Assembly (NCBI RefSeq): GCF_000143415.4
Contig: NW_003314288.1
Coordinates: 1,302,056 to 1,366,055 of the forward strand
Length of the DNA stretch: 64,000 bases
Direction of reading: 5' to 3'
From: Selaginella moellendorffii
Taxonomy: Eukaryota > Plantae > Lycopodiophyta
Part shown: positions 1-64,000 of the stretch, piece by piece
Layout of the letters: every line of letters begins with the position of its first letter
How positions within the stretch are numbered: position 1 is the stretch's first letter
Program-made: the position numbers and the translations under genes
The notes under the pieces: generated by a model
Database searches by the model: none
The model's input: the letters and a program-made list of their open reading frames with translations, nothing else
What the model was told of the DNA's origin: nothing

Positions 1-1285
1 CAAACTGAGACAGACGCACGACACGTCACAGGAAAAGTAGACAACACGTACCGAAATTATTCCCCAGAGGCCCCAGTGCAAGTGGCTCGCAAGTTCATAC
101 AGATCAACTCGGAGCAGTAGCGTGTCCACATCTCCTCGACTCGCTTTTGATCCGGAGGAATCCAGGTATGCTTCTATGAATCTTCGCCGCTCATCTTCAT
201 CTGCCGAATGAGAGCAACAGTGTAAGCTCTCGCAATTAAAATGCTCTCTCTCGTTTTCTCGACGAGACAAGGCGAAAAGTACTTGCCTGGATACTTGGCA
301 TAGTCCAGCCGGTGGGGAGATTCCGTGTGATAATCGGCAGCCATCTCGCAGAAGTGATTCGCAATGTCAAACGCCACGGGATTGTAGCTGGCGTACTCGT
401 AGTCCTGTTAAGCACCAACGTTAATTAGATTGAGAAAACTAAAGAAGAGAAAGAAGATCCACCAAGCAAAAAGGCCTTGAAAGAAACGCACTATAATGGT
501 CAGAGCGTCGGTGGCATCGTTGTGCATGATATTCCCGTATTGTAAATCGTTGTGGCAAAACCCAATCACATCGCCAGGCTCCGGGATGGTTCTCTCGGCC
601 TCGCGAATCTCCGACTCCAATCTCTTCATGTGGAATTCTTGCATCGATTGAGGCGAGCATAGCTTCTCCGCCTTTTGGAGCCAGTCCCTGCGATCGAAAT
701 TCTCAGTGTAGAGATCGTTTGTAAGGCTATAGCTGTGTACCTCAAGCGCTCCCACAGCTTAGGCTCGTGCGATTCCGGCAAATCCAGGCGATGGAATTCC
801 CACATCTTGGCCGCAATCCGTGCGGAGATTCCAGGATCGCGAAGATCGGCAGCCGTGAGCGTCTGCAAGAAATTCCAATCCGTCATCGCGGTTGCAAGAA
901 AGCCAAGGGAAAAGGAGACACAAACCCTGGCGTGGATGAATTCCTCCACTCGGCCATTGGGGAATCGGCCAAGAAGACGCGGCCCCTGGCCCTTGCGCGA
1001 CACGAATTCGAAAATCCGGACCTCGTCCTCCCGCTTGAACAGGATGTCGACGCTGTCGCCGTAAATCCTCACCAGCGCCTTGCGCTGCTGCTCGCCGACC
1101 CTGCCGCTCCCCCCCGGCCACTGGCACTCGTAGATGTGATTCGTCATAGCTCCCTTGAGCGGCCTCCATGTCACGTCCAGAGCATCCAAGACATCCGGCC
1201 ACTTCCCGGCGAGCTTGTGGAGAAGGGGGAAAACTTCGCTGGGGATGATCCCGCTTGAAACTTCGCTATCGTCGAGTGATCCCAT
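1..1285 (-). CDS. Choline/ethanolamine kinase (multi-exon; 3' end runs off the left edge)
   Basis: ATG at 1285 (MGSLDD...). Exons carry [33 protein letters not shown], the Brenner motif [33 protein letters not shown] and [10 protein letters not shown]. Introns are short GT-AG. Confidence 0.93.
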
Positions 1286-1414
1286 CGCCTCGCCAAATCC
1301 AAATGAACGAACGAAACCTAAAACGAGGGATACATAGCGCGAAAAGCGGAGCGCCACGTCATCGACAAACACGTATACTTTTCTTTACTTTTACCCCATA
1401 CGTAAATGTAGATA

Positions 1415-1433
1415 TTTGAATTTGGGCGGGAAA
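1415..1433 (-). promoter_or_regulatory. E2F site (TTTCCCGCC) with adjacent CHR-like TTYRAA element
   Basis: The + strand reads TTTGAA-TTT-GGGCGGGAAA. It lies in the divergent promoter region upstream of the kinase. Confidence 0.5.
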
Positions 1434-2383
1434 GACAATCTAGGGTTCTATGGCATTTCTCGACCCTAAAGTGGTGGCGATTCTCGATCGATCGAGCGGT
1501 TTTGTCGAGTTTCTAGGTTTTGCGAGCTTGATTTTGAGTCGTGTCTAGCGAATCGGATGGATGCTCTACATAGGTACCGAGCTTCAATACGATAGGACTC
1601 GGAATCGCGTCACGGGGACTTCTGAAGAAAAGTCTGTGAGAAATGGTCCATTGTGGCGACGGTCTATCCCTTATCTCCGCTTTGTACTTTTGGGATCACC
1701 ATTTCAAAGCGTGCTTGGAAAAAAGAACCAAAGGTAAACATAATTGTCAATAGCTTCTCTCTCGCCCATTGTGCCAAACGTGTTCTTCTCCAGTTTGCGG
1801 TTCTCCTCGATCAAGAATCTCGTGTCCAATCATCGAGGTAGGAAACTTTCCTTTGGCTAACAGTAGAGAACAATTGTATGGCAGGACTTTAGTGAGTGGC
1901 TGCATTACCAGGATCTAGAAGATAATGGTACACAGGCTTTCCCATTTTTCTGCCAGGAAATCCGAAGAAATCCGTGACCAGGTCTGTTTAATCCGTTTTT
2001 ATCTGCTGCTATCGTTTTCTTTTTCGTCTTGCAGGACGCACGGATTTTAATTTTTTTGGGAACAGTAGATTTGCAATCCAATATCTAAGATTGCTGTGAA
2101 AACCACTGAGAACAGTGCATACCAAATGTAACTCGTGCTCTTGGTACGTTTCTTCGGTGTTCTTAGCGACATTGCTATTGATCTTCCATTAAATCTAGGA
2201 AAGGAGCTGTCGCAAAGAGGATCTAGACGGCCTTGTACGCTCGACTCGTCCACCACACACGTAAGATTCGATTGTTTCATTTAGTTTGTATCGATTCTCT
2301 TGCGTTTTCATGGCAGGGAACGCTTTTCTTCGATCACAAAAGAATGTTCTTCAAATACAATAGAACTTACTTAAACATGGCAT

Positions 2384-2403
2384 TTTGAAACTTGGGCGGG
2401 AAA
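2384..2403 (-). promoter_or_regulatory. E2F site (TTTCCCGCC) with adjacent CHR-like element upstream of the SNM1-like gene
   Basis: The + strand reads TTTGAA-ACTT-GGGCGGGAAA, about 100 bp upstream of ATG 2501 of a DNA-repair gene. Confidence 0.6.
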
Positions 2404-2500
2404 TTACTAGCTAGGGTGTTTTGGAGAGCAAGAGGGGCGTCTAGGGCGGCGTCTCTCTTAACGAGTCAGCTAAGGCTCGCGAGTCGCGACTAGAATCAGG

Positions 2501-4921
2501 ATGGATGCTTCACTGGGCCTCTCTGATGATGCTGCCGGGGCAGAGGATTGGGATGATGACGATATGGTGAGCTTGATGATGACTCAGGTGGATTCGCCGC
2601 TACAAGCGGCCTCGTTGGTGCTCCAAAACATCAGCAATTCGGGGAAAATCCATGAGAATGGCCTAAATGCGGCCGTCTTTTGTCCGATTTGCAGTTCCGA
2701 GATCACTAGCATGTCGATCCAGCAACGCGAAGACCATTCTAATTTGTGTTTGGATCAAAAATCACAAGTAAGTTTCTCTCAATGTCTTTCCTTTTTTGTT
2801 TCCTCAACCATGTTTGTGATTTTTTGTTCTCAGCATTGCCAGAACGATGTGCCATCTGCAGTGGAGTGTTTGGATAAAAAATCACAAGTAAGTTTCGTCT
2901 TTCATTTCTTTTCTTGTATTCCTCAAACATGTTTGTGACTTCTTGTTCTCAGCATTGCCAGAACGACGTGCCATCTGCAGTGGAAGAAGATCAGGTAAAG
3001 AGATGAATATTTCTTTCGTTTCTAACTTTTATTTTTTCGTGCTACCAGAATTTGCCAGTTGATGTTGCCCCGGTGGTCAGGTTTCTGGAGAAGCTTAACT
3101 TGTCCAAATACGCATCCTTGTTTATCAAGGAAGAGATCGACTGGGACACCTTGCATTGGCTTACAGAGGAAGTAAGACGAGTTTTCTAGATTCTGGTACG
3201 TCACTGAATTGGCTGCATTCTCAGGATCTCCGTAGCTTGGGAATCGATGCTTTTGGACCTCGGAAGAAGATTGTTTCCGCTTTAAGGGAGATGAAAACAC
3301 CTTTCTCCACCGAAGTTCCAGTTCCGGAGAATGACACGCACAAAACAAACGATAACGAAGAAGACGAAGCGCTGCTGCCGCAGTCAGGCAAAAAGTATAT
3401 CACAGATTTTTTCGGAGCTACTGGAGGAACAGGAGGCACAAAACCCGCTTCTGGAAGAAAGAGAAACGGTGATGCGTCACTCAGTAAAACTCGGAAGAAA
3501 CCTTCCAATTTATTCAAAGCTGCCGAAGCACGGCAGTGGATGAAAATTCCAGGCACAACGTTCAGAGTGGTCCGTCTGATCTGTATTCTACTGTTATCTC
3601 ACGACTGAGTTTGCAGGATGCGTTCAAGCACACGACTACCGAATGTTCCCATTGGTTTCTCACTCATTTTCACAGCGATCGTAAGTACTCATTCTGTTAC
3701 TCGACTTATCTTGCTTGGCTGTTTTGTTTCAGACTATCAAGGGCTTACTAAAAGCTTTCGGTTCGGAAAAATCTACTGCTCCATGATAACTGCGCGCCTT
3801 GTGAACTTGCGAATAGGAATTACGTGGGATCGCTTACATCCTTTAAACTTCAACGAAAGAACAAAGATCGACGGAGTATGGGTGACACTCTTGGATGCAA
3901 ACCACTGTCCAGGTGCGGCCATGATCCTTTTCGAAACACACGATGGTAAGGTGTGGCAGCTAGTTTTCGTGAAAAGTTTCAATGAGAACTTGATCATTGT
4001 TTGATGCAGTTTGTCTTGCACACGGGAGACTTTCGGTTTTGCGATGACATGGCAAGAATCATGGATATCTTACCATGTAGATTGTCTACATTGGTTTTGG
4101 ATACAACGTACTGCGATCCTCAGGTATTTGAAGCAGTTTTAAGTTCCACGGCTCATACGTGTTGCATGTAGTACGACTTTCCAAAGCAAGAAACCGTCAT
4201 TCAGTTCGTTATTGATGCCATTCAAGCCGAATCGTTCAACCCGAGTACTTTGTTTCTAATAGGAACTTACAGTCTGGGTAAGTTCCTCTTTTTCGTTTGC
4301 ACAATTTTTAGAGACTGACCTTCAAACTACCAGGAAAAGAGAGACTGTTCTTGGAAGTCGCTAGAGTTCTTCGGAAGAAAATATACGTCGGAGCTGTCAA
4401 GCGCAGAATGCTCGGCTGCCTGGATCTCAGCGACGAGGACATGGACTGGATAACCACAAGCGAGTGCGAGAGCAGCATTCACGTCGTCCCACTCTGGAGC
4501 ATTGCGAGCTTCAAACGGATGGCATCCATCTCCCGGCATTACCACGTAAGCTCCAGCCGCTCCAACCTTAAGTCATCCCTTCACGTTTTTGTGAACAGGG
4601 AAAATACACCACCATCGTCAGCTTCTCACCGACAGGGTGGAGCTTTTCCAAAGGGAAAAGAGGAACTGGGAATGGCAAGAGATGGCAGCAGGGAACTATA
4701 ATCAGGTAGTGTGATCTCTTACGTTGTCAAGGATCGCGAGTATTTCTTTGATCGCTCTCTCCTTGATCTTTGCTAGGTACGAGGTCCCTTACAGCGAGCA
4801 CAGCAGCTTCACGGAATTAAAAACATTCGTGAAGCTTCTCTCGCCAGTGGAGATCATTCCAAGCGTGAATAACTCCTCGATCCAAGCAGCCAAATCCATG
4901 GTAGCCTCGCTAAGGCCTTAG
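2501..4921 (+). CDS. DNA cross-link repair nuclease, SNM1A/PSO2/DCLRE1A-like (UBZ zinc finger, SAM domain, metallo-beta-lactamase/beta-CASP)
   Basis: CPIC...H...C zinc finger; SAM-like FLEKLNLSKYASLFIKEEIDW...LGIDAFGPRKKI; IPGTTFRV|DAF; HWFLTHFHSD|HYQGL; LLDANHCPGA; VLHTGDFRF; LVLDTTYCDP; YEVPYSEHSSFTEL. Stop TAG at 4919-4921. Confidence 0.93.
2747..2984 (+). repeat. ~120-bp tandem duplication covering exon end + intron + exon start within the SNM1-like gene
   Basis: tgtttggat(c/a)aaaaatcacaaGTAAG...ttctcAGcattgccagaacga(t/c)gtgccatctgcagtgga occurs twice, with donor sites at 2768 and 2888. Confidence 0.9.
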
Positions 4922-5040
4922 CCAAAGAATAGCAAAGGAAGAGCTATGGACGAAATTTGAGCTTGCGATTGATTTCTTTGTCGTGGATGAGATTTGAGCC
5001 CGCGATCGATTGGTTTGTGTTGCCCTAAGAGGTAGGAGCG

Positions 5041-5577
5041 ATGGCGATGGCGATGGCGCTGCGGCAGGCTCTTCTTCGCAAATCGCCTTTCAATTCGGTG
5101 CCCCGGCGCTCTGTCAAGTACAATGCCGTGGAACTCCCGACGAACAGCTACAATCGCTTCGCGCTGAAGAGCCAGGAAGAGGTGGAGCACGACCTCCGTA
5201 AGTATCTTCTATCTTTTTGGTCTTTTTCGCACTCTCAAGCGCTGGATTTCCATTTCCTAGATGAGATCAGCAAATGGAAGAAGATAACTCTCGGGATGAT
5301 CATCGTGTGCCTTTGTGATGGGTTCTATGTCTACAACCATCCGGAAGTTCATGAGCCCAGAAAAGTACGTTCTAAGAGTTTTTCTTCTTTTCTCTCCTTT
5401 TGTGATTTTCTTTTCTTGCTATCCCTCGCAGGAGTATCCATACATGAACGTTCGCCACAAGGATTTTCCATGGGGTGAGTATCTCGACTTGGAAGTAAGT
5501 ATGAGCTTTTGACTTTTTTATTTTCTGTTCCAGGCCCGGATCCTCTCTTGAAGACGCTGTTTGGCACGGAACATTGA
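5041..5577 (+). CDS. COX6A: Cytochrome c oxidase subunit 6a, mitochondrial (4 exons)
   Basis: Arg-rich presequence, EISKWKKIT followed by a TM segment, and EYPYMNVRHKDFPWG|PDPL, matching the COX6A signature Y-x-Y-x-x-x-R-x-K-x-FPWG. Confidence 0.88.
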
Positions 5578-5967
5578 ATGGAGGTGGCTGGGAAATAATC
5601 CTCCGGATGCTAGCAGAATCAATAATTCTCACGCTTGGTTCTTGCTAGAGGTCCGTTGATCCATGTTCGTGTCGATAAACACGCTCTGTGCAACCTCTTT
5701 TTTACTTCAGAATCCAGACCAAAGTTTTTGGAAATGCACGCTGTCTTGAAAGAAACTAATGCTTTCTAGTTGGATTTGACAGAGGACAGCGTGCTATTGA
5801 CTTACGCTCTCGATCATGCATCATCCAGCCTTTATCAAAGACAAACATGATTGAACCTCAGCAAAGAACTTCTGTAGAATTCAACAAAAGAAATTTATAG
5901 CAAGAGTCGAGTACATTCGAAGGTTTGTAATAGAACCTCCATCGTTTTATGCTGCGCTGACTTCGTA

Positions 5968-7436
5968 TCATTGCAGGAATCCCAGCCTCTGCAACACTAG
6001 CCTCGCCTGTTCTGCAGATAGAGCTGGAGAAACTCCACTATCATCCACCGGAAGAGAGAAGAGGCTCGACTGGTACTTTGCGGGATGAGCTCCGCTGAGC
6101 AACTCAAGCGATCTCGTCAAGCCCAGGACTTTGCCGTGGAAGTGAGCCACCGAGTGTTCGTATGGAGCGACGATCTCCTTCCGGTGCCTGTAAAGCAGTG
6201 CTCGAACTGCAGCATCCTGGCCTGCTAGCGCTCCCACGACGCCGGCGACGAGCTGGAGCAGCAAAACCAAAACCAAGTCACACTGGTAACAAAGATCGAT
6301 CCAGTCCAACTTACAGCTTTGGAGGATTTGGAGTGGAGCTCCGGCAGGATCCCGACTGAGAGCGATGTGGCCAACGGTAGAACAGTGGAGCTCGCGACGA
6401 GAGCGCTCAGTGGTGTGGAGAAAGGATCAAATGCTGGGCTCAGCACCTCACCGAATGCTGCATGCACGATCCTTTGGAAAGCCAGCTTGGTCGACGCAAT
6501 CTCCGGGGCCTCGACGCCATCTCCCAGGTGTTTCTGGATCATCCTGCCAAGCGAAAGAGAGAAGATTTTGCTCGATCAAAGCTAGTGTGATCTCCGACGA
6601 TCAAACCTTGTTTGCAACGCGGACTGGATGCCAAACTCGGAGATGATATCCATTGTTAAAGCCTCCTCGCCGGAGAAGTTTGCGCTCTTCTTGGAAGCGG
6701 CAGTCACGTACAAGCGCTGCAAATGGTTCATCACTGTGAAGATTTGTGTCAAGGGAAGTTTTGGATGATGGGCTTTCCCACAGCAGGGAGAGCAGTGGGA
6801 TGGCGGTGGTGGTGTTTGGCGATGGGAGGGACAGGATGGAAGAGATGGGCAAGTGTGACGTGGGGGTGATGGCGGCGGGCACGGTGGTCGTGGTGGCGGA
6901 GTATCGGGTGGCGGACACGGAGGTGGAGGTGGTGTCTTGGAAGGTGGCGGAGTTCTGGGTGGTCGCGTTGGAGGTGGAGGTGGCGGACACGGAGGCGGTG
7001 GCGGCGGTGGCGGAGTTGGAGGTGGTGGACACGGAGGTGGCGGCGGTGGCGGAGTTGGAGGTGGTGGCGGCGGAGGCGGAGGTCGAGTAGGAGGTGGCGG
7101 ACACGGAGGCGGTGGCGGCGGTGGCGCAGTTGGAGGTGGTGGACACGGAGGTGGAGGTGGAGGTGGAGTAGGAGGTGGCGGCGGTGGCGGAGTTGGAGGT
7201 GGTGGACACGGAGGTGGAGGTGGCGGCGATGGCGGGGGCGGAGTTGGCGGGGGTGGAGTTGGAGGTGGGGGTGATGGCGGGGGCGGAGTAGGAGGTGGCG
7301 GTGATGGCGGGGGTGGAGTTGGCGGAGGCGGATGCGGTGGCGGAGGTGGTGGCGGACTTCTGGGAGGAGGTGGTGATTGTTGACCGCCAGCCACACTAGC
7401 GGTCAATACAAACACCAGAAAGGCCAACCACGCCAT
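5968..7436 (-). CDS. Secreted chimeric protein: signal peptide + Pro-rich extensin-like region + divergent desiccation-related PCC13-62 (Ferritin_2) domain, ~447 aa
   Basis: Exons 7436-6607, 6543-6315 and 6252-5968 join in frame. The N-terminal MAWLAFLVFVLTASVAG is a signal peptide, followed by SPPPP/TPPPP/CPPPP repeats. The C-terminal AAFGEVLSPAFDPF...KA|LVAGVVGALAGQDAAVRALLY...VAPY...VAHF resembles PCC13-62 (LxPPFDPY...LVAGLLGVESGQDAVIRxLLY). Confidence 0.85.
6870..7375 (-). repeat. Coding GGN-rich repeat encoding poly-Pro extensin-like tracts
   Basis: ggaggtggcggcggtggcggagtt-type units. The Gly/His/Val-rich ORFs in other frames are shadows of this repeat. Confidence 0.9.
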
Positions 7437-7595
7437 GGTTATTGGTTGATGAAGGACCTAAACCAACAGGACACTTATATATACAAAGCAACCATGCAAA
7501 GTTCCTCACATTAATTTTGTGTCTCCCATTGTGCATGCTATGTCTGATATTTACAAAAGAATGAAAAGGGTAAAATGGAAAGGTAAAAAAGAAAA

Positions 7596-10500
7596 TCAAC
7601 CGAGTTGAAAAGGCACGGCAGATTCTGGGCTGATTCTATTTACTCGAGTTGTGCCCAGTATGTATTCTGGCAGCTCGTCGTCCTCTTTGGCCTGGAAATC
7701 GAGATAAAATAATCTCCAAAACTTTGAAGAAACTTTGATAGCTTTGGTACCTCAACAACAATCGCAAGATCGACAACTATTTTGGTGACATATCCCAGCA
7801 CTAGCCCGATAACTCCTCGTGCCACGGAAGAGGATCCTATATCCACATCAACCTGAAAGAAGAAACTTTGTTTAGAAATGCTCGAGCATTGAAAGAAATG
7901 CTGGAACTTGCAAACGAACCTCCAAGTAATTGTCCTTCCTATGGTAATGGCAAGCTACTGCTCTTCCTAAAAGGCACGCCTTGGTGCCAACAGCTCGTCT
8001 TACGACCCAATATCCCTGCGAGAATCCAAACGAAACAATGCGAGTAAATCCTAGACTATAAATTCATAGCATATAAAACCTAGCCTCACCTCCACGATGC
8101 TTGGAATGAGCTTGAACCGCGAGTTTCTAAACGAGTCATCCCCATTCGCAAACTTCTCAAGCAGTGAGCTTGGCCTAAGCGAGCGATCTGCTGCGTAGTA
8201 AAAGACCAAGCTGTAGTTTGGCTTCGCGGGTACCTTCGGTAGAAAAAGCAAGATCATTGCAGCAGATTTTCGCAAAACTTACCTGCAGGTTGACGATCAA
8301 AACAAATGGAAGTTTTTTGCCTGCTTCTGTCCGGACGATACTTTGTGGATGCCTCGCAACCAAGTCAATTCTGTGAGCGGATTTGTACCAGTCGACGGCT
8401 AGAAGCTTCAAGACTGGCTCTCCCCCAGGAATCTGACAAGGAAAGGCTAAGAACATTGTCACAGTGTGAGAAAGAATGGTACCTTCAGATTATCTCTCGT
8501 ATATGTTCTACCCCGGACCATAAAACCTTTTCCACCGGGGTCCTCCCAACAGTTACAATCCTTGGACGGAGACGCAGGTTCTAGTGAGCCTTTGAATGCG
8601 TTTACATCCAGGTTGATTCGTGGCTCGTCGGCCAGCAGTGGATTTTCCAGTTGCGCTGGAGAGTTAAGAGAAAACCGTGACTAAATTTTTAAGACTCTAA
8701 AGATGTTTTACCTGCAGCAAGTGCCAGCATTGCGCTCCATGGGGCTCTGCTAAGTCTATGGCTCCCTCTCTGCAAAACATAGTTGTGAAAACGTGGTCTA
8801 CGTAAAAGAAAAATGCCATACCTGAAACGGGATATTGCTAATCAGCCCTTCGGTGTCATCACCGGCATCTGGATCCTCGGAAACAATCGCATCAATGAAA
8901 TCTTCGGTAACTTCCGTGTCTGCAGCAGTTTCTAAAGGCTTGGCCGCTTCCTTTGGAACATTCAAAACAGAAATTCGATCTTCTAACAAGCTCAGCTCCG
9001 CTTCAGCCTTGAAAAACTCCCTCAAGCCTGTAGAGCAAAACGATCAACAAATGAGTACAAGCATTACCAAAAAGAACCTGCTGTGCGACAAAGCAATATA
9101 TACGGCACGGTTTTCCGAAAAGAGGAGTAGTCACTCTTTTTCCATTTGCCCCAGCTTTTTCTCCACCTCCCCCATCCTGTGGATTCAATCTCCATAACCT
9201 GTGTTACTAAAGATCGAGATCCCGTGGCTCCTGACCTTGTCGGCAACGGGTTTATCTCCCAAATACCAGCTGCATGAGACCGGACGTTAAACACTTTGAC
9301 AAAGCAGCAAATACGACACTTACAGTTTAAAACAACACGACGTAATCCAGGCCTTTTCGGTCGATTTCTGTGAAGAGTGCTAATTTGCGTGATAGCTGCA
9401 GCCAACCTTTGCATAAACTTCGGGTTATGTCCGTAGAAATGAACTTACAATAAGAGCCATCTTGATCACGGCGCCAATAACGCGAAATCAGAAAGTCCCG
9501 TCTTTTGTATTTTCTATACCAGCTCCAACTGCAAGAACTCCATGTGAATTGTAGCTAGAGAAATAGCAGGATCACTTACTTCTCGAAATATTTTGGATCG
9601 AAAGTCCCGTAGACTATGTCAGCATGCCCGTCGATGTGCTCAACAAGCTCCAAGTCTCCGGTTAGAACATCCCACCTGGATTATGAAACCAAAAACACTG
9701 GCTCTTGTCAAACAAGCTACGAAACGAGAGGCAGAGTTCGATCGGAAGTACTGATGTCTTTGCGACTTGTCTAGGCTCATTACAATCTCAAAAACTGCAT
9801 CCGGCGACGCATCAACCACGCCGACGGATTTCATGATCGTGCCTCTATCAGCCTGTAAGCAACATGAGCTGAAAGAAAGCTCTGATCTTAGCAAAGAAAA
9901 CACACTTGAAGAGCAGCCACGTCCTCAAACATGCGCAAGCCTGCAATTACAGTAGCTAACACTCGCTTGTCAAAAACGGAAAGTTTGACAGACCATTTTG
10001 AGTTTGGAAGCACCTCCAGTCTGCTTGTTCAACGGCATCACCGTCACGCTTGTTGAAATAATCGTCAGTGTCAGCTTCCTGAATCATCGATGTTCGTGCC
10101 CTCATGAGCATTTCAGGCCCTGGAACCTTCCGTCAACTGCATCTATCTCCCTCAGATCTAAGTTTCGTTACCTTTTCCAATGGTAATAAGTCTGCTCAAC
10201 CGCGACTTTGATCGCATCCGGGGCAAAGTCTGTTTACTCCTGCCAAAGCTCCAGATCAGACACAAGGCGGCTGGAAAAAGTGGCACTTACTCCTCCTCAG
10301 TGAGCGAGGGAGCGCGGGCTGATGTTTTTCTAGCTTCAAGTTCGGCCTAGAAAGGAGAAAAGATCAGCCGAGATACAACTAAAGTCAAGGAAGTCACCTC
10401 GTCTTTCGCATGGCGAAACGCGGACATCCATTTCTCTATCTCTTCGGCACTGGAGCACGCAAACTGCGCACACATTCTCGATCACTACCACCACTGGCCT

Positions 10501-10929
10501 GAGAAAATCACTACAGTACCTGTACATGCTTGCTGTGATCTCGTTTACTGTGGATCTTCATTCCATAAAGTACCTGACGAACACGATCACTGTGAAGTTT
10601 CTGAAATGGAGCTAGCTACTTCTTTTCCTGTAACACGCACCCTGCCGTAGACGATCTGGCGGCCAATCTCCGCGACCATCAAGTTGTGTCTAACAATCCC
10701 CTTCTTCATCGGTTGCTGCATCGATCGAGAAAAAATTGTGAGCTTCATTCATGGTAATGGCAGGAGACTAAAGAAATGTTACCAGGCCAGGCTCTTCCTG
10801 TGGATCTCGCTTATACATATCCACGCATCTCCCTTTGATCACCAGGTATCGAGCGTGACAGTACTGGAGGTCCTTGGAATTGATTCCAACATGGTAGACC
10901 CATCCGGCATAAGCTTGTGCTTGGGCCAT
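7596..10929 (-). CDS. EDR2-like lipid-binding protein (PH + START + DUF1336/EDR2 C-terminal), many exons
   Basis: ATG 10929 starts MAQAQAYAGWVYHVG...MYKRDP (PH). MKSVGVVDASPDAVFE and RDFLISRYWRRDQDGSY are START motifs. GWEDPGGKGFMVRG, LKLLAVDWYKS, FRNSRFKLIPSIVE, DIGSSSVARGVIGLVLGY and ELPEYILG are DUF1336 motifs. Stop at 7596-7598. An upstream non-coding exon lies at ~11136-11200. Confidence 0.9.
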
Positions 10930-11529
10930 TCTCCGCGCGTAGCCGATCTCCTTTCTCTGCGATCACAGCCAAACTAAGACTTGCGAAGCTAAACAAATGA
11001 TCGAATGGCTTCCAGCTGGAATCGCCTGTCCCAAACCTAAACTAAAGAAATATTTTCGAGCTCGTCGTGAAATGCGTGCGAGACAACGTGATCGCAAGGG
11101 GGCCGCATTGCCATAGATCGAGAAAATAGGCTTACCGCGATTGCTAAGCGATCGCATTGAGAAGGTGAAGAGACGTGGTCGCCATAGCCAGCGATTAGGG
11201 CTCCGAGCTCATGGACATAACGGCAGTTGCCTTTACCCCAGTTTAACCGGCCTTAAAGCTCGCTTATAGGGGAAAAATATTTCTAGGGCTCTTGATGGAT
11301 CCCCATTTTATAGATATCTTTATTGAGAAATCAGGAAGTGCATTCAAGATTTAAGTTGGTTTCTGCCATAAAAACCACGTAAAAATCAGCCAAGAAGTAT
11401 CAATGTCCAAGACTTAAAAGCTGGTTTCTAGGTGTTGCAGAGAACCACGTGGAAGTCTGTTCCAAAAACTATTAACATAGGAGAGATTGCCACCATGTAA
11501 GCATTTGAAAAAGCTCCAAAGTTAAAATA

Positions 11530-12410
11530 GTGAAGAAATTTATACCATCTATCATTATGCTTACAGGATTGTTCTTACATGCTTCTAGCATGACAATCCA
11601 AAATGCTCGGCATTTAAGTCGATTCTCCCCGTTAGAAATAAAGAAGATCACTAGTGGGATGTCCTATCTCATCAATTCCCTTAAAAAGCTTTGGTTCCCC
11701 TTAAACCTTATAGCATTAATGAGCCCCGGACACCACAATGATGGTTTTGAAAATCTGTTTCTACTTATATTGCATGACGGTATGTGGAGAGGGCGAGCAT
11801 GATCATCCAAGAACACATTGACAAGTTTTGGATGGCTGGATCGGAGGTGAAGGCTTACCCCCTCGTGAAGAAGGCCTTGTTCTCGCTCGTCTTTAGCTTG
11901 TTCTTGAGTATCTCGGACGAGGAGGAGGAGAGGGAGCTCCTGGCTCCTTTCCAGGATTTCTTGCAAGGGTTGCTTGAGCTGCTGATCGACTTGCCAGGGA
12001 CAATGTTTCGTTGGCATACCAGGCTGTGAAATAAACAGTTATGAATTTAGATGATAAAGCAATAGATTGCTCTTGAGTCACTAAACAAGTGCTAAGTAGC
12101 AATAGTTATGGAACAATGTTAGTAATTTCAAAACTCTTTGGAATTGATTATGTCTCATGGAAAGAAAGGTCACAATGAATTAAATAGTTATATCAAACAT
12201 TGGAATGTTTCAGTTCCCCTTCACGGTCATAATCTCATAATGTATATAGAAGTGTCTTTTTAATCCATGATTGGTATTCAAGCTTAGAAGATTGTTTGCC
12301 TTTTGAGACAAGTGTCATCAGTGGCTTTATCTTGATGAACCATATGTGTTACAATCAAAGAATGGATGTTATCAAGCTATGATTGCAACTTTGTTCTATA
12401 TGACTAAATG
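11530..12410 (+). pseudogene. Pseudogene copy A of the orphan secreted-protein family (paralog of 39951-40910), interrupted by foreign DNA
   Basis: SSMTIQNARHLSRFSPLEIKKITSGMSYLINSLK aligns with SSMTIRYARHPGRFSIPETRKITSAISYVIRSLK. Similarity resumes at ~12100 with YGTMLVISKLFGIDYVSW, HWNVS and IHDWYSSLEDCLPFETSVISGF, with frameshifts. Confidence 0.85.
11778..12012 (+). pseudogene. Isolated internal fragment of a cytochrome P450 (CYP85-clan, CYP716/725-like)
   Basis: GC-richer island translating RYVERASMIIQEHIDKFW...VKAYPLVKKALFSLVFSLFLSI...F..GLLELLIDLPGTMF, typical of the D-F helix region. It has no start, stop or heme motif. Confidence 0.7.
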
Positions 12411-12540
12411 GAAGAAATCTTTATAAATTAAAAATAAAACATTAATCTAAATAAATGACAACCATTAAATGGTAGAATATCCTAGAATATCTAGGTATAT
12501 TCTTTGTATAGGTTTTCTTAAGCAAACCAACAAGATCTTC
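12410..12540. repeat. AT-rich dispersed repeat; inverted copy at ~44690-44830
   Basis: tttataaatt...attaatctaaataaatgacaacc...atggtagaatatcctagaatat matches the reverse complement of 44715-44810. Confidence 0.6.
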
Positions 12541-15185
12541 TTTATTTGTTATGTGGAGAAAGCATGTTTAAACTCATAAAAAGGGGAAATCAGTTAAATA
12601 AGAAGAGAAAGATAAGAGAATTAAAAGAAGAAGAAAGGTCATAAGCACTTAAAGGAGCTAATAATAATGTAAGTTTTCCTATAATCATAAACAATGTGCC
12701 TTTTGGTCTTGGGAGCATCTATGAGTAGAGTTTCACTTCCCTACCTTGAAGTGTTGCATATAAGAGTTGAGTATGGTGGTGTAGGGTCTTGAGTCACAAT
12801 AAATGGTACTCCAATTTTTAATGAAGTGCTTACTAAAGGATTATTTGGTTATCATTTTTTGTATAGAACAGGAGATCCCACTACTTACACTCTGGTTTGG
12901 TCAAATCTTGTTACATTTAATGTATTCTGCATTTCTAAACAAAGTTTGTCATCAGAATAAAAGAGCACATATAGACACATTCTTGATAACTTATAGAGTG
13001 AGTGCACTACTTGCTTATACAACCTAATTGAAATCAAAGTGTCCACACCTCTCATTGTAGCTATTATAGAGCTATATCAACTCTGATTGCAATTTCAAGG
13101 CCGTCCACTTTCCCCAAAGTTTGCCATTTATATTAATACATTGAAGACAATGATTGCATTCAAGGCAGCACTCAATAGCTAGAAAACCAAGAAAGATAAC
13201 CTAATTATGTTTGAATCTCAATAATATGTAAAAAATGAGCAATTGATCTACATAAAAGTACTATTTGGGAAAATCAATTGCATGGAGATCATGGGTTTTT
13301 ATCCAATGAGAGCTTGGAGACAAGTAAAGATCTTCACAAATATGCTTGAAACAGCCAACATATTATCATGTTTGGCCAAGTATATATAAATATCTAGGGT
13401 ATTTCATCCACAAAAATAAATGGCTACAAGTGCATACTTTGCACTTCAATCAACTCTCCATATTATAAAGTTAAATGGCAATTTTTCTTGACAAAAATTC
13501 TATGTAATCAGAAGTTACTGATTCAGGTATGACTAATGCTAAGGAAATAGTAGAGCTACAATACCAATCAATTTTTGCAAACTATAAAATATAAGGTTTT
13601 ATCACCAATTCTATGTATATAACTCCTTTTGCAAGGGTATAACCTTCAAATGCTCTTTTCCAATGAAGCCCTTACTTTTTCTCTACCACTTGAGCCCAAT
13701 CTATTACCAATGAAGTACCTGCCATTCACTTTCCACATGGCATTTGATGGCCATAAGTGGAGTTTCACTAAAATACATACCTAGGGTATAGTGGAGATAT
13801 GGTGTTAGCTATGGTGGATGGAAGTGAAATAATCATGATGATCAGTAGATTTGGGTCTCTTAGGATTTTTCCCCCATCTAACCCTTTATCCAAGCACAAA
13901 AAATGGTAAAACAAGAGTTTTTATTTTTTATTTTTTACCTCAATGAATCTTGACATGTCGAAGGGGCTACAATAAGGTTTTTTCAATATTGTCAACTTTG
14001 TGTAAATTGCATAAGCTCTTCTTCACTTGCTTCTCCCCCACCTCCTAGATGGGTGGCATAAAGGCAACTTTGGATCCTATTGAGTATAAGGATGTATCAT
14101 CGACAAAATTCTCCTTTGGCATTAGCAGATATATATCTCACCTTTGTGATTTGATTTTTTTCTAGTTCCATCCTTGATGCTATAAGAAAAAACAGATAGA
14201 ATCTATGAATAAGTCTAATCATTTTCTCAATTCTTATTCTAATTCTTTGCCTAGAAAGCCTCTATTCTCAATTTTTTTCCTTTAGGATTTAATTAATTTT
14301 TTTCTCCTTCTCTTTTTTCTCAAGACAAAGAAAGTGTCCCTTACTGTACCTAGTGTTTTCAAATTGAGAGCTGTGCCAAGCTGTATCCATCCAACAAAAC
14401 CTAAACCATAAGAGATGTAAATTGACAATGAGTGGGATAATTTGAATTGCTGACAGTCACCATATGGAAGCAAGAAAGTTGAAGTTTTAAGGGTGGGTTA
14501 CTAGCTGCCAAATCTTACCCATATTGTCTGACATTAGTAATGTGGACAAAGTGACAACATAAATCCTACATAAATGCAATGTATGTCCATGCCTAATCAC
14601 TATAGGTCTTAATGGAAATATAAAGATTAGTGATTATATTCCTAGGGCCCCCATATGGCCATCAAGTTCTGCTCCACTATCCTCATATGTTCACAGGTTA
14701 TATTTCACTCTATGGTTATCCTATAGTAAATCACCATAAGGTAAAAGGTAAAAATCACATATGTAAGGTGGGTAAGCCTCACTTCTAGTGGGTGTGGGTT
14801 GGGATATATTTTTGGGATACTTGTAAAAGGCAATATGATTGCATAATAACTATTGGCCTCTTGTAAAAGATGATGGTTAGATTACATAGTTCAATCTTAT
14901 TAATTTCAATTTATTACAGAAAAACTAATTCTTGAAGCTATTGTAACACTTTTATGTACTTTACTTAGAGGGTAAGTTTTTGAATATGTTATTGTCTAAC
15001 TTCAGCAATTTAATATAGATATACTTGCCTCATTCAAAAGAAACATTCCACTATTGTTTTGGCATAAAACAAAATCTATATGGGATCTCAAAGTTAATAG
15101 AAGGCTTGTGATAATAACTCATAAGCTGAGAGTTCACCTATAAATCATAGTGTCATTATATATCCAATTAGGCACTATAGAGAGA

Positions 15186-15223
<38 letters not shown>
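15186..15223 (+). repeat. (ATT)n microsatellite
   Basis: About 12 perfect TAT/ATT units. Confidence 0.95.
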
Positions 15224-15224
<1 letters not shown>

Positions 15225-15519
15225 AGTATTTACAAAGGCTCCACAACTTAAATATACAAACACAGCATAAAACAAAGTTTTGAGTATTAGATTCCAGGAC
15301 ATGGCATCATGACAAGCTCAATATGAAAATACATGTATGTATATTGTTCATTTGGCATAAGGCAAAGTCTTAGTTCTTGGACAGCTAAATGTGGTGGGAT
15401 CCTCAAAGAATTATTGTTAAAAGCCAAGGAGTGAAAGAATATATAATTAATATGGAGCAACAATTATAAAATAGAATTTTATTTATAGAAAAAAAAGATT
15501 TTACACGAAGAGGTTTGTA

Positions 15520-15890
15520 TGCATTTGATATGCTGAAAGATTCTCCCAATTAAAATAAAGAAGATTACTAGTGCTATTTCCTAACTCATTCAATCATTTC
15601 AAAAACACCCTTATTATTCTGTAGGAGTTGTCACAGATAAGTATAGTGCCACTATACACCTTTGGTTTTTCAGCATTGATTACAACTTTAGAGCCAACAC
15701 TTGTTCTATAGCTCCTAACCCCAATAGTATCTTGTCTTCTAATATCATGCAATATGAGTATAAAAATATCTATGAAACTATCATTAGAGTCTCAAGTATT
15801 TAGAACAATGTCAGTTATATCCAAACTTTTGGATATTGATTATATTTCATGGCCTGCCAAGAATGGTCACAATGAATTAAAAGCTAGTGA
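15520..15890 (+). pseudogene. Pseudogene copy B (partial) of the orphan secreted-protein family
   Basis: aagaagattactagtgctatttcct (KKITSAIS), ctttggtttttcagcattg (LWFFSI), CSIAPNP...SNIMQYEY and VISKLLDIDYISWPAKNGHNELKAS are collinear with 40060-40430, with stops and frameshifts. Confidence 0.85.
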
Positions 15891-18418
15891 CAGCAAGAAG
15901 TGTTCATATTCATATTTTGCCTATTCAAGTGCTTGGAAAAAGCTCAAAAGTGTTCCTCATCAAGATCTAGTGCTAGTGTTGGGAGCTTTGCCACATCTAG
16001 TTAGAGCATGAAAGTGAGAGTGGGATATTCCTTGAATATCCCAAGATCCATGTATAAAGCTTACCAAGATTTAGGGCTTTGGAGCTAGCCTTGACAGTGT
16101 GCTTACATTATTGGGTTATCTTGTAGGCAATGACTTTTCCTTGGCCTGAGCTGCCATCTAGTGCCTCTGTGGCAATGAGCTTCTTCCTCTAAGCCCTATC
16201 TAAATCATTGAGATAACTTTCTTCTTGCCAAAACTCAACAAAGATGGTGTTGACTAAAATAGAAAACTTTCGTACTAATTTTGAGAAGTCTGGAGCAAGC
16301 TATTGTCAGCTAGGGGTTGTTCCTAAATGCACTGTGTCCTCAGTGCTCACTGCTCCAGATGCAAAGGATGATGGACTCCACATTTGGAGTGGAAGTTGAA
16401 GTCCACATAAGTTGAAATGCTATCACCCTGGATCAAGATGTCTCAACAAACTCCTAGAGGCACCACTATATTTTTTGTAAAGTTTTGAGTAGTATAGTTA
16501 TGTTCTTTGAAGGAGAAAAGTGCAAAGCCTTCAATAGGTGAGAATAAATCATGTTAGTTGAAGATTCAGTCCTTTGCTAGTATGATCCACTAATCAAAAC
16601 ATTTGCAATAAATGCCTTGGGATCTGGGGATGATTTCAAGTCCATGACTTGGATTGAATGTGGGCCTTTTACAGGAGCCCTTTGCACCAGACTTTTCTTT
16701 GTTCTTATCCTTTAAACTAGAGGATATTTAAGCTAAATACAAATTCATAAAATATGTGTTATGTAACAAATATTTAATCTAAAGCTAATGATATTTTTGA
16801 GAGTTTAAATAAAAGATAATGTATTTTGAGATTAATCTTATAATTATTATTACAATAGTTTGTTAATATAGTCTATTTATGCAAGTGAATGCTTTGTCAC
16901 AGCTCATGAAAATCTTAGAAACATATAGTATTAACACATTTATTTCTTATATGTATATATATTTTAATAGATTCTCATATCAACAATTTTTCTATCACAC
17001 TCAAACACTTTTAAAGACTGATTTCTATCTGATACATCATAGTTGGATTAAGATGATAAATTATACCAATATCCAAATATATATTAAGTATCTTGGTTTA
17101 CTTATTTATTTTAAATATTAATTTCTTTATTTAAAAGATTTGAATTATTATAAATGAATTCTTAACTTGGATATATTTTAAAATTATTATGTTTAATGAG
17201 TGACTTAAATGTTGTGAAAAGTAGTCAAAATATAATATTATATCAAAAGTTGAAGTATCTCTCTTGATCAGGGATTGGCAAGGCATGGGGCAAAGCAACA
17301 ACTTAAAAAATGCCTTTGACACATATGCACATGCTGCTCTTGTTGGAGAAGCATTTTATATTCCTTGAATTTCGCTAATGCTAATTCCATGGCTGAAGTC
17401 ATCTACTCAACTGCTGGTTAGGGTTTGATAATGCAACTAGCAGCCCATAGAGGGCCTTGAACTTAAAAGAAACTCCAGCTCCCAAAATATCTCCATCTCA
17501 AGCTTAGGAGGAGCAATAGCTCAAATTGGTTGAGGAGCTCCAAGACTTGAGACTCCTAGCAAAGACACATCCTCCTCATCGTCCACACTAGTGTGATGAA
17601 TATTGCTTGAACGCTCTTGATACAACATGCTATTGGCATCTCCACTCGGAGCTGTGTCCTCCTCAACAGCAGCTGGTCTAGAGGCAGCTGTTTGCAGATC
17701 ACTCTGCTCTGGCATCATCCTCATCTGGGAGATTCTCCAGCAATGAGCCATCGACGCAACACTATCTATGTCTATCAATCATGAAAAAGCTCCAGCTCAC
17801 ATCAACATGATCAAAACTTATGAGAAAGAGGCACAGAAGCAGCAACTTGCCATGCCCAAAAGTAGAAAGCCATAGCTGCCCAGAAAGGAGATCCAAATCC
17901 CAAGGATTCCTCTCCAACAACACTCACAGCATGCAAGCTACCAGTTCCTTCGGTTTTTCCACTTGATCCCACACAAGAAAATCTTCCAAGACCAGCTACT
18001 TGCACTAAGAGACCCAGTGGAGAACTCCATCCAGCATTTGCTTGACATGCAAGTTTCCCTCTCACTGGGTGATCGTTTGCAAGCAGCTCCAGGAATCGGG
18101 CAGCAATTGAAGGCAATAGCCAGAGCGTCCAATCCAGCTCTTTCTCCCACTCTACCAGCAGACTGTGAGCACAAAGGCATCCTCAGATCCTGGAGTGTAC
18201 ATTATCCCTGCAAAGATGGAGTCCACTGTCAACAAATATCATCTCTCTAGAGCCAGTCTGACCATTTGGGTGACATTCAGAAAATTTAGATTTAAAAGTT
18301 TATATTTGATATTAGAAGGGTGATCTCATAGTAAATTTAAATTTAAAAGTTACATTTGGTATTAAAAAATATTTTATTAGTTGGCTATGGGTGCTTGGAA
18401 TGTGGCATAATGATCCTT

Positions 18419-18525
18419 AAACCTACTGGAGTAATGGGAAGATTTCTTAAACATCTCAACAATCATGATATCGGTCTGCATGTTTAAAAAAGAACTGGCA
18501 CCTTTCCCACTGGTCCAGTAGGTTT
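18419..18525. repeat. 107-bp imperfect inverted repeat (MITE-like hairpin) upstream of PPR1
   Basis: Perfect 12-bp termini AAACCTACTGGA / TCCAGTAGGTTT, with inner pairings tgggaa/ttccca and ttaaacat/atgtttaa. Confidence 0.6.
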
Positions 18526-18648
18526 TTCCTAAACACTCTGCATCCTGCTTACAATCGTCTAGAAGGAAGCTTTGATCTTAACAAAGGAAACACAAACTTG
18601 CCCGTGTTTCCCGCGCTTCTAAGAGAGAAATTTGTTCTAGGGCTCTTG

Positions 18649-20694
18649 ATGGAGAATGCGAGGAGGGAGAGCGATCCCTCCTCGCAGTTCTCGGCACTTC
18701 TTCGATCGTGCAGGGATTTGGAGCAGGCACGGCGGCTCCACGCTCGGATCTTGGCCAGCGCCGAGTGCCGCCACGACAAGCTCCTCGCCAATCTCTGCGT
18801 GGAGATGTATGGCAAATGCGGCGGCGTGCGCGATGCCAGGTACGCTTTCGATGCTATCCAGGAGCCGAATGGCTACTCCTGGAACATCTTGCTCCAAGCT
18901 TACGCTCACAATGGCTGCTTGGATCAGGCCCGGGAGACGTTCCAGCGGATGCCCCGGAGGGATCTCACGGCATGGAACACGATGATCACGGCGAGTTCTC
19001 GCGGCGGCAGCGTGGATGAGGCGAAGCGCCTGTTTGATTCCATGCCCCAGCACGACGTCGTCTCGTGGACAGCCATGATCCAGGCGCTTGGTCGAAACGG
19101 GCATTTGGAGGACGCAGGTAAGCTCTTCTCTTTGATGCCTGAGAGGAATGCGATCACTGAGACTGCGATGATCCAGGCCTATGGCGAGAGCTCTCGCGTC
19201 GATTTAGCAGTTGAGATCTTCAACAAAATTCCAGAGAGGAACCTCTTGTCGTGGACTTCCATGCTCGCTGCATATGCCCAGGACGGGCATATTGAAGAGG
19301 CTCGCGCGGTCTTTAACAACATGCCCGAGCACGATCTCGTCGCGCTCACCTCAATGCTCACAGTGCACATCCAGTCGGGGGATCTCGAGCAAGCCAAGGC
19401 CATCTTCGATCGAATGCCCGACCAGGACATCATCTCCCAGACAGCGATGATCCAGGCCTTCTCGCAAAACGGCCAGCTCCGAGAGGCCGAGCTCATCTTC
19501 GAGGAGATGCCCGTCCAGAACATAGTCTCGTGCACGGCACTTCTCTCCTCGTACGCTCAGAGCGGCGATCTGGATCGGGCAAAGCAGATGTTTGACAAGA
19601 TGCCGCAGCGAGACGCCATCGCCTGGACGTCTCTCGTCGCCGCCTACGCTCAGAGCAATCACTTCGAGGAGGCCAGGAGCTTGTTCGACCGCATGCCAGT
19701 CCACAACTTGGTGCTCGCCACGGCCATCCTGCGAATGTACTCGCAGCTCGGGAGGATCGACGAGGCCGAGGCGGTGTTCGACAAAATGGTGGCGAAAGAC
19801 ATCCTGGCTTGGAACACGATGCTGGCGGCCTACTCGCAGCACGGCTACATCGAAGAACTGCGAACCACTTTCGACGCTATGCCCGAGAGGGATATCGTCT
19901 CGTGGAACATCGTTGTGGCGAGCTATGCGCAGCAGGGGCACGTCGACGAAGCTCGAAAGCTCTTCTCCAGCATGCCACAGTGGGACTGCGTTTCCTGGAC
20001 GATCATGATCGCGGGCTATGCCCGGAACGGGTATATGCGACGGGCGAGGAGCACTTTCGACGCCATGCCACTGGTGTCTTCCGAGCTCGTCTTCTCCAGC
20101 GCGATGTTCACGGCTTATGCTCTGGCCGAGAGCTTCTCCGACGCCATGGAGTTTTTCTACGCCATGAACGCCGAAGGATCACTCCAGCCCGACGATGTCA
20201 CCTTCACGAGCGTGCTTGGCGGATGCAGCCACGCGGGATTGTTTTCTCGGGGACTCGGCTACTTCCGATCGATGGTCTTCGACTTCGACGTGGATCCTGT
20301 CCGCGAGCACTACAGCTGCGTGGTTGACATCCTCGGCCGGTTTGGACAGCTCGAAGAGGCCGAGGAGGTTCTGGATTCTATGCCGTTTGAACCGGATGCC
20401 GCGAGCTGGGGGGCTCTTCTCGGTGGCTGCGGGATTCATCGCGACGTCCAGCGTGGAGAGCGAGCGGCAGAGAATGCACTCAAGCTGGATCCGAGCGAGG
20501 ACGGCGTTCGGATGCTCTTAGCCAACATCTATGGAGCTGTTGGTCGGACGCAGGACATGATCAGGCTCAAAAACACCGTTCGGATGCTGAGAAGCCGCAA
20601 GCTCCAACTAAAACGAGAGTGTTCTCACAAGACAATGGAAAGCTTCCCTTACCAGCGTGAAGGCTCGACTGCGGGATCAACAGCCTCGTGGTGA
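18649..20694 (+). CDS. PLS-class pentatricopeptide repeat protein with E extension, no DYW (PPR1); intronless
   Basis: First ATG at 18649 (MENARRE). Has MYGKCG, a run of ~31-aa repeats (VSWTAMIQA...A..LF..MP), PDDVTFTSVLGGCSHAG, HYSCVVDILGR and the E motif PDAASWGALLGGC...LLANIY. Confidence 0.93.
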   Translation: MENARRESDPSSQFSALLRSCRDLEQARRLHARILASAECRHDKLLANLCVEMYGKCGGVRDARYAFDAIQEPNGYSWNILLQAYAHNGCLDQARETFQRMPRRDLTAWNTMITASSRGGSVDEAKRLFDSMPQHDVVSWTAMIQALGRNGHLEDAGKLFSLMPERNAITETAMIQAYGESSRVDLAVEIFNKIPERNLLSWTSMLAAYAQDGHIEEARAVFNNMPEHDLVALTSMLTVHIQSGDLEQAKAIFDRMPDQDIISQTAMIQAFSQNGQLREAELIFEEMPVQNIVSCTALLSSYAQSGDLDRAKQMFDKMPQRDAIAWTSLVAAYAQSNHFEEARSLFDRMPVHNLVLATAILRMYSQLGRIDEAEAVFDKMVAKDILAWNTMLAAYSQHGYIEELRTTFDAMPERDIVSWNIVVASYAQQGHVDEARKLFSSMPQWDCVSWTIMIAGYARNGYMRRARSTFDAMPLVSSELVFSSAMFTAYALAESFSDAMEFFYAMNAEGSLQPDDVTFTSVLGGCSHAGLFSRGLGYFRSMVFDFDVDPVREHYSCVVDILGRFGQLEEAEEVLDSMPFEPDAASWGALLGGCGIHRDVQRGERAAENALKLDPSEDGVRMLLANIYGAVGRTQDMIRLKNTVRMLRSRKLQLKRECSHKTMESFPYQREGSTAGSTASW

Positions 20695-22139
20695 TCTTGC
20701 AACAAGTTTTTCTGCTCAAAACTTTCCGGGACAACCTCTCCGTCGATCATCGGGGACTGTTGCTGCTGCTGCTGCGCTGCTGCTTTCTCGGTGTACATGT
20801 TGGCGAGAAGCTGATACATCGACTTGTTCTCGGGGTCCAGCTCCATGAGATGCTGCGCAGCTTGCGCAGCGCGCTTGAAGTCGCCGTGCATTCTACACGA
20901 GCTCAAGTAGCTCGTCCAAGCAACAGGTCCTGGGAAGAATGGCATTTCGTGGAGAAGCTCCTCGGCATGACCCAGCTGCTTTGCTCGGCCCAGGACCTCC
21001 ACCATGCAGCCGTAGTGATCGAGCTCGGGCCGCAGTCCATACTGGGTGATCATCGACACGAAGTGCTCGTGAGCTCTCTTCACTTTGCCTCCGCGGTTGC
21101 ATCCTATCAGTAGACCCACGAAAGTGCTCTCGGTGGGCTTGAGTCCCTCGAGGTTGAGCTCCCGGAAGAGCTCCACGGCGGTCTTGTACGAGGCATTCTC
21201 GGCATAGCCAGCGATGAGCGTGTTCCAGGAGATGATATCAAACTCGGGCATCGTCGCGAAGAGCTCTCGGCCTCTGGAGAGATAGCCGGTGTTTGCAAAC
21301 GCTGTGATCATGGTATTCCACGACGCGAGCTCCAGCTGCGGCATCATCTCGAAAGTCCTGCTGGCCTCCGCCAAGCGCCCTCTTTGGGCAAATGCTGCGA
21401 GTAAAGCGTTCCACGACACCACGTTCCGGCAAGGCACGGATTCGAAGAAGTGTAGCGCGTCCTCTGGGCTGGAGTTAACCGAAAATGCCTGGAGCATTAA
21501 ATTCCACGAGAGATCGTTCTTGAGCGGCATGGTGTCGAATATAGTAAACGCTTCACGCAAATGCCCGTATTGGGCATATGCTGTGACCATGGCGTTCCCT
21601 GCGATTGTGTCGTGCTGGGGCATTCTCTGGAAGATCGCCTCCGCCTCAGCGATGTGCCCGGACTGGGAGTAGACCGCGACGACCGCAGTCCAGGAGATGA
21701 CGTTTCTTGGCCACATTCGATCGAACAAGAACTTGGCCCCTTCCAGATCCCCACACTGGGCATGCGCCTTGAGCATGAGATTCCAGGAAACGGCATCGCG
21801 ATCCGGCATCCGATCAAAGAGCTCCCGCGCGGAATCCAGCTGCCGCTCCTGCGCGTACGCCGACACGATCGCATTCCAGGAGAAGGTATTGGGAGAATCG
21901 AGGCCATCAAACACCGCCCTCGCCTCCTCCAAGCTCCCGCAACGGGCGTACATTGTGATGAGGAGATTGCCGAGGAATGTGTTGCCGCTGTGCCGGCTGT
22001 GGAGGATCCGCGAGTGGCAATCCCGCGCTCGCGCCAGGCTCCCGGTCGCCGCGCACTGCCGGATCGACGCGGCGAAGGCGGAGACATCGCGGGCCGGATC
22101 AAAAACCTCAGTGTGGAGCCATCGCCCTAACACCCGCAT
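20649..22139 (-). CDS. PLS-class PPR protein with truncated E extension, no DYW (PPR2); intronless
   Basis: The ORF is open to 22442, but the upstream part runs antisense through TFC-A exon 1, so the likely start is ATG 22139 (MRVLGRWLH, organellar presequence-like) or 22214. Has MYARCGSL, 31-aa repeats, HYGCMVEVLGR, PGPVAWTSYLSSC and a poly-Q tail. Confidence 0.9.
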   Translation of the reverse strand: MRVLGRWLHTEVFDPARDVSAFAASIRQCAATGSLARARDCHSRILHSRHSGNTFLGNLLITMYARCGSLEEARAVFDGLDSPNTFSWNAIVSAYAQERQLDSARELFDRMPDRDAVSWNLMLKAHAQCGDLEGAKFLFDRMWPRNVISWTAVVAVYSQSGHIAEAEAIFQRMPQHDTIAGNAMVTAYAQYGHLREAFTIFDTMPLKNDLSWNLMLQAFSVNSSPEDALHFFESVPCRNVVSWNALLAAFAQRGRLAEASRTFEMMPQLELASWNTMITAFANTGYLSRGRELFATMPEFDIISWNTLIAGYAENASYKTAVELFRELNLEGLKPTESTFVGLLIGCNRGGKVKRAHEHFVSMITQYGLRPELDHYGCMVEVLGRAKQLGHAEELLHEMPFFPGPVAWTSYLSSCRMHGDFKRAAQAAQHLMELDPENKSMYQLLANMYTEKAAAQQQQQQSPMIDGEVVPESFEQKNLLQDHHEAVDPAVEPSRW

Positions 22140-22298
22140 ATTCCATTTTGAAAGTTCCTTGGTTGCGAATATACTCCTCGCAGTTGACGGAATGTTCTGT
22201 ATGGCTGACGGCATATGCTTTTGCGGTTTGTTTAAGTTAAACCGCTTCCTCCCTATAACGGTGTTTTGGGCGCAAAGATCTCTCACTCTCTCTCGGCT

Positions 22299-22770
22299 AT
22301 GGCGGGACTCCCAGGGCTCAAGACGCTCAAGATCAAGACGGGGACGTGCAAGCGCGTCCACAAGGAGCTCAAATCCTACGAGAAGGAGGTGGAGAGAGAG
22401 AGCGCCAAGACGGCGTCCATGCGAGAGAATGGCGCCGATCAATTCGACCTCAAGCAGCAGGTCTTTTCTTTGATCTCTTCGGGTTCTAGCTCAGGAACTC
22501 TAGCACTGTCTCAAACTCCTTGCCTGATCCAGGAGAATGTGCTGGTGGAATCGAGAATGATGGTGCCGGATTGCCGCAAGAGGCTCGAGGCTGCTGTGGC
22601 CGATCTGGAAGCCCTCATCGTGAGTGATTCACTACTGTTCATCCTCTTACTCTCGATTCTTTCTCTCCGTGTTCTAGGCCGAAGTTGAGGATGACGAGGC
22701 GATGCTTGAGACGGCCGAGCTACAAGCAGCGAAGGAAGTTCTCGCAGATGTCAAGCCTTGCATTAGTTAG
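22299..22770 (+). CDS. TFCA: Tubulin-folding cofactor A (3 exons)
   Basis: LKTLKIKTGTCKRVHKELKSYEKEVERE...GADQFDLKQQ|ENVLVESRMMVPDCRKRLEAA. Stop TAG at 22768-22770. Confidence 0.95.
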
Positions 22771-22853
22771 ACGCAAGAAAAACGGATCTAGAGAGTCGAG
22801 CTGTAGACACCACTTACAGATGAAACCAAAGCTTGCAAAAGTTTGATCTTCGA

Positions 22854-24155
22854 TCACTTCAAAAATGTGCACGCCACCCACAAAAAAACGTACGAGCTCA
22901 GCGCAGTGAAGAGCTCGAGGCTGCCTCGCTGCAAGCTTACCGACACGGACAAGGAGGGAATAACGAGCGAGCCGAGCGTCCATCCAATGAAGAGAGAACC
23001 AAGCCTGGAAGAAACACGGGGTTGGATCGAAACCAGCAAATCAAAGATGGAGAAAAGTCTCTACCCGAGAATGAATGCTCTTGACAAGCTCTTGACGCGG
23101 TCATTGATGAAATATATACAGCAGCCAAGCGCTACAAAGACCTGAGTAAACATCGAAACTTCAGCGCTGCCAAGGAAGAAGAAAAGAGAGCTTTTGCTTT
23201 ACCTGGAAAGCTGGGCCTCCCTCAGCGGCATTCATCACACTCCAAACTCCTATGGCAGCGTACAAAGCTGCGCGCTGGAGGATGATGGTCGACTTTGGAA
23301 TCTCCACGAAGCTGGCGAGCTTGCGCACCCATGGCGGAGACTCGTCCAGCTTCTTCTTCAGGTTGGTCTTGAGGTTGATCTTGGATCGCTTGCGAACCCG
23401 GAAGCTCTCAAAGATTATCCTATCGTGTGCGTCCTCGATAGCTTCTCGACTCCTCTCGTGTCTGCCGTATTGACTCAACAGGAAGCTCCGGGCCTCCTCC
23501 ACCTCCATCTCGGAGGCGTCGTAGCTGACACCCAGTCGCTTGTGAGGATCCCTTACGTAAATCCTGTTGAAGACAGGAGGTGGCCCTGTTAACCAATCAC
23601 TCTCATGAGAAAAAAGAAGAGAAAGCAAGCATCCAATCCCGCAACAAGGAACAATTTTGAGGAGCTTGTCAAGCCCAGGCAAGAAAAACAAACGAAGAAC
23701 ATCAAAGAAAAAATCTTCAAAGTATCACCAAGAAAGTATCTAAGATATCTAGAGAACAAGAGCTTGGCCAAGGCAACGCAAGAAGAAACAAACGAAGACA
23801 TCCAAGAAAAACCCTTGAGCTTTGATAGAACGGTCGCACCAAGGAATTTAAGCATCTAAGCCAACAATGCAGCCAAACGAGAGAGAAATACCTGGAATCT
23901 CATCCGCGTCCGCTTCGCTCGAAGAGAAGGACGCATCCATGGCCACAAAGCTGGTTCTCCAGCGAAGCCGGCCATAGAATCGCAAGCTGGAGCTACTGCA
24001 ACACAAAACTCCGCATTCTAAGAAGAAAATCCACGAAATTTCTCCTACCTGCTGAACAGATTCCTGCTAGCGACACGCGAAATCGCGGCTTGCGACGAAG
24101 AACGCCGCAATGGATCACACCACAGGGCACAAGGCGCTGTGGCAGCCATGCTCAT
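22854..24155 (-). CDS. CPP1: Chaperone-like protein of POR1 (CPP1/CDF1, DUF3353), plastid-targeted
   Basis: Transit peptide, then FNRIYVRDPHKRLGVSYDASE..EEARSFLL.QY..HERSREAIEDAHDRII...PPWV...AEGGPAFQV and C-terminal LELFTALSSYVFLWVACTFLK. Confidence 0.88.
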
Positions 24156-24404
24156 CCCTGAAAAACCCTAAATCCTCCATCTAGAAGAGACAGAAAAGGT
24201 TAAAATAAATGCGAATTTTTACCTCTAAGCAAAATTTACAAAGAACCTCCTGTATGTACATTGCAAACCACAGCACAATTTCAAGTACGAGAGAAGAGAG
24301 ATAAAGAACTAGTACAAAAAAAACCACCACCCAGCAGTGTTCCAAAAAAAATCCTACCTCTTTTTTTTTCCTGTGTTATTTTCGTCGTCGTCCTCCTTGA
24401 ATCG

Positions 24405-25958
24405 TCAAGAATCTGTGTGACCAACCTGTGATCCTGGCAAGAGCACCAACACCTCGCGCTCCTCGGAGAACATATGCTTTGGAACCATGATCTCCAGCCC
24501 CGCGATCGCCTCGACGTAGTAGGCCTTGAGCTCAGCGTTGTCCGGGATCCGAGTCGCCAGATCAATCTCTCGCAGGAACTCGCCGGGAGGGCAGTGCTCG
24601 GGGCTCAAATCCGTGAGCTTGAAAGTCCTGTCCCCCCTCTTCACGAACGGAGCTCTCCCGGTGCTCAAGCAGTGGATCTTCACCACGCCGTGAGTGGCCG
24701 TGTTCCTCCACGAGACGCGAAGCCTGTGCTTGTCCGTGAATGGTAAGCTCACCATGATGAGGTAGCCTTCGTCGTCCTCGTAGATGGTCTTGGCCCCCGT
24801 CACTGGCCCGGACGCCTGAGTGATGACACCCGAGAAGCTCGAGTACCAGCTCGGCTGCGGGCTTCCACCACTGAGCTCCTCCAGCCCGGAGAAGGTGACG
24901 ATCGGGACGCACGACTCCGCGTCGGTGTTGTTCCTCACCGGCGAGTACGTCTTCCTCTTGCGCTTGGCGTTGTTGGCGACGCTGCTGCCGTTCCCGTTCA
25001 TGGTCCCGTTCGTGCTCAAGCCACTGGCACCGGGATCCGAGAGCTGCGTCGATAAGTTCAGCGACGTCCCGTTGAGAGGACCGCCACCACCACCACCACA
25101 CTTCCGGAGCGATCCGTTTGGAGACTTGGTCTGCTGCAGCGGAAGTCCCAGCCTCTCCAGCTCGTGATCCGGGCTCGGGACCGTCCGCCAGTCGACGAAA
25201 GCCTCAGCGTTGTGAGGGATGGTGAAGTTGACGTCCCGGCCGGTAAGTTCCTTCCACCGCTTCCTATCCTCCTCGCTCACGAACGCCACGTTCGGCGTCC
25301 TGACCACCTCGATCCCGTGGATGCACTGCGGGTTGGACAGCCCCCTGTAATGCTTCCTCTGCATCCGGTGAGAGCGGATGAATCCCTTCTCCACGCTGAA
25401 AGGAAACTGCGGCTCGCGGAACCTCGAGTGGCCGTTCATGTAGCTCCGGAGCTGCATCTTCCCGAGCGCGTTCTCGGGCTTCTCCTTGAACGCCCACATA
25501 TACATGTTCTCCATGTCGTGCTGGACGAGGAAGATGTCCAGGCGGAGGTCGGGCTTGTCCGAGTCGCCACCGAGCAGCCCCTCGCCGCTGAGCTTGGCCT
25601 GACACTTATCTTTGATCGCTGGACGAAAGTAATGGTTGAAAAAGAACCAGGCACCCCAGATGGTGTCACTGCGACGAAGCCAGCGTCGTCCTTTGGATAG
25701 CGGCGAGCTGCTGGGATCCTCCCCGAGAGGAGGAGCCAAACCAACGTCGAGAGACTCGAGCTCCTTGGATGGCAGCCACTGGTTGGATGGGATCTCGTCG
25801 GAGAATGGCAAGTTGATGTCCGGAGGTTCCACCACCATTTGCATCTGGAGCTGGCGGCTGCAATCGTCGTGAACGCCAGCGTCCATGGAGAGGATCGTGG
25901 ATGGAACATCGGTGGCGAAGGATGATAGTAGCGGCTCTGTCAAGCTCCCCGTCACCAT
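24405..25958 (-). CDS. SLT1/FYD-like protein (C-terminal HSP20-like domain)
   Basis: First in-frame ATG at 25958. Has PSTILSMD, PPDINLP, DTIWGAWFFF, LRLDIFLVQHDMENMYMWAFKEKPENALGKMQLRSYMNGHSR, SHRMQRKHYRGLSNPQC, GPVTGAKTIYED and EHCPPGEF. The listed ORF start at 26036 is a TTG. Confidence 0.88.
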   Translation of the reverse strand: MVTGSLTEPLLSSFATDVPSTILSMDAGVHDDCSRQLQMQMVVEPPDINLPFSDEIPSNQWLPSKELESLDVGLAPPLGEDPSSSPLSKGRRWLRRSDTIWGAWFFFNHYFRPAIKDKCQAKLSGEGLLGGDSDKPDLRLDIFLVQHDMENMYMWAFKEKPENALGKMQLRSYMNGHSRFREPQFPFSVEKGFIRSHRMQRKHYRGLSNPQCIHGIEVVRTPNVAFVSEEDRKRWKELTGRDVNFTIPHNAEAFVDWRTVPSPDHELERLGLPLQQTKSPNGSLRKCGGGGGGPLNGTSLNLSTQLSDPGASGLSTNGTMNGNGSSVANNAKRKRKTYSPVRNNTDAESCVPIVTFSGLEELSGGSPQPSWYSSFSGVITQASGPVTGAKTIYEDDEGYLIMVSLPFTDKHRLRVSWRNTATHGVVKIHCLSTGRAPFVKRGDRTFKLTDLSPEHCPPGEFLREIDLATRIPDNAELKAYYVEAIAGLEIMVPKHMFSEEREVLVLLPGSQVGHTDS

Positions 25959-26717
25959 GCTTCCCAGCTGCAAGTACCTCCCTTGCTCGTGAATGCTGCT
26001 CTCTTCCTCGTCCCTGGATTTGTCAGCCACGTCCAAGCAACCCAGTATCAGGGGCTCATCCCCAAATTCTTCCAGCGTTCCTGGTTGGATCTTCTTTTTT
26101 TTTTCTTCTTCTTCCTTGTTTTCCTTCCTTGTTCTTCCTTCTTGTTCTTCCCTGTGTGTTCTTGTTAGCTCTGTCTCATCCCCACCCAGTGCTCACAGTG
26201 CACGCCCCTTCCCTTGCCCCACAGAAGCCAAATTCCACTGCCGGAAGGAGCGCCGCTTTGAGAGTCACCCCGAGAAAATCTATCCCTGGAACCATTGGAG
26301 AGGACTGGCGAGCAGTAGCCGATCACAATCCTGGCATCTACGCTCCGAGCGCTGATAGATCCGAGGCTGCCAGGGCACATGTAACGAAATTACCGTCGGG
26401 AAAGCCTCGGATCGCCACGATCGAAACCCTAATCGCTGGGATTGGCGTCCTGTCCTGGGGAAATCCGCGGCAATGCCGACGCTGGAAGAGATTCGGAATA
26501 TGAATCACATCGATCGAGAGAGAGGGAGGGGGATCGTCTCACCGTGCTGTCGTCCGGCAATTCGTACGAGCTCCAGCCGCTACACGGTGCGTTCTTTCCT
26601 CTTCCCTAAAGCAGACGAGACGAAGCTCTGGCTATGGCGTCCCAGGTCGTCTCCCGTACGAAATGGCCACGCGGGACATGGCGGCGCTACTGTACGATAG
26701 AGGGCGTTGCCGGCCGT

Positions 26718-26726
26718 CCACGTGGC
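26718..26726. promoter_or_regulatory. G-box (CCACGTGGC) in the divergent SLT1-like / FBPase promoter
   Basis: Perfect extended G-box ~110 bp upstream of the FBPase ATG, typical of light-regulated Calvin-cycle genes. Confidence 0.55.
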
Positions 26727-26835
26727 TGAGATCCGTTGGAGCCAAGGATGAACACCAAGGGCAGCCACAGACACCCCACCCAATAATTTCCCACACACTT
26801 TAGATGAAGTGAGAAGCAAGCAGTAATTTTGGGCA

Positions 26836-28300
26836 ATGGCGGCATCCTCCGCGACGCAGTGCTTCGCCAATCGCTCCACCAAGATCATCAATGCGCCCGG
26901 CAAGAATCGATGCTCCTCCTCCCTCTCCACCGCCAGCAGGGGTCTCGCCATCGGCAGTAATCGGGGTTTCCAGCAGCAGCATTGCAGGAATCTAGGGATT
27001 AGAGCGGCCGTGAGCGTCGAATCGACCACAGACAAGAAGAAGAGCGGCAGTAGGAATCAGTATCAGCTCAACACGCTCACGAATTGGCTGCTCAAGCAAG
27101 AACAGGCAGGGATTATCGATGGCGAGCTCACGATCGTGCTGTCGAGCATCGCCGTGGCCTGCAAGCAAATCGCGGCCCTAGTCCAGCGCGCCGGGATCTC
27201 CAATCTCACCGGCGTCCAGGGCGCCGTCAATGTCCAGGGCGAGGATCAAAAGAAGCTCGATGTGGTGTCCAACGAGGTGAGTCAGTGGAAAATCTCCTCT
27301 CTTTCTCGATCGATCCTCCCACATTTCGTCCGAAATATCGTTTCTTGGTGCTAGGTTTTCTCGAATTGCCTGCGCTCCAGCGGTAGGACGGGTATCATCG
27401 CGTCTGAGGAAGAGGATACGCCTGTGGCCGTGGAGGAGAGCTACTCTGGCAACTACATTGTGGTGTTTGATCCCCTGGATGGATCATCCAACATCGACGC
27501 CGCTGTCTCCACGGGCTCAATCTTTGGAATCTATCACCCAAGCGAAGAATGCCTGGCGGATTTCGACTCGGACTCCGACTCGGTAAGTTCTTGGGAATCC
27601 TTCGCTCCAATTCATCTCTGGAAACTTTTGATGATGATCGCAGCTCACTCCAAGCGAGCAGAATTGCGTGATGAATGTGTGCCAACCGGGGAAGAACTTG
27701 CTATCATCTGGCTACTGCATGTACTCGAGCTCCGTGATCTTCGTTCTCACGGTTGGAACCGGCGTGTATGGCTTCACGCTGGACCCGATGGTGGGCGAAT
27801 TCGTGCTCACCCACGACAAGATCAAGATCCCGGACAAGGGAAAGATCTACGCTTTCAACGAGGGCAACTACGCGCTGTGGGAGCCAAATCTCCAGAGCTA
27901 CATCAACAGCTTGAAGGATCCAGGGCCGGCCGGGAAGCCTTACTCGGCGCGCTACATTGGGAGCTTGGTGGGCGATTTCCACAGGACGATGCTCTACGGC
28001 GGGATCTATGGCTACCCCCGCGACAAGAAGAGCAAGAATGGGAAATTGAGGCTCCTCTACGAGTGCGCTCCCATGAGCTTCTTGGTGGAGCAAGCCGGCG
28101 GCAAAGGGTCGGATGGATCCGGAAGAATTCTGGACATCAAACCAGAACAGGTTCGATCGATCCAATTCTTTCGATTGATTGATCGCGCAAAATGTTCTAA
28201 TCTTCTCCTTTTTTTCTTGTAGGTTCACCAAAGAGTTCCTTTGTACATAGGAAGCAGGGAAGAGGTGGAGAAGCTCGAAAAGTATCTCTCGTCAATGTAA
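26836..28300 (+). CDS. cFBP1: Chloroplast fructose-1,6-bisphosphatase (redox-regulated type, 4 exons)
   Basis: Transit peptide; [13 protein letters not shown]; [12 protein letters not shown]; regulatory loop EECLAD...[12 protein letters not shown]; [14 protein letters not shown]; [12 protein letters not shown]; [10 protein letters not shown]. Stop TAA at 28298-28300. Confidence 0.96.
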
Positions 28301-28451
28301 ACACACCTATTTCCAAAATTTTGAATTTCAAAATTTCAAATTCAAAATTTTAAAAGTTTCGCGCGCTAAGAGGGCGATCGCGTGTTCGATTCCTTATCCC
28401 TTCCGAGCGTGTGCCGGGCACAGTGCCACGTAGGGTCTCCCTCAAGGGCAT

Positions 28452-29622
28452 ATGGAGAGCGAGCTCTTGGCGGGGAGGGCAATGGCGACGGCCGCCACCG
28501 CAGGAGCGGCAGTCTCCCTCGCTGCGGCCGCGCCAAGATCGCGATCCTTGACGCCGGGAGCATCGAATCACCAGGTACATTGGCAATCGAGAGTCGAGAG
28601 CGCGTCCTAGACTAGGGATTGATCCTTTGTTATTTTAGCTGCGCAACTCGTTCCTGGGATCGCAACTTTGTAATTGCGACGCGCGTCTAAAAGTCTCGCA
28701 TCCCGGGACTATCAATTCGACGAGGAAAACTTACAACCCTCTCCAGGTAGCTCACTCAAAGATTTTCCAAGTTTTAGTATCACATTATTGTATTCTCAGG
28801 TGGAGGCTAAAACAGCTGCTGGAAAAACGATAGAGGTAGAGGTCGATAAGCCTCTCGGACTTTCGCTTGGGCAAAAGCCTGGTGGTGGCGTGATCATAAC
28901 AGTAAGAGCTCCATACGTTCTTCTTCTTTTCTTCCTGGTTCTTTCGCAAAACATTGTACTGTAATCGTGCGAAACAGGCAGTGGAAGGAAATGCAGCCAG
29001 AGCTGGATTGAAAGTCGGGGATCAGGTGCTCTATACGAGTAGCTTCTTTGGCGATGAATTGTGGCCGGCTGATAAACTTGGCTTCACAAAGACAGCCATC
29101 CAAGCGAAGCCAGAGTCTGTTTATTTTGTTGTTAGCAGGTACTTCACGATCGATTCCTTGTTCTCAAACTCTGAAGTTTGCCCTTTTCTTCTTCTTCCAG
29201 AGGAGCGGATGTAGATGTAAAGCGACTACCTAAGCGGCCAGCGCCACCTCGATTTGGTCGAAAACTCACCGAAGCGCAAAAGGTAAGAGCTTTTCTCTAA
29301 GGACGAAGCTGTTCTATTCTATATGTTTTCCAGGCAAGAGCTACTCACATTTGTCTCGACTGTGGATACGTCTACACACTCTCCAAACCTTTTGAAGAAC
29401 AGGTATGAAAAGTTCAGTGTTTTGTAGATGGTGCTCATCTTTTTTCTTCAGCCGGATGGTTTCTTATGCCCTCAATGCCGAGCACCAAAGAAGAGGTTCT
29501 CCAAATATGATCCGGAAACCGGACGAGCAGTCGGAGGCGGTGCTCTGCCAATCTCCGTGATACTGGGAGTCTTGGCTGGTGCTCTCGCAGTTGGAGGATT
29601 GGTGGTATATGGTCTCCAATAG
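28452..29622 (+). CDS. ENH1: Plastid PDZ + rubredoxin-like protein (ENH1-like)
   Basis: KTIEVEVDKPLGLSLGQK, GNAARAGLKVGDQVLYTSSFFGDELWPADKLGFTKTAI, RFGRKLTEAQK|ARATHICLDCGYVY, CPQCRAPKKRF and a C-terminal TM segment. In-frame ATGs at 28452 and 28482. Confidence 0.9.
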
Positions 29623-29695
29623 GCTTGTTAAGAAGCTCTTGCAAAATCAAACTCCCAAGGTTGAGAGTTTATAATCTGTTCCATTACCTAGGTAC

Positions 29696-30699
29696 ATGGC
29701 TTCTATTTCTACACCACTTTCTTATCCTTTTCCTTGTGGCCAGGGAACGAAGACAAAGTACAATGGCCGCAGAATTTTTCTCACGAGAGCAAACTTGGAA
29801 GACGCAGAGGGACGAGTTTTGCAACAAGATCTCGAAGCGGCTCAAGCAGCTCTTGCTCCCAGGTTCAGCAGAAGATTTACAATTGGAATTCTTTCGGCAG
29901 CAGGACTGGGAATTGGAGCAAACTTTTTGGGAACTACGAGCTTCGTGCTTGGATTAAACCCGGAAGTCGCAAGAAGCTTGAGGCTGGACGTCCTGTATCC
30001 TGTCCGGGGCTTCTTCAGATGCTTAGACACAGACAAAGGTTTCGGTAAGCACTAGCTAAGTTTCATCTTTAAGAAGTGAACGATTTTCTCCAAAGCTAAA
30101 CAACCAGCTTTCATTTTTCTTCGATTGCAGAGTTTATCTATCCTCAAGACTGGTTTGGCGATCAAAAGATCTTGTATAGGTCCATTGAGAAGGCCGAGAA
30201 AGAAAGGCCTCTGGACTTGCCGGCACTCAAAGAGCAAAGATCGCCAGCGAAAGTTCTAGTGGAGCCTGTCACTGCTTTCGGACCTCCTGGAACAGATGGC
30301 GAAGTTAACGTGAGCGTGATCGTAGCTCCAATCCTCCCTTCTTTCAGGTAAGGAAAGTTTCCATCTCTTGGTTTGATAGAGAAAAAACGTCTTTGCAGTT
30401 TGGAGCAGCTAGGAGATGCCAAAGAAGCTGCTAAACTCATCCTGGACAAGTTCATAGCTCCACCAGGATCGAAGAAAACGGCAACTCTGGTGGATGCCTT
30501 GACTAGAAGAGATGAAAAGGCAGTCTACTACACACTGGAGTACTGTGTGGAAGCTCCCACATTCTTTAGACACAATGTGGCTGTCTACACTTCTCTCAAA
30601 GGCAAGCTCTTCTCTTTGAATGTGCAGACTCCCCAGGCTCAGTGGTCACACCAGAGAGAAGAATTCATCCAAATTGCAAACTCTTTCAAAGTAATCTAA
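29696..30699 (+). CDS. PsbP domain-containing thylakoid protein (PPD7-like, 3 exons)
   Basis: GANFLGTTS..LGLNPE.ARSLRLDVLYPVRGF.RC.D...GF|EFIYP..W.GDQ..LYR; EPVTAFGPPGTDGEVNVSVIVAP; YYTLEY...FFRHNVAV...SF. Confidence 0.88.
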
Positions 30700-31549
30700 A
30701 GGGCTAATTAGCATAATTAACATCTATCAGATGGCAGCTTGATTGAGCTCCAAATCAAACGACAATGCTCTACGTACACCCTTTGAAGACGGGCATGGCC
30801 TTCAAAAACTCCAGCCTCCCGGCAGCTGGGCTCGAAAGAGATGAAGTTCTCGCCTTTTCAACACCAATGTAACAAGTGTTTTGCGACTGAAGTACTCTCA
30901 GACATTTTTGGTTCTTTCTCAGCTTGCTATCTTCTTCTCTCCAGCTGCAAGGCTCGATATCAATCTGTTCCGGAAGGATGGTAAGTTACCCGTGTTTTCT
31001 TCAGAATTTTGATTCGCAAGGAGTTGGAGATGTTTTGGCTCACAGCAAGTTTTCCTCAAGACTTCTTTGTAACAGACGAAGATTTTCCTGAAGCGCTTCA
31101 GGAGACTTTCAAAAGTGTAGAAGCAAAGGTAAAAATTACTTGCAAATTTTGAACATTTGTTTCGACATATTTTTTTTCATACTCTACAAAGGTTGGGTTC
31201 AAGTTTCAACCTTCTAATAAAGCAAAGTTGGGTTGAAATCTTAAATGAGGTGAGGTGAGAGGTATAAATACATTTATACCTCTTTTTTATGGGCTTCTAA
31301 CTGAGGAAATTGATTTAAGCACACTAAAAGGGGGAATGCCAAAAGGTTTGGATTTATCGACAACTGGAGTCAGAATTCAGAAGGCGTGGAATTCAGAAGG
31401 TGAGAGGAGGTGGATTAGAGGCGTTGAACCGCAAAGTTTTATTCCATCGCCCAGCATCATAGATTCATAGTATATCCTTTTTGTTAGCTTAAATGTAGGT
31501 AGAATGTGGTCAATAGGGTTTGTGTAGCTCGGGCGATCTCGATCTGAGA

Positions 31550-32856
31550 ATGGTGCTGGGGAAGAAGGAGGGCGGCCTCTTCCGCTCCTCCTCTCCGTCT
31601 TCCAATGACCGCTCCAAGCTCGGGCTGGCGATCCTGGCAGGAATCATGGTGGGAGCGCTGTGGGCGTACTTGCATCCTCACGCATTCATGAGCGCCTCCG
31701 AGGTAAGCGGCCGGAAAATTCGAGTTCCAGAGAGAAACGAGACACTCCAATCGCTCCACAGGGCGGCGATCCGCTGGTGAGCGAGCTGGAGAAGAAGATC
31801 CGAATGCTGGAGCTCCAAGTGACCACGCTGCGGGGCGAGAACAGCGAGATTAAGAGCGCGCTCGATCTGTCCAACCAGGAGAAGAAGTCCGCGCAGCAGC
31901 AGCTCATGGCCTCGCGGAGCCGAGTCAAAGCAGGCAAATTCGGCACAGTGGCCGGCACCACGACCCATCCAGAGATCATCCCGGATAAGTCCGTCAACCC
32001 GGAGCTAGCCCAGCTGCTCGAGAAGATCGCCATCAACCGCGAGCTCATCGTTGGCGTCTCCAACAAGAACGTAGCTCCAATGCTCCAGGTATGGTTTGAG
32101 AGTATCAAGCAGTCCGGGATCACGAACTACCTCGTCGTCGCGCTGGACGACGAGACTGCCAAGTTTTGCAAGGATCACGACGTCCCGGCGTACAGGAAGG
32201 ACGCCACCATACCCAAGAGCTTGGCCGGGACTGGGGACAACCACGCCATCTCCGGAACAAAGTTTCACATCCTGCGAGAGTTCCTCGTGCTGGGATACAG
32301 CGTCTTGCTCTCGGACGTGGACATCGTCTACCTCCAGAACCCGTTCAAGTTCTTGCAGCGCGACTGCGACGTCGAGGCCATGACCGACGGCCACACCAAC
32401 GCCACCGCCTATGGATACAACGACGTGTTCGACGATCCAAAAATGGGCTGGTCGCGCTACGCGCACACAATGAGGATCTGGGTGTTTAACTCGGGGCTGT
32501 TCTACTTGCGGCCCACGGTGCCATCGATCGAGCTCCTGGACCGGGTGGCGACGAGGCTGGCGAGAGAGAAGGCGTGGGATCAGGCCGTGATCAACGAGGA
32601 GCTCTTCTTCCCGTCTCGGCCGGGATACAATGGCTTGCACGCTTCCAAGCGCGTCATGGACAGGTTCCTCTTCATGAACAGCAAGCTACTCTTCACGGAC
32701 ATTCGTGGAGATCCATCGCAGTATGCCAACTTCCGGCCGGTTACCATTCACGTCAACTATCATCCGGATAAATACAACCGGATGCTGGCCATTGTTGATT
32801 ACTATGTCAAGGGGAAAAAGGATGCCCTGGCCAAGTTCCCGGTTGGCTCAGAGTGA
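31550..32856 (+). CDS. GT77 arabinosyltransferase, RRA-like (type II Golgi membrane protein)
   Basis: ATG 31550 with an N-terminal TM anchor; intron 31703-31761; [44 protein letters not shown] (DxD), [32 protein letters not shown] and HVNYHPDK. Confidence 0.94.
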
Positions 32857-34799
32857 TACTGGCCTGGTTGGATCCGACTGATCTTGTGATTGATAGATAC
32901 TCTTTTTTTTTCAAATTATAAAATGAAGACACTGTTTTTGATTCATCGGTAAGAACAGATCATGGTAAGAACATCACATCGGCAGGAGAATGGGAGGACA
33001 AATAGTTTTGACGTTCATGCCCGGAACAATTTATTTGCTTTATCTTTTACAATCATAAGATAGTGAGTATATGGAGATTTTTTAAACTATTATTGTAGAA
33101 TCCTATATTAATTGAGACCATTAAAATCTTTGGTTCATATTTTGATGTCTTTAAATCAAAGATTGTGACTTTTGCTTAAATGAAGAATGCTAATTATGCT
33201 AACTATTTCTCAACTCCTAGAATATTGTTAATTATATTTTGTGGCATACATGCTATAAGGGACTTGATTGCATTATAAGAGCTGTGAAAGTTCTATATTT
33301 GGGTTATGGAATACATAACTCAAACATTCTCACATCAAAGTTTTGGTCTGAGGGTGGTGAGCTCCTTCATGCACCACTTCATTTTCTTATTTTTCATAAT
33401 ACTGATGGAAGTAAGAATTCATGGTAAATGTTTAACCTCTTTAAAATAAGAAATTATTTCTGCTTATAGTTAGATCATACTTTGGCTCAGAAAACTAGCA
33501 TAAGTTTCATATTTTTTATGAGTATATCCAAAGGCAAGCACTTAGTTCTAGATGTGGTGGTCCTCTAACATGGAATAAATAAATGAGAGATAAGGAAACT
33601 TTTAAGGTCTATCTGTTTATGTGGGTCCACAAATGGCTCATCATCTCCAAATATCTCTTTCATCACCTCCACCAATGTTCATCTGAGGGAAGGCAAAGAT
33701 TAACCTAAAGCTCTTGCAATAAGTTGCATTGGTCTAGATATCTCAAGACCAGAGAGATGAAACTGTTTGATATGGAGACTAGATTGAGCAAGATGGTTGG
33801 ATCCAACACTAACTTCCAACATAAACTTCTTGTCTTACTTCAATCTGTTGCAGCCCTTATCTCTATTTGCTTCTCTGAACTTTCTAAACTAAGTCATGGT
33901 GAAGGCTATCAACATAAAAAGGGACAAATTACAGCCCTTCTCCACAAGTTCACAATCTCAAACAAATTCCAAAAGAAAACCTTATGATCTTAGTGGAATA
34001 AACTTTTGTAAAAGAGAGTAGCCAGGCGACTTAAGCATTTGTTGCCACTTTGAGTCTTGCCTCTAGATGATAATTGCCATGAGAAAAACAGTTGTACAAC
34101 AAGATGGTGCAACCATACAACATCAATGAGGTTAAGAGCTACAAATGTAAGCTTGGACATATGGTTGCACCATGCTAGAGTTGGTATGGTCAATGGTATC
34201 AACCCCAAGATGGTTGGTCCAAGGCTGGATAAGTCAAACTCAACTACATCTGCTTTTTGGGTCTAGTAAGGGGTGCTAAGTAGCAGTGTGGTTAGTTATG
34301 GGCTTGGATCAGTCAAATCCTGAGAATGCATCTATTGTTGGATAAAATTGGCACGTGAATTTATGTTCCAAGCATGTAGCAATGCCAAATCAACCTTCTT
34401 GTGAAGGAAAGATTTGATGCAAGGAAATGCAAAAGAAGCATAAAACATGGAATCCTAAAAGAGGAAAGATAGGTGTGAAAGGACCCTTATGATAAACTCC
34501 CAACCAAGCTATTAAAGTTTTGAAACTCTTTTATACTTTGCCTTAACTATGGAAGAAACCTCACCATAGAGAGAGACTATTTTTCTAGAACTTAAGCAAT
34601 AGATGGGACAGATCTAACACTAGATGTAAAAATACTCATCTAAATCTAATATGCATTTATAAGGATGTAAGATGATTGAATTTACCAAGTGTTGTTAGCC
34701 CTCTAAGTTTTGTAAAAGTGTCAGGCAAGCCTCTGTTCAATGGAACATATTGATCTTACCCATATAGGGCCATAGAACAACTACCAAAATATAATCTAA

Positions 34800-36560
34800 T
34801 GTAAGTGATTAAATTTCCATTTTACTTTAGTCATTTAACCAAGTTTTTAACCCCTTAGAAAAATCTCACTCACAACCTCCATAAGTTTTCATTTGCCATA
34901 AGGTATTTATTATCCTCTAGATATGATTTCCAAATCATACTGACTTTACACATAGTCTAAGTGTTTTACATGTTTGATCCCACTTTAGACACCCAAAAGT
35001 ACCATTAATGCAAAGGTTATATTCATTCTTATCATCTTATTAGTAATCCAAGACTACTTGTACTATGGTCCTATCTTCCCAAAGATTGGGCCATCTGTGG
35101 TCATCCCGTGACCACATTTTAGTATCTTTAAAATGCCCCAAGATATAAGGAACACCATCCTCATAATATCCTTCTTTTAATCCCATAAAGTCCTTATTTA
35201 TTCATGGTAGTGCTTGATGGATTAGATTATATGAACAAACTTGGTGAGCAAAACATTTAACCATTGAGGAGTCTAAAGTTAAAGTGAACATGAATGGACA
35301 AGTGGGATGACTTGGTGAAATATTCAAGAGCTAGCTCTAGTTCCCTTGGGAGATTGAATAGACAATACTCCTAATTCAAATGGGTATAGATAGCACTACT
35401 TACTTAGATACTTTGTATAGCTTATCAAAACTTCATTTTGGCCACATAGCTAGGGTGAAAGGTGGGGGGAGTACTTATAAGACTTGTGTTTAGCTATAGT
35501 GTTTTGAAATGTTTGTTCTAAAATCCCAAACCATGGAAAAAAAATAAGAATGGTTTTCTTACATAGTGACCAAAGGTATATTCATGTGATAAAGAAGTCC
35601 CAAAAGTTAATAGAACTTATTGGTTTGGCCTTTGAGCCCTAACCCAATGGTGGTATTATGTAGCTGAAGAATGCAACCAACTCACTACGTGGTGTAGCCT
35701 TCCTAGGTCACACTAACCTTTCTTGGCTAAATTAATTCCACCAAAGTCTTCCCTCTATTATCCCATAAAAACTTACCAAACCCCCTAGGGCTTGTGAGAA
35801 AATCACTTTGGGCTTTCATCTTTAGACTCAGACTTAGACATAGACTCGGTTTTGGACTTGAACTCGATCTTGGTATTAGACTCAAACTCGGTTTTAGTCT
35901 TAGTCTCAATTTTAGTTTTGGTCTCGGACTTGGACTTGAACTCAAAGTTGTAGCGCACCTTATCTCTCTCCCCTTAAGCCAACTGGAAAAGGGGCAATTG
36001 CTTGATGAGAGAGCCCTTAGTGGCTATTTTATCCCCATTTATCCCCCAAGATTCCAAGGATCCACGGTGACAGTATATCTAAATCTCATCCCATGATCAC
36101 ATGCGCTACAAAAGTCAATCTTGATTTCAGTCTTGGTCTTGGCCTTGGTCTTGGTCTCAGTCTTGGTCTCGATTTTAGTCTTGGTCTCGATTTCAGTCTC
36201 CATTTCATACCTGGTCTCAGACTCCATCTCGGATTCGGCCTCAACCTCCATCTCGTACCTGATTTTAGATTCATTCTCAGACTCAATCTTGGATTCAGTT
36301 TGAGACTTGATCACAACACTTCTATATGTCATGACACTTGCCATGTGTCAGTCCTTTTTATATTCCTTTCTAGAAACTCACTTATCAATTACTTCGTACT
36401 CATTCCTAAAGCATTTCTTTTAGAGTTCCACCCCCATTCTCAACTTTTCAAGTTAGAGCTTTTAATTTAAATATATTACACTTATTGAACTTTTGTTTTA
36501 ACCATTGCTATTTGGCACACTTTTGTCTCCACTTTGGGGCTTAAGGATTTATGTTTTACA
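34800..36560 (-). mobile_element. Old solo LTR of the hexamer-satellite LTR family (homologous to 50213-52051)
   Basis: Termini TGTAA...TTACA. Collinear similarity to 50213-52051, including a decayed GACTCG/GTCTCG array. The flanks TCTAA and CCCAA could be a decayed 5-bp TSD. Confidence 0.8.
35949..36110. mobile_element. 162-bp mini solo-LTR/TRIM-like insertion nested in the satellite
   Basis: 9-bp inverted termini TGTAGCGCA...TGCGCTACA and a perfect 5-bp TSD AAAGT (35944-35948 and 36111-36115). Confidence 0.88.
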
Positions 36561-36599
36561 CCCAACAAAGGATCTACATTCCATTCACACTTAATATTG

Positions 36600-38800
36600 G
36601 GGTCATTTATTTTCCTCAATTGGTAGTATGAGTATCTAGAACTTGTCAAACTTTGAAGATGCACTATTGTAAAATGAAATTTCCTATTTGATGATTAAGC
36701 CTTATAGTTTTATCTGACTATAGGTATCTATACAGAATGCTTTGGCCAATACTACTACTCCATTTAAACATATATACAATCCTATTTCATAGACATAAGT
36801 TCTAAACACTCATAAAAAGAATATAGTAAATTTTAAAGTACGAACCTAACTATTAACTATGCAACCTCCCTTGTAATCTTGAGTGCCCAAATCAATGAAC
36901 GTATATGTACATTACCCCATATCCCATAGGGACTAAAACAACATCAAGAGTGCACTCTCACAATAAGAAATTAGCAAAATTATGAGTACAAACACATAAT
37001 GCTGCTCTTGGGCTATTCATTTCCTAGATGACTCTAATGCAAAATTTAAAGTCACGTATTATGCTTTGTGACACATGAGACTTGCTATAGGGCACTCCAA
37101 CACCAATGTGCTTCCGATGCTAAAATAGTGTTCAATCACGATTGAACTCCAACTCATAACTCCATATGAGGTGTGAATGTCCTCCAACTTAAGGTTGAAG
37201 CATGTTATCTTACTTCCCACATGAAACAAGTGCATTAGCTCATCTTTAAAAAAGTCCTATAGAAACTAGAGAAATACCACAAACCTCCTCAAGAACAAAA
37301 GCTCAAAAGTAAGCACTGGAGAAAAAATGTATGGATCCCCTATACATATAACACTAAATTACCTTTATCCACCACTAGCCCCAATTATGGTAGCAATCCC
37401 TACCACTAAATCCAAAAATCAATCCCTCAAAGTCCCACAAAATCAATCCAAAGCTAATAGCGAGCATAGTTTTCCACAAAACTAAGTGTTGGCATCACTT
37501 GTCCAGAAGCAATAGAATGTGTACCTCCACGAGTCCCTCGAACTCCCCATTAGGGACTTCAACCAAATGGACCCCAACGGACACAGACTTAGAGCTTTAG
37601 TTCGACTTTGGCCCCCCCCGCATTTGCTCTTTTCCAATTTTGAGCATGTCAAAATTGGACTCTATGGTTTTATAGAAACTAAATAAGTAAAACCTGGTTG
37701 ACAAAACTAAGTGTTGAACTCTATTGGGGTTCTGCGACCAAACAATGGAAGAACTAAAATGGGATTTAGCAAAATGGGAATGGAAGGACACATGTAATAG
37801 ATTCTTTTAGTACAAGACCAAACTTGGCTGAAAAGTCATATGCCCACTAGTACAAACCACATTTATCAAAAAAGTGAAAGCACAATAAATCCCATCCCAA
37901 AACCATCTACAATGCGTAAACAAGATTTGGAATGTCAAAACCCAATACTTTATGTGGCTTGCTTAGTAGAAATGCCTCCCCTCACTTGCGATAATACACT
38001 TCCCGAATACAACATGTAGTTTTACATAGCAAAAGAGATATAGCACCATATTCTATGGAAATGCTCAACTACACAAGAAGTTTGGGAGGGCTCAATAACA
38101 ATTCTTAAATGGACCTGTCAAAGTAGTACGGCTGTAACCTATGAATCAGCGCTATGAAGCAGCTTCCTACAAAGGGAAGACCAAACATCTAGATGCCTAG
38201 AAATTGAGACATAACGAGAACCCCTACTTCAATCAACTTAATCGAACATATACACACATTACACATCTTCATTAGGAGCTTTTTGATATCCTCAAGGGAT
38301 GTACTCTTGCAAAGATTTAGAAAGCCTATTCTGTTAGGATGCTTGATAATAAGAATCCCTCAGCTTGGTCGCACTTGATCATCGCATCCTAATTTAACAT
38401 GTTGATGTCTCTTCCTTTCAGTTGCTTACAATCCACCACACTTCTCTGCAAGTTTACACCCTCGTGAATGAAAACTGATACTCTACCCCTTAAGTCGAGC
38501 CCAACTAGTGGTAAACTAGACTTACCAAATGTCAATCTTAACATATGGTGTGATTCCCTTAACCAATCAATAAAATCGGATTTGAGACCTTTCTAATACC
38601 AAATGTAAACTCTTAAATTTAGAATTCTCAAGAAGTCACCTAACCCAATATTATTCAAACCCAAGGATGCTTAATCTCAAGTATCCCAAAATTATTAATC
38701 AATTAGAAAAGAGGGTGCACTTTTATTCATGGGCCCTTTCCCTTATAGATCGTCACTTGAGTCATTCCTTTTGATTGTTTATGTTGAAACCAAACTTTAT
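36600..38800 (-). mobile_element. Highly decayed LTR retrotransposon remnant (possibly copia)
   Basis: Degenerate tRNA-Met PBS on the minus strand (ctttctaatacca at ~38589-38601) next to TG. Faint gag and RNase H-like (HRKHIGV) traces with many stops. Confidence 0.35.
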
Positions 38801-39873
38801 AGTTCTTTAGAGGTTGTTTTTCATATTTATCCTCTAAAAAACTATAAAGTCTAGTTTTGACATATTTAAAACTGGGAAAGAGTATAGAGGGGTGGTGACA
38901 AAGGAGGGATCAATAGAACTAGAGTCCTATTTTATGCAATGGAACTAAAGTTCAGTTCTATGCAACCTAGATCTATGCCATTTACTTCACAAACACATAC
39001 TCTTAATTCTTAGTGGACTTGAATCAATTGTGAAATCAATGGAGGTACAGCACCCTTGCTTAATCTCTATTTATATAGCACCTATAATTTCCTAAAGATA
39101 TAAAAAGCCCCTAAAGATGTACAGTTCTGAATCCCATGGTGTGGTGAACTTAAGAATGTATAACCTCTAGTAATAATGACGTTGTTGCTGCCTGAAAGTC
39201 CTCTCCTTACTGTTGTGCGACCGATCCCCTCCAATTGAGATTGCTATTTTTAGCCTCCCATCAGACTGTGCAAGTTCCAATTGGGATTGTTGTTTCCAAC
39301 CTCCCATCAGGCTATGCAAATGTGGTGCCACTCTGCCAATCCTACAGCCTTATACTAGTATAGCCATACCTTTAGTGCTATCTATATGGAATCATGACCA
39401 AAGGCAAGTTGCTCCTCTTGGATTCAGGTTGAAGTTACATAATCTAACAAATTAGCCTAATGTAGCCTTTAACATGAGTTGTGGCCCTCGAAACATCCTA
39501 TACATGTAAGTGGTATTGCTCCAAGTGCCTTGATCATGATGAATTCATTAGCACTTGGCTTTATCAATTTGGGTTTAATTATTTCCTATTGACAAAACCA
39601 AGTACTAAAGACTTGTTTCCAAGTCCTCTAGCAAGTAGGCAATCCCAAATCATGCTCTACAAACTCCTTATAGCACTATAATGAAACCTTAGCCACCACT
39701 CTTGTCCTTCAAGTGAAATCCCCTCCAAACACTTGTTTTACCTCAATAAAATATTAGTTACTACTAGATAACTATTGTTTGAGCATGCAAGGATTTTGGC
39801 ATAAAGAAAATCATATTATTTTAAACTTAAATTATTTCCCTACATGAATGAGTACAAAAACATTATATATCTA

Positions 39874-39914
39874 CCACGTGGAAGGTCATAATAAGAACTA
39901 TGGCTGTATATAAA
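39874..39914 (+). promoter_or_regulatory. G-box/ABRE (CCACGTGG) and TATA box (TATATAAA) of the orphan gene
   Basis: CCACGTGG at 39874-39881, TATATAAA at 39907-39914, ATG at 39951. The same ACCACGTGGAAG precedes pseudogene copy A (11444-11455). Confidence 0.65.
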
Positions 39915-39950
39915 GAGAGTGCTAGAAGTAAATTTTATTTAATCTTGATT

Positions 39951-40910
39951 ATGAAGAGTTTAGTATATGTCCTAACTATTACTATATTCATAGGAATGTT
40001 CATATATGTTTCTAGCATGACAATAAGGTATGCTAGACATCCAGGGCGATTCTCCATACCAGAAACAAGAAAGATTACAAGTGCTATTTCCTATGTCATC
40101 AGGTCCCTTAAAAGGAATTCATTCTATTCTACAGGGCGTAGCTTTACATACAATCCTACAGTTTCTAATAAGTATAAAGTTTCTATAAGGCTTTGGTTCT
40201 TTAGTATTGCTCCCTCAATGATCTCTGTCACTTGTTCAGTATCTCCAGACCCATCTATGGCCTTGCCTTCCAATTTCATGAAAGATGAGTATATGAAAAT
40301 CTTCAAAACTATATTTTTGGAGTCTCGAGTGAATGGCTATGGAACATTGTTAGTTATTTCAAAACTTTTGGGAATTGATTATATTTCATGGCCTATCAAG
40401 AAAGATCATGATGAATTGAATGCTAATAGTAACCACTGGAATGTTTCAGCAGCCCTTCCTCTTTATACTTTTTCAATTCAACCTCGAAGTCTTAACAGGA
40501 GCACTTTTATAATTCATGATTGGTATTCACAGTTAGAAGACTGCTGGCCTTTTGAGATGAGTATGATTAGTGGCTTTGAATCTTTGGGTTCCTTTGTTCT
40601 CGAACCATATACCTTTCAATCTAAGAGCCGACGTTATAAAGCTCATTTACAAGTCAATTGCAAATTTATTCTGAATGACTTAGATACGAAAGAAATGCTC
40701 TATGTAAGTCCCATTGATACAGATCCTCCATGCCCGTTGACTATAAATCCTCATGCAGCCATAAAGATTGGTGACTTAATTTTAATCGATATAGGAAAGC
40801 GCCTTTGCAAAGATCAATCTGATTGCATAATAACAACCGGATTATCTGTAGAAGAAGGTTATATTGGACTATGGGACACAGACGATGTGTGGGGCGGTCC
40901 TTTCAACTAA
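39951..40910 (+). CDS. Uncharacterised intronless secreted protein, 319 aa (orphan family, intact member)
   Basis: Uninterrupted ORF in AT-rich DNA. N-terminal MKSLVYVLTITIFIGMFIYVSS looks like a signal peptide. Six Cys, a TATA box just upstream, and two decayed paralogs in the window. No domain recognised. Confidence 0.8.
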   Translation: MKSLVYVLTITIFIGMFIYVSSMTIRYARHPGRFSIPETRKITSAISYVIRSLKRNSFYSTGRSFTYNPTVSNKYKVSIRLWFFSIAPSMISVTCSVSPDPSMALPSNFMKDEYMKIFKTIFLESRVNGYGTLLVISKLLGIDYISWPIKKDHDELNANSNHWNVSAALPLYTFSIQPRSLNRSTFIIHDWYSQLEDCWPFEMSMISGFESLGSFVLEPYTFQSKSRRYKAHLQVNCKFILNDLDTKEMLYVSPIDTDPPCPLTINPHAAIKIGDLILIDIGKRLCKDQSDCIITTGLSVEEGYIGLWDTDDVWGGPFN

Positions 40911-41189
40911 GTTAAGTCCCATGTGCAAGTGGACCGTCTTATTCATTCCACGCTCTTGAGCACCTCATAAGCGAAAGTTTTTCGTTCTCCAAATGAAGCA
41001 CCTGCACCACCAGCACATAGAAACTTATGTAACCGTGAGATCTGCCTAAAATTCAGAAGAAAACGGAGAAACGTTACTTGCTTACACTGTTAGTGAGTAA
41101 ATATCTCAGATCATGTTGATCCAGAGTAGCGACACTGCTATGAAAAAACTTTTGCAAACCGATTGTGAGCTGAAATAAGGGGGCTCGAC

Positions 41190-41424
41190 AAGAGCGCACT
41201 CGATCTGTCCAACTAGAAGAAATCCGTGCAAGCAGCTCATGGAGGCAAATTCGGCAGTGGCCAGCGCCAGTCCTGGATAAGTCCGTCAGCCCCACGCTTC
41301 TCGTACGATTGTGATCTGCAAGCAAACAGAAACGTAACTTCAAGCACTCTGGGTAGTTCGTCATAGCGAAAGATCATGATGTCCTGGCGTATGGGGCCAG
41401 GACCAGCGACAGCCACGCCATGTC
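41190..41424 (+). pseudogene. RRA pseudogene, 5' part (deleted copy of ~31850-32250)
   Basis: aagagcgcactcgatctgtccaac, gcagctcatgg, aggcaaattcggca, ggataagtccgtca, gatcatgatgtcctggcgta and ccacgccat all match the RRA gene in order. Confidence 0.8.
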
Positions 41425-41603
41425 ACCAATGTTCAAAGTTAAGGGTTGGAAGACAGTCCAGTTTTAAATAGGAGTTTTTAAATTTCTTACGGATGCTAGT
41501 TTTTCATCTTGCTCTCAGACGTGGATATTGACTCCCTCCAGATTGCCCTTACCACCGTCTGGTCAATCTCCAATTTAGATCCATGGTGGATCATGCCATA
41601 ATA

Positions 41604-43880
41604 TCAAACTGGGACTGAAAAAGCATTGGCCGTGAGAATGTATGCCATGTTGACCTTTGGGTCCAGCTCTGTGACATGCTTAGCAGCAAAGGCTCCCAAC
41701 TCAAGGTTGCCGTAGATTTTACACCCATTAAGCAAACAACACCACTCCAAAACTTCTGGAACAAATGGCATGCATGATGTCAACTCGCCAGCCTCACGCA
41801 AATGCCCTGCACGGCTCAAGAGATCAATCATGCAACTGTAGTGCTGTTTCAATGCTTGCAGCCCATAGTCAACGCTCATAGACACAAACAAGCATCTACC
41901 AACATAAACCTTGCCTACTTGGCTGCATGCCGCAAGGGCAGACATGAAGCAAATCTCATCCGGAAGAAAGCAATCGTCTCTCAAATTGTAAAATGCATCC
42001 AATGCTTCACTAAAGTTACCACTACAAACACAGCTGGCTAGCAACGAGCTCCAAGCGACCAAGCACCTCTCGGGCATCTCAAGCAAGAGCTTTCTACAAT
42101 GCAAGAGGTGGCCGGTTTGAGCATAGAGAGACAACATTGCAGTCCAGGAGGCTGTGTCCTTCCGTGGCATGTCGTTGAACACTTCCCTCGCTTCCAGTAG
42201 ATATCCATTTTGGGCATAAGTTGCAAACATCACATTCCAGCACACAACATCTCTGTCTTTCGGAGAGATTCTTTCAAACAAGCCCTTAGCATCTTCCACT
42301 TGTCCATGTTGGCCAAAGTTGAGAACCATGACTGTTGAAGAGACTGAATCTTGAAATGGCATTGTGTCGAAAAGCTGCTTAGCCTCTTCAAACTTGCCGC
42401 TTTTGGAGAAACTCGAGATCATTATAGTGCTAGACACAACATCCCACTCTGGCATTTCGTACTGGAAGATTTCCTTGGCTCTACTTATCATCCCTTTCTG
42501 GGCCTCTATTGAGAGTAATGTATTCCAGGAAATCCGATCCTTTTCAGGCATCATGTCGAAAACCCTTTTTGTTTCCTCCAAGTGCCCGTTTAGTGCATTT
42601 GCTGACAAAAGAGCATTCCACGACATTGTACTATGCTGTGGCATTTTTACAAACAGTTCTCTAAATTCCGACAGGTACTTATTTTGTGAAAGAGCTGACA
42701 GCATTGCATTTGCCGCCTCTATTGTCTTTTGTGGCATCATTTCAAAGATATTCTTTGCTTCATCCAGATGCCCGTTTTGGGCATAAGCACACAGTATAAT
42801 TGTCCATGAAACCAGATCGTGTTTTGGCTCGCTATCAAAAATCACTCTTGCTTCTTCGAACTTCTCGTCATGCACATACGCTGAAAGCATTGCATTCCAA
42901 GAAACCATTGTTCGTTCGGGCATAGCTTCAAAGATGATCACCGCGTTTTGCAGATCTCCGAGATGGGCACATGCAGAGAGCATTGCATTCCAAGCTACAA
43001 GATCGTGCTCCGGCATTGCTCTGAACGTTTCTTTAACAGCTTGTAACTCTTTGACCTGTAAAAATGCGTCCAGCAAGCACGTCCATGACACCAAGTTTCT
43101 AAACGGCATCTGATCAAAAGTTTGCTTGGCTAAGGAAAAGTTTCCTCTCTTCACATACGCAGTGAGCACTGCTGTCCACGATACGAGATCCCATTCCGGC
43201 ATGAGATCAACAAAACTTCTCGCAATTTCAACAGTTCCGTTCTGCACATACGCGTTGAACATAGCCGTCCAAGAGATTAAATCTCGTAGTGGCATCGTGT
43301 GAAACATTCTCTTAGCAAGAACAAGGTGCCCTGTTTGGGCATATGCAACAAGCATAGTGTTCCAAGCAACTAATGTTTGCCTTGGCATTCCATCGAACAA
43401 AATTTTAGCCTTTTCAAGAAATCCATGATGAACGTACGCGTCAATCATGCAGTTGCAAGCCACCGTATTTGCATCTGGCATCCTTGCAAAGGTATTTTCG
43501 GCTTCCTCTAGATGCCCAGCACGGGCATATGAGCTTAACATTGCAACCCAAGAAACAGTAGTTCTCTGAGGCATCGAATCAAAAAATCCCTTTGCATTCT
43601 CAAGGCTGCCATACTTTGAGTAAGCATTCATCATGAAATCCCAAGAGTAGACATCCCTGGAAACCATGCTATCAAAAACTCGTTTGGCGTGCAATGAGCT
43701 TCCACACCTCGTGTACATTGCGATGAGCTTGTTGCACAGGAAAACATCATCAGTTTTGGCACTGTTACTGGCATGCAGATCCTCAGCCAAAGCCAAGCTC
43801 TTGCAAGATTGAATGAGTTCTAGGCACTGGACTCTGTCCATAGTCTTCCAAGGATTTTCATGGATGGTAATTCCTTGCAT
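41604..43880 (-). CDS. PLS-class PPR protein with short E extension, no DYW (PPR3), 758 aa, intronless
   Basis: MYTRCGS, a long array of ~31-aa repeats, PDEICFMSALAACSQVG, HYSCMIDLLSRAG and PEVLEWCCLLNGC. It is clearly AT-richer than PPR1/2. Confidence 0.9.
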   Translation of the reverse strand: MQGITIHENPWKTMDRVQCLELIQSCKSLALAEDLHASNSAKTDDVFLCNKLIAMYTRCGSSLHAKRVFDSMVSRDVYSWDFMMNAYSKYGSLENAKGFFDSMPQRTTVSWVAMLSSYARAGHLEEAENTFARMPDANTVACNCMIDAYVHHGFLEKAKILFDGMPRQTLVAWNTMLVAYAQTGHLVLAKRMFHTMPLRDLISWTAMFNAYVQNGTVEIARSFVDLMPEWDLVSWTAVLTAYVKRGNFSLAKQTFDQMPFRNLVSWTCLLDAFLQVKELQAVKETFRAMPEHDLVAWNAMLSACAHLGDLQNAVIIFEAMPERTMVSWNAMLSAYVHDEKFEEARVIFDSEPKHDLVSWTIILCAYAQNGHLDEAKNIFEMMPQKTIEAANAMLSALSQNKYLSEFRELFVKMPQHSTMSWNALLSANALNGHLEETKRVFDMMPEKDRISWNTLLSIEAQKGMISRAKEIFQYEMPEWDVVSSTIMISSFSKSGKFEEAKQLFDTMPFQDSVSSTVMVLNFGQHGQVEDAKGLFERISPKDRDVVCWNVMFATYAQNGYLLEAREVFNDMPRKDTASWTAMLSLYAQTGHLLHCRKLLLEMPERCLVAWSSLLASCVCSGNFSEALDAFYNLRDDCFLPDEICFMSALAACSQVGKVYVGRCLFVSMSVDYGLQALKQHYSCMIDLLSRAGHLREAGELTSCMPFVPEVLEWCCLLNGCKIYGNLELGAFAAKHVTELDPKVNMAYILTANAFSVPV

Positions 43881-43903
43881 TTGCGATTGTCTCTAGAATG
43901 TTT

Positions 43904-44167
43904 TCATTTTAACGATGCTGTGATGTTTACAAGTGCCTTTACAAGCTCATCTGGAGTGGAAAAGAAGGGGCTGTGATCAGATGCAAGCTCTAGAACACCG
44001 TTGGGGGGATTGTTTTCCAAGAGATAATCTTGCATTGCCACGGGTAGCATCCCTTTGATGTAATAACGAGGAACACTTCCATACTTCTCTTGGGTGTACT
44101 CCACCCCGATTTCAGAGGGTGGCAACAAAGGATTTGGTTTGAGAAGAAGATTTCCTAGCTCCACATC
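43904..44167 (-). pseudogene. Orphan last exon of a methylesterase (MES/SABP2 alpha/beta-hydrolase)
   Basis: Acceptor ...aaacAG|GAT; [13 protein letters not shown]...[10 protein letters not shown]...NNPP..V.EL.SDHSPFFSTPDELV. The segment that normally holds the catalytic Asp after YIK appears deleted, and no upstream exons are present. Confidence 0.8.
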
Positions 44168-44225
44168 CTGTTTGAAGTTCAGTTTTAGTAGCGGGTCTAA
44201 AAGTTTTGCAGGATTTCACCTCGGA

Positions 44226-45437
44226 GGAACAAAGTTTCACATCCTGCGAGAGTTCCTCGTGCTGGGCTTGCCCTACCTCCACAACCCGTTCAAGTTCTTG
44301 CAGCGCGACTGCGACATGGAGGCCATGACCGACGGCCACACCAACGCCAACGCCTATGGATACAACGACGTGTTCGACGATCCAAAGATGGGCTGATCGC
44401 GGTACGCGCACACAATGAGGATCTGGGTGTTTAACTCGGGGCTGTTCTACTTGCGGCCCACGGTGCCTTCGATCGAGCTCCTGGACCGGGTGGCGACGAG
44501 GCTGGCGAGAGAAGGCGTGGGATCAGGCCGTGATCAATGAGGAGCTCTTCTTCCCGACTGATCTTGTGATTGATAGATACTTTTTTTTTTCAAACTATAA
44601 AATGAAGACACGTTCATTGGTACAGATCATGGCAAGAACATCATCAAACATACATCAGCAAGAAAATGGGAGGACAAGACCAATTTATTTGCTTTATCTT
44701 TTAGATTTTTTGTTTATCTAGAATATACTTAAATATTTTAGGATATTTTACCATCTAAGGTTATCATTTATTTAAATTAATCCTATATTTATAATTTATA
44801 AAGTTTCTTAAACACTTTCTAGTATATTCTAGTTTATTCTACCATCTAATAGTTGATATTCAATATGATAAATCTTGTGTTTATAAATTATAAACATGAT
44901 CAATTCAATTGATCAATAGGAATAATACTACTATTAAGCAAACTAAGCAATTGATCAATAGGAATAATATTACTATTAAGCAAACCAAACATTACTAGAT
45001 GCAAGGCATAACAAATTATTGAAACTATTATTGTAGAATCCTATATTAATTGAGATTAACACATATTATTTGAATCTTGGTTCATATTTTGATGAGTCAT
45101 ATGTCTTTAAATCAAAGACTATCAAGACAATATAATGATTGTGGCTTTTGCTTTATTGAAGAATGCTAATTTTGCTAACTATAGTTCTCAATTATGAAAG
45201 CTTGTGGTGTCTAGTGTGCTCTTGGTCACATACAACCCATTAACTATAGGTAAACATAAATATTATTAATTATATGTTTTTGGCATACATGCTATAAGGG
45301 ACTTGATTGCATAATAAGAGTTAAGACTCTTAGTGAAAGTTTTACATTTGAGTTATGGAATACATAAACTTAAATATTCTCACATCAAAGTTTTGGTTTA
45401 AGGGTTATGAGCTCTTTAGGAAACCATGCACCACTTT
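44226..45437 (+). pseudogene. RRA pseudogene, 3' part, plus duplicated downstream flank (copy of ~32254-33379)
   Basis: Near-identical [14 protein letters not shown]...DDPKMG with TGG->TGA at 44394-44396, a frameshift and internal deletions. The 3' flank stays similar up to catgcaccactt. Confidence 0.92.
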
Positions 45438-45439
45438 TT

Positions 45440-47900
45440 CATTTGGCTCCTAGCTTCGATGTTGAAGTTAGTATTTGCATCTAGCAATCATTAGTGATGA
45501 TTGACTATCATCTGGGATAATTGATTATCCTTGTCAAAGGTTTTGCTTGATTATTGTTGATTTAGATTGATTTGCTATTCTTCAGGATGGTGGATTCCTT
45601 CTTAGACGATGATTTTGCATCTCTTTATTGATGGGATAATTGACGATCTTTCATGATAGTTGGTTGTTCTCTTTGATGGCTTTTGGCTTTTTGCAATACC
45701 ACATGTTCTTTGTGGTTTGTTCTGGATTGGTCTTTTGGGTTTGAGACGTCAGTAGGATGTTGCTGACACTTGCTTAGGCAACTTGAGTTCCTTGGTATTG
45801 TTGGCTGGGATCTATTCAGATTGGCTTTTGTGATAGTTGGCAGGCATGAGTGTTTGTTGGTCTTACCACATTCATTCTCTTCTATTGATTGTTGCTCGAG
45901 TTAGTTTTGATAGATTTGGATGTTATTTCCTTTGGGTGATACATTCGCGAGCATTGTGCTTGTTAGTCAATGATACTTTGTGTTCTTTGAGTTCTCTCTA
46001 GTAAGTTGTTGGGTTACTGTCTACTATCTTCGGTAGTTAAGTTTCATCATTGAGTTTCCTTGATAATATACTAGCTATTGAATTTTGTTGGATGGTCATT
46101 CCTATGTTTGCCAAATTATGATGATCTTGGTGGTTCCTATCTACAATACTACTGGTTTATTGGATGATAACTTGCTTAGAATACTTTTGTATTTATAATC
46201 ACTAGTAATTAAGCTTCTCAGATATTATTGTCTCTGACTTTGATATTGTCCATTTATGAGTTTGGGCCAGTATAGGCAGACTGGCTTCGGCACTTCGTGC
46301 GTATGGTGAAATCTCTAGTCATGGGGTAGCTACTGTCAACTGGTCACATAACCCGCCTCTTTGTTGATGTTCCTTATTCCGTTAAAAAGGTGTGACCGTG
46401 TAAACAACTCTAACTGCCTGTTTACAGTAGTCTATCTAAACCTTACCGACGGGTTTGGTTTTTTTGCTTAGGAGGGTTGGGGCCTCTGGCTTCTTGCTCT
46501 ATGTTCCTGCAGGCAGGGGCATATCACACTTTTGTAAGCTGGGTGATTCCCAGAGTAGCAAGGGTGGCTAACTATGTTGGTCATTTCCTTGTCGGCGACG
46601 GCCGGAAGGTGTCTGAGCTGGTAGCGCATCCGCGTTAGACAAAGAGGTTGCCTCCTAACTCATTTAAGTTGGTGCATTTCTCACATAGTGTGAGTACCGT
46701 GAACTTTTTCTGGAGTTGTTTCCTTGGCGGTATTTTAGACTCGAGTGTGCATCGACGAGGACGTCGATTTTCCCAAGGGGGGGAGAGTGTCGCGAATGTG
46801 ACTTCGGGTATCGAAAGTTACCTATCGGCTAGTCCTTATGGACACTCTTACCTTACTGCCGCGATGGCAGGAGGTCGGTATTGCTGGTTTCCTTTATTAG
46901 CCCCTCTTGTCCAAGTGTTAGCTTACTGGGCTTAGCATCTGTACTTAGCCAGATGAACATAAGGTAGGAACTCCTATGTGTTTCTAGCTGAGCATTCTCG
47001 GCCTGGCTCTTAGTTCTCTTTTGCTCTGTCTTGCACTGGCTTGGCAAGAACTCTCGCGTATTGAGATTAGTCCCTCAATATCGCTGGATGATAGCTTACC
47101 GTGTTTGCCAAACACCCTCGCTATCATGCCCTTTGTGTTAGTCTCATTTCGGTCCCAAATGCTATTTATGGAAAGTGTCCAGATTTGCTCATTTGGCATA
47201 TCTACGGAATGTAGAGATCGACCTGAACACAATGGTGTTCGTCCCGTGTCCAAATTCGCAATCTAAAGACATTCCATATTTAGTAAGTTTCGAGTTTGTC
47301 CCTGAGACTAACTCCTGATACTAAGGGAGGCTTGGGGTGAAAGCCCAAAGCGTGTGTTTCTCAAGGGGGGCGGGGGGGGGGGGGGGGGGGCTATGGGGGG
47401 TTCCAAATGTATAGTAGGGATAGTGGGTAGGTCGGGCATGGCTGACCAACTTGAAGTATAGTCTAGCTCCCGCTTGCGTGCCTGTCCTTGTTCTGCGTCC
47501 AGCTTGGGTCTAAGCCCAAGTTCCATTCCATGCTAGCTGGTGGAGTACCCATGTCCTCGCGTTAGGCCACCGGTATGCCGAAATAGCGTCAGACTCCGTT
47601 TGGCTTTGTTTTGCGTGCTGGTCCTAGCATTGGGATGCTGGTTCCTCTAGGACTGTTCCAAGTCGCTCCGGGCCCCTGTCCCTTCGCTCCTTGGGCTGTA
47701 TGCTCGGGAGTTGCTCCGTGGTTCGGTTCCATCACTCCTTGGCTCCATACTTGGGAGTTTGGCACCGTTGGGATGCTTGGCGTGACTCCCCATGCCGGTG
47801 CACCAACTTATACTTAAAGCGTGCTATAGATCACAGCTTAGGAACCTAGTTCCTCCGAACTGCCAAGTCCTCTCATTTTATAAGTTTGTGATCATGCATG
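45440..47900 (-). mobile_element. Decayed retroelement-like sequence
   Basis: Strong T/G strand bias mirroring the A/C-rich element at 52-57 kb, a Pro-rich/gag-like stretch and a G-run at 47364-47400. No intact domain. Confidence 0.35.
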
Positions 47901-50900
47901 GACTCCTCCATGCTCGGCCCCATGGGCCACCCCTTTTGAAGATAGCACCTTCAATTAGGTGATTTGTTCCCCTGACTTGCCAATCTCACTTAGCAAGTCA
48001 TCTAGCCACTGTAATATGGTTCATGCATAAGCATGAAAGTCTTTAACCATCGACTTTCGTTCAAAGCCCTCTCTTTGAACACTTGGGAAATAATTCCCCA
48101 ACCTTGATAGCCTTGTCTCATAGCCAACTTCAAGACCACGCTTCTACTACACCACTCTGATTTCGCGTGCTCTAGGAACCATTTACACTTAGCTTTCTAG
48201 GTACTTATCTACCTAGAATTGTCTTTGGGAACCTTCAAGGAACTTTGTTCCTTAACTTGCTAAAGCTTCTCCTTTGCAAGCTCCCTACTTACCATATGGT
48301 CTAACATGGATAATTCCACATTTTAGACTTTTCATGGCATCACAATTGCTAGTAACAACATCCTCGAGCGCTCACTTGATTCTCCACTCCCAACTTGTAT
48401 AACCACCATTAGTTATGCCCTTCGATTTCTATGGTTTAGTTCCATCTCAATACTACTTGCATTTTGGCCTCATATGTTTCCTTTGGTTATTCTCCTCCAA
48501 ACCAGGAGGATACCTTTGCATATTCTACCATGCCTTGGCTCACCTTATAATCCCACACACCGGGATTACCGTTGCTACTTATGGGCCTCGATATACCCAT
48601 CACTAGCCTTGCCAAAATCCCATTTTTGGCTTTGTCCAAATTGGGTAGACAAATTTTTCCCATTTCCACAACCTTGGACGTTTGGATGGCATCTCCTATC
48701 CATCATTCGCTAGGGATTTAGTCCCTTGGGCCTTATCTATTGCCCTTACAACACTAAACACCACCTCCTGGTGTTCTAGAGTGTTTAGGTGTCCCAATGA
48801 TGGTCTCCTTGACAATGAGTATTTCCTTTTTCGACATTGACTTCCTATATCACAGCATAAGCAATTTATCCCCCGTAAGGGTATATCTAACTTCCTTATG
48901 CCATTAAGAAGTCTTGGGTAGTTACCTTCTACCCGTTTAACCAATTATCTTGCACCTTTTGCTTAATTGCCCTATAGTTGTCAAGTTCTACAACTCATTG
49001 CTTGGTGCTTCCATACTTCCATCATTATCTGGGTCACTACACTCCAACCACATGCCTTCCAGCTTAGGCTATGCGATTCCCTTGGCAAGGGGTTCCCATA
49101 AACCTATCAACATAACCTCAAGGTATCTCACTTTAGCACATTTGGTGTCTCCCCACCAACGGTTCCACAAGCTTACCTTTATGACACTTCTTATTTGTGT
49201 CTAGGTCTTTGCCAAGACCAAAGTAGTCGTTTTTCATGCTAACTATCAGTTAGCATTACACCATAGTGTTCACACACAACTCTATGCAAAAGTTGCTAAT
49301 TTTTTTTTTTTTTTTTTTGGGAACACCTTTCCCATAACTTTAGCATGGCACATTCTGCTATCAATGAGATACCCACTATTCTCATACTTGGATCTTAAGA
49401 TCCTCCCCATCCTTTGTGGAGTACAACACACTTCAGTCCAAATGCTTCCATCAATCCCTTAGGATTAATCCTTGACTCTACTTGAGTCATCTAGCTTTTT
49501 GGACTTTGCTAATCAAACAACCATGACGTCCTACTTTTGAGGTGCCAGCTAACAAGAATACAAGTTCATGTATTCATGTCTTACTCATAAGGACCATCTT
49601 TGCAAGTGTTACTCTAACACTTGATTTTGTTCTCTAGGACCAACTTTTGCCCCTTATGACTACTTGTCCATGTGATGAGAATACCAACTCCCCATCTAAG
49701 TACACCCCTAACTCCTTGGGTTGTTCTAACATTTATTAGAGGTAGCCCCGGTTACCATTTCAAGGACTTGTGTCCTCTCTTGTATTTGACCTCCCATGGT
49801 CATCAATTCCGGTCTCAAAGTTATAAGCACTAGCTTCAATTATATAAGGGTAATCTTGTGACTCCTTTATTATTTTGGAGTCTGCATCATTCCCGTGATC
49901 CCAACTATAGTTGTTTGCCACAACTACATTAGCCCGTTTGCTGCGTCAAACGTTCATTTGGATCACATCCTTAGCTCTCTGAGGAAACCCTTATACTGTT
50001 CCCAAGATCCCAAAGTCATTCCCTTACTGGCTCTTTTCCATCCACCACATCATACACAAGTTCACACATGAACTTGAGTGGAGAGCCATGTCCTCTCGAC
50101 ATGCTACTCCTTGAGGATAGGTCCATATCTAGGACCTTCCAATTCCAATACAAGTGGTGATATACTTGGCCACCAATAAGAGTCGGACTAAGGAACAGCT
50201 CTGATACCAAGTTGTAAGTGACTAAATTTTTCCATTCTACTTTAGTCACTTAATCACACCTCCAATCACTTGGAGGAGTCTCATTCACAACCTCCATAAG
50301 TCCTATTCCAGACTTGGGCATGCTAGCTCTGAGAATGGCATCCCCGCCACTCAACCTTTGCACTTGGCCCAAGTGCTCCACGTGTCCAATCCCATAACTG
50401 ACACCCAAAGGTACCACTGACATATCAACCTGTTACACTAAGGCCATGCCCATTCACCTTTGCCACACTGGTGGTCCAATACCACTTGCATCACAATCCC
50501 GTCTCTCCAAGACTGGGCCATTCATCCACGAATGGTCATCCCAAATCCACTCTTTAGCATCCTTAAGATGCCCACAGACATGGGGAATAACCTTCCCCAA
50601 TATCCCTTTGTCAGTTCCTATCAAGTCCCTTTTCTGTCTATGGCCATGCTCACCAACACTGCCACTAGATCAAGGCCCATAGGCCCAACCACTAAGTCCC
50701 ATTGTCCTTTGGGACTTCTTCACCATGTGACCGTATCCTTGGTCACTACATTGGAGGACTGCTCCTCCTCCTTTCCCCAATTTGGGACTTCGAGACAACA
50801 TTTCGAAACACCGTGGCCCTACGCGAGCCCCGTGGGTACTCTCCCCACCTTCTGCCTTTAGGTGCTCTAGCCAAGGGCTTAGAGTGAGGTTCCATTGAGC

Positions 50901-52051
50901 TATGCTAGGTATCTAAGTAGGTAATGCCACCCACACTTGGACTTGGAGCATCGGCCATTTGATCTCCCGGGGGAACTAGAGCCGGCTCTTGAATACTTCA
51001 CCAAGCTACCCCACTTGTCGATCCGTATTCACTTTAGCCTTGGACTTCCCAGTGGTTATCCCATCACCCAACATCTGGGTACAGCCTTCCTAGGCCAAAC
51101 TGGCCTTTCCTGGCCAAACTGGCTCTATTGGAGTCCTCCCCTTTACTATACTTTTGGAGCTCACCAAACCCCCCAGGGTCTGGGAGACAAACGCTTTGGG
51201 CTTTCACCCTCTCAGACTCAAACTCGGACTCGGACTCGGACTCGGACTTGGACTCGGACTCGGACTTGGATTCGGACTCGGATTCGGACTCGGACTTGCG
51301 CTTGGGCTCCGCTCGGCCTCGGCCTCGGTCTCGGCCTCGGGCTCGGCCTCCGCCTCGGTCTCGGGCTCGGCCTCGGTCTCGGCCTCGGCCTCAGTCTCGG
51401 CCTCGGTCTCGGGCTCGGCCTCGGTCTCGGGCTCGGCCTCGGTCTCGGGCTCGGCCTCGGTTTCGGTCTCGGCCTCGGTCTCGGTCCCAGTCTTGGTCTT
51501 GACTTTGGACTCCATCTCGGATTCCATCTCAGGTCCATCTCGGACTCCATCTCGGTCCATCTCAGACTCCATCTCGGTCCATCTCGGACTCCATCTTGGA
51601 CTCCATCTCGGACTCCATCTCGGACTCCATCTTGGTCCATCTCGGACTCCATCTTGATCCATCTCGGACTCCATCTCGGACTCCATCTCAGGTCCATCTC
51701 GGACTCCATCTCAGGTCCATCTCGGACTCCATCTCGGGTCCATCTCGGGTCTTTCTCGGACTCCATCTTGGATTCCATCTCGGGTTCATCTCGGACTCCA
51801 TCTCGGGTCCATCTCGGACTCCTCCACGTGTCATGTGTTAGTCCTCTTGTGTCCCTTTTCTAGAGACTCACTTATTGCTCACTTTGTGCTTGTTCCTTGA
51901 ACATTTCATTGGGAGTTCCACTCCCGCTCTTGACCTTTCAAAAGTCAGAGCTTGTAGTCCAAACGTGTTACGCTCATTTGACTTTCACTTCGGCCACTAT
52001 CACGTGGTAGCTTTTCAGCTCCAGTCTGGGGCCTAGGGATTTTGTGTCTCA
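47900..52051 (-). mobile_element. Ty3/gypsy-type LTR retrotransposon 5' half: LTR 52051-50213, tRNA-Met PBS, decayed gag-pol
   Basis: GCTCTGATACCA at 50198-50209 is the reverse complement of PBS TGGTATCAGAGC, 3 nt from the LTR terminus (TG at 50213). The LTR matches the solo LTR at 34800-36560. The internal region is degenerate. Confidence 0.8.
51214..51822. repeat. CG-rich hexamer-based satellite inside the LTR
   Basis: (GACTCG)n, then (GCCTCG/GTCTCG/GGCTCG)n, then (GACTCCATCTCG)n with GTCCATCTC variants. Confidence 0.95.
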
Positions 52052-52550
52052 TAACCCCACCACCCATAGACGAAATTTGATGCTCTCATCGAACGATAAA
52101 CCATTTTATAAAGTAATACTAGCATGTATCACCCTTTCCATCTTTGGTATCTAGCCAATACTCGTCAATGGTTTGACACCGAAGGCTTACCATGCCTTGT
52201 CCACCCTCTAAGGAGCATAGCCTCTCCAATTTAGAGGCTCATTCGACCATTTGTGGTGGTTCTCTCCTTTTATTCGTTTAATTCTCACTAAACCGGTTAG
52301 AGACACCCTCTCTAACTCAATAAAATGAAAATATAAATTTATTAGATGAGCTATTAAGAAGCAACCAAGCAAATAGAAATCGAATACTAAGGATTTAATA
52401 AGTGGAAGTCCCTTGGGGACAATGGGGAATAAAAAAAACAGTTAATCGAAGCATGGATAGTGATCAAAGATAACAAATACAAGAATCAAGAATCTAGAAA
52501 CCTGTATCAACAACAACCTTGAGGACAACAACACTTAGAATACAATTATT

Positions 52551-53776
52551 ACTCAACTCAGACTTTTTGAACATCACCATCGACTGGAGAATGCAAATGC
52601 TGATAGTGAGGATGTGCACGACTTTATACAACACAATTAAAGATAGGCCACAATTACTTTACATTAATTTAACACAACAAAGACTCATAAAAAGAGTAGC
52701 CATAGTATGCACTCCTATTTAATCCTAAAGTTAGCGAGCAACGACCTTGTTGAAGACTAATCAACTTTACCAAGTTGAATATAATGTAACAACATTAATA
52801 CCAATACATAAATTGTGTTAGTTTACACCACATGATTTTACAACTACACAACATTTCTTCGAGAAGAACACAACAAATTAAAGACAACAACAACAAAACC
52901 ATAAAAGCAAATTTAAGAAAATGATAACTCAAGAAAATTCTAGCACAACATCGAATGTACAAACACAACCTTGATCCACTCAAGAAACAAGAGCAAGATC
53001 AGATACAAAAAATACGAGAAGAGAAGAAACAACTCCATAAAAAATTAGAAGTAGACAAGCAATAGAAGACTCAAGCTTAAATCGATCTCCTTAAAACTAT
53101 ATTTAAGACTTTCAACAAAATGACCCAAGCCACACCAGTTGGCAAACCAAACAACATTAACACAACCACTACTCAGCTTAGACTTTTTGAACATCACCAT
53201 CGACTAGAGAATGCAGACGCTCATAGTGAGGATACACACGACTTTATACAACACAATTAAAGGTAGGCCATAATTACTTTACAACAATTTAACACAATAA
53301 GGACTCGTAAAAAGAGTAGCCATAGTATGCACTCCTGTTCGATCCTAAAGTTGGTGAGCAACAACTTTATTAAAGATTGGTCAAATTTACTAAGTTGAGT
53401 ATAACATAGAAACACAAATACCAATATATAAGATCATGTTAGTCTACACCACAAAATTCTACAACTACACAATATTTCCTTGAGAAGAACACAACAAACC
53501 AAAGATAACAACAACAAAATTAGGAAAGCAAATTCAAGAAAATGATAACTCAAGGAAACTTTAGCATAACATCGAATGTACAAACACAACCCTGATCCAC
53601 TCAAGAAACAAGAGCAAGATCAAATGCAACAAATACGAGAATAGAAGAAACAAGTCCAATAAAAATTAGAAGTAGACAAGCAATAAAAGACTCAAGCTTA
53701 AATCAAAATCCTTGAGACTATATTCAAGACTTTTGATAAAACGACCCAAGCCACACAAGTTGGCAAACCAAGCAAC
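52551..53776 (+). repeat. ~620-bp tandem duplication in the retroelement 5' region
   Basis: agactttttgaacatcaccatcgact...gacccaagccacac.agttggcaaacca occurs at 52560 and again at 53180. Confidence 0.9.
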
Positions 53777-54183
53777 TATAGCATATGTGATTATAGGATG
53801 AGATTTAGATATATTGTCACCATGGATCTTTGGAATCTTAGGGGATAAATGGGGATAAAATAGCCACTAAAAACTCTCTCATCAAGCATATATTCATACC
53901 CCTAAATTTGAAATTGTATGTATTGGGCATCCATGCATATGTTCTTCCTTTTGTGTGGAGTATCCATGGATGAAGGTATCCACCGTGAAACTGCAGTACG
54001 GGTGGATGACTACTTGCCTCAGATGAATAGTTGGTCTACACAATGGAAGGATTGATAAATTTAGTGCGGAAATGGAGATACCTTGGGGGATAAATGGGGA
54101 TAAAATAGCTACTAAGGGCTCTCTCATCAAGCAATTGCCCCTTTTTTAGTTATCTTAAGGGGAGAGAGATAGAGTGTGCTACA
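53777..54183. mobile_element. 407-bp solo LTR, longer and inverted relative of the 162-bp element
   Basis: Both ends match the reverse complement of 35949-36110. The TSD is (g/a)CAAC, and the empty site is visible in the tandem copy at ~53150. Confidence 0.8.
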
Positions 54184-55174
54184 ACAACATCAACACAACC
54201 AATGCCGAGGAAGATACAATCAACCAAAATTTAGATTTAAATCAAGATTTACCACCACTCAAAACTCTTGATTATGAAGATTACAACACCAACAACTTTC
54301 AATCTTATCCAACTTTTCTAGAAATTGAACCATCACCAATCGTAGAAAGATGGCACTCATCAACCCAGCAACACCCTATCGCATCATGATTATGTATCCA
54401 ATCTTCACCAATAGCAAAACTGAAGATGCAGAAAGACATCTCTAGCAATTCAACCAAATTATATAAGTCAATCAGCAAGAAGACAACAAAGAACTTCTAT
54501 TCCCTTTCACACTTAAAAGAAAAGAATTAAAATTGTATTATAATCTTGATGAAAACTTAAGTTTTAAGAAAAAGTTAAGCGATTCAAAGAGAAGTACCAA
54601 CCCAGTGGCACAACAACTAAATACCTAGAATATCTCAAAAGCATCAAATAAGGCAGTAAAGAAGATATCGAAGATTATACCTGAAGATTCAAATATCACA
54701 CAAAGTGCTACAAAGATCTACTCATTGAACAAGGTAAGTATATTTGGTATGTACAGGAATTGAAGAAGATATACCAACAAATGGTTGCTCTCACAAGCAC
54801 GGAAGAAGATCTAGATGTCAAGACCTCTATTGACAATATTTTCAAGAAATTCAAGAACCTCGAAAAACAGTTTTAAAAATTTTTAAGAGTAGAAACAACA
54901 AGAACAAATGACTCTTCTGATGATAAGGAAGAATACAAACTTGAAGTCATGAAGAAAGACAAGAATCAAGAACTTACCAAAATACTCAAGAAAGTTACAA
55001 TAAAAAACGAACTTAAAGAAAGAGTATGTTGTACGAAATGTAAAAACAAAGGATACATCCTAACAGAGTGTAATTACTGATTTCTAAGTGTTAGATCTAT
55101 GAAAAAGAAGGATATATAGCAAAGATCTGTCGATACAAAAGAGCAACTAAAATCACACAAGTCGAGAACATACC

Positions 55175-55274
55175 NNNNNNNNNNNNNNNNNNNNNNNNNN
55201 NNNNNNNNNNNNNNNNNNNNNNNNNNNNNNNNNNNNNNNNNNNNNNNNNNNNNNNNNNNNNNNNNNNNNNNNNN
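55175..55274. other. Assembly gap (100 N)
   Basis: Run of 100 N. Confidence 1.
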
Positions 55275-56789
55275 ATGATTTAACTCAACTGACATGAACT
55301 ACACTACAACTGAGAAAGAAGCTTTAGCAATGATCTACGCACTTCAAAAGTTTCAGCACTACCTACTTGGTAACTTCCTCCACCTTCTCAACAAAATGAT
55401 CCTCACTGGCAGAATTGCATAATGGTTCTTACTACTTCAAGAATAAAACTTTGAGATCATCTACAAGCTTGGAAGAGAACATGAACAAGCCGACCACCTA
55501 AGCTGCATTACAACCAATGAATAACCAAAACACAATATGGACAACTTTCCTGACTCCAATATCCTTCAATTCCACACATCACCAACCTAGATGGACAACA
55601 TCTACTACTACCTCACAACAGCAGGGAGTTAGCAAGGAGATGATCAAGAAATTGTGATTAAACTCTATCAAGAAAAGAAGAATAACTAAAGCTCATCACC
55701 AACATTTTCAACAAGGTATCACACTCACCCTTCTAGAACTTTTACAGGTAGCTTCATACTTGAGAAAACAACTTCTCAAGATATTGCAAGCTTCTCCACC
55801 AAAAAACTTCAGCTCAAGTCAAGAAAAAAACCAACAACTCATCCCATAAAGCAAACATCCAACCTAGCGACTATGATGAAGATATACCATACATCCCAAT
55901 CATGATAGGAAAGAACAAAGTTATATAAGTAATCATCAACGGTAAAGCAAATGTCAACATTATCAAGTATTCAATCTACAAAGCAATGGGACTTGGACCA
56001 ATCCACTCTACACCCTTCAACGTCAAGATGGCTAACAATTGGAGTGTACAACAAGCAGGAATCGTGCACAACATTCCTATCAAGATTAAAGATCAAGAAT
56101 TTAAAGTAACTTTCATCGTACTCAAGATGGGAAAAGACAAAAGCTGTTACGAAGTACTTGTCTTGTGTAACAATACCAAATCGATATTCAACCTCTGACA
56201 AGTGCAAGCAATTTGTCTTGAGGACAAGACCATATTTAGTTGTGGGAAGAAAACTGTACAAACAAGAAAGAGACAACATTTTACGATGATGTGCAAACCT
56301 AGAAGAAACACAAGATCTACTTGAAGAAGCCTACTGTGGACAAGTAGGAGGACATTTTGCTAAAGAAATCGCAGCTCAAAAATTTTTACAAGCAAGACTT
56401 TGGTGGCCAACACTTTGGCACAACTAAGCCAAGTTCTGTAAAAAATGCAACATTTATCAATGAACCAAATATGCACCAAAGAAATAAACTCAAGAACTTC
56501 ATCCAAAAATTCCACTCAAACCTTTTCAATAATGAGGACTCGACTTTGTTAGTCCACTTATGACAAGCTCCAAGCAAAACTAGTACATTCTAATTGCAAT
56601 AGACTATATTACAAAATGGGCTGAAGCTCAATTAATAAAGACTGCTACAATAAAGAACACAACAAAGTTCATTTATGAAAACATCATCACAAGATATGGC
56701 TTACCTTGAGAACTCGTCACTAATCAAGGAACACACCTCATCAATTTAACCATCAAGATTTTGACTCAAGAATTCACTATCCAGCACAA

Positions 56790-57475
56790 GGCTTCAACAC
56801 TATACTATCCTCAAGGCAATGGTCAAGCAGAGTCAACAAACAAGACACTCAAAAACATCCTCATGAAAATCGTGAAAATAAATCAGAAAGACTGGGATGA
56901 TCACATCTACAATGCTTTTGTAGGTATATCAAACTGCATATAAGGTTTGAATAAATTCGACACCATTCAAACTCACTTACGGCCTTGAAGCTTTGACACC
57001 ACTTGAGTATATCGTTCTATCACTAAGAATAGCAATATAATACAAAATCAACCAAGAAAAATCGATCAAAAAAATGACTAACCATGCTAGAACAACTTAT
57101 TGCTAGTTGAGATCCTTTGACTATCTTGTTTTGAAGCTTTGGAATGCTCAAGGAGTCTTTTCTAACTTAGCAAAGATGTTGCTTCATATGATGGCCGAGG
57201 CTTTAACACTGTATTACCCTCAAGGCAATGGTCAAGTAGAGTCTACAAATAAGACACTCATAAACATCCTCATGAAAATTGTGAAAAAAAATCAGAAAGA
57301 CTAGGACGATCACATCTACGATGCCCTGTAGCCCTATCAAACTGCATATAAGGTTTTAACAAATTTAACACCATTCAAGCTCACCTATGGCCTTGAAGCT
57401 TTGACACCACTTGAATACATCGTTCCATCACTACGAATGGCAATACAATATGAAATCAACCAAGAAGAATTGATC
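56790..57475 (+). repeat. Duplicated integrase segment (~285 bp, two copies ~410 bp apart)
   Basis: YYPQGNGQ(A/V)ESTNKTL...gaaatcaaccaagaa appears twice. Confidence 0.85.
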
Positions 57476-57499
57476 TTCATATGATGGCCGAGGCTAACT

Positions 57500-59710
57500 A
57501 TTATCAAATAGTTCTTTTGATAGAGTTATGCAATCTCATGTGCAAGGCACTACTTTGATGATGTCCTACAACTAAGGAGGAACATGAGATGCATGTGCCG
57601 CTATTGAGGGAGAACAAGCTGTATTCTAAACTGTCAAAGCGTGAGTTCTTCTTGGAGGAGATCACCTATCTCGGACATGTGGTGCCACGAGATGGTGTGC
57701 GGGAAGATCCTCAAAAGACTCAGATAGTCATTGACTAGCTTGTTCCCCCTACTGTGCATGGGTTTCCTTGGTATGGTGGGAGTCTTTTGCCGGTTTGTGA
57801 AGGACTTCTCCTTGATTGCCACTCCTTTGATGGATATTCTTCGAAACACCACCAAGCATGCTTAGTTGGTGTGGGGTGAAAGCGTCAAGAAGCATTTGAG
57901 CAGTTAAAGTAATCATGTATATTCTAAAGATATTTGCTTGTGATAAGCCACTTATCACAAGCACTTGTGGCTTATCACAAGCAAATATCTGTAGAATATA
58001 CATGATTGCATATATTCCATAGCTCACACTATGGAGTCTATGCATTCAGAGGGTATGGCTCATGAGTCCTTTTCTCTTTCTGATCCTAGTGAGGCCATGG
58101 GTGTCAGTGTGGACCAAGGAGAGAATGTATCTACTCGTGTTCTAGCTGACACTGCTGTCACTAAGCTTTCTGAAGGAGTGAAGAAGAATTGTATCAACTC
58201 ATCTAAGCTGTACAATTGTTTGTGCAATGAGTTGTGCATAGCCAAGTGCTTAGTGTCCTCTTTGACTCTGGTGCTACGCATACTTTCATTAACAAGGCTA
58301 GTGATGAGGGTATAGGAGCTGTCTTGGTGCAAGACTGCTGTCTTATTGCTTACATAAGCCACAAGTTTGACACAACTTAGCTGAACTGCCAATTCGGCAT
58401 AGGAAGTTGTATGTTGTAGTTGTTGCAGTCAAAGAGTGGAGGCATTATCTGTATGGTTTGGATTTTTCATGTGGATAACTTTACCACTTGTCACTCTTTT
58501 TACTCACCAGATGAAGCTTCGAGGCTGGCTAGCTCATTGACTGGAGTTTTTAATGGATGTGCAGATTCCAAACCACCAGAGTTTAGCTATGGGGTTTAAG
58601 GTGACAAAAACCGGGGATTCCCGAGTAAATAATTTTGACTGCAGATTACTCGTGAATTTGGAAGATGATTTTTAAAGCAAACAATTTTCCTGTTTCTAAA
58701 AGGAGTAGACGGTAAAGGTAATTGTTTCTCCATTGTCTAGGATGGTGAACTCTATTTTGTTTGGGAAGCTCTCCAATGGTTTGTTAGATGAAATTAAGGA
58801 GCTTGTTCACTTTGACTCCTTTGTAGTGAAGGCATGTGCAGTTGTTTTGAAGTGGGACACCTCTTCCAATGCAATTGTGCTTCCTTTAATACATGAAATG
58901 GTTTCTGTTATGATCTGTTGCACAAGGATAGAGATCTAGTCACCCTAGACTATGCTACACCACCTCTTGAGGTTCCTCACCACCCAACCACCCCCCAAGC
59001 TACCTCAAAAGCTCCACTGTGCTGCTGCTCTATTGTGAGCTCTAGGGTAAGTTAAGTCCTTTACCCTAACATGCCTTCAGTCTCCCTTTGACTAATGTTG
59101 ACCATGTGGCTTCTCCCCCCCCAACAAAGTCCTTGTCCCAGGGATAAGTTGTACTGGTGATCACCCTTTCTGGGGAACCCCACTCAAGCTCCTGGTCCAT
59201 CTTCCATAATAGTATATATCAAGGAGGCATTGGGCCTGTCACTTTGAGATAGTACACTTTTTAACTGGCTGACATAAAATACTAGATGCATTTTCACTCT
59301 AACTGGCAGCCATTTATTGGCACCCCAATAAGCCACTTTACCAATGCGCTCTAGCACTTTATATGGACTAACATATCGATGGAAAAGTTTGTCACTCTTC
59401 CATGTCTTTAAAGGCACCAAAGTGTTCTACTGCTCACTTTGATGAAAAGATCATTCGCACAAAGACGAAATCAACCACCTTATATTCTTGGAGTAAACTT
59501 CTCTACTCTATCCTGAGTTGCTTGCAAATTCCGTTTGCACACCACCAGAATCTCATCAAGTTCCGTAGCTAAATCAGTTGCCTCTGAATGAAGCTTTTCT
59601 TGAACATCCTTACTCAACTCCACTGCTATTTCAGGATGCCTTCCAAACATGGCAAAGTAAGGATTTAGTTTGGTTCCACTATTGTTGTAAGCAAATTGCA
59701 CCAATTAGTT
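57500..59710. mobile_element. Fragments of chromovirus-like gypsy pol (RT/RNase H on +, integrase C-terminus on -)
   Basis: On +: LRENKLYSKLSK.EFFLEEITYLGHVV, GFLG, FVKDFSLIATPL, GIGAVLVQ, KEWRHYLYG. On -: VQFAYNNS and YVSPYKVLERIGKVAY...HLVFYVSQLK. Confidence 0.75.
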
Positions 59711-60269
59711 TCACAATTTCAATATACCAATAATGTATACTCCACCAAGCATAGCATGACTTCAAGTTGGATTTCTGGCCTTTAACTTTCTTGAAAACTT
59801 GGCATTCCACCCACTGATCCTACTCCTTAACATTGAAGTAAGGAAAAAAAGAAGAAAGAAAAGAAGGTTTGAATTGCCCATCATTCAATGTTACAGTGAT
59901 GTCCTTTTCAACCCATACTTCCCTTAGGATTTCCTCAAGATTATTACTTTAAAAGTTAAAGTGACAATATATTCAATAAGCTGATAATTAGGGAGTAGAA
60001 ACAACAACTGTCATTTCTAATATTGTTCACGATTGCAGGCTGATAGAAGCACAATTAGCATGCTTGAGATGTTAAGAAAGAGCACTGCCAGGATAGAAAA
60101 GAGATTCCCACAAGCATTTAATTCACTGTGACCACAGGAGTTTGGAAATAGCCATTTTTTCCAATATAATTTTTAAAGATAAGACAGTATGACAGTCTCG
60201 AGAAGAAAGCTTTGATCTTAACAAAGAAAACGACCTCAAACATACCGGGAAAGTGTTTTAGGGCTCTTG

Positions 60270-62252
60270 ATGGAGAATGCGAGGAGGGAGAGCGATCCTT
60301 CCTCGCAGTTCTTGGTGCTTCTTCGATCGTGCAGGGAATTGGAGCAGGCGCGGCGGCTCCACGCTCGGATCTTGGCCAGCGCTGAGTGCCGCCACGACAA
60401 GCTCCTCGCCAATTTCTGCGTGGAGATGTATGGCAAATGCGGGGGCGTGCGCGATGCCAGGTATGGTTTCGATGCTATCCAGGAGCCGAGGCTACTCCTG
60501 GAACATCTTGCTCCAGGCTTACGCTCACAACGGCCGCTTGGATCAGGCCCGGGAAACGTTCCACCGGATGCCCCGGAGGGATCTCACTGCCTGGAACGCA
60601 ATGATCACGGCGAGTTCTCGCGGCGGTAGCGTGGATGAGGCGAAGCCTCTGTTTGATTGCACGACGTCGTCTCGTGGACTGTCATGATCCAGGCGGTTGG
60701 TCGGAACGGGCATTGGAGGACGCAGGTAAGCTCTTCTCTTTGATGCCTGAGAGGAATGCGATCACTGAGACTACAATGATCCAAGCCTATGGCGAAAGCT
60801 CCCGCGTCCATGTAGCAGTTGGGATCTTCAACAAAATCCCAGAGAGCAACCTCTTGCCATGGACTTCCATGCTTGCTGCATATGCCCAGAACGGGCAGCT
60901 TGAAGAAGCTCGCGCGGTGTTTCACAACATGCCGGAGCACGATCTCGTCGCGTTCACCTCAATGCTCACAGTGCACATCCAGTCGGGGGATCTCGAGCAA
61001 GCCAAGGCCATCTTCGCCCGAATGCCCGACCAGGACATCATCTCCAAGACAGCGATGATCCAGGCCTTCTCGCAAAACGGCCAGCTCCGAGAGGTCGGCT
61101 CATCTTCGAGGAGATGCCCGTCCAGAACATCGTCTCGTGCACAGCTCTTCTCTCCTCGTATGCTCGGAGCGGCGATCTGGACCGAGCAAAACAGATGTTT
61201 GACAAGATGCCGCAGCGGGACGCCATTGCTGGACGTCTCTCGTCGCTGCCTACGCTCAGAGCAATCACTTGGAGGAGCCCAGGAGCTTGCTCGACCGCAT
61301 GCCAGTCCACAACTTGGTGCTCACCACGGCCAATACTCGCAGCTCGGGAGAATCGACGAGGCCGAGGTGGTGTTCGACAAAGTGGTGGTGAAAGACATCC
61401 TGGCCTGGAATACGATGTTGGCGGCTTACTCGCAGCATGGCTACATCGAAGAACTACGGAACACTTTCGACGCTATGCCGGAGAGGGATATCGTCTCGTG
61501 GAACATCGCAGTGGCGACAGCACGGGCACGTCGACGAAGCTCGAAAGCTCTTCTCCAGCGTGCCACAGTAGGACTGCGTTTCCTGGACGATCATGATCGC
61601 GGGCTATGCCCGGAACGGGTATATGAGACACTTTCGACGCCATGCCACCGGTGTCTTCCGAGGTCGTCTTCTCCAGCGCGATGTTCACTCTGGCCGAGAG
61701 CTTCTCCGACGCCATGGAGTTTTTCTACGCCATGAACGCCGAAGGATCACTCCAGTCACCTTCACGAGCGTGCTCGGCAGATGCAGCCACGCGGGATTGT
61801 TTTCTCGGGGACTCGGCTACTTCCGATCGATGGTCTTCGACTTCGACGTGGATCCTGTCCGCGAGCACTACAGCTGCGTGGTTGATATCCTCGGCCGGTC
61901 CGGACAGCTCGAAGAGGCCGAGGAGCTTCTGGGTTCTATCCCGTTTGAACTGGATGCTGCGAGCTGGGGGGCTCTTCTCGGTGGCTGTGGGATTCACCGC
62001 GACGTCCAGCGTGGAGAGCGAGCGGCAGAGAATGCACTCAAGCTGGATCCGAGCGAGGACGGCGATCGGATGCTCTTGGCCAACATCTATAAAGCTGTTG
62101 GTCGGACGCAGGACATGGTCAGGCTCAAAAACATCGTTCGGATGCTGAGAAGCCGGAAGCTCCAACTAGAACGAGAGCGTTCTCACAAGACAATGGAAAG
62201 CTTCCCTTACCAGCGTAAAGGCTCGACTGCGGGATCAACAGCCTCCTCGTGA
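60270..62252 (+). pseudogene. Pseudogene copy of PPR1
   Basis: Highly similar to 18649-20694, with upstream similarity starting at ~60197. It has many small deletions, frameshifts and TGG->TAG at ~61568. Confidence 0.95.
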
Positions 62253-63460
62253 CTTTACAACAAGTTTTCTGCTCAAAATTCTCCGGGACAACCTCTCCAT
62301 GCGCTGCTGCTTTCTCGGTGTACGTGCTGGAGAGAAGCTGATACATCGACTTGTTCTCGGGGTCCAGCTCCATGAGATGCTGCGCAGCCTGCGCAGCACG
62401 AGCTCAAGTAGCTCATCCAAGCAACAGGTCCTGGGAAGAATGGCATTTCGTCGGCATGATCCAGCTGCTTTGCTCGGCCCAGGACCTCCACCATGCAGCC
62501 GTAGTGATCGAGCTCTGGCCGCAGTCCATACTGGGTGATCATCGACACGAAGTGCTCGTGAGCTCTCCGCAGTTGCATCCTATCAGTAGACCCACGAAAG
62601 TGCTCTCGGTAGGCTTGGGTCCCTCGAGGTTGAGCTCCCGGAAGAGCTCCACGGCGGTCTTGTACGAGCCATTCTCGGCATAGCCAGCGATGAGCGTGTT
62701 CCAGGAGATGATATCAAACTCGGGCATCGTTGCGAAGAGCTCGCCAGCTGGAGAGATAGCCGGTGTTGCAAACGCAGTGATAATGGTGTTCCACGACGCG
62801 AGCTCCAGCTGTGGCATCATCTCGAAAGTCCTGCTGGCCTCCGCCAAGCGCCCTCTTTGGGCAACTGCTGCGAGTAAAGCGTTCCACGACACAACGTTCC
62901 GGCAAGACACAGATTCGAAGAAATGTGGCGCGTCCTCTGGGCTGGAGTTCACAGTGAATGCCTGGAGCATCAAATTCCATGAGAAATCGTTCATGACCGG
63001 CATGGTGTCGAAGATAGTGAACGCTTCGCGCAAATGCCAGTGATGGGCATATGCTGTGACCATGGCGTTCCCTACGATTGTGTCGTGGAGCATTCTCTGG
63101 AAGATCGCCTCTGCCTCAGCGATGTGCCCGGAGTGGGAGTAGTCCGCGACGATCGCAGTCCAGGAGATGACGTTCCTTGGCCACATTTGATCAAACAAGA
63201 GCTTGGCCGATTCCAGATCCCCAGACTGGGCATGTGTATGCTGACACAACTGCGTTCCAGGAGAAGGTATTGAGGCCATCAAAAACTGCCCTTGCCTCCT
63301 CCAAGCTCCCACAACAGGCATACATTGTGATGAGGAGATTGCCCAGGAATGTGTTGCTGTTGTGCTAGCTGGGATCCGTGAGTGGCAATCCTGCGCTTGC
63401 ACTAGGCTCCCAATCACTGCACACTGCGAAATTAACGTGACAAAGGCAGAAACATTAAGG
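62208..63460 (-). pseudogene. Pseudogene copy of PPR2
   Basis: Collinear with 20649-22095, with deletions and frameshifts. The 5' end is lost. Confidence 0.93.
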
Positions 63461-63699
63461 GTGGGAAAGTTTAGTGTGAAGCCATTGCCCAAACATCTGC
63501 ATATTTTCTTTTAAAAATTCCTTCATTATGAATAAACTCTTCATGTTTGGCAAAATGTTCTATTCATCTATTAAAGTTAATTTATATTTTATTATTATTA
63601 TTATTTTATTCCACTATGTTAGAGGACCCACCACATTGTAAGGAACCAACTCCCTATATCATATGCTAAAGAATCTGCAAAATCACAACTGAAACGATA

Positions 63700-64000
63700 A
63701 AAAATTTATTAAATGAGAGTGAGTTTGAAATTGAGTGCAATACTGACTCTGAGATTAAGGTTGAGTCCGAGATCAAATCCAAGACCAAATCCAAGTATTA
63801 ATATAAATCATGGGGTAAAAGCCTAAAGTGATTGTCAGAGGAGATGGTTAAGGGAAGGCGTAAGTGCATGAAGACTGAGATGAAACCTTCTTCGGAGATG
63901 AAGCCTTTGATTTATGGATAAGAAATCCCAACATAAGAAAAACTTTAGTGAGGAGTCTTCTAAATGTGAGTTTAGTGGCAAAGTGTGGTCATCCAAAGCT
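63700..64000 (+). mobile_element. Third, decayed piece of the hexamer-satellite LTR family (opposite orientation; runs off the right edge)
   Basis: gagtccgagatcaaatccaagacc hexamers and aaagcctaaagtgatt match the reverse complement of ~35800-35900. Confidence 0.5.

Follow-up and report, generated by a model that had tools for sequence, protein, structure and literature searches.

The locus described here raises the question of what kind of element is represented by a single open reading frame (ORF) of 319 codons that has remained uninterrupted in AT-rich DNA of Selaginella moellendorffii, and whether this ORF is still a gene. The window, by which we mean the whole stretch of 64,000 nucleotides that was analysed (contig NW_003314288.1, positions 1,302,056 to 1,366,055, read on the forward strand), otherwise harbours PPR genes, a glycosyltransferase gene and an FBPase fragment. 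A first-pass annotation had described the ORF as the one intact member of an unrecognised, intronless family of secreted proteins, possibly horizontally acquired and situated between decayed retroelements, with two dead paralogs elsewhere in the window.

The open frame and its relatives in Selaginella

The frame is open from 39900 to 40910 of the window on the forward strand, where it can specify 336 amino acids from an upstream ATG at position 39900, or 319 amino acids from a second methionine codon at position 39951 (39951..40910). The latter is likely to be the true start of the gene because it is aligned with the start of all full-length relatives, and the in-frame extension of 17 codons (39900..39950, forward strand) is accordingly treated as optional. 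The coding sequence of 319 codons plus stop (39951..40910, forward strand) is covered by the family HMM from 39951 to 40907 with a score of 454 bits. In agreement with the first-pass annotation, the frame contains no in-frame stop, as compared to 17-37 stops in the five other frames of the same interval, and no stretch free of stops in its AT-rich flanks exceeds 149 codons. Inspection of the forward strand by eye identified, as candidate motifs, two TATA-like runs (39863-39871; 39907-39915) together with the G-box CCACGTGG (39874-39881).

The first 21 residues of the 319-residue form (39951..40013) constitute a signal-peptide-like segment with a Kyte-Doolittle value of 2.64 over 12 amino acids, in which a hydrophobic core is followed by the small residues V-S-S ahead of a conserved mature N-terminus. 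The same layout is seen in the relatives P0001 and P0004, and the call of a putative signal peptide is based on this conservation together with hydrophobicity. The segment is followed by a family-specific N-terminal domain containing one conserved cysteine (residues 22-148, 40014..40394), by a variable linker with 33% identity to P0001 (residues 149-192, 40395..40526) and by a C-terminal region in which a CWPF motif accompanies a GNA/bulb-type lectin domain that is degenerate but has kept the canonical cysteine pair (residues 193-319, 40527..40907), all encoded on the forward strand. The N-x-S sequon HWNVS is present in the linker, the equivalent position in P0001 being LWNES, and the protein as a whole contains two N-x-S/T sequons and six cysteines; both the hydrophobic N-terminus and the cysteine count are thus as they had been described. 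The same description had presented the intronless state of the ORF as a feature that sets it apart from its neighbours, which does not hold, since each of the PPR genes nearby likewise consists of one ORF and the intronless state therefore does not distinguish the ORF.

A word-indexed search of 5.8 billion protein clusters returned a single match, the S. moellendorffii protein SELMODRAFT_402485, which is 41% identical to the ORF over 87% of the length of the latter (E 2.6e-55). The ORF's own sequence was absent from this collection of 5.8 billion clusters, from which it follows that the ORF is not an annotated gene, and a word-indexed search with the full-length family profile retrieved nothing outside the family. 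An exhaustive phmmer search of 1.84 billion representatives established four clusters of real relatives which together comprise eight proteins, all from S. moellendorffii, a copy number and taxonomic range that rest on protein databases, which in turn depend on annotation. This distribution upholds the earlier claim of a lineage-restricted family of secreted type. A fifth phmmer cluster, P0003, was rejected as a low-complexity artefact.

The eight relatives are named 'hypothetical protein' in GenBank and 'Bulb-type lectin domain-containing protein' in UniProt, and a search of a literature library with their locus tags found no paper. In assembly GCA_000143415.2 they map to four loci, each of which is represented on two haplotype scaffolds with conserved neighbours. 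These loci consist of a tandem pair adjoining citrate synthase and P450 genes, one locus adjoining TYW2 and TrkH genes, and one locus adjoining cyclin genes, where the gene models are truncated or fused and N-domain remnants occur in other frames. SELMODRAFT_402485, SELMODRAFT_402484, SELMODRAFT_408385 and SELMODRAFT_408386 resemble the ORF in being intronless, in their six-cysteine pattern and in the order of their domains; these proteins of 330-333 amino acids are 41-43% identical to the ORF overall and 54% identical to it in the N-domain. They differ from it in that they are annotated, possess a GC3 of 0.74 and are arranged in tandem as a pair at a syntenic locus that is rich in genes, whereas the ORF has a GC3 of 0.31 and is unannotated, and in that they keep a partial sugar site II (Q-D-N-V), whereas the ORF is without any sugar site. 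Full-length homology, the cysteine pattern and a common start position place the ORF in the 'N-domain + bulb lectin' family of SELMODRAFT_402485. The lectin domain and the gene family were already present in databases, uncharacterised, and the ORF is a new, unannotated member. Our main reading, to which we assign a probability of roughly 0.6, is that the ORF represents an intronless gene, so far unannotated, from a family of secreted-type two-domain proteins that is restricted to Selaginella.

Two diverged dead paralogs, as had been reported, were found in the window on the same strand as the ORF. The first, psiA (11551..12423), consists of three pieces in different frames with three in-frame stops, namely 11551-11688, which corresponds to positions 9-54 of the family HMM, 12098-12328, which corresponds to positions 126-207 and contains the three stops, and the fragment 12340-12423. 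The second, psiB (15552..15912), contains one stop and a frameshift and has lost its lectin part; its two pieces, which lie in different frames, are 15552-15797 (family HMM 37-125, with the one stop) and 15778-15912 (family HMM 120-166). Both copies are 72-74% identical to the ORF at the DNA level, an identity that is confined to the coding sequence, as a comparison of the flanks of the ORF, psiA and psiB revealed no homology beyond it. To judge from these alignments, psiA and psiB are dead members of the ORF's own family. Among the four motifs that the paralogs had been said to keep, GIDY[IV]SW and IHDWYS.LEDC.PFE are indeed present; the C-terminal parts are missing, save for a possible stray remnant on the forward strand at 14822..14860, in which 10 of 13 residues equal the C-x5-C segment of the ORF, a weak match with an E value of 0.44. 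Family debris also occurs near the P0004 and P0009 loci, and together with the dead copies in the window it makes birth-and-death turnover a property of the family, as had been suggested before.

The predicted lectin domain and its N-terminal partner

Searched alone, the ORF gave no match to Pfam, including PF01453 (B_lectin), or to PDB sequences, and Pfam searches with the ORF, its separate domains and its relatives returned nothing at the curated level. P0002 was the sole relative to give a PF01453 match, which was weak (E 0.0066) and below the cut-off. The lectin assignment of the ORF therefore rests on homology through its relatives. A family profile of eight sequences, the ORF included, matches 35 solved GNA-type lectins over profile positions ~211-324, with E values of 1e-14 for the scafet lectin/1dlp, 7e-13 for gastrodianin, 1e-10 for neoculin and ~1e-8 for the garlic and snowdrop agglutinins (5e-8 for snowdrop), and it also matches pyocin L1. 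The alignments of the profile to solved lectins located the sub-domain motifs I and II, and the residues C237 and C261 (319-aa numbering), which are invariant in the family, align to the two cysteines of gastrodianin and the scafet lectin; the conserved disulfide pair of these lectins is present in the ORF. At the level of the family the C-terminal third is, as judged by profile homology, a GNA/bulb-type lectin domain. The view that the family is unrecognised and contains no known domain has to be abandoned, as the C-terminal third is matched by the family profile and the relatives are already labelled in UniProt, so that one of the two domains, the lectin, can be assigned with confidence to a family that has been characterised. 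The C-terminal part of the ORF model is all-beta with a pLDDT of only 50-70, and the Foldseek matches of this low-confidence model to neoculin (TM 0.51) and gastrodianin (TM 0.56) were non-significant, both having an E value above 0.1, the neoculin match being the best of these weak signals.

The QxDxNxVxY mannose-binding motifs have been retained to different degrees across the family. P0002 possesses an intact site I (Q-D-N-V-Y, in the segment MQRDCNFVLY) and a near-intact site II, while in the P0001 group site I is impaired and site II reads Q-D-N-V, and in P0004 both sites are lost. All three motifs are lost in the ORF, where site I (LQVNCKFILN) retains only the Q and site II has disappeared, site III being degenerate in every member of the family, the ORF included. 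Owing to the loss of the canonical sugar sites, canonical mannose binding is not expected of the ORF.

The likeness to snowdrop agglutinin, gastrodianin and the scafet lectin, which the family profile matches with E values of 1e-14 to 1e-7 over ~100 residues, extends to the cysteine pair and the motif spacing. The monocot GNA-related lectins, however, are built from lectin domains, either single or in tandem, in which one to three QxDxNxVxY sites are intact, whereas the family described here possesses one degenerate lectin domain behind an unrelated domain of ~130 amino acids. Neoculin/curculin resembles the ORF in that the canonical sugar sites of its GNA-type domain have degenerated while the fold has been kept for another purpose, as may be the case for the ORF; it differs in being a taste-modifying heterodimer of two lectin-only chains without an N-terminal partner domain.

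The N-terminal domain, which comprises ~130 amino acids and a single cysteine, is 54% identical to P0001, as compared to 40% for the lectin part. Sixty-three mature positions have the same residue in the two GC-rich clades that have diverged furthest from each other. The ORF keeps 42 of these: 21 of 23 are retained in the N-domain, as compared to 21 of 40 across the linker and the lectin. Pfam searches with four N-domains found no family even at an E value of 10, an N-domain profile gave no match to PDB sequences, and a word-indexed search with the N-domain profile, in which the candidates had 0.55-1.75 times the length of the query, yielded no protein at E <= 0.1. AlphaFold2 produced a model of the full ORF with a pLDDT of 39 from eight sequences, and a model of the N-domain with a pLDDT of 53.5 and a pTM of 0.52 from 13 family rows, the latter weak model having the predicted order helix-strand-strand-helix-strand. 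When this weak N-domain model was used for fold searches, the best results were an E value of 0.5 for Foldseek against the PDB, a Z score of 4.8 for VIA-align against 48,161 representatives, which falls short of the 7-8 that the tool gives as noise, and a TM of at most 0.42 for the Atlas shape search; Atlas feature searches gave no usable lead. As the fold searches all remain below the noise levels of the tools, we claim neither a known nor a new fold for this domain.

The secreted-type two-domain layout with a C-terminal lectin is reminiscent of AB-type toxins, and under such a reading the ORF would encode a defence protein in which a killer-toxin-like or antifungal N-domain (ginkbilobin-2/DUF26/KP4 or RIP-like) is delivered by the lectin, which is a sub-case of the ORF being a live gene. 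The predicted order of helices and strands is compatible with small alpha+beta sandwiches, and the Atlas's own model of P0001 has a Gnk2/PF01657 cluster, with a TM of 0.43, among its structural neighbours. That model is a poor one (pLDDT 0.44), however, and unrelated families score higher against it (0.52-0.55); neither Gnk2 nor KP4 was present among the fold matches listed for the N-domain model. Moreover, PF01657, KP4 and RIP were unmatched in Pfam by the ORF and by the four N-domains, even at an E value of 10, the DUF26 signature C-x8-C-x2-C is absent from the N-domain with its single cysteine, and RIP was not among the PDB sequence matches of the family profile or of the N-domain profile. 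The supposed targeting lectin is, in the ORF, without an intact sugar site. A toxin-like protein of this kind is in our view improbable. A further proposal, for which we would give long odds, is that the N-domain has a genuinely new fold and acts in the manner of an effector, and that the family is a lycophyte-specific, fast-turnover secreted arsenal whose frames selection has preserved in the face of strong AT drift. If true, this arsenal in repeat-rich, CpG-depleted compartments would parallel, in a plant, the AT isochores rich in effectors that some fungi possess.

Composition and origin of the locus

The AT-richness of the ORF was correctly reported in the first-pass annotation, its GC content being 0.356, its GC3 0.315 and its CpG o/e 0.44, as compared to GC3 values of 0.74 and 0.66 in the genes of the relatives and of 0.70-0.79 in other genes of the window. 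The flanks of the ORF and the pseudogene region have a GC content of 0.33-0.37 and a CpG o/e of 0.08-0.24, and the adjoining intact PPR gene is intermediate, with a GC3 of 0.48 and a CpG o/e of 0.59, as compared to a GC3 of 0.70-0.75 in other PPR genes. The direction of change was determined at 48 four-fold sites at which the ORF and P0001 agree in the encoded residue and in codon positions one and two, and where 30 GC-to-AT differences (20 transitions and 10 transversions) were observed as compared to just one AT-to-GC difference. This 30:1 substitution bias, coupled with the GC-rich composition of the relatives, indicates that the AT-richness of the ORF is a derived drift toward the composition of its flanks. 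The drift may be the result of deamination of methylated cytosines, of lost GC-biased conversion in a repeat-rich region, or of both. Since the adjoining intact PPR gene has drifted likewise, AT drift alone does not mean that a gene is dead.

These data also bear on the proposal that the ORF was horizontally acquired and owes its odd composition to a foreign donor, a proposal that draws on a GC content well under that of typical neighbouring genes. Among the 1.84 billion representatives, no bacterial, fungal or viral match was obtained at E <= 1e-3, and all relatives belong to Selaginella, where they have the common architecture, are GC-rich like native genes and are syntenic on two haplotypes. 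The composition of the ORF has, in addition, moved toward that of its flanks (GC 0.36 as compared to 0.37) with the bias described above. As all relatives are native and GC-rich, horizontal transfer is left without support, and we judge it to be exceedingly improbable.

The surroundings of the ORF are repeat-rich as well as AT-rich, and family fragments are scattered near other members, as might be expected if the ORF were borne or had been captured by a transposon. Transposase, reverse transcriptase and integrase domains are, however, absent from the ORF and from ten of the longer open stretches in the AT-rich zones (71-149 amino acids), none of which gave a Pfam match. No LTR or TIR pair was found to flank the ORF, the DNA homology among the copies ends at the coding sequence, and the loci of the relatives are stable and syntenic between the two haplotypes, with ordinary genes around them. 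The absence of transposon domains, of terminal repeats and of shared flanks constitutes evidence against a mobile-element ORF, which we consider very unlikely, and the placement of the ORF between decayed retroelements was not borne out by the ten stretches or by the search for LTR and TIR pairs. The ORF is neither foreign nor an unprecedented element.

Selection, expression and a proposed role

Evidence that the ORF has been under selection was obtained from a simulation of decay, in which the coding sequences of the relatives were brought to the GC3 of the ORF by the minimum of GC-to-AT change in 5000 trials each. This minimal decay introduced a mean of 11-19 stops, with a minimum of two, and left an open frame in 0 of 5000 trials, while a fuller decay model introduced about 22 stops. 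As neutral decay never left the frame open, it follows that selection kept the ORF open during most of the drift. In the columns that are covered by the dead copies, the ORF keeps 33 of 44 conserved positions as compared to 25 of 44 in the dead copies. Synonymous sites between the ORF and its relatives are saturated, and no dN/dS value is obtainable from them. For the close GC-rich relatives dN/dS amounts to 0.47-0.75, based on few substitutions, which suggests that the family is fast-evolving or weakly constrained.

In three stranded RNA-seq runs from one study, ~12% of each of which was read, no reads were found over positions 38400-41157. In the same runs coverage was 1-5x over the PPR gene and 5-10x over a locus at 44.1-44.3 kb; the reads over the adjoining PPR gene matched it with 95-99% likeness and some of them possibly derive from paralogs. 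In run X1, for which the library type is unknown, an exact contig of 200 nt was found at positions 40600-40799, and it was not counted as expression.

It is conceivable that the ORF represents a silenced relic, which was functional through most of the AT drift, is now unexpressed and is on the way to the pseudogene state that its two neighbours have reached. Such a history would be consistent with the lack of RNA in the three runs, with the loss of all three sugar motifs and the change of 21 of the 63 deep-conserved positions, with a location close to two dead copies in DNA that is AT-rich and depleted of CpG, and with its absence from the gene annotation of the genome. It is less easily reconciled with 319 codons at 36% GC that contain no stop or frameshift, where unconstrained decay gives at least two and typically 11-19 stops, or with the retention of 21 of 23 positions in the N-domain and the higher number of conserved positions kept by the ORF as compared to the dead copies. 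The intact PPR neighbour, furthermore, exhibits the same drift and has reads over it. We regard a relic as possible, if rather unlikely, and lean towards the ORF being a live gene that is silent or conditionally expressed.

As a live gene, the ORF would specify a protein that enters the secretory pathway, where it would be glycosylated and disulfide-bonded. In the ancestral state of the family the lectin domain may have bound mannose-type glycans and so brought the N-domain to glycan-bearing surfaces, and our best guess for the role of the family, by analogy with plant chimeric lectins, would be extracellular recognition or defence. In the ORF itself the only functions left to the lectin module would be those of a scaffold or of binding a different ligand, much as in neoculin, and the N-domain would be the part that is still selected. 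As both models are poor (pLDDT 39 and 53.5) and the fold of the N-domain is unassigned, this role is proposed by analogy only.

The plant architectures that have been described mostly carry the lectin domain at the N-terminus. The chimeric GNA lectins that have been surveyed in plants comprise receptors with GNA, S-locus, PAN and kinase domains, and proteins in which a GNA domain is combined with a glycoside hydrolase or with peptidase M11, the survey of lectin architectures having included S. moellendorffii (PMC6362431). The combination of the N-domain with a GNA lectin is not among the architectures described in the part of that survey considered here (PMC6362431). In common with the chimeric lectins described there, the family joins a GNA domain to an unrelated domain in a putative secretory-pathway protein, and it is unlike them in that its partner domain matches no Pfam family. 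In its architecture the family is a new variant within the chimeric GNA lectins, a class that is already known.

In plant chimeric lectins a glycan-binding module is paired with a second activity, and a partner domain that is confined to lycophytes and without detectable relatives would enlarge this repertoire by a new module. The locus also provides a natural example of a gene in which the GC content of synonymous sites has gone from about 70% to about 31% while the frame was kept open, and as such it bears on annotation pipelines that miss AT-shifted Selaginella genes and on the interplay of regional mutation bias and selection.

Base composition around the ORF

The intact, unannotated ORF is adjoined by an intact PPR gene encoding 758 aa on the minus strand (window 41604-43880), and RNA-seq reads map over this neighbour. 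The composition of this gene is intermediate, with a GC3 of 0.48 and a CpG o/e of 0.59, whereas the remaining PPR genes of the window are GC-rich (GC3 0.70-0.75, CpG o/e about 1.05-1.10), suggesting that the AT drift is regional and has reached the intact PPR gene beside the ORF as well. The interval separating the two genes contains two short stretches (41190-41242 and 41507-41542) that display 84-86% identity to portions of the glycosyltransferase gene at 31660-32856 and probably represent a short, dead remnant of it. On the other side of the ORF, a perfect match to the G-box (CCACGTGG), occurring only once, is located at 39874-39881, and the 90 nt preceding the probable start codon include both this candidate element and two TATA-like runs.

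Other features of the window

RNA-seq coverage of 5-10x was observed on both strands at 44047-44300, a stretch which does not contain a long ORF, and many of the reads stop matching the window at 44169, 44226 and 44266 and continue with dissimilar sequence; these breaks resemble exon boundaries, and the stretch looks like part of an expressed gene. A degenerate repeat with an 18-nt periodicity and at least nine copies occupies 35800-36500 and gives rise, on either strand, to overlapping ORFs 100-149 codons long that are spurious. Strong strand asymmetry in base composition was apparent across 46000-56000, where AT skew is -0.23 at 46-48 kb but reaches +0.27 at 54-56 kb, with GC skew as low as -0.28.

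Loci of the S. moellendorffii relatives

At the loci fetched from assembly GCA_000143415.2 (coordinates local to each), inverted and fragmentary lectin-domain pieces were found at L002 3689-3991 (minus strand), L002 12283-12659 and L006 12338-13374. Such pieces lie 1.3-2.4 kb downstream of the relatives P0004 and P0009, on both haplotypes, with identity to P0004 as high as 92%. In L002, a more diverged piece is located upstream of P0004, at a distance of 6 kb. Two of the annotated relatives, SELMODRAFT_420673 (194 aa) and SELMODRAFT_421973 (458 aa), correspond to a single locus in two haplotype versions (L003 10175-10899 and L004 10385-11073). As N-domain remnants are present upstream in different reading frames, the two models seem to reflect a full-length family member that is frameshifted or was mis-modelled.
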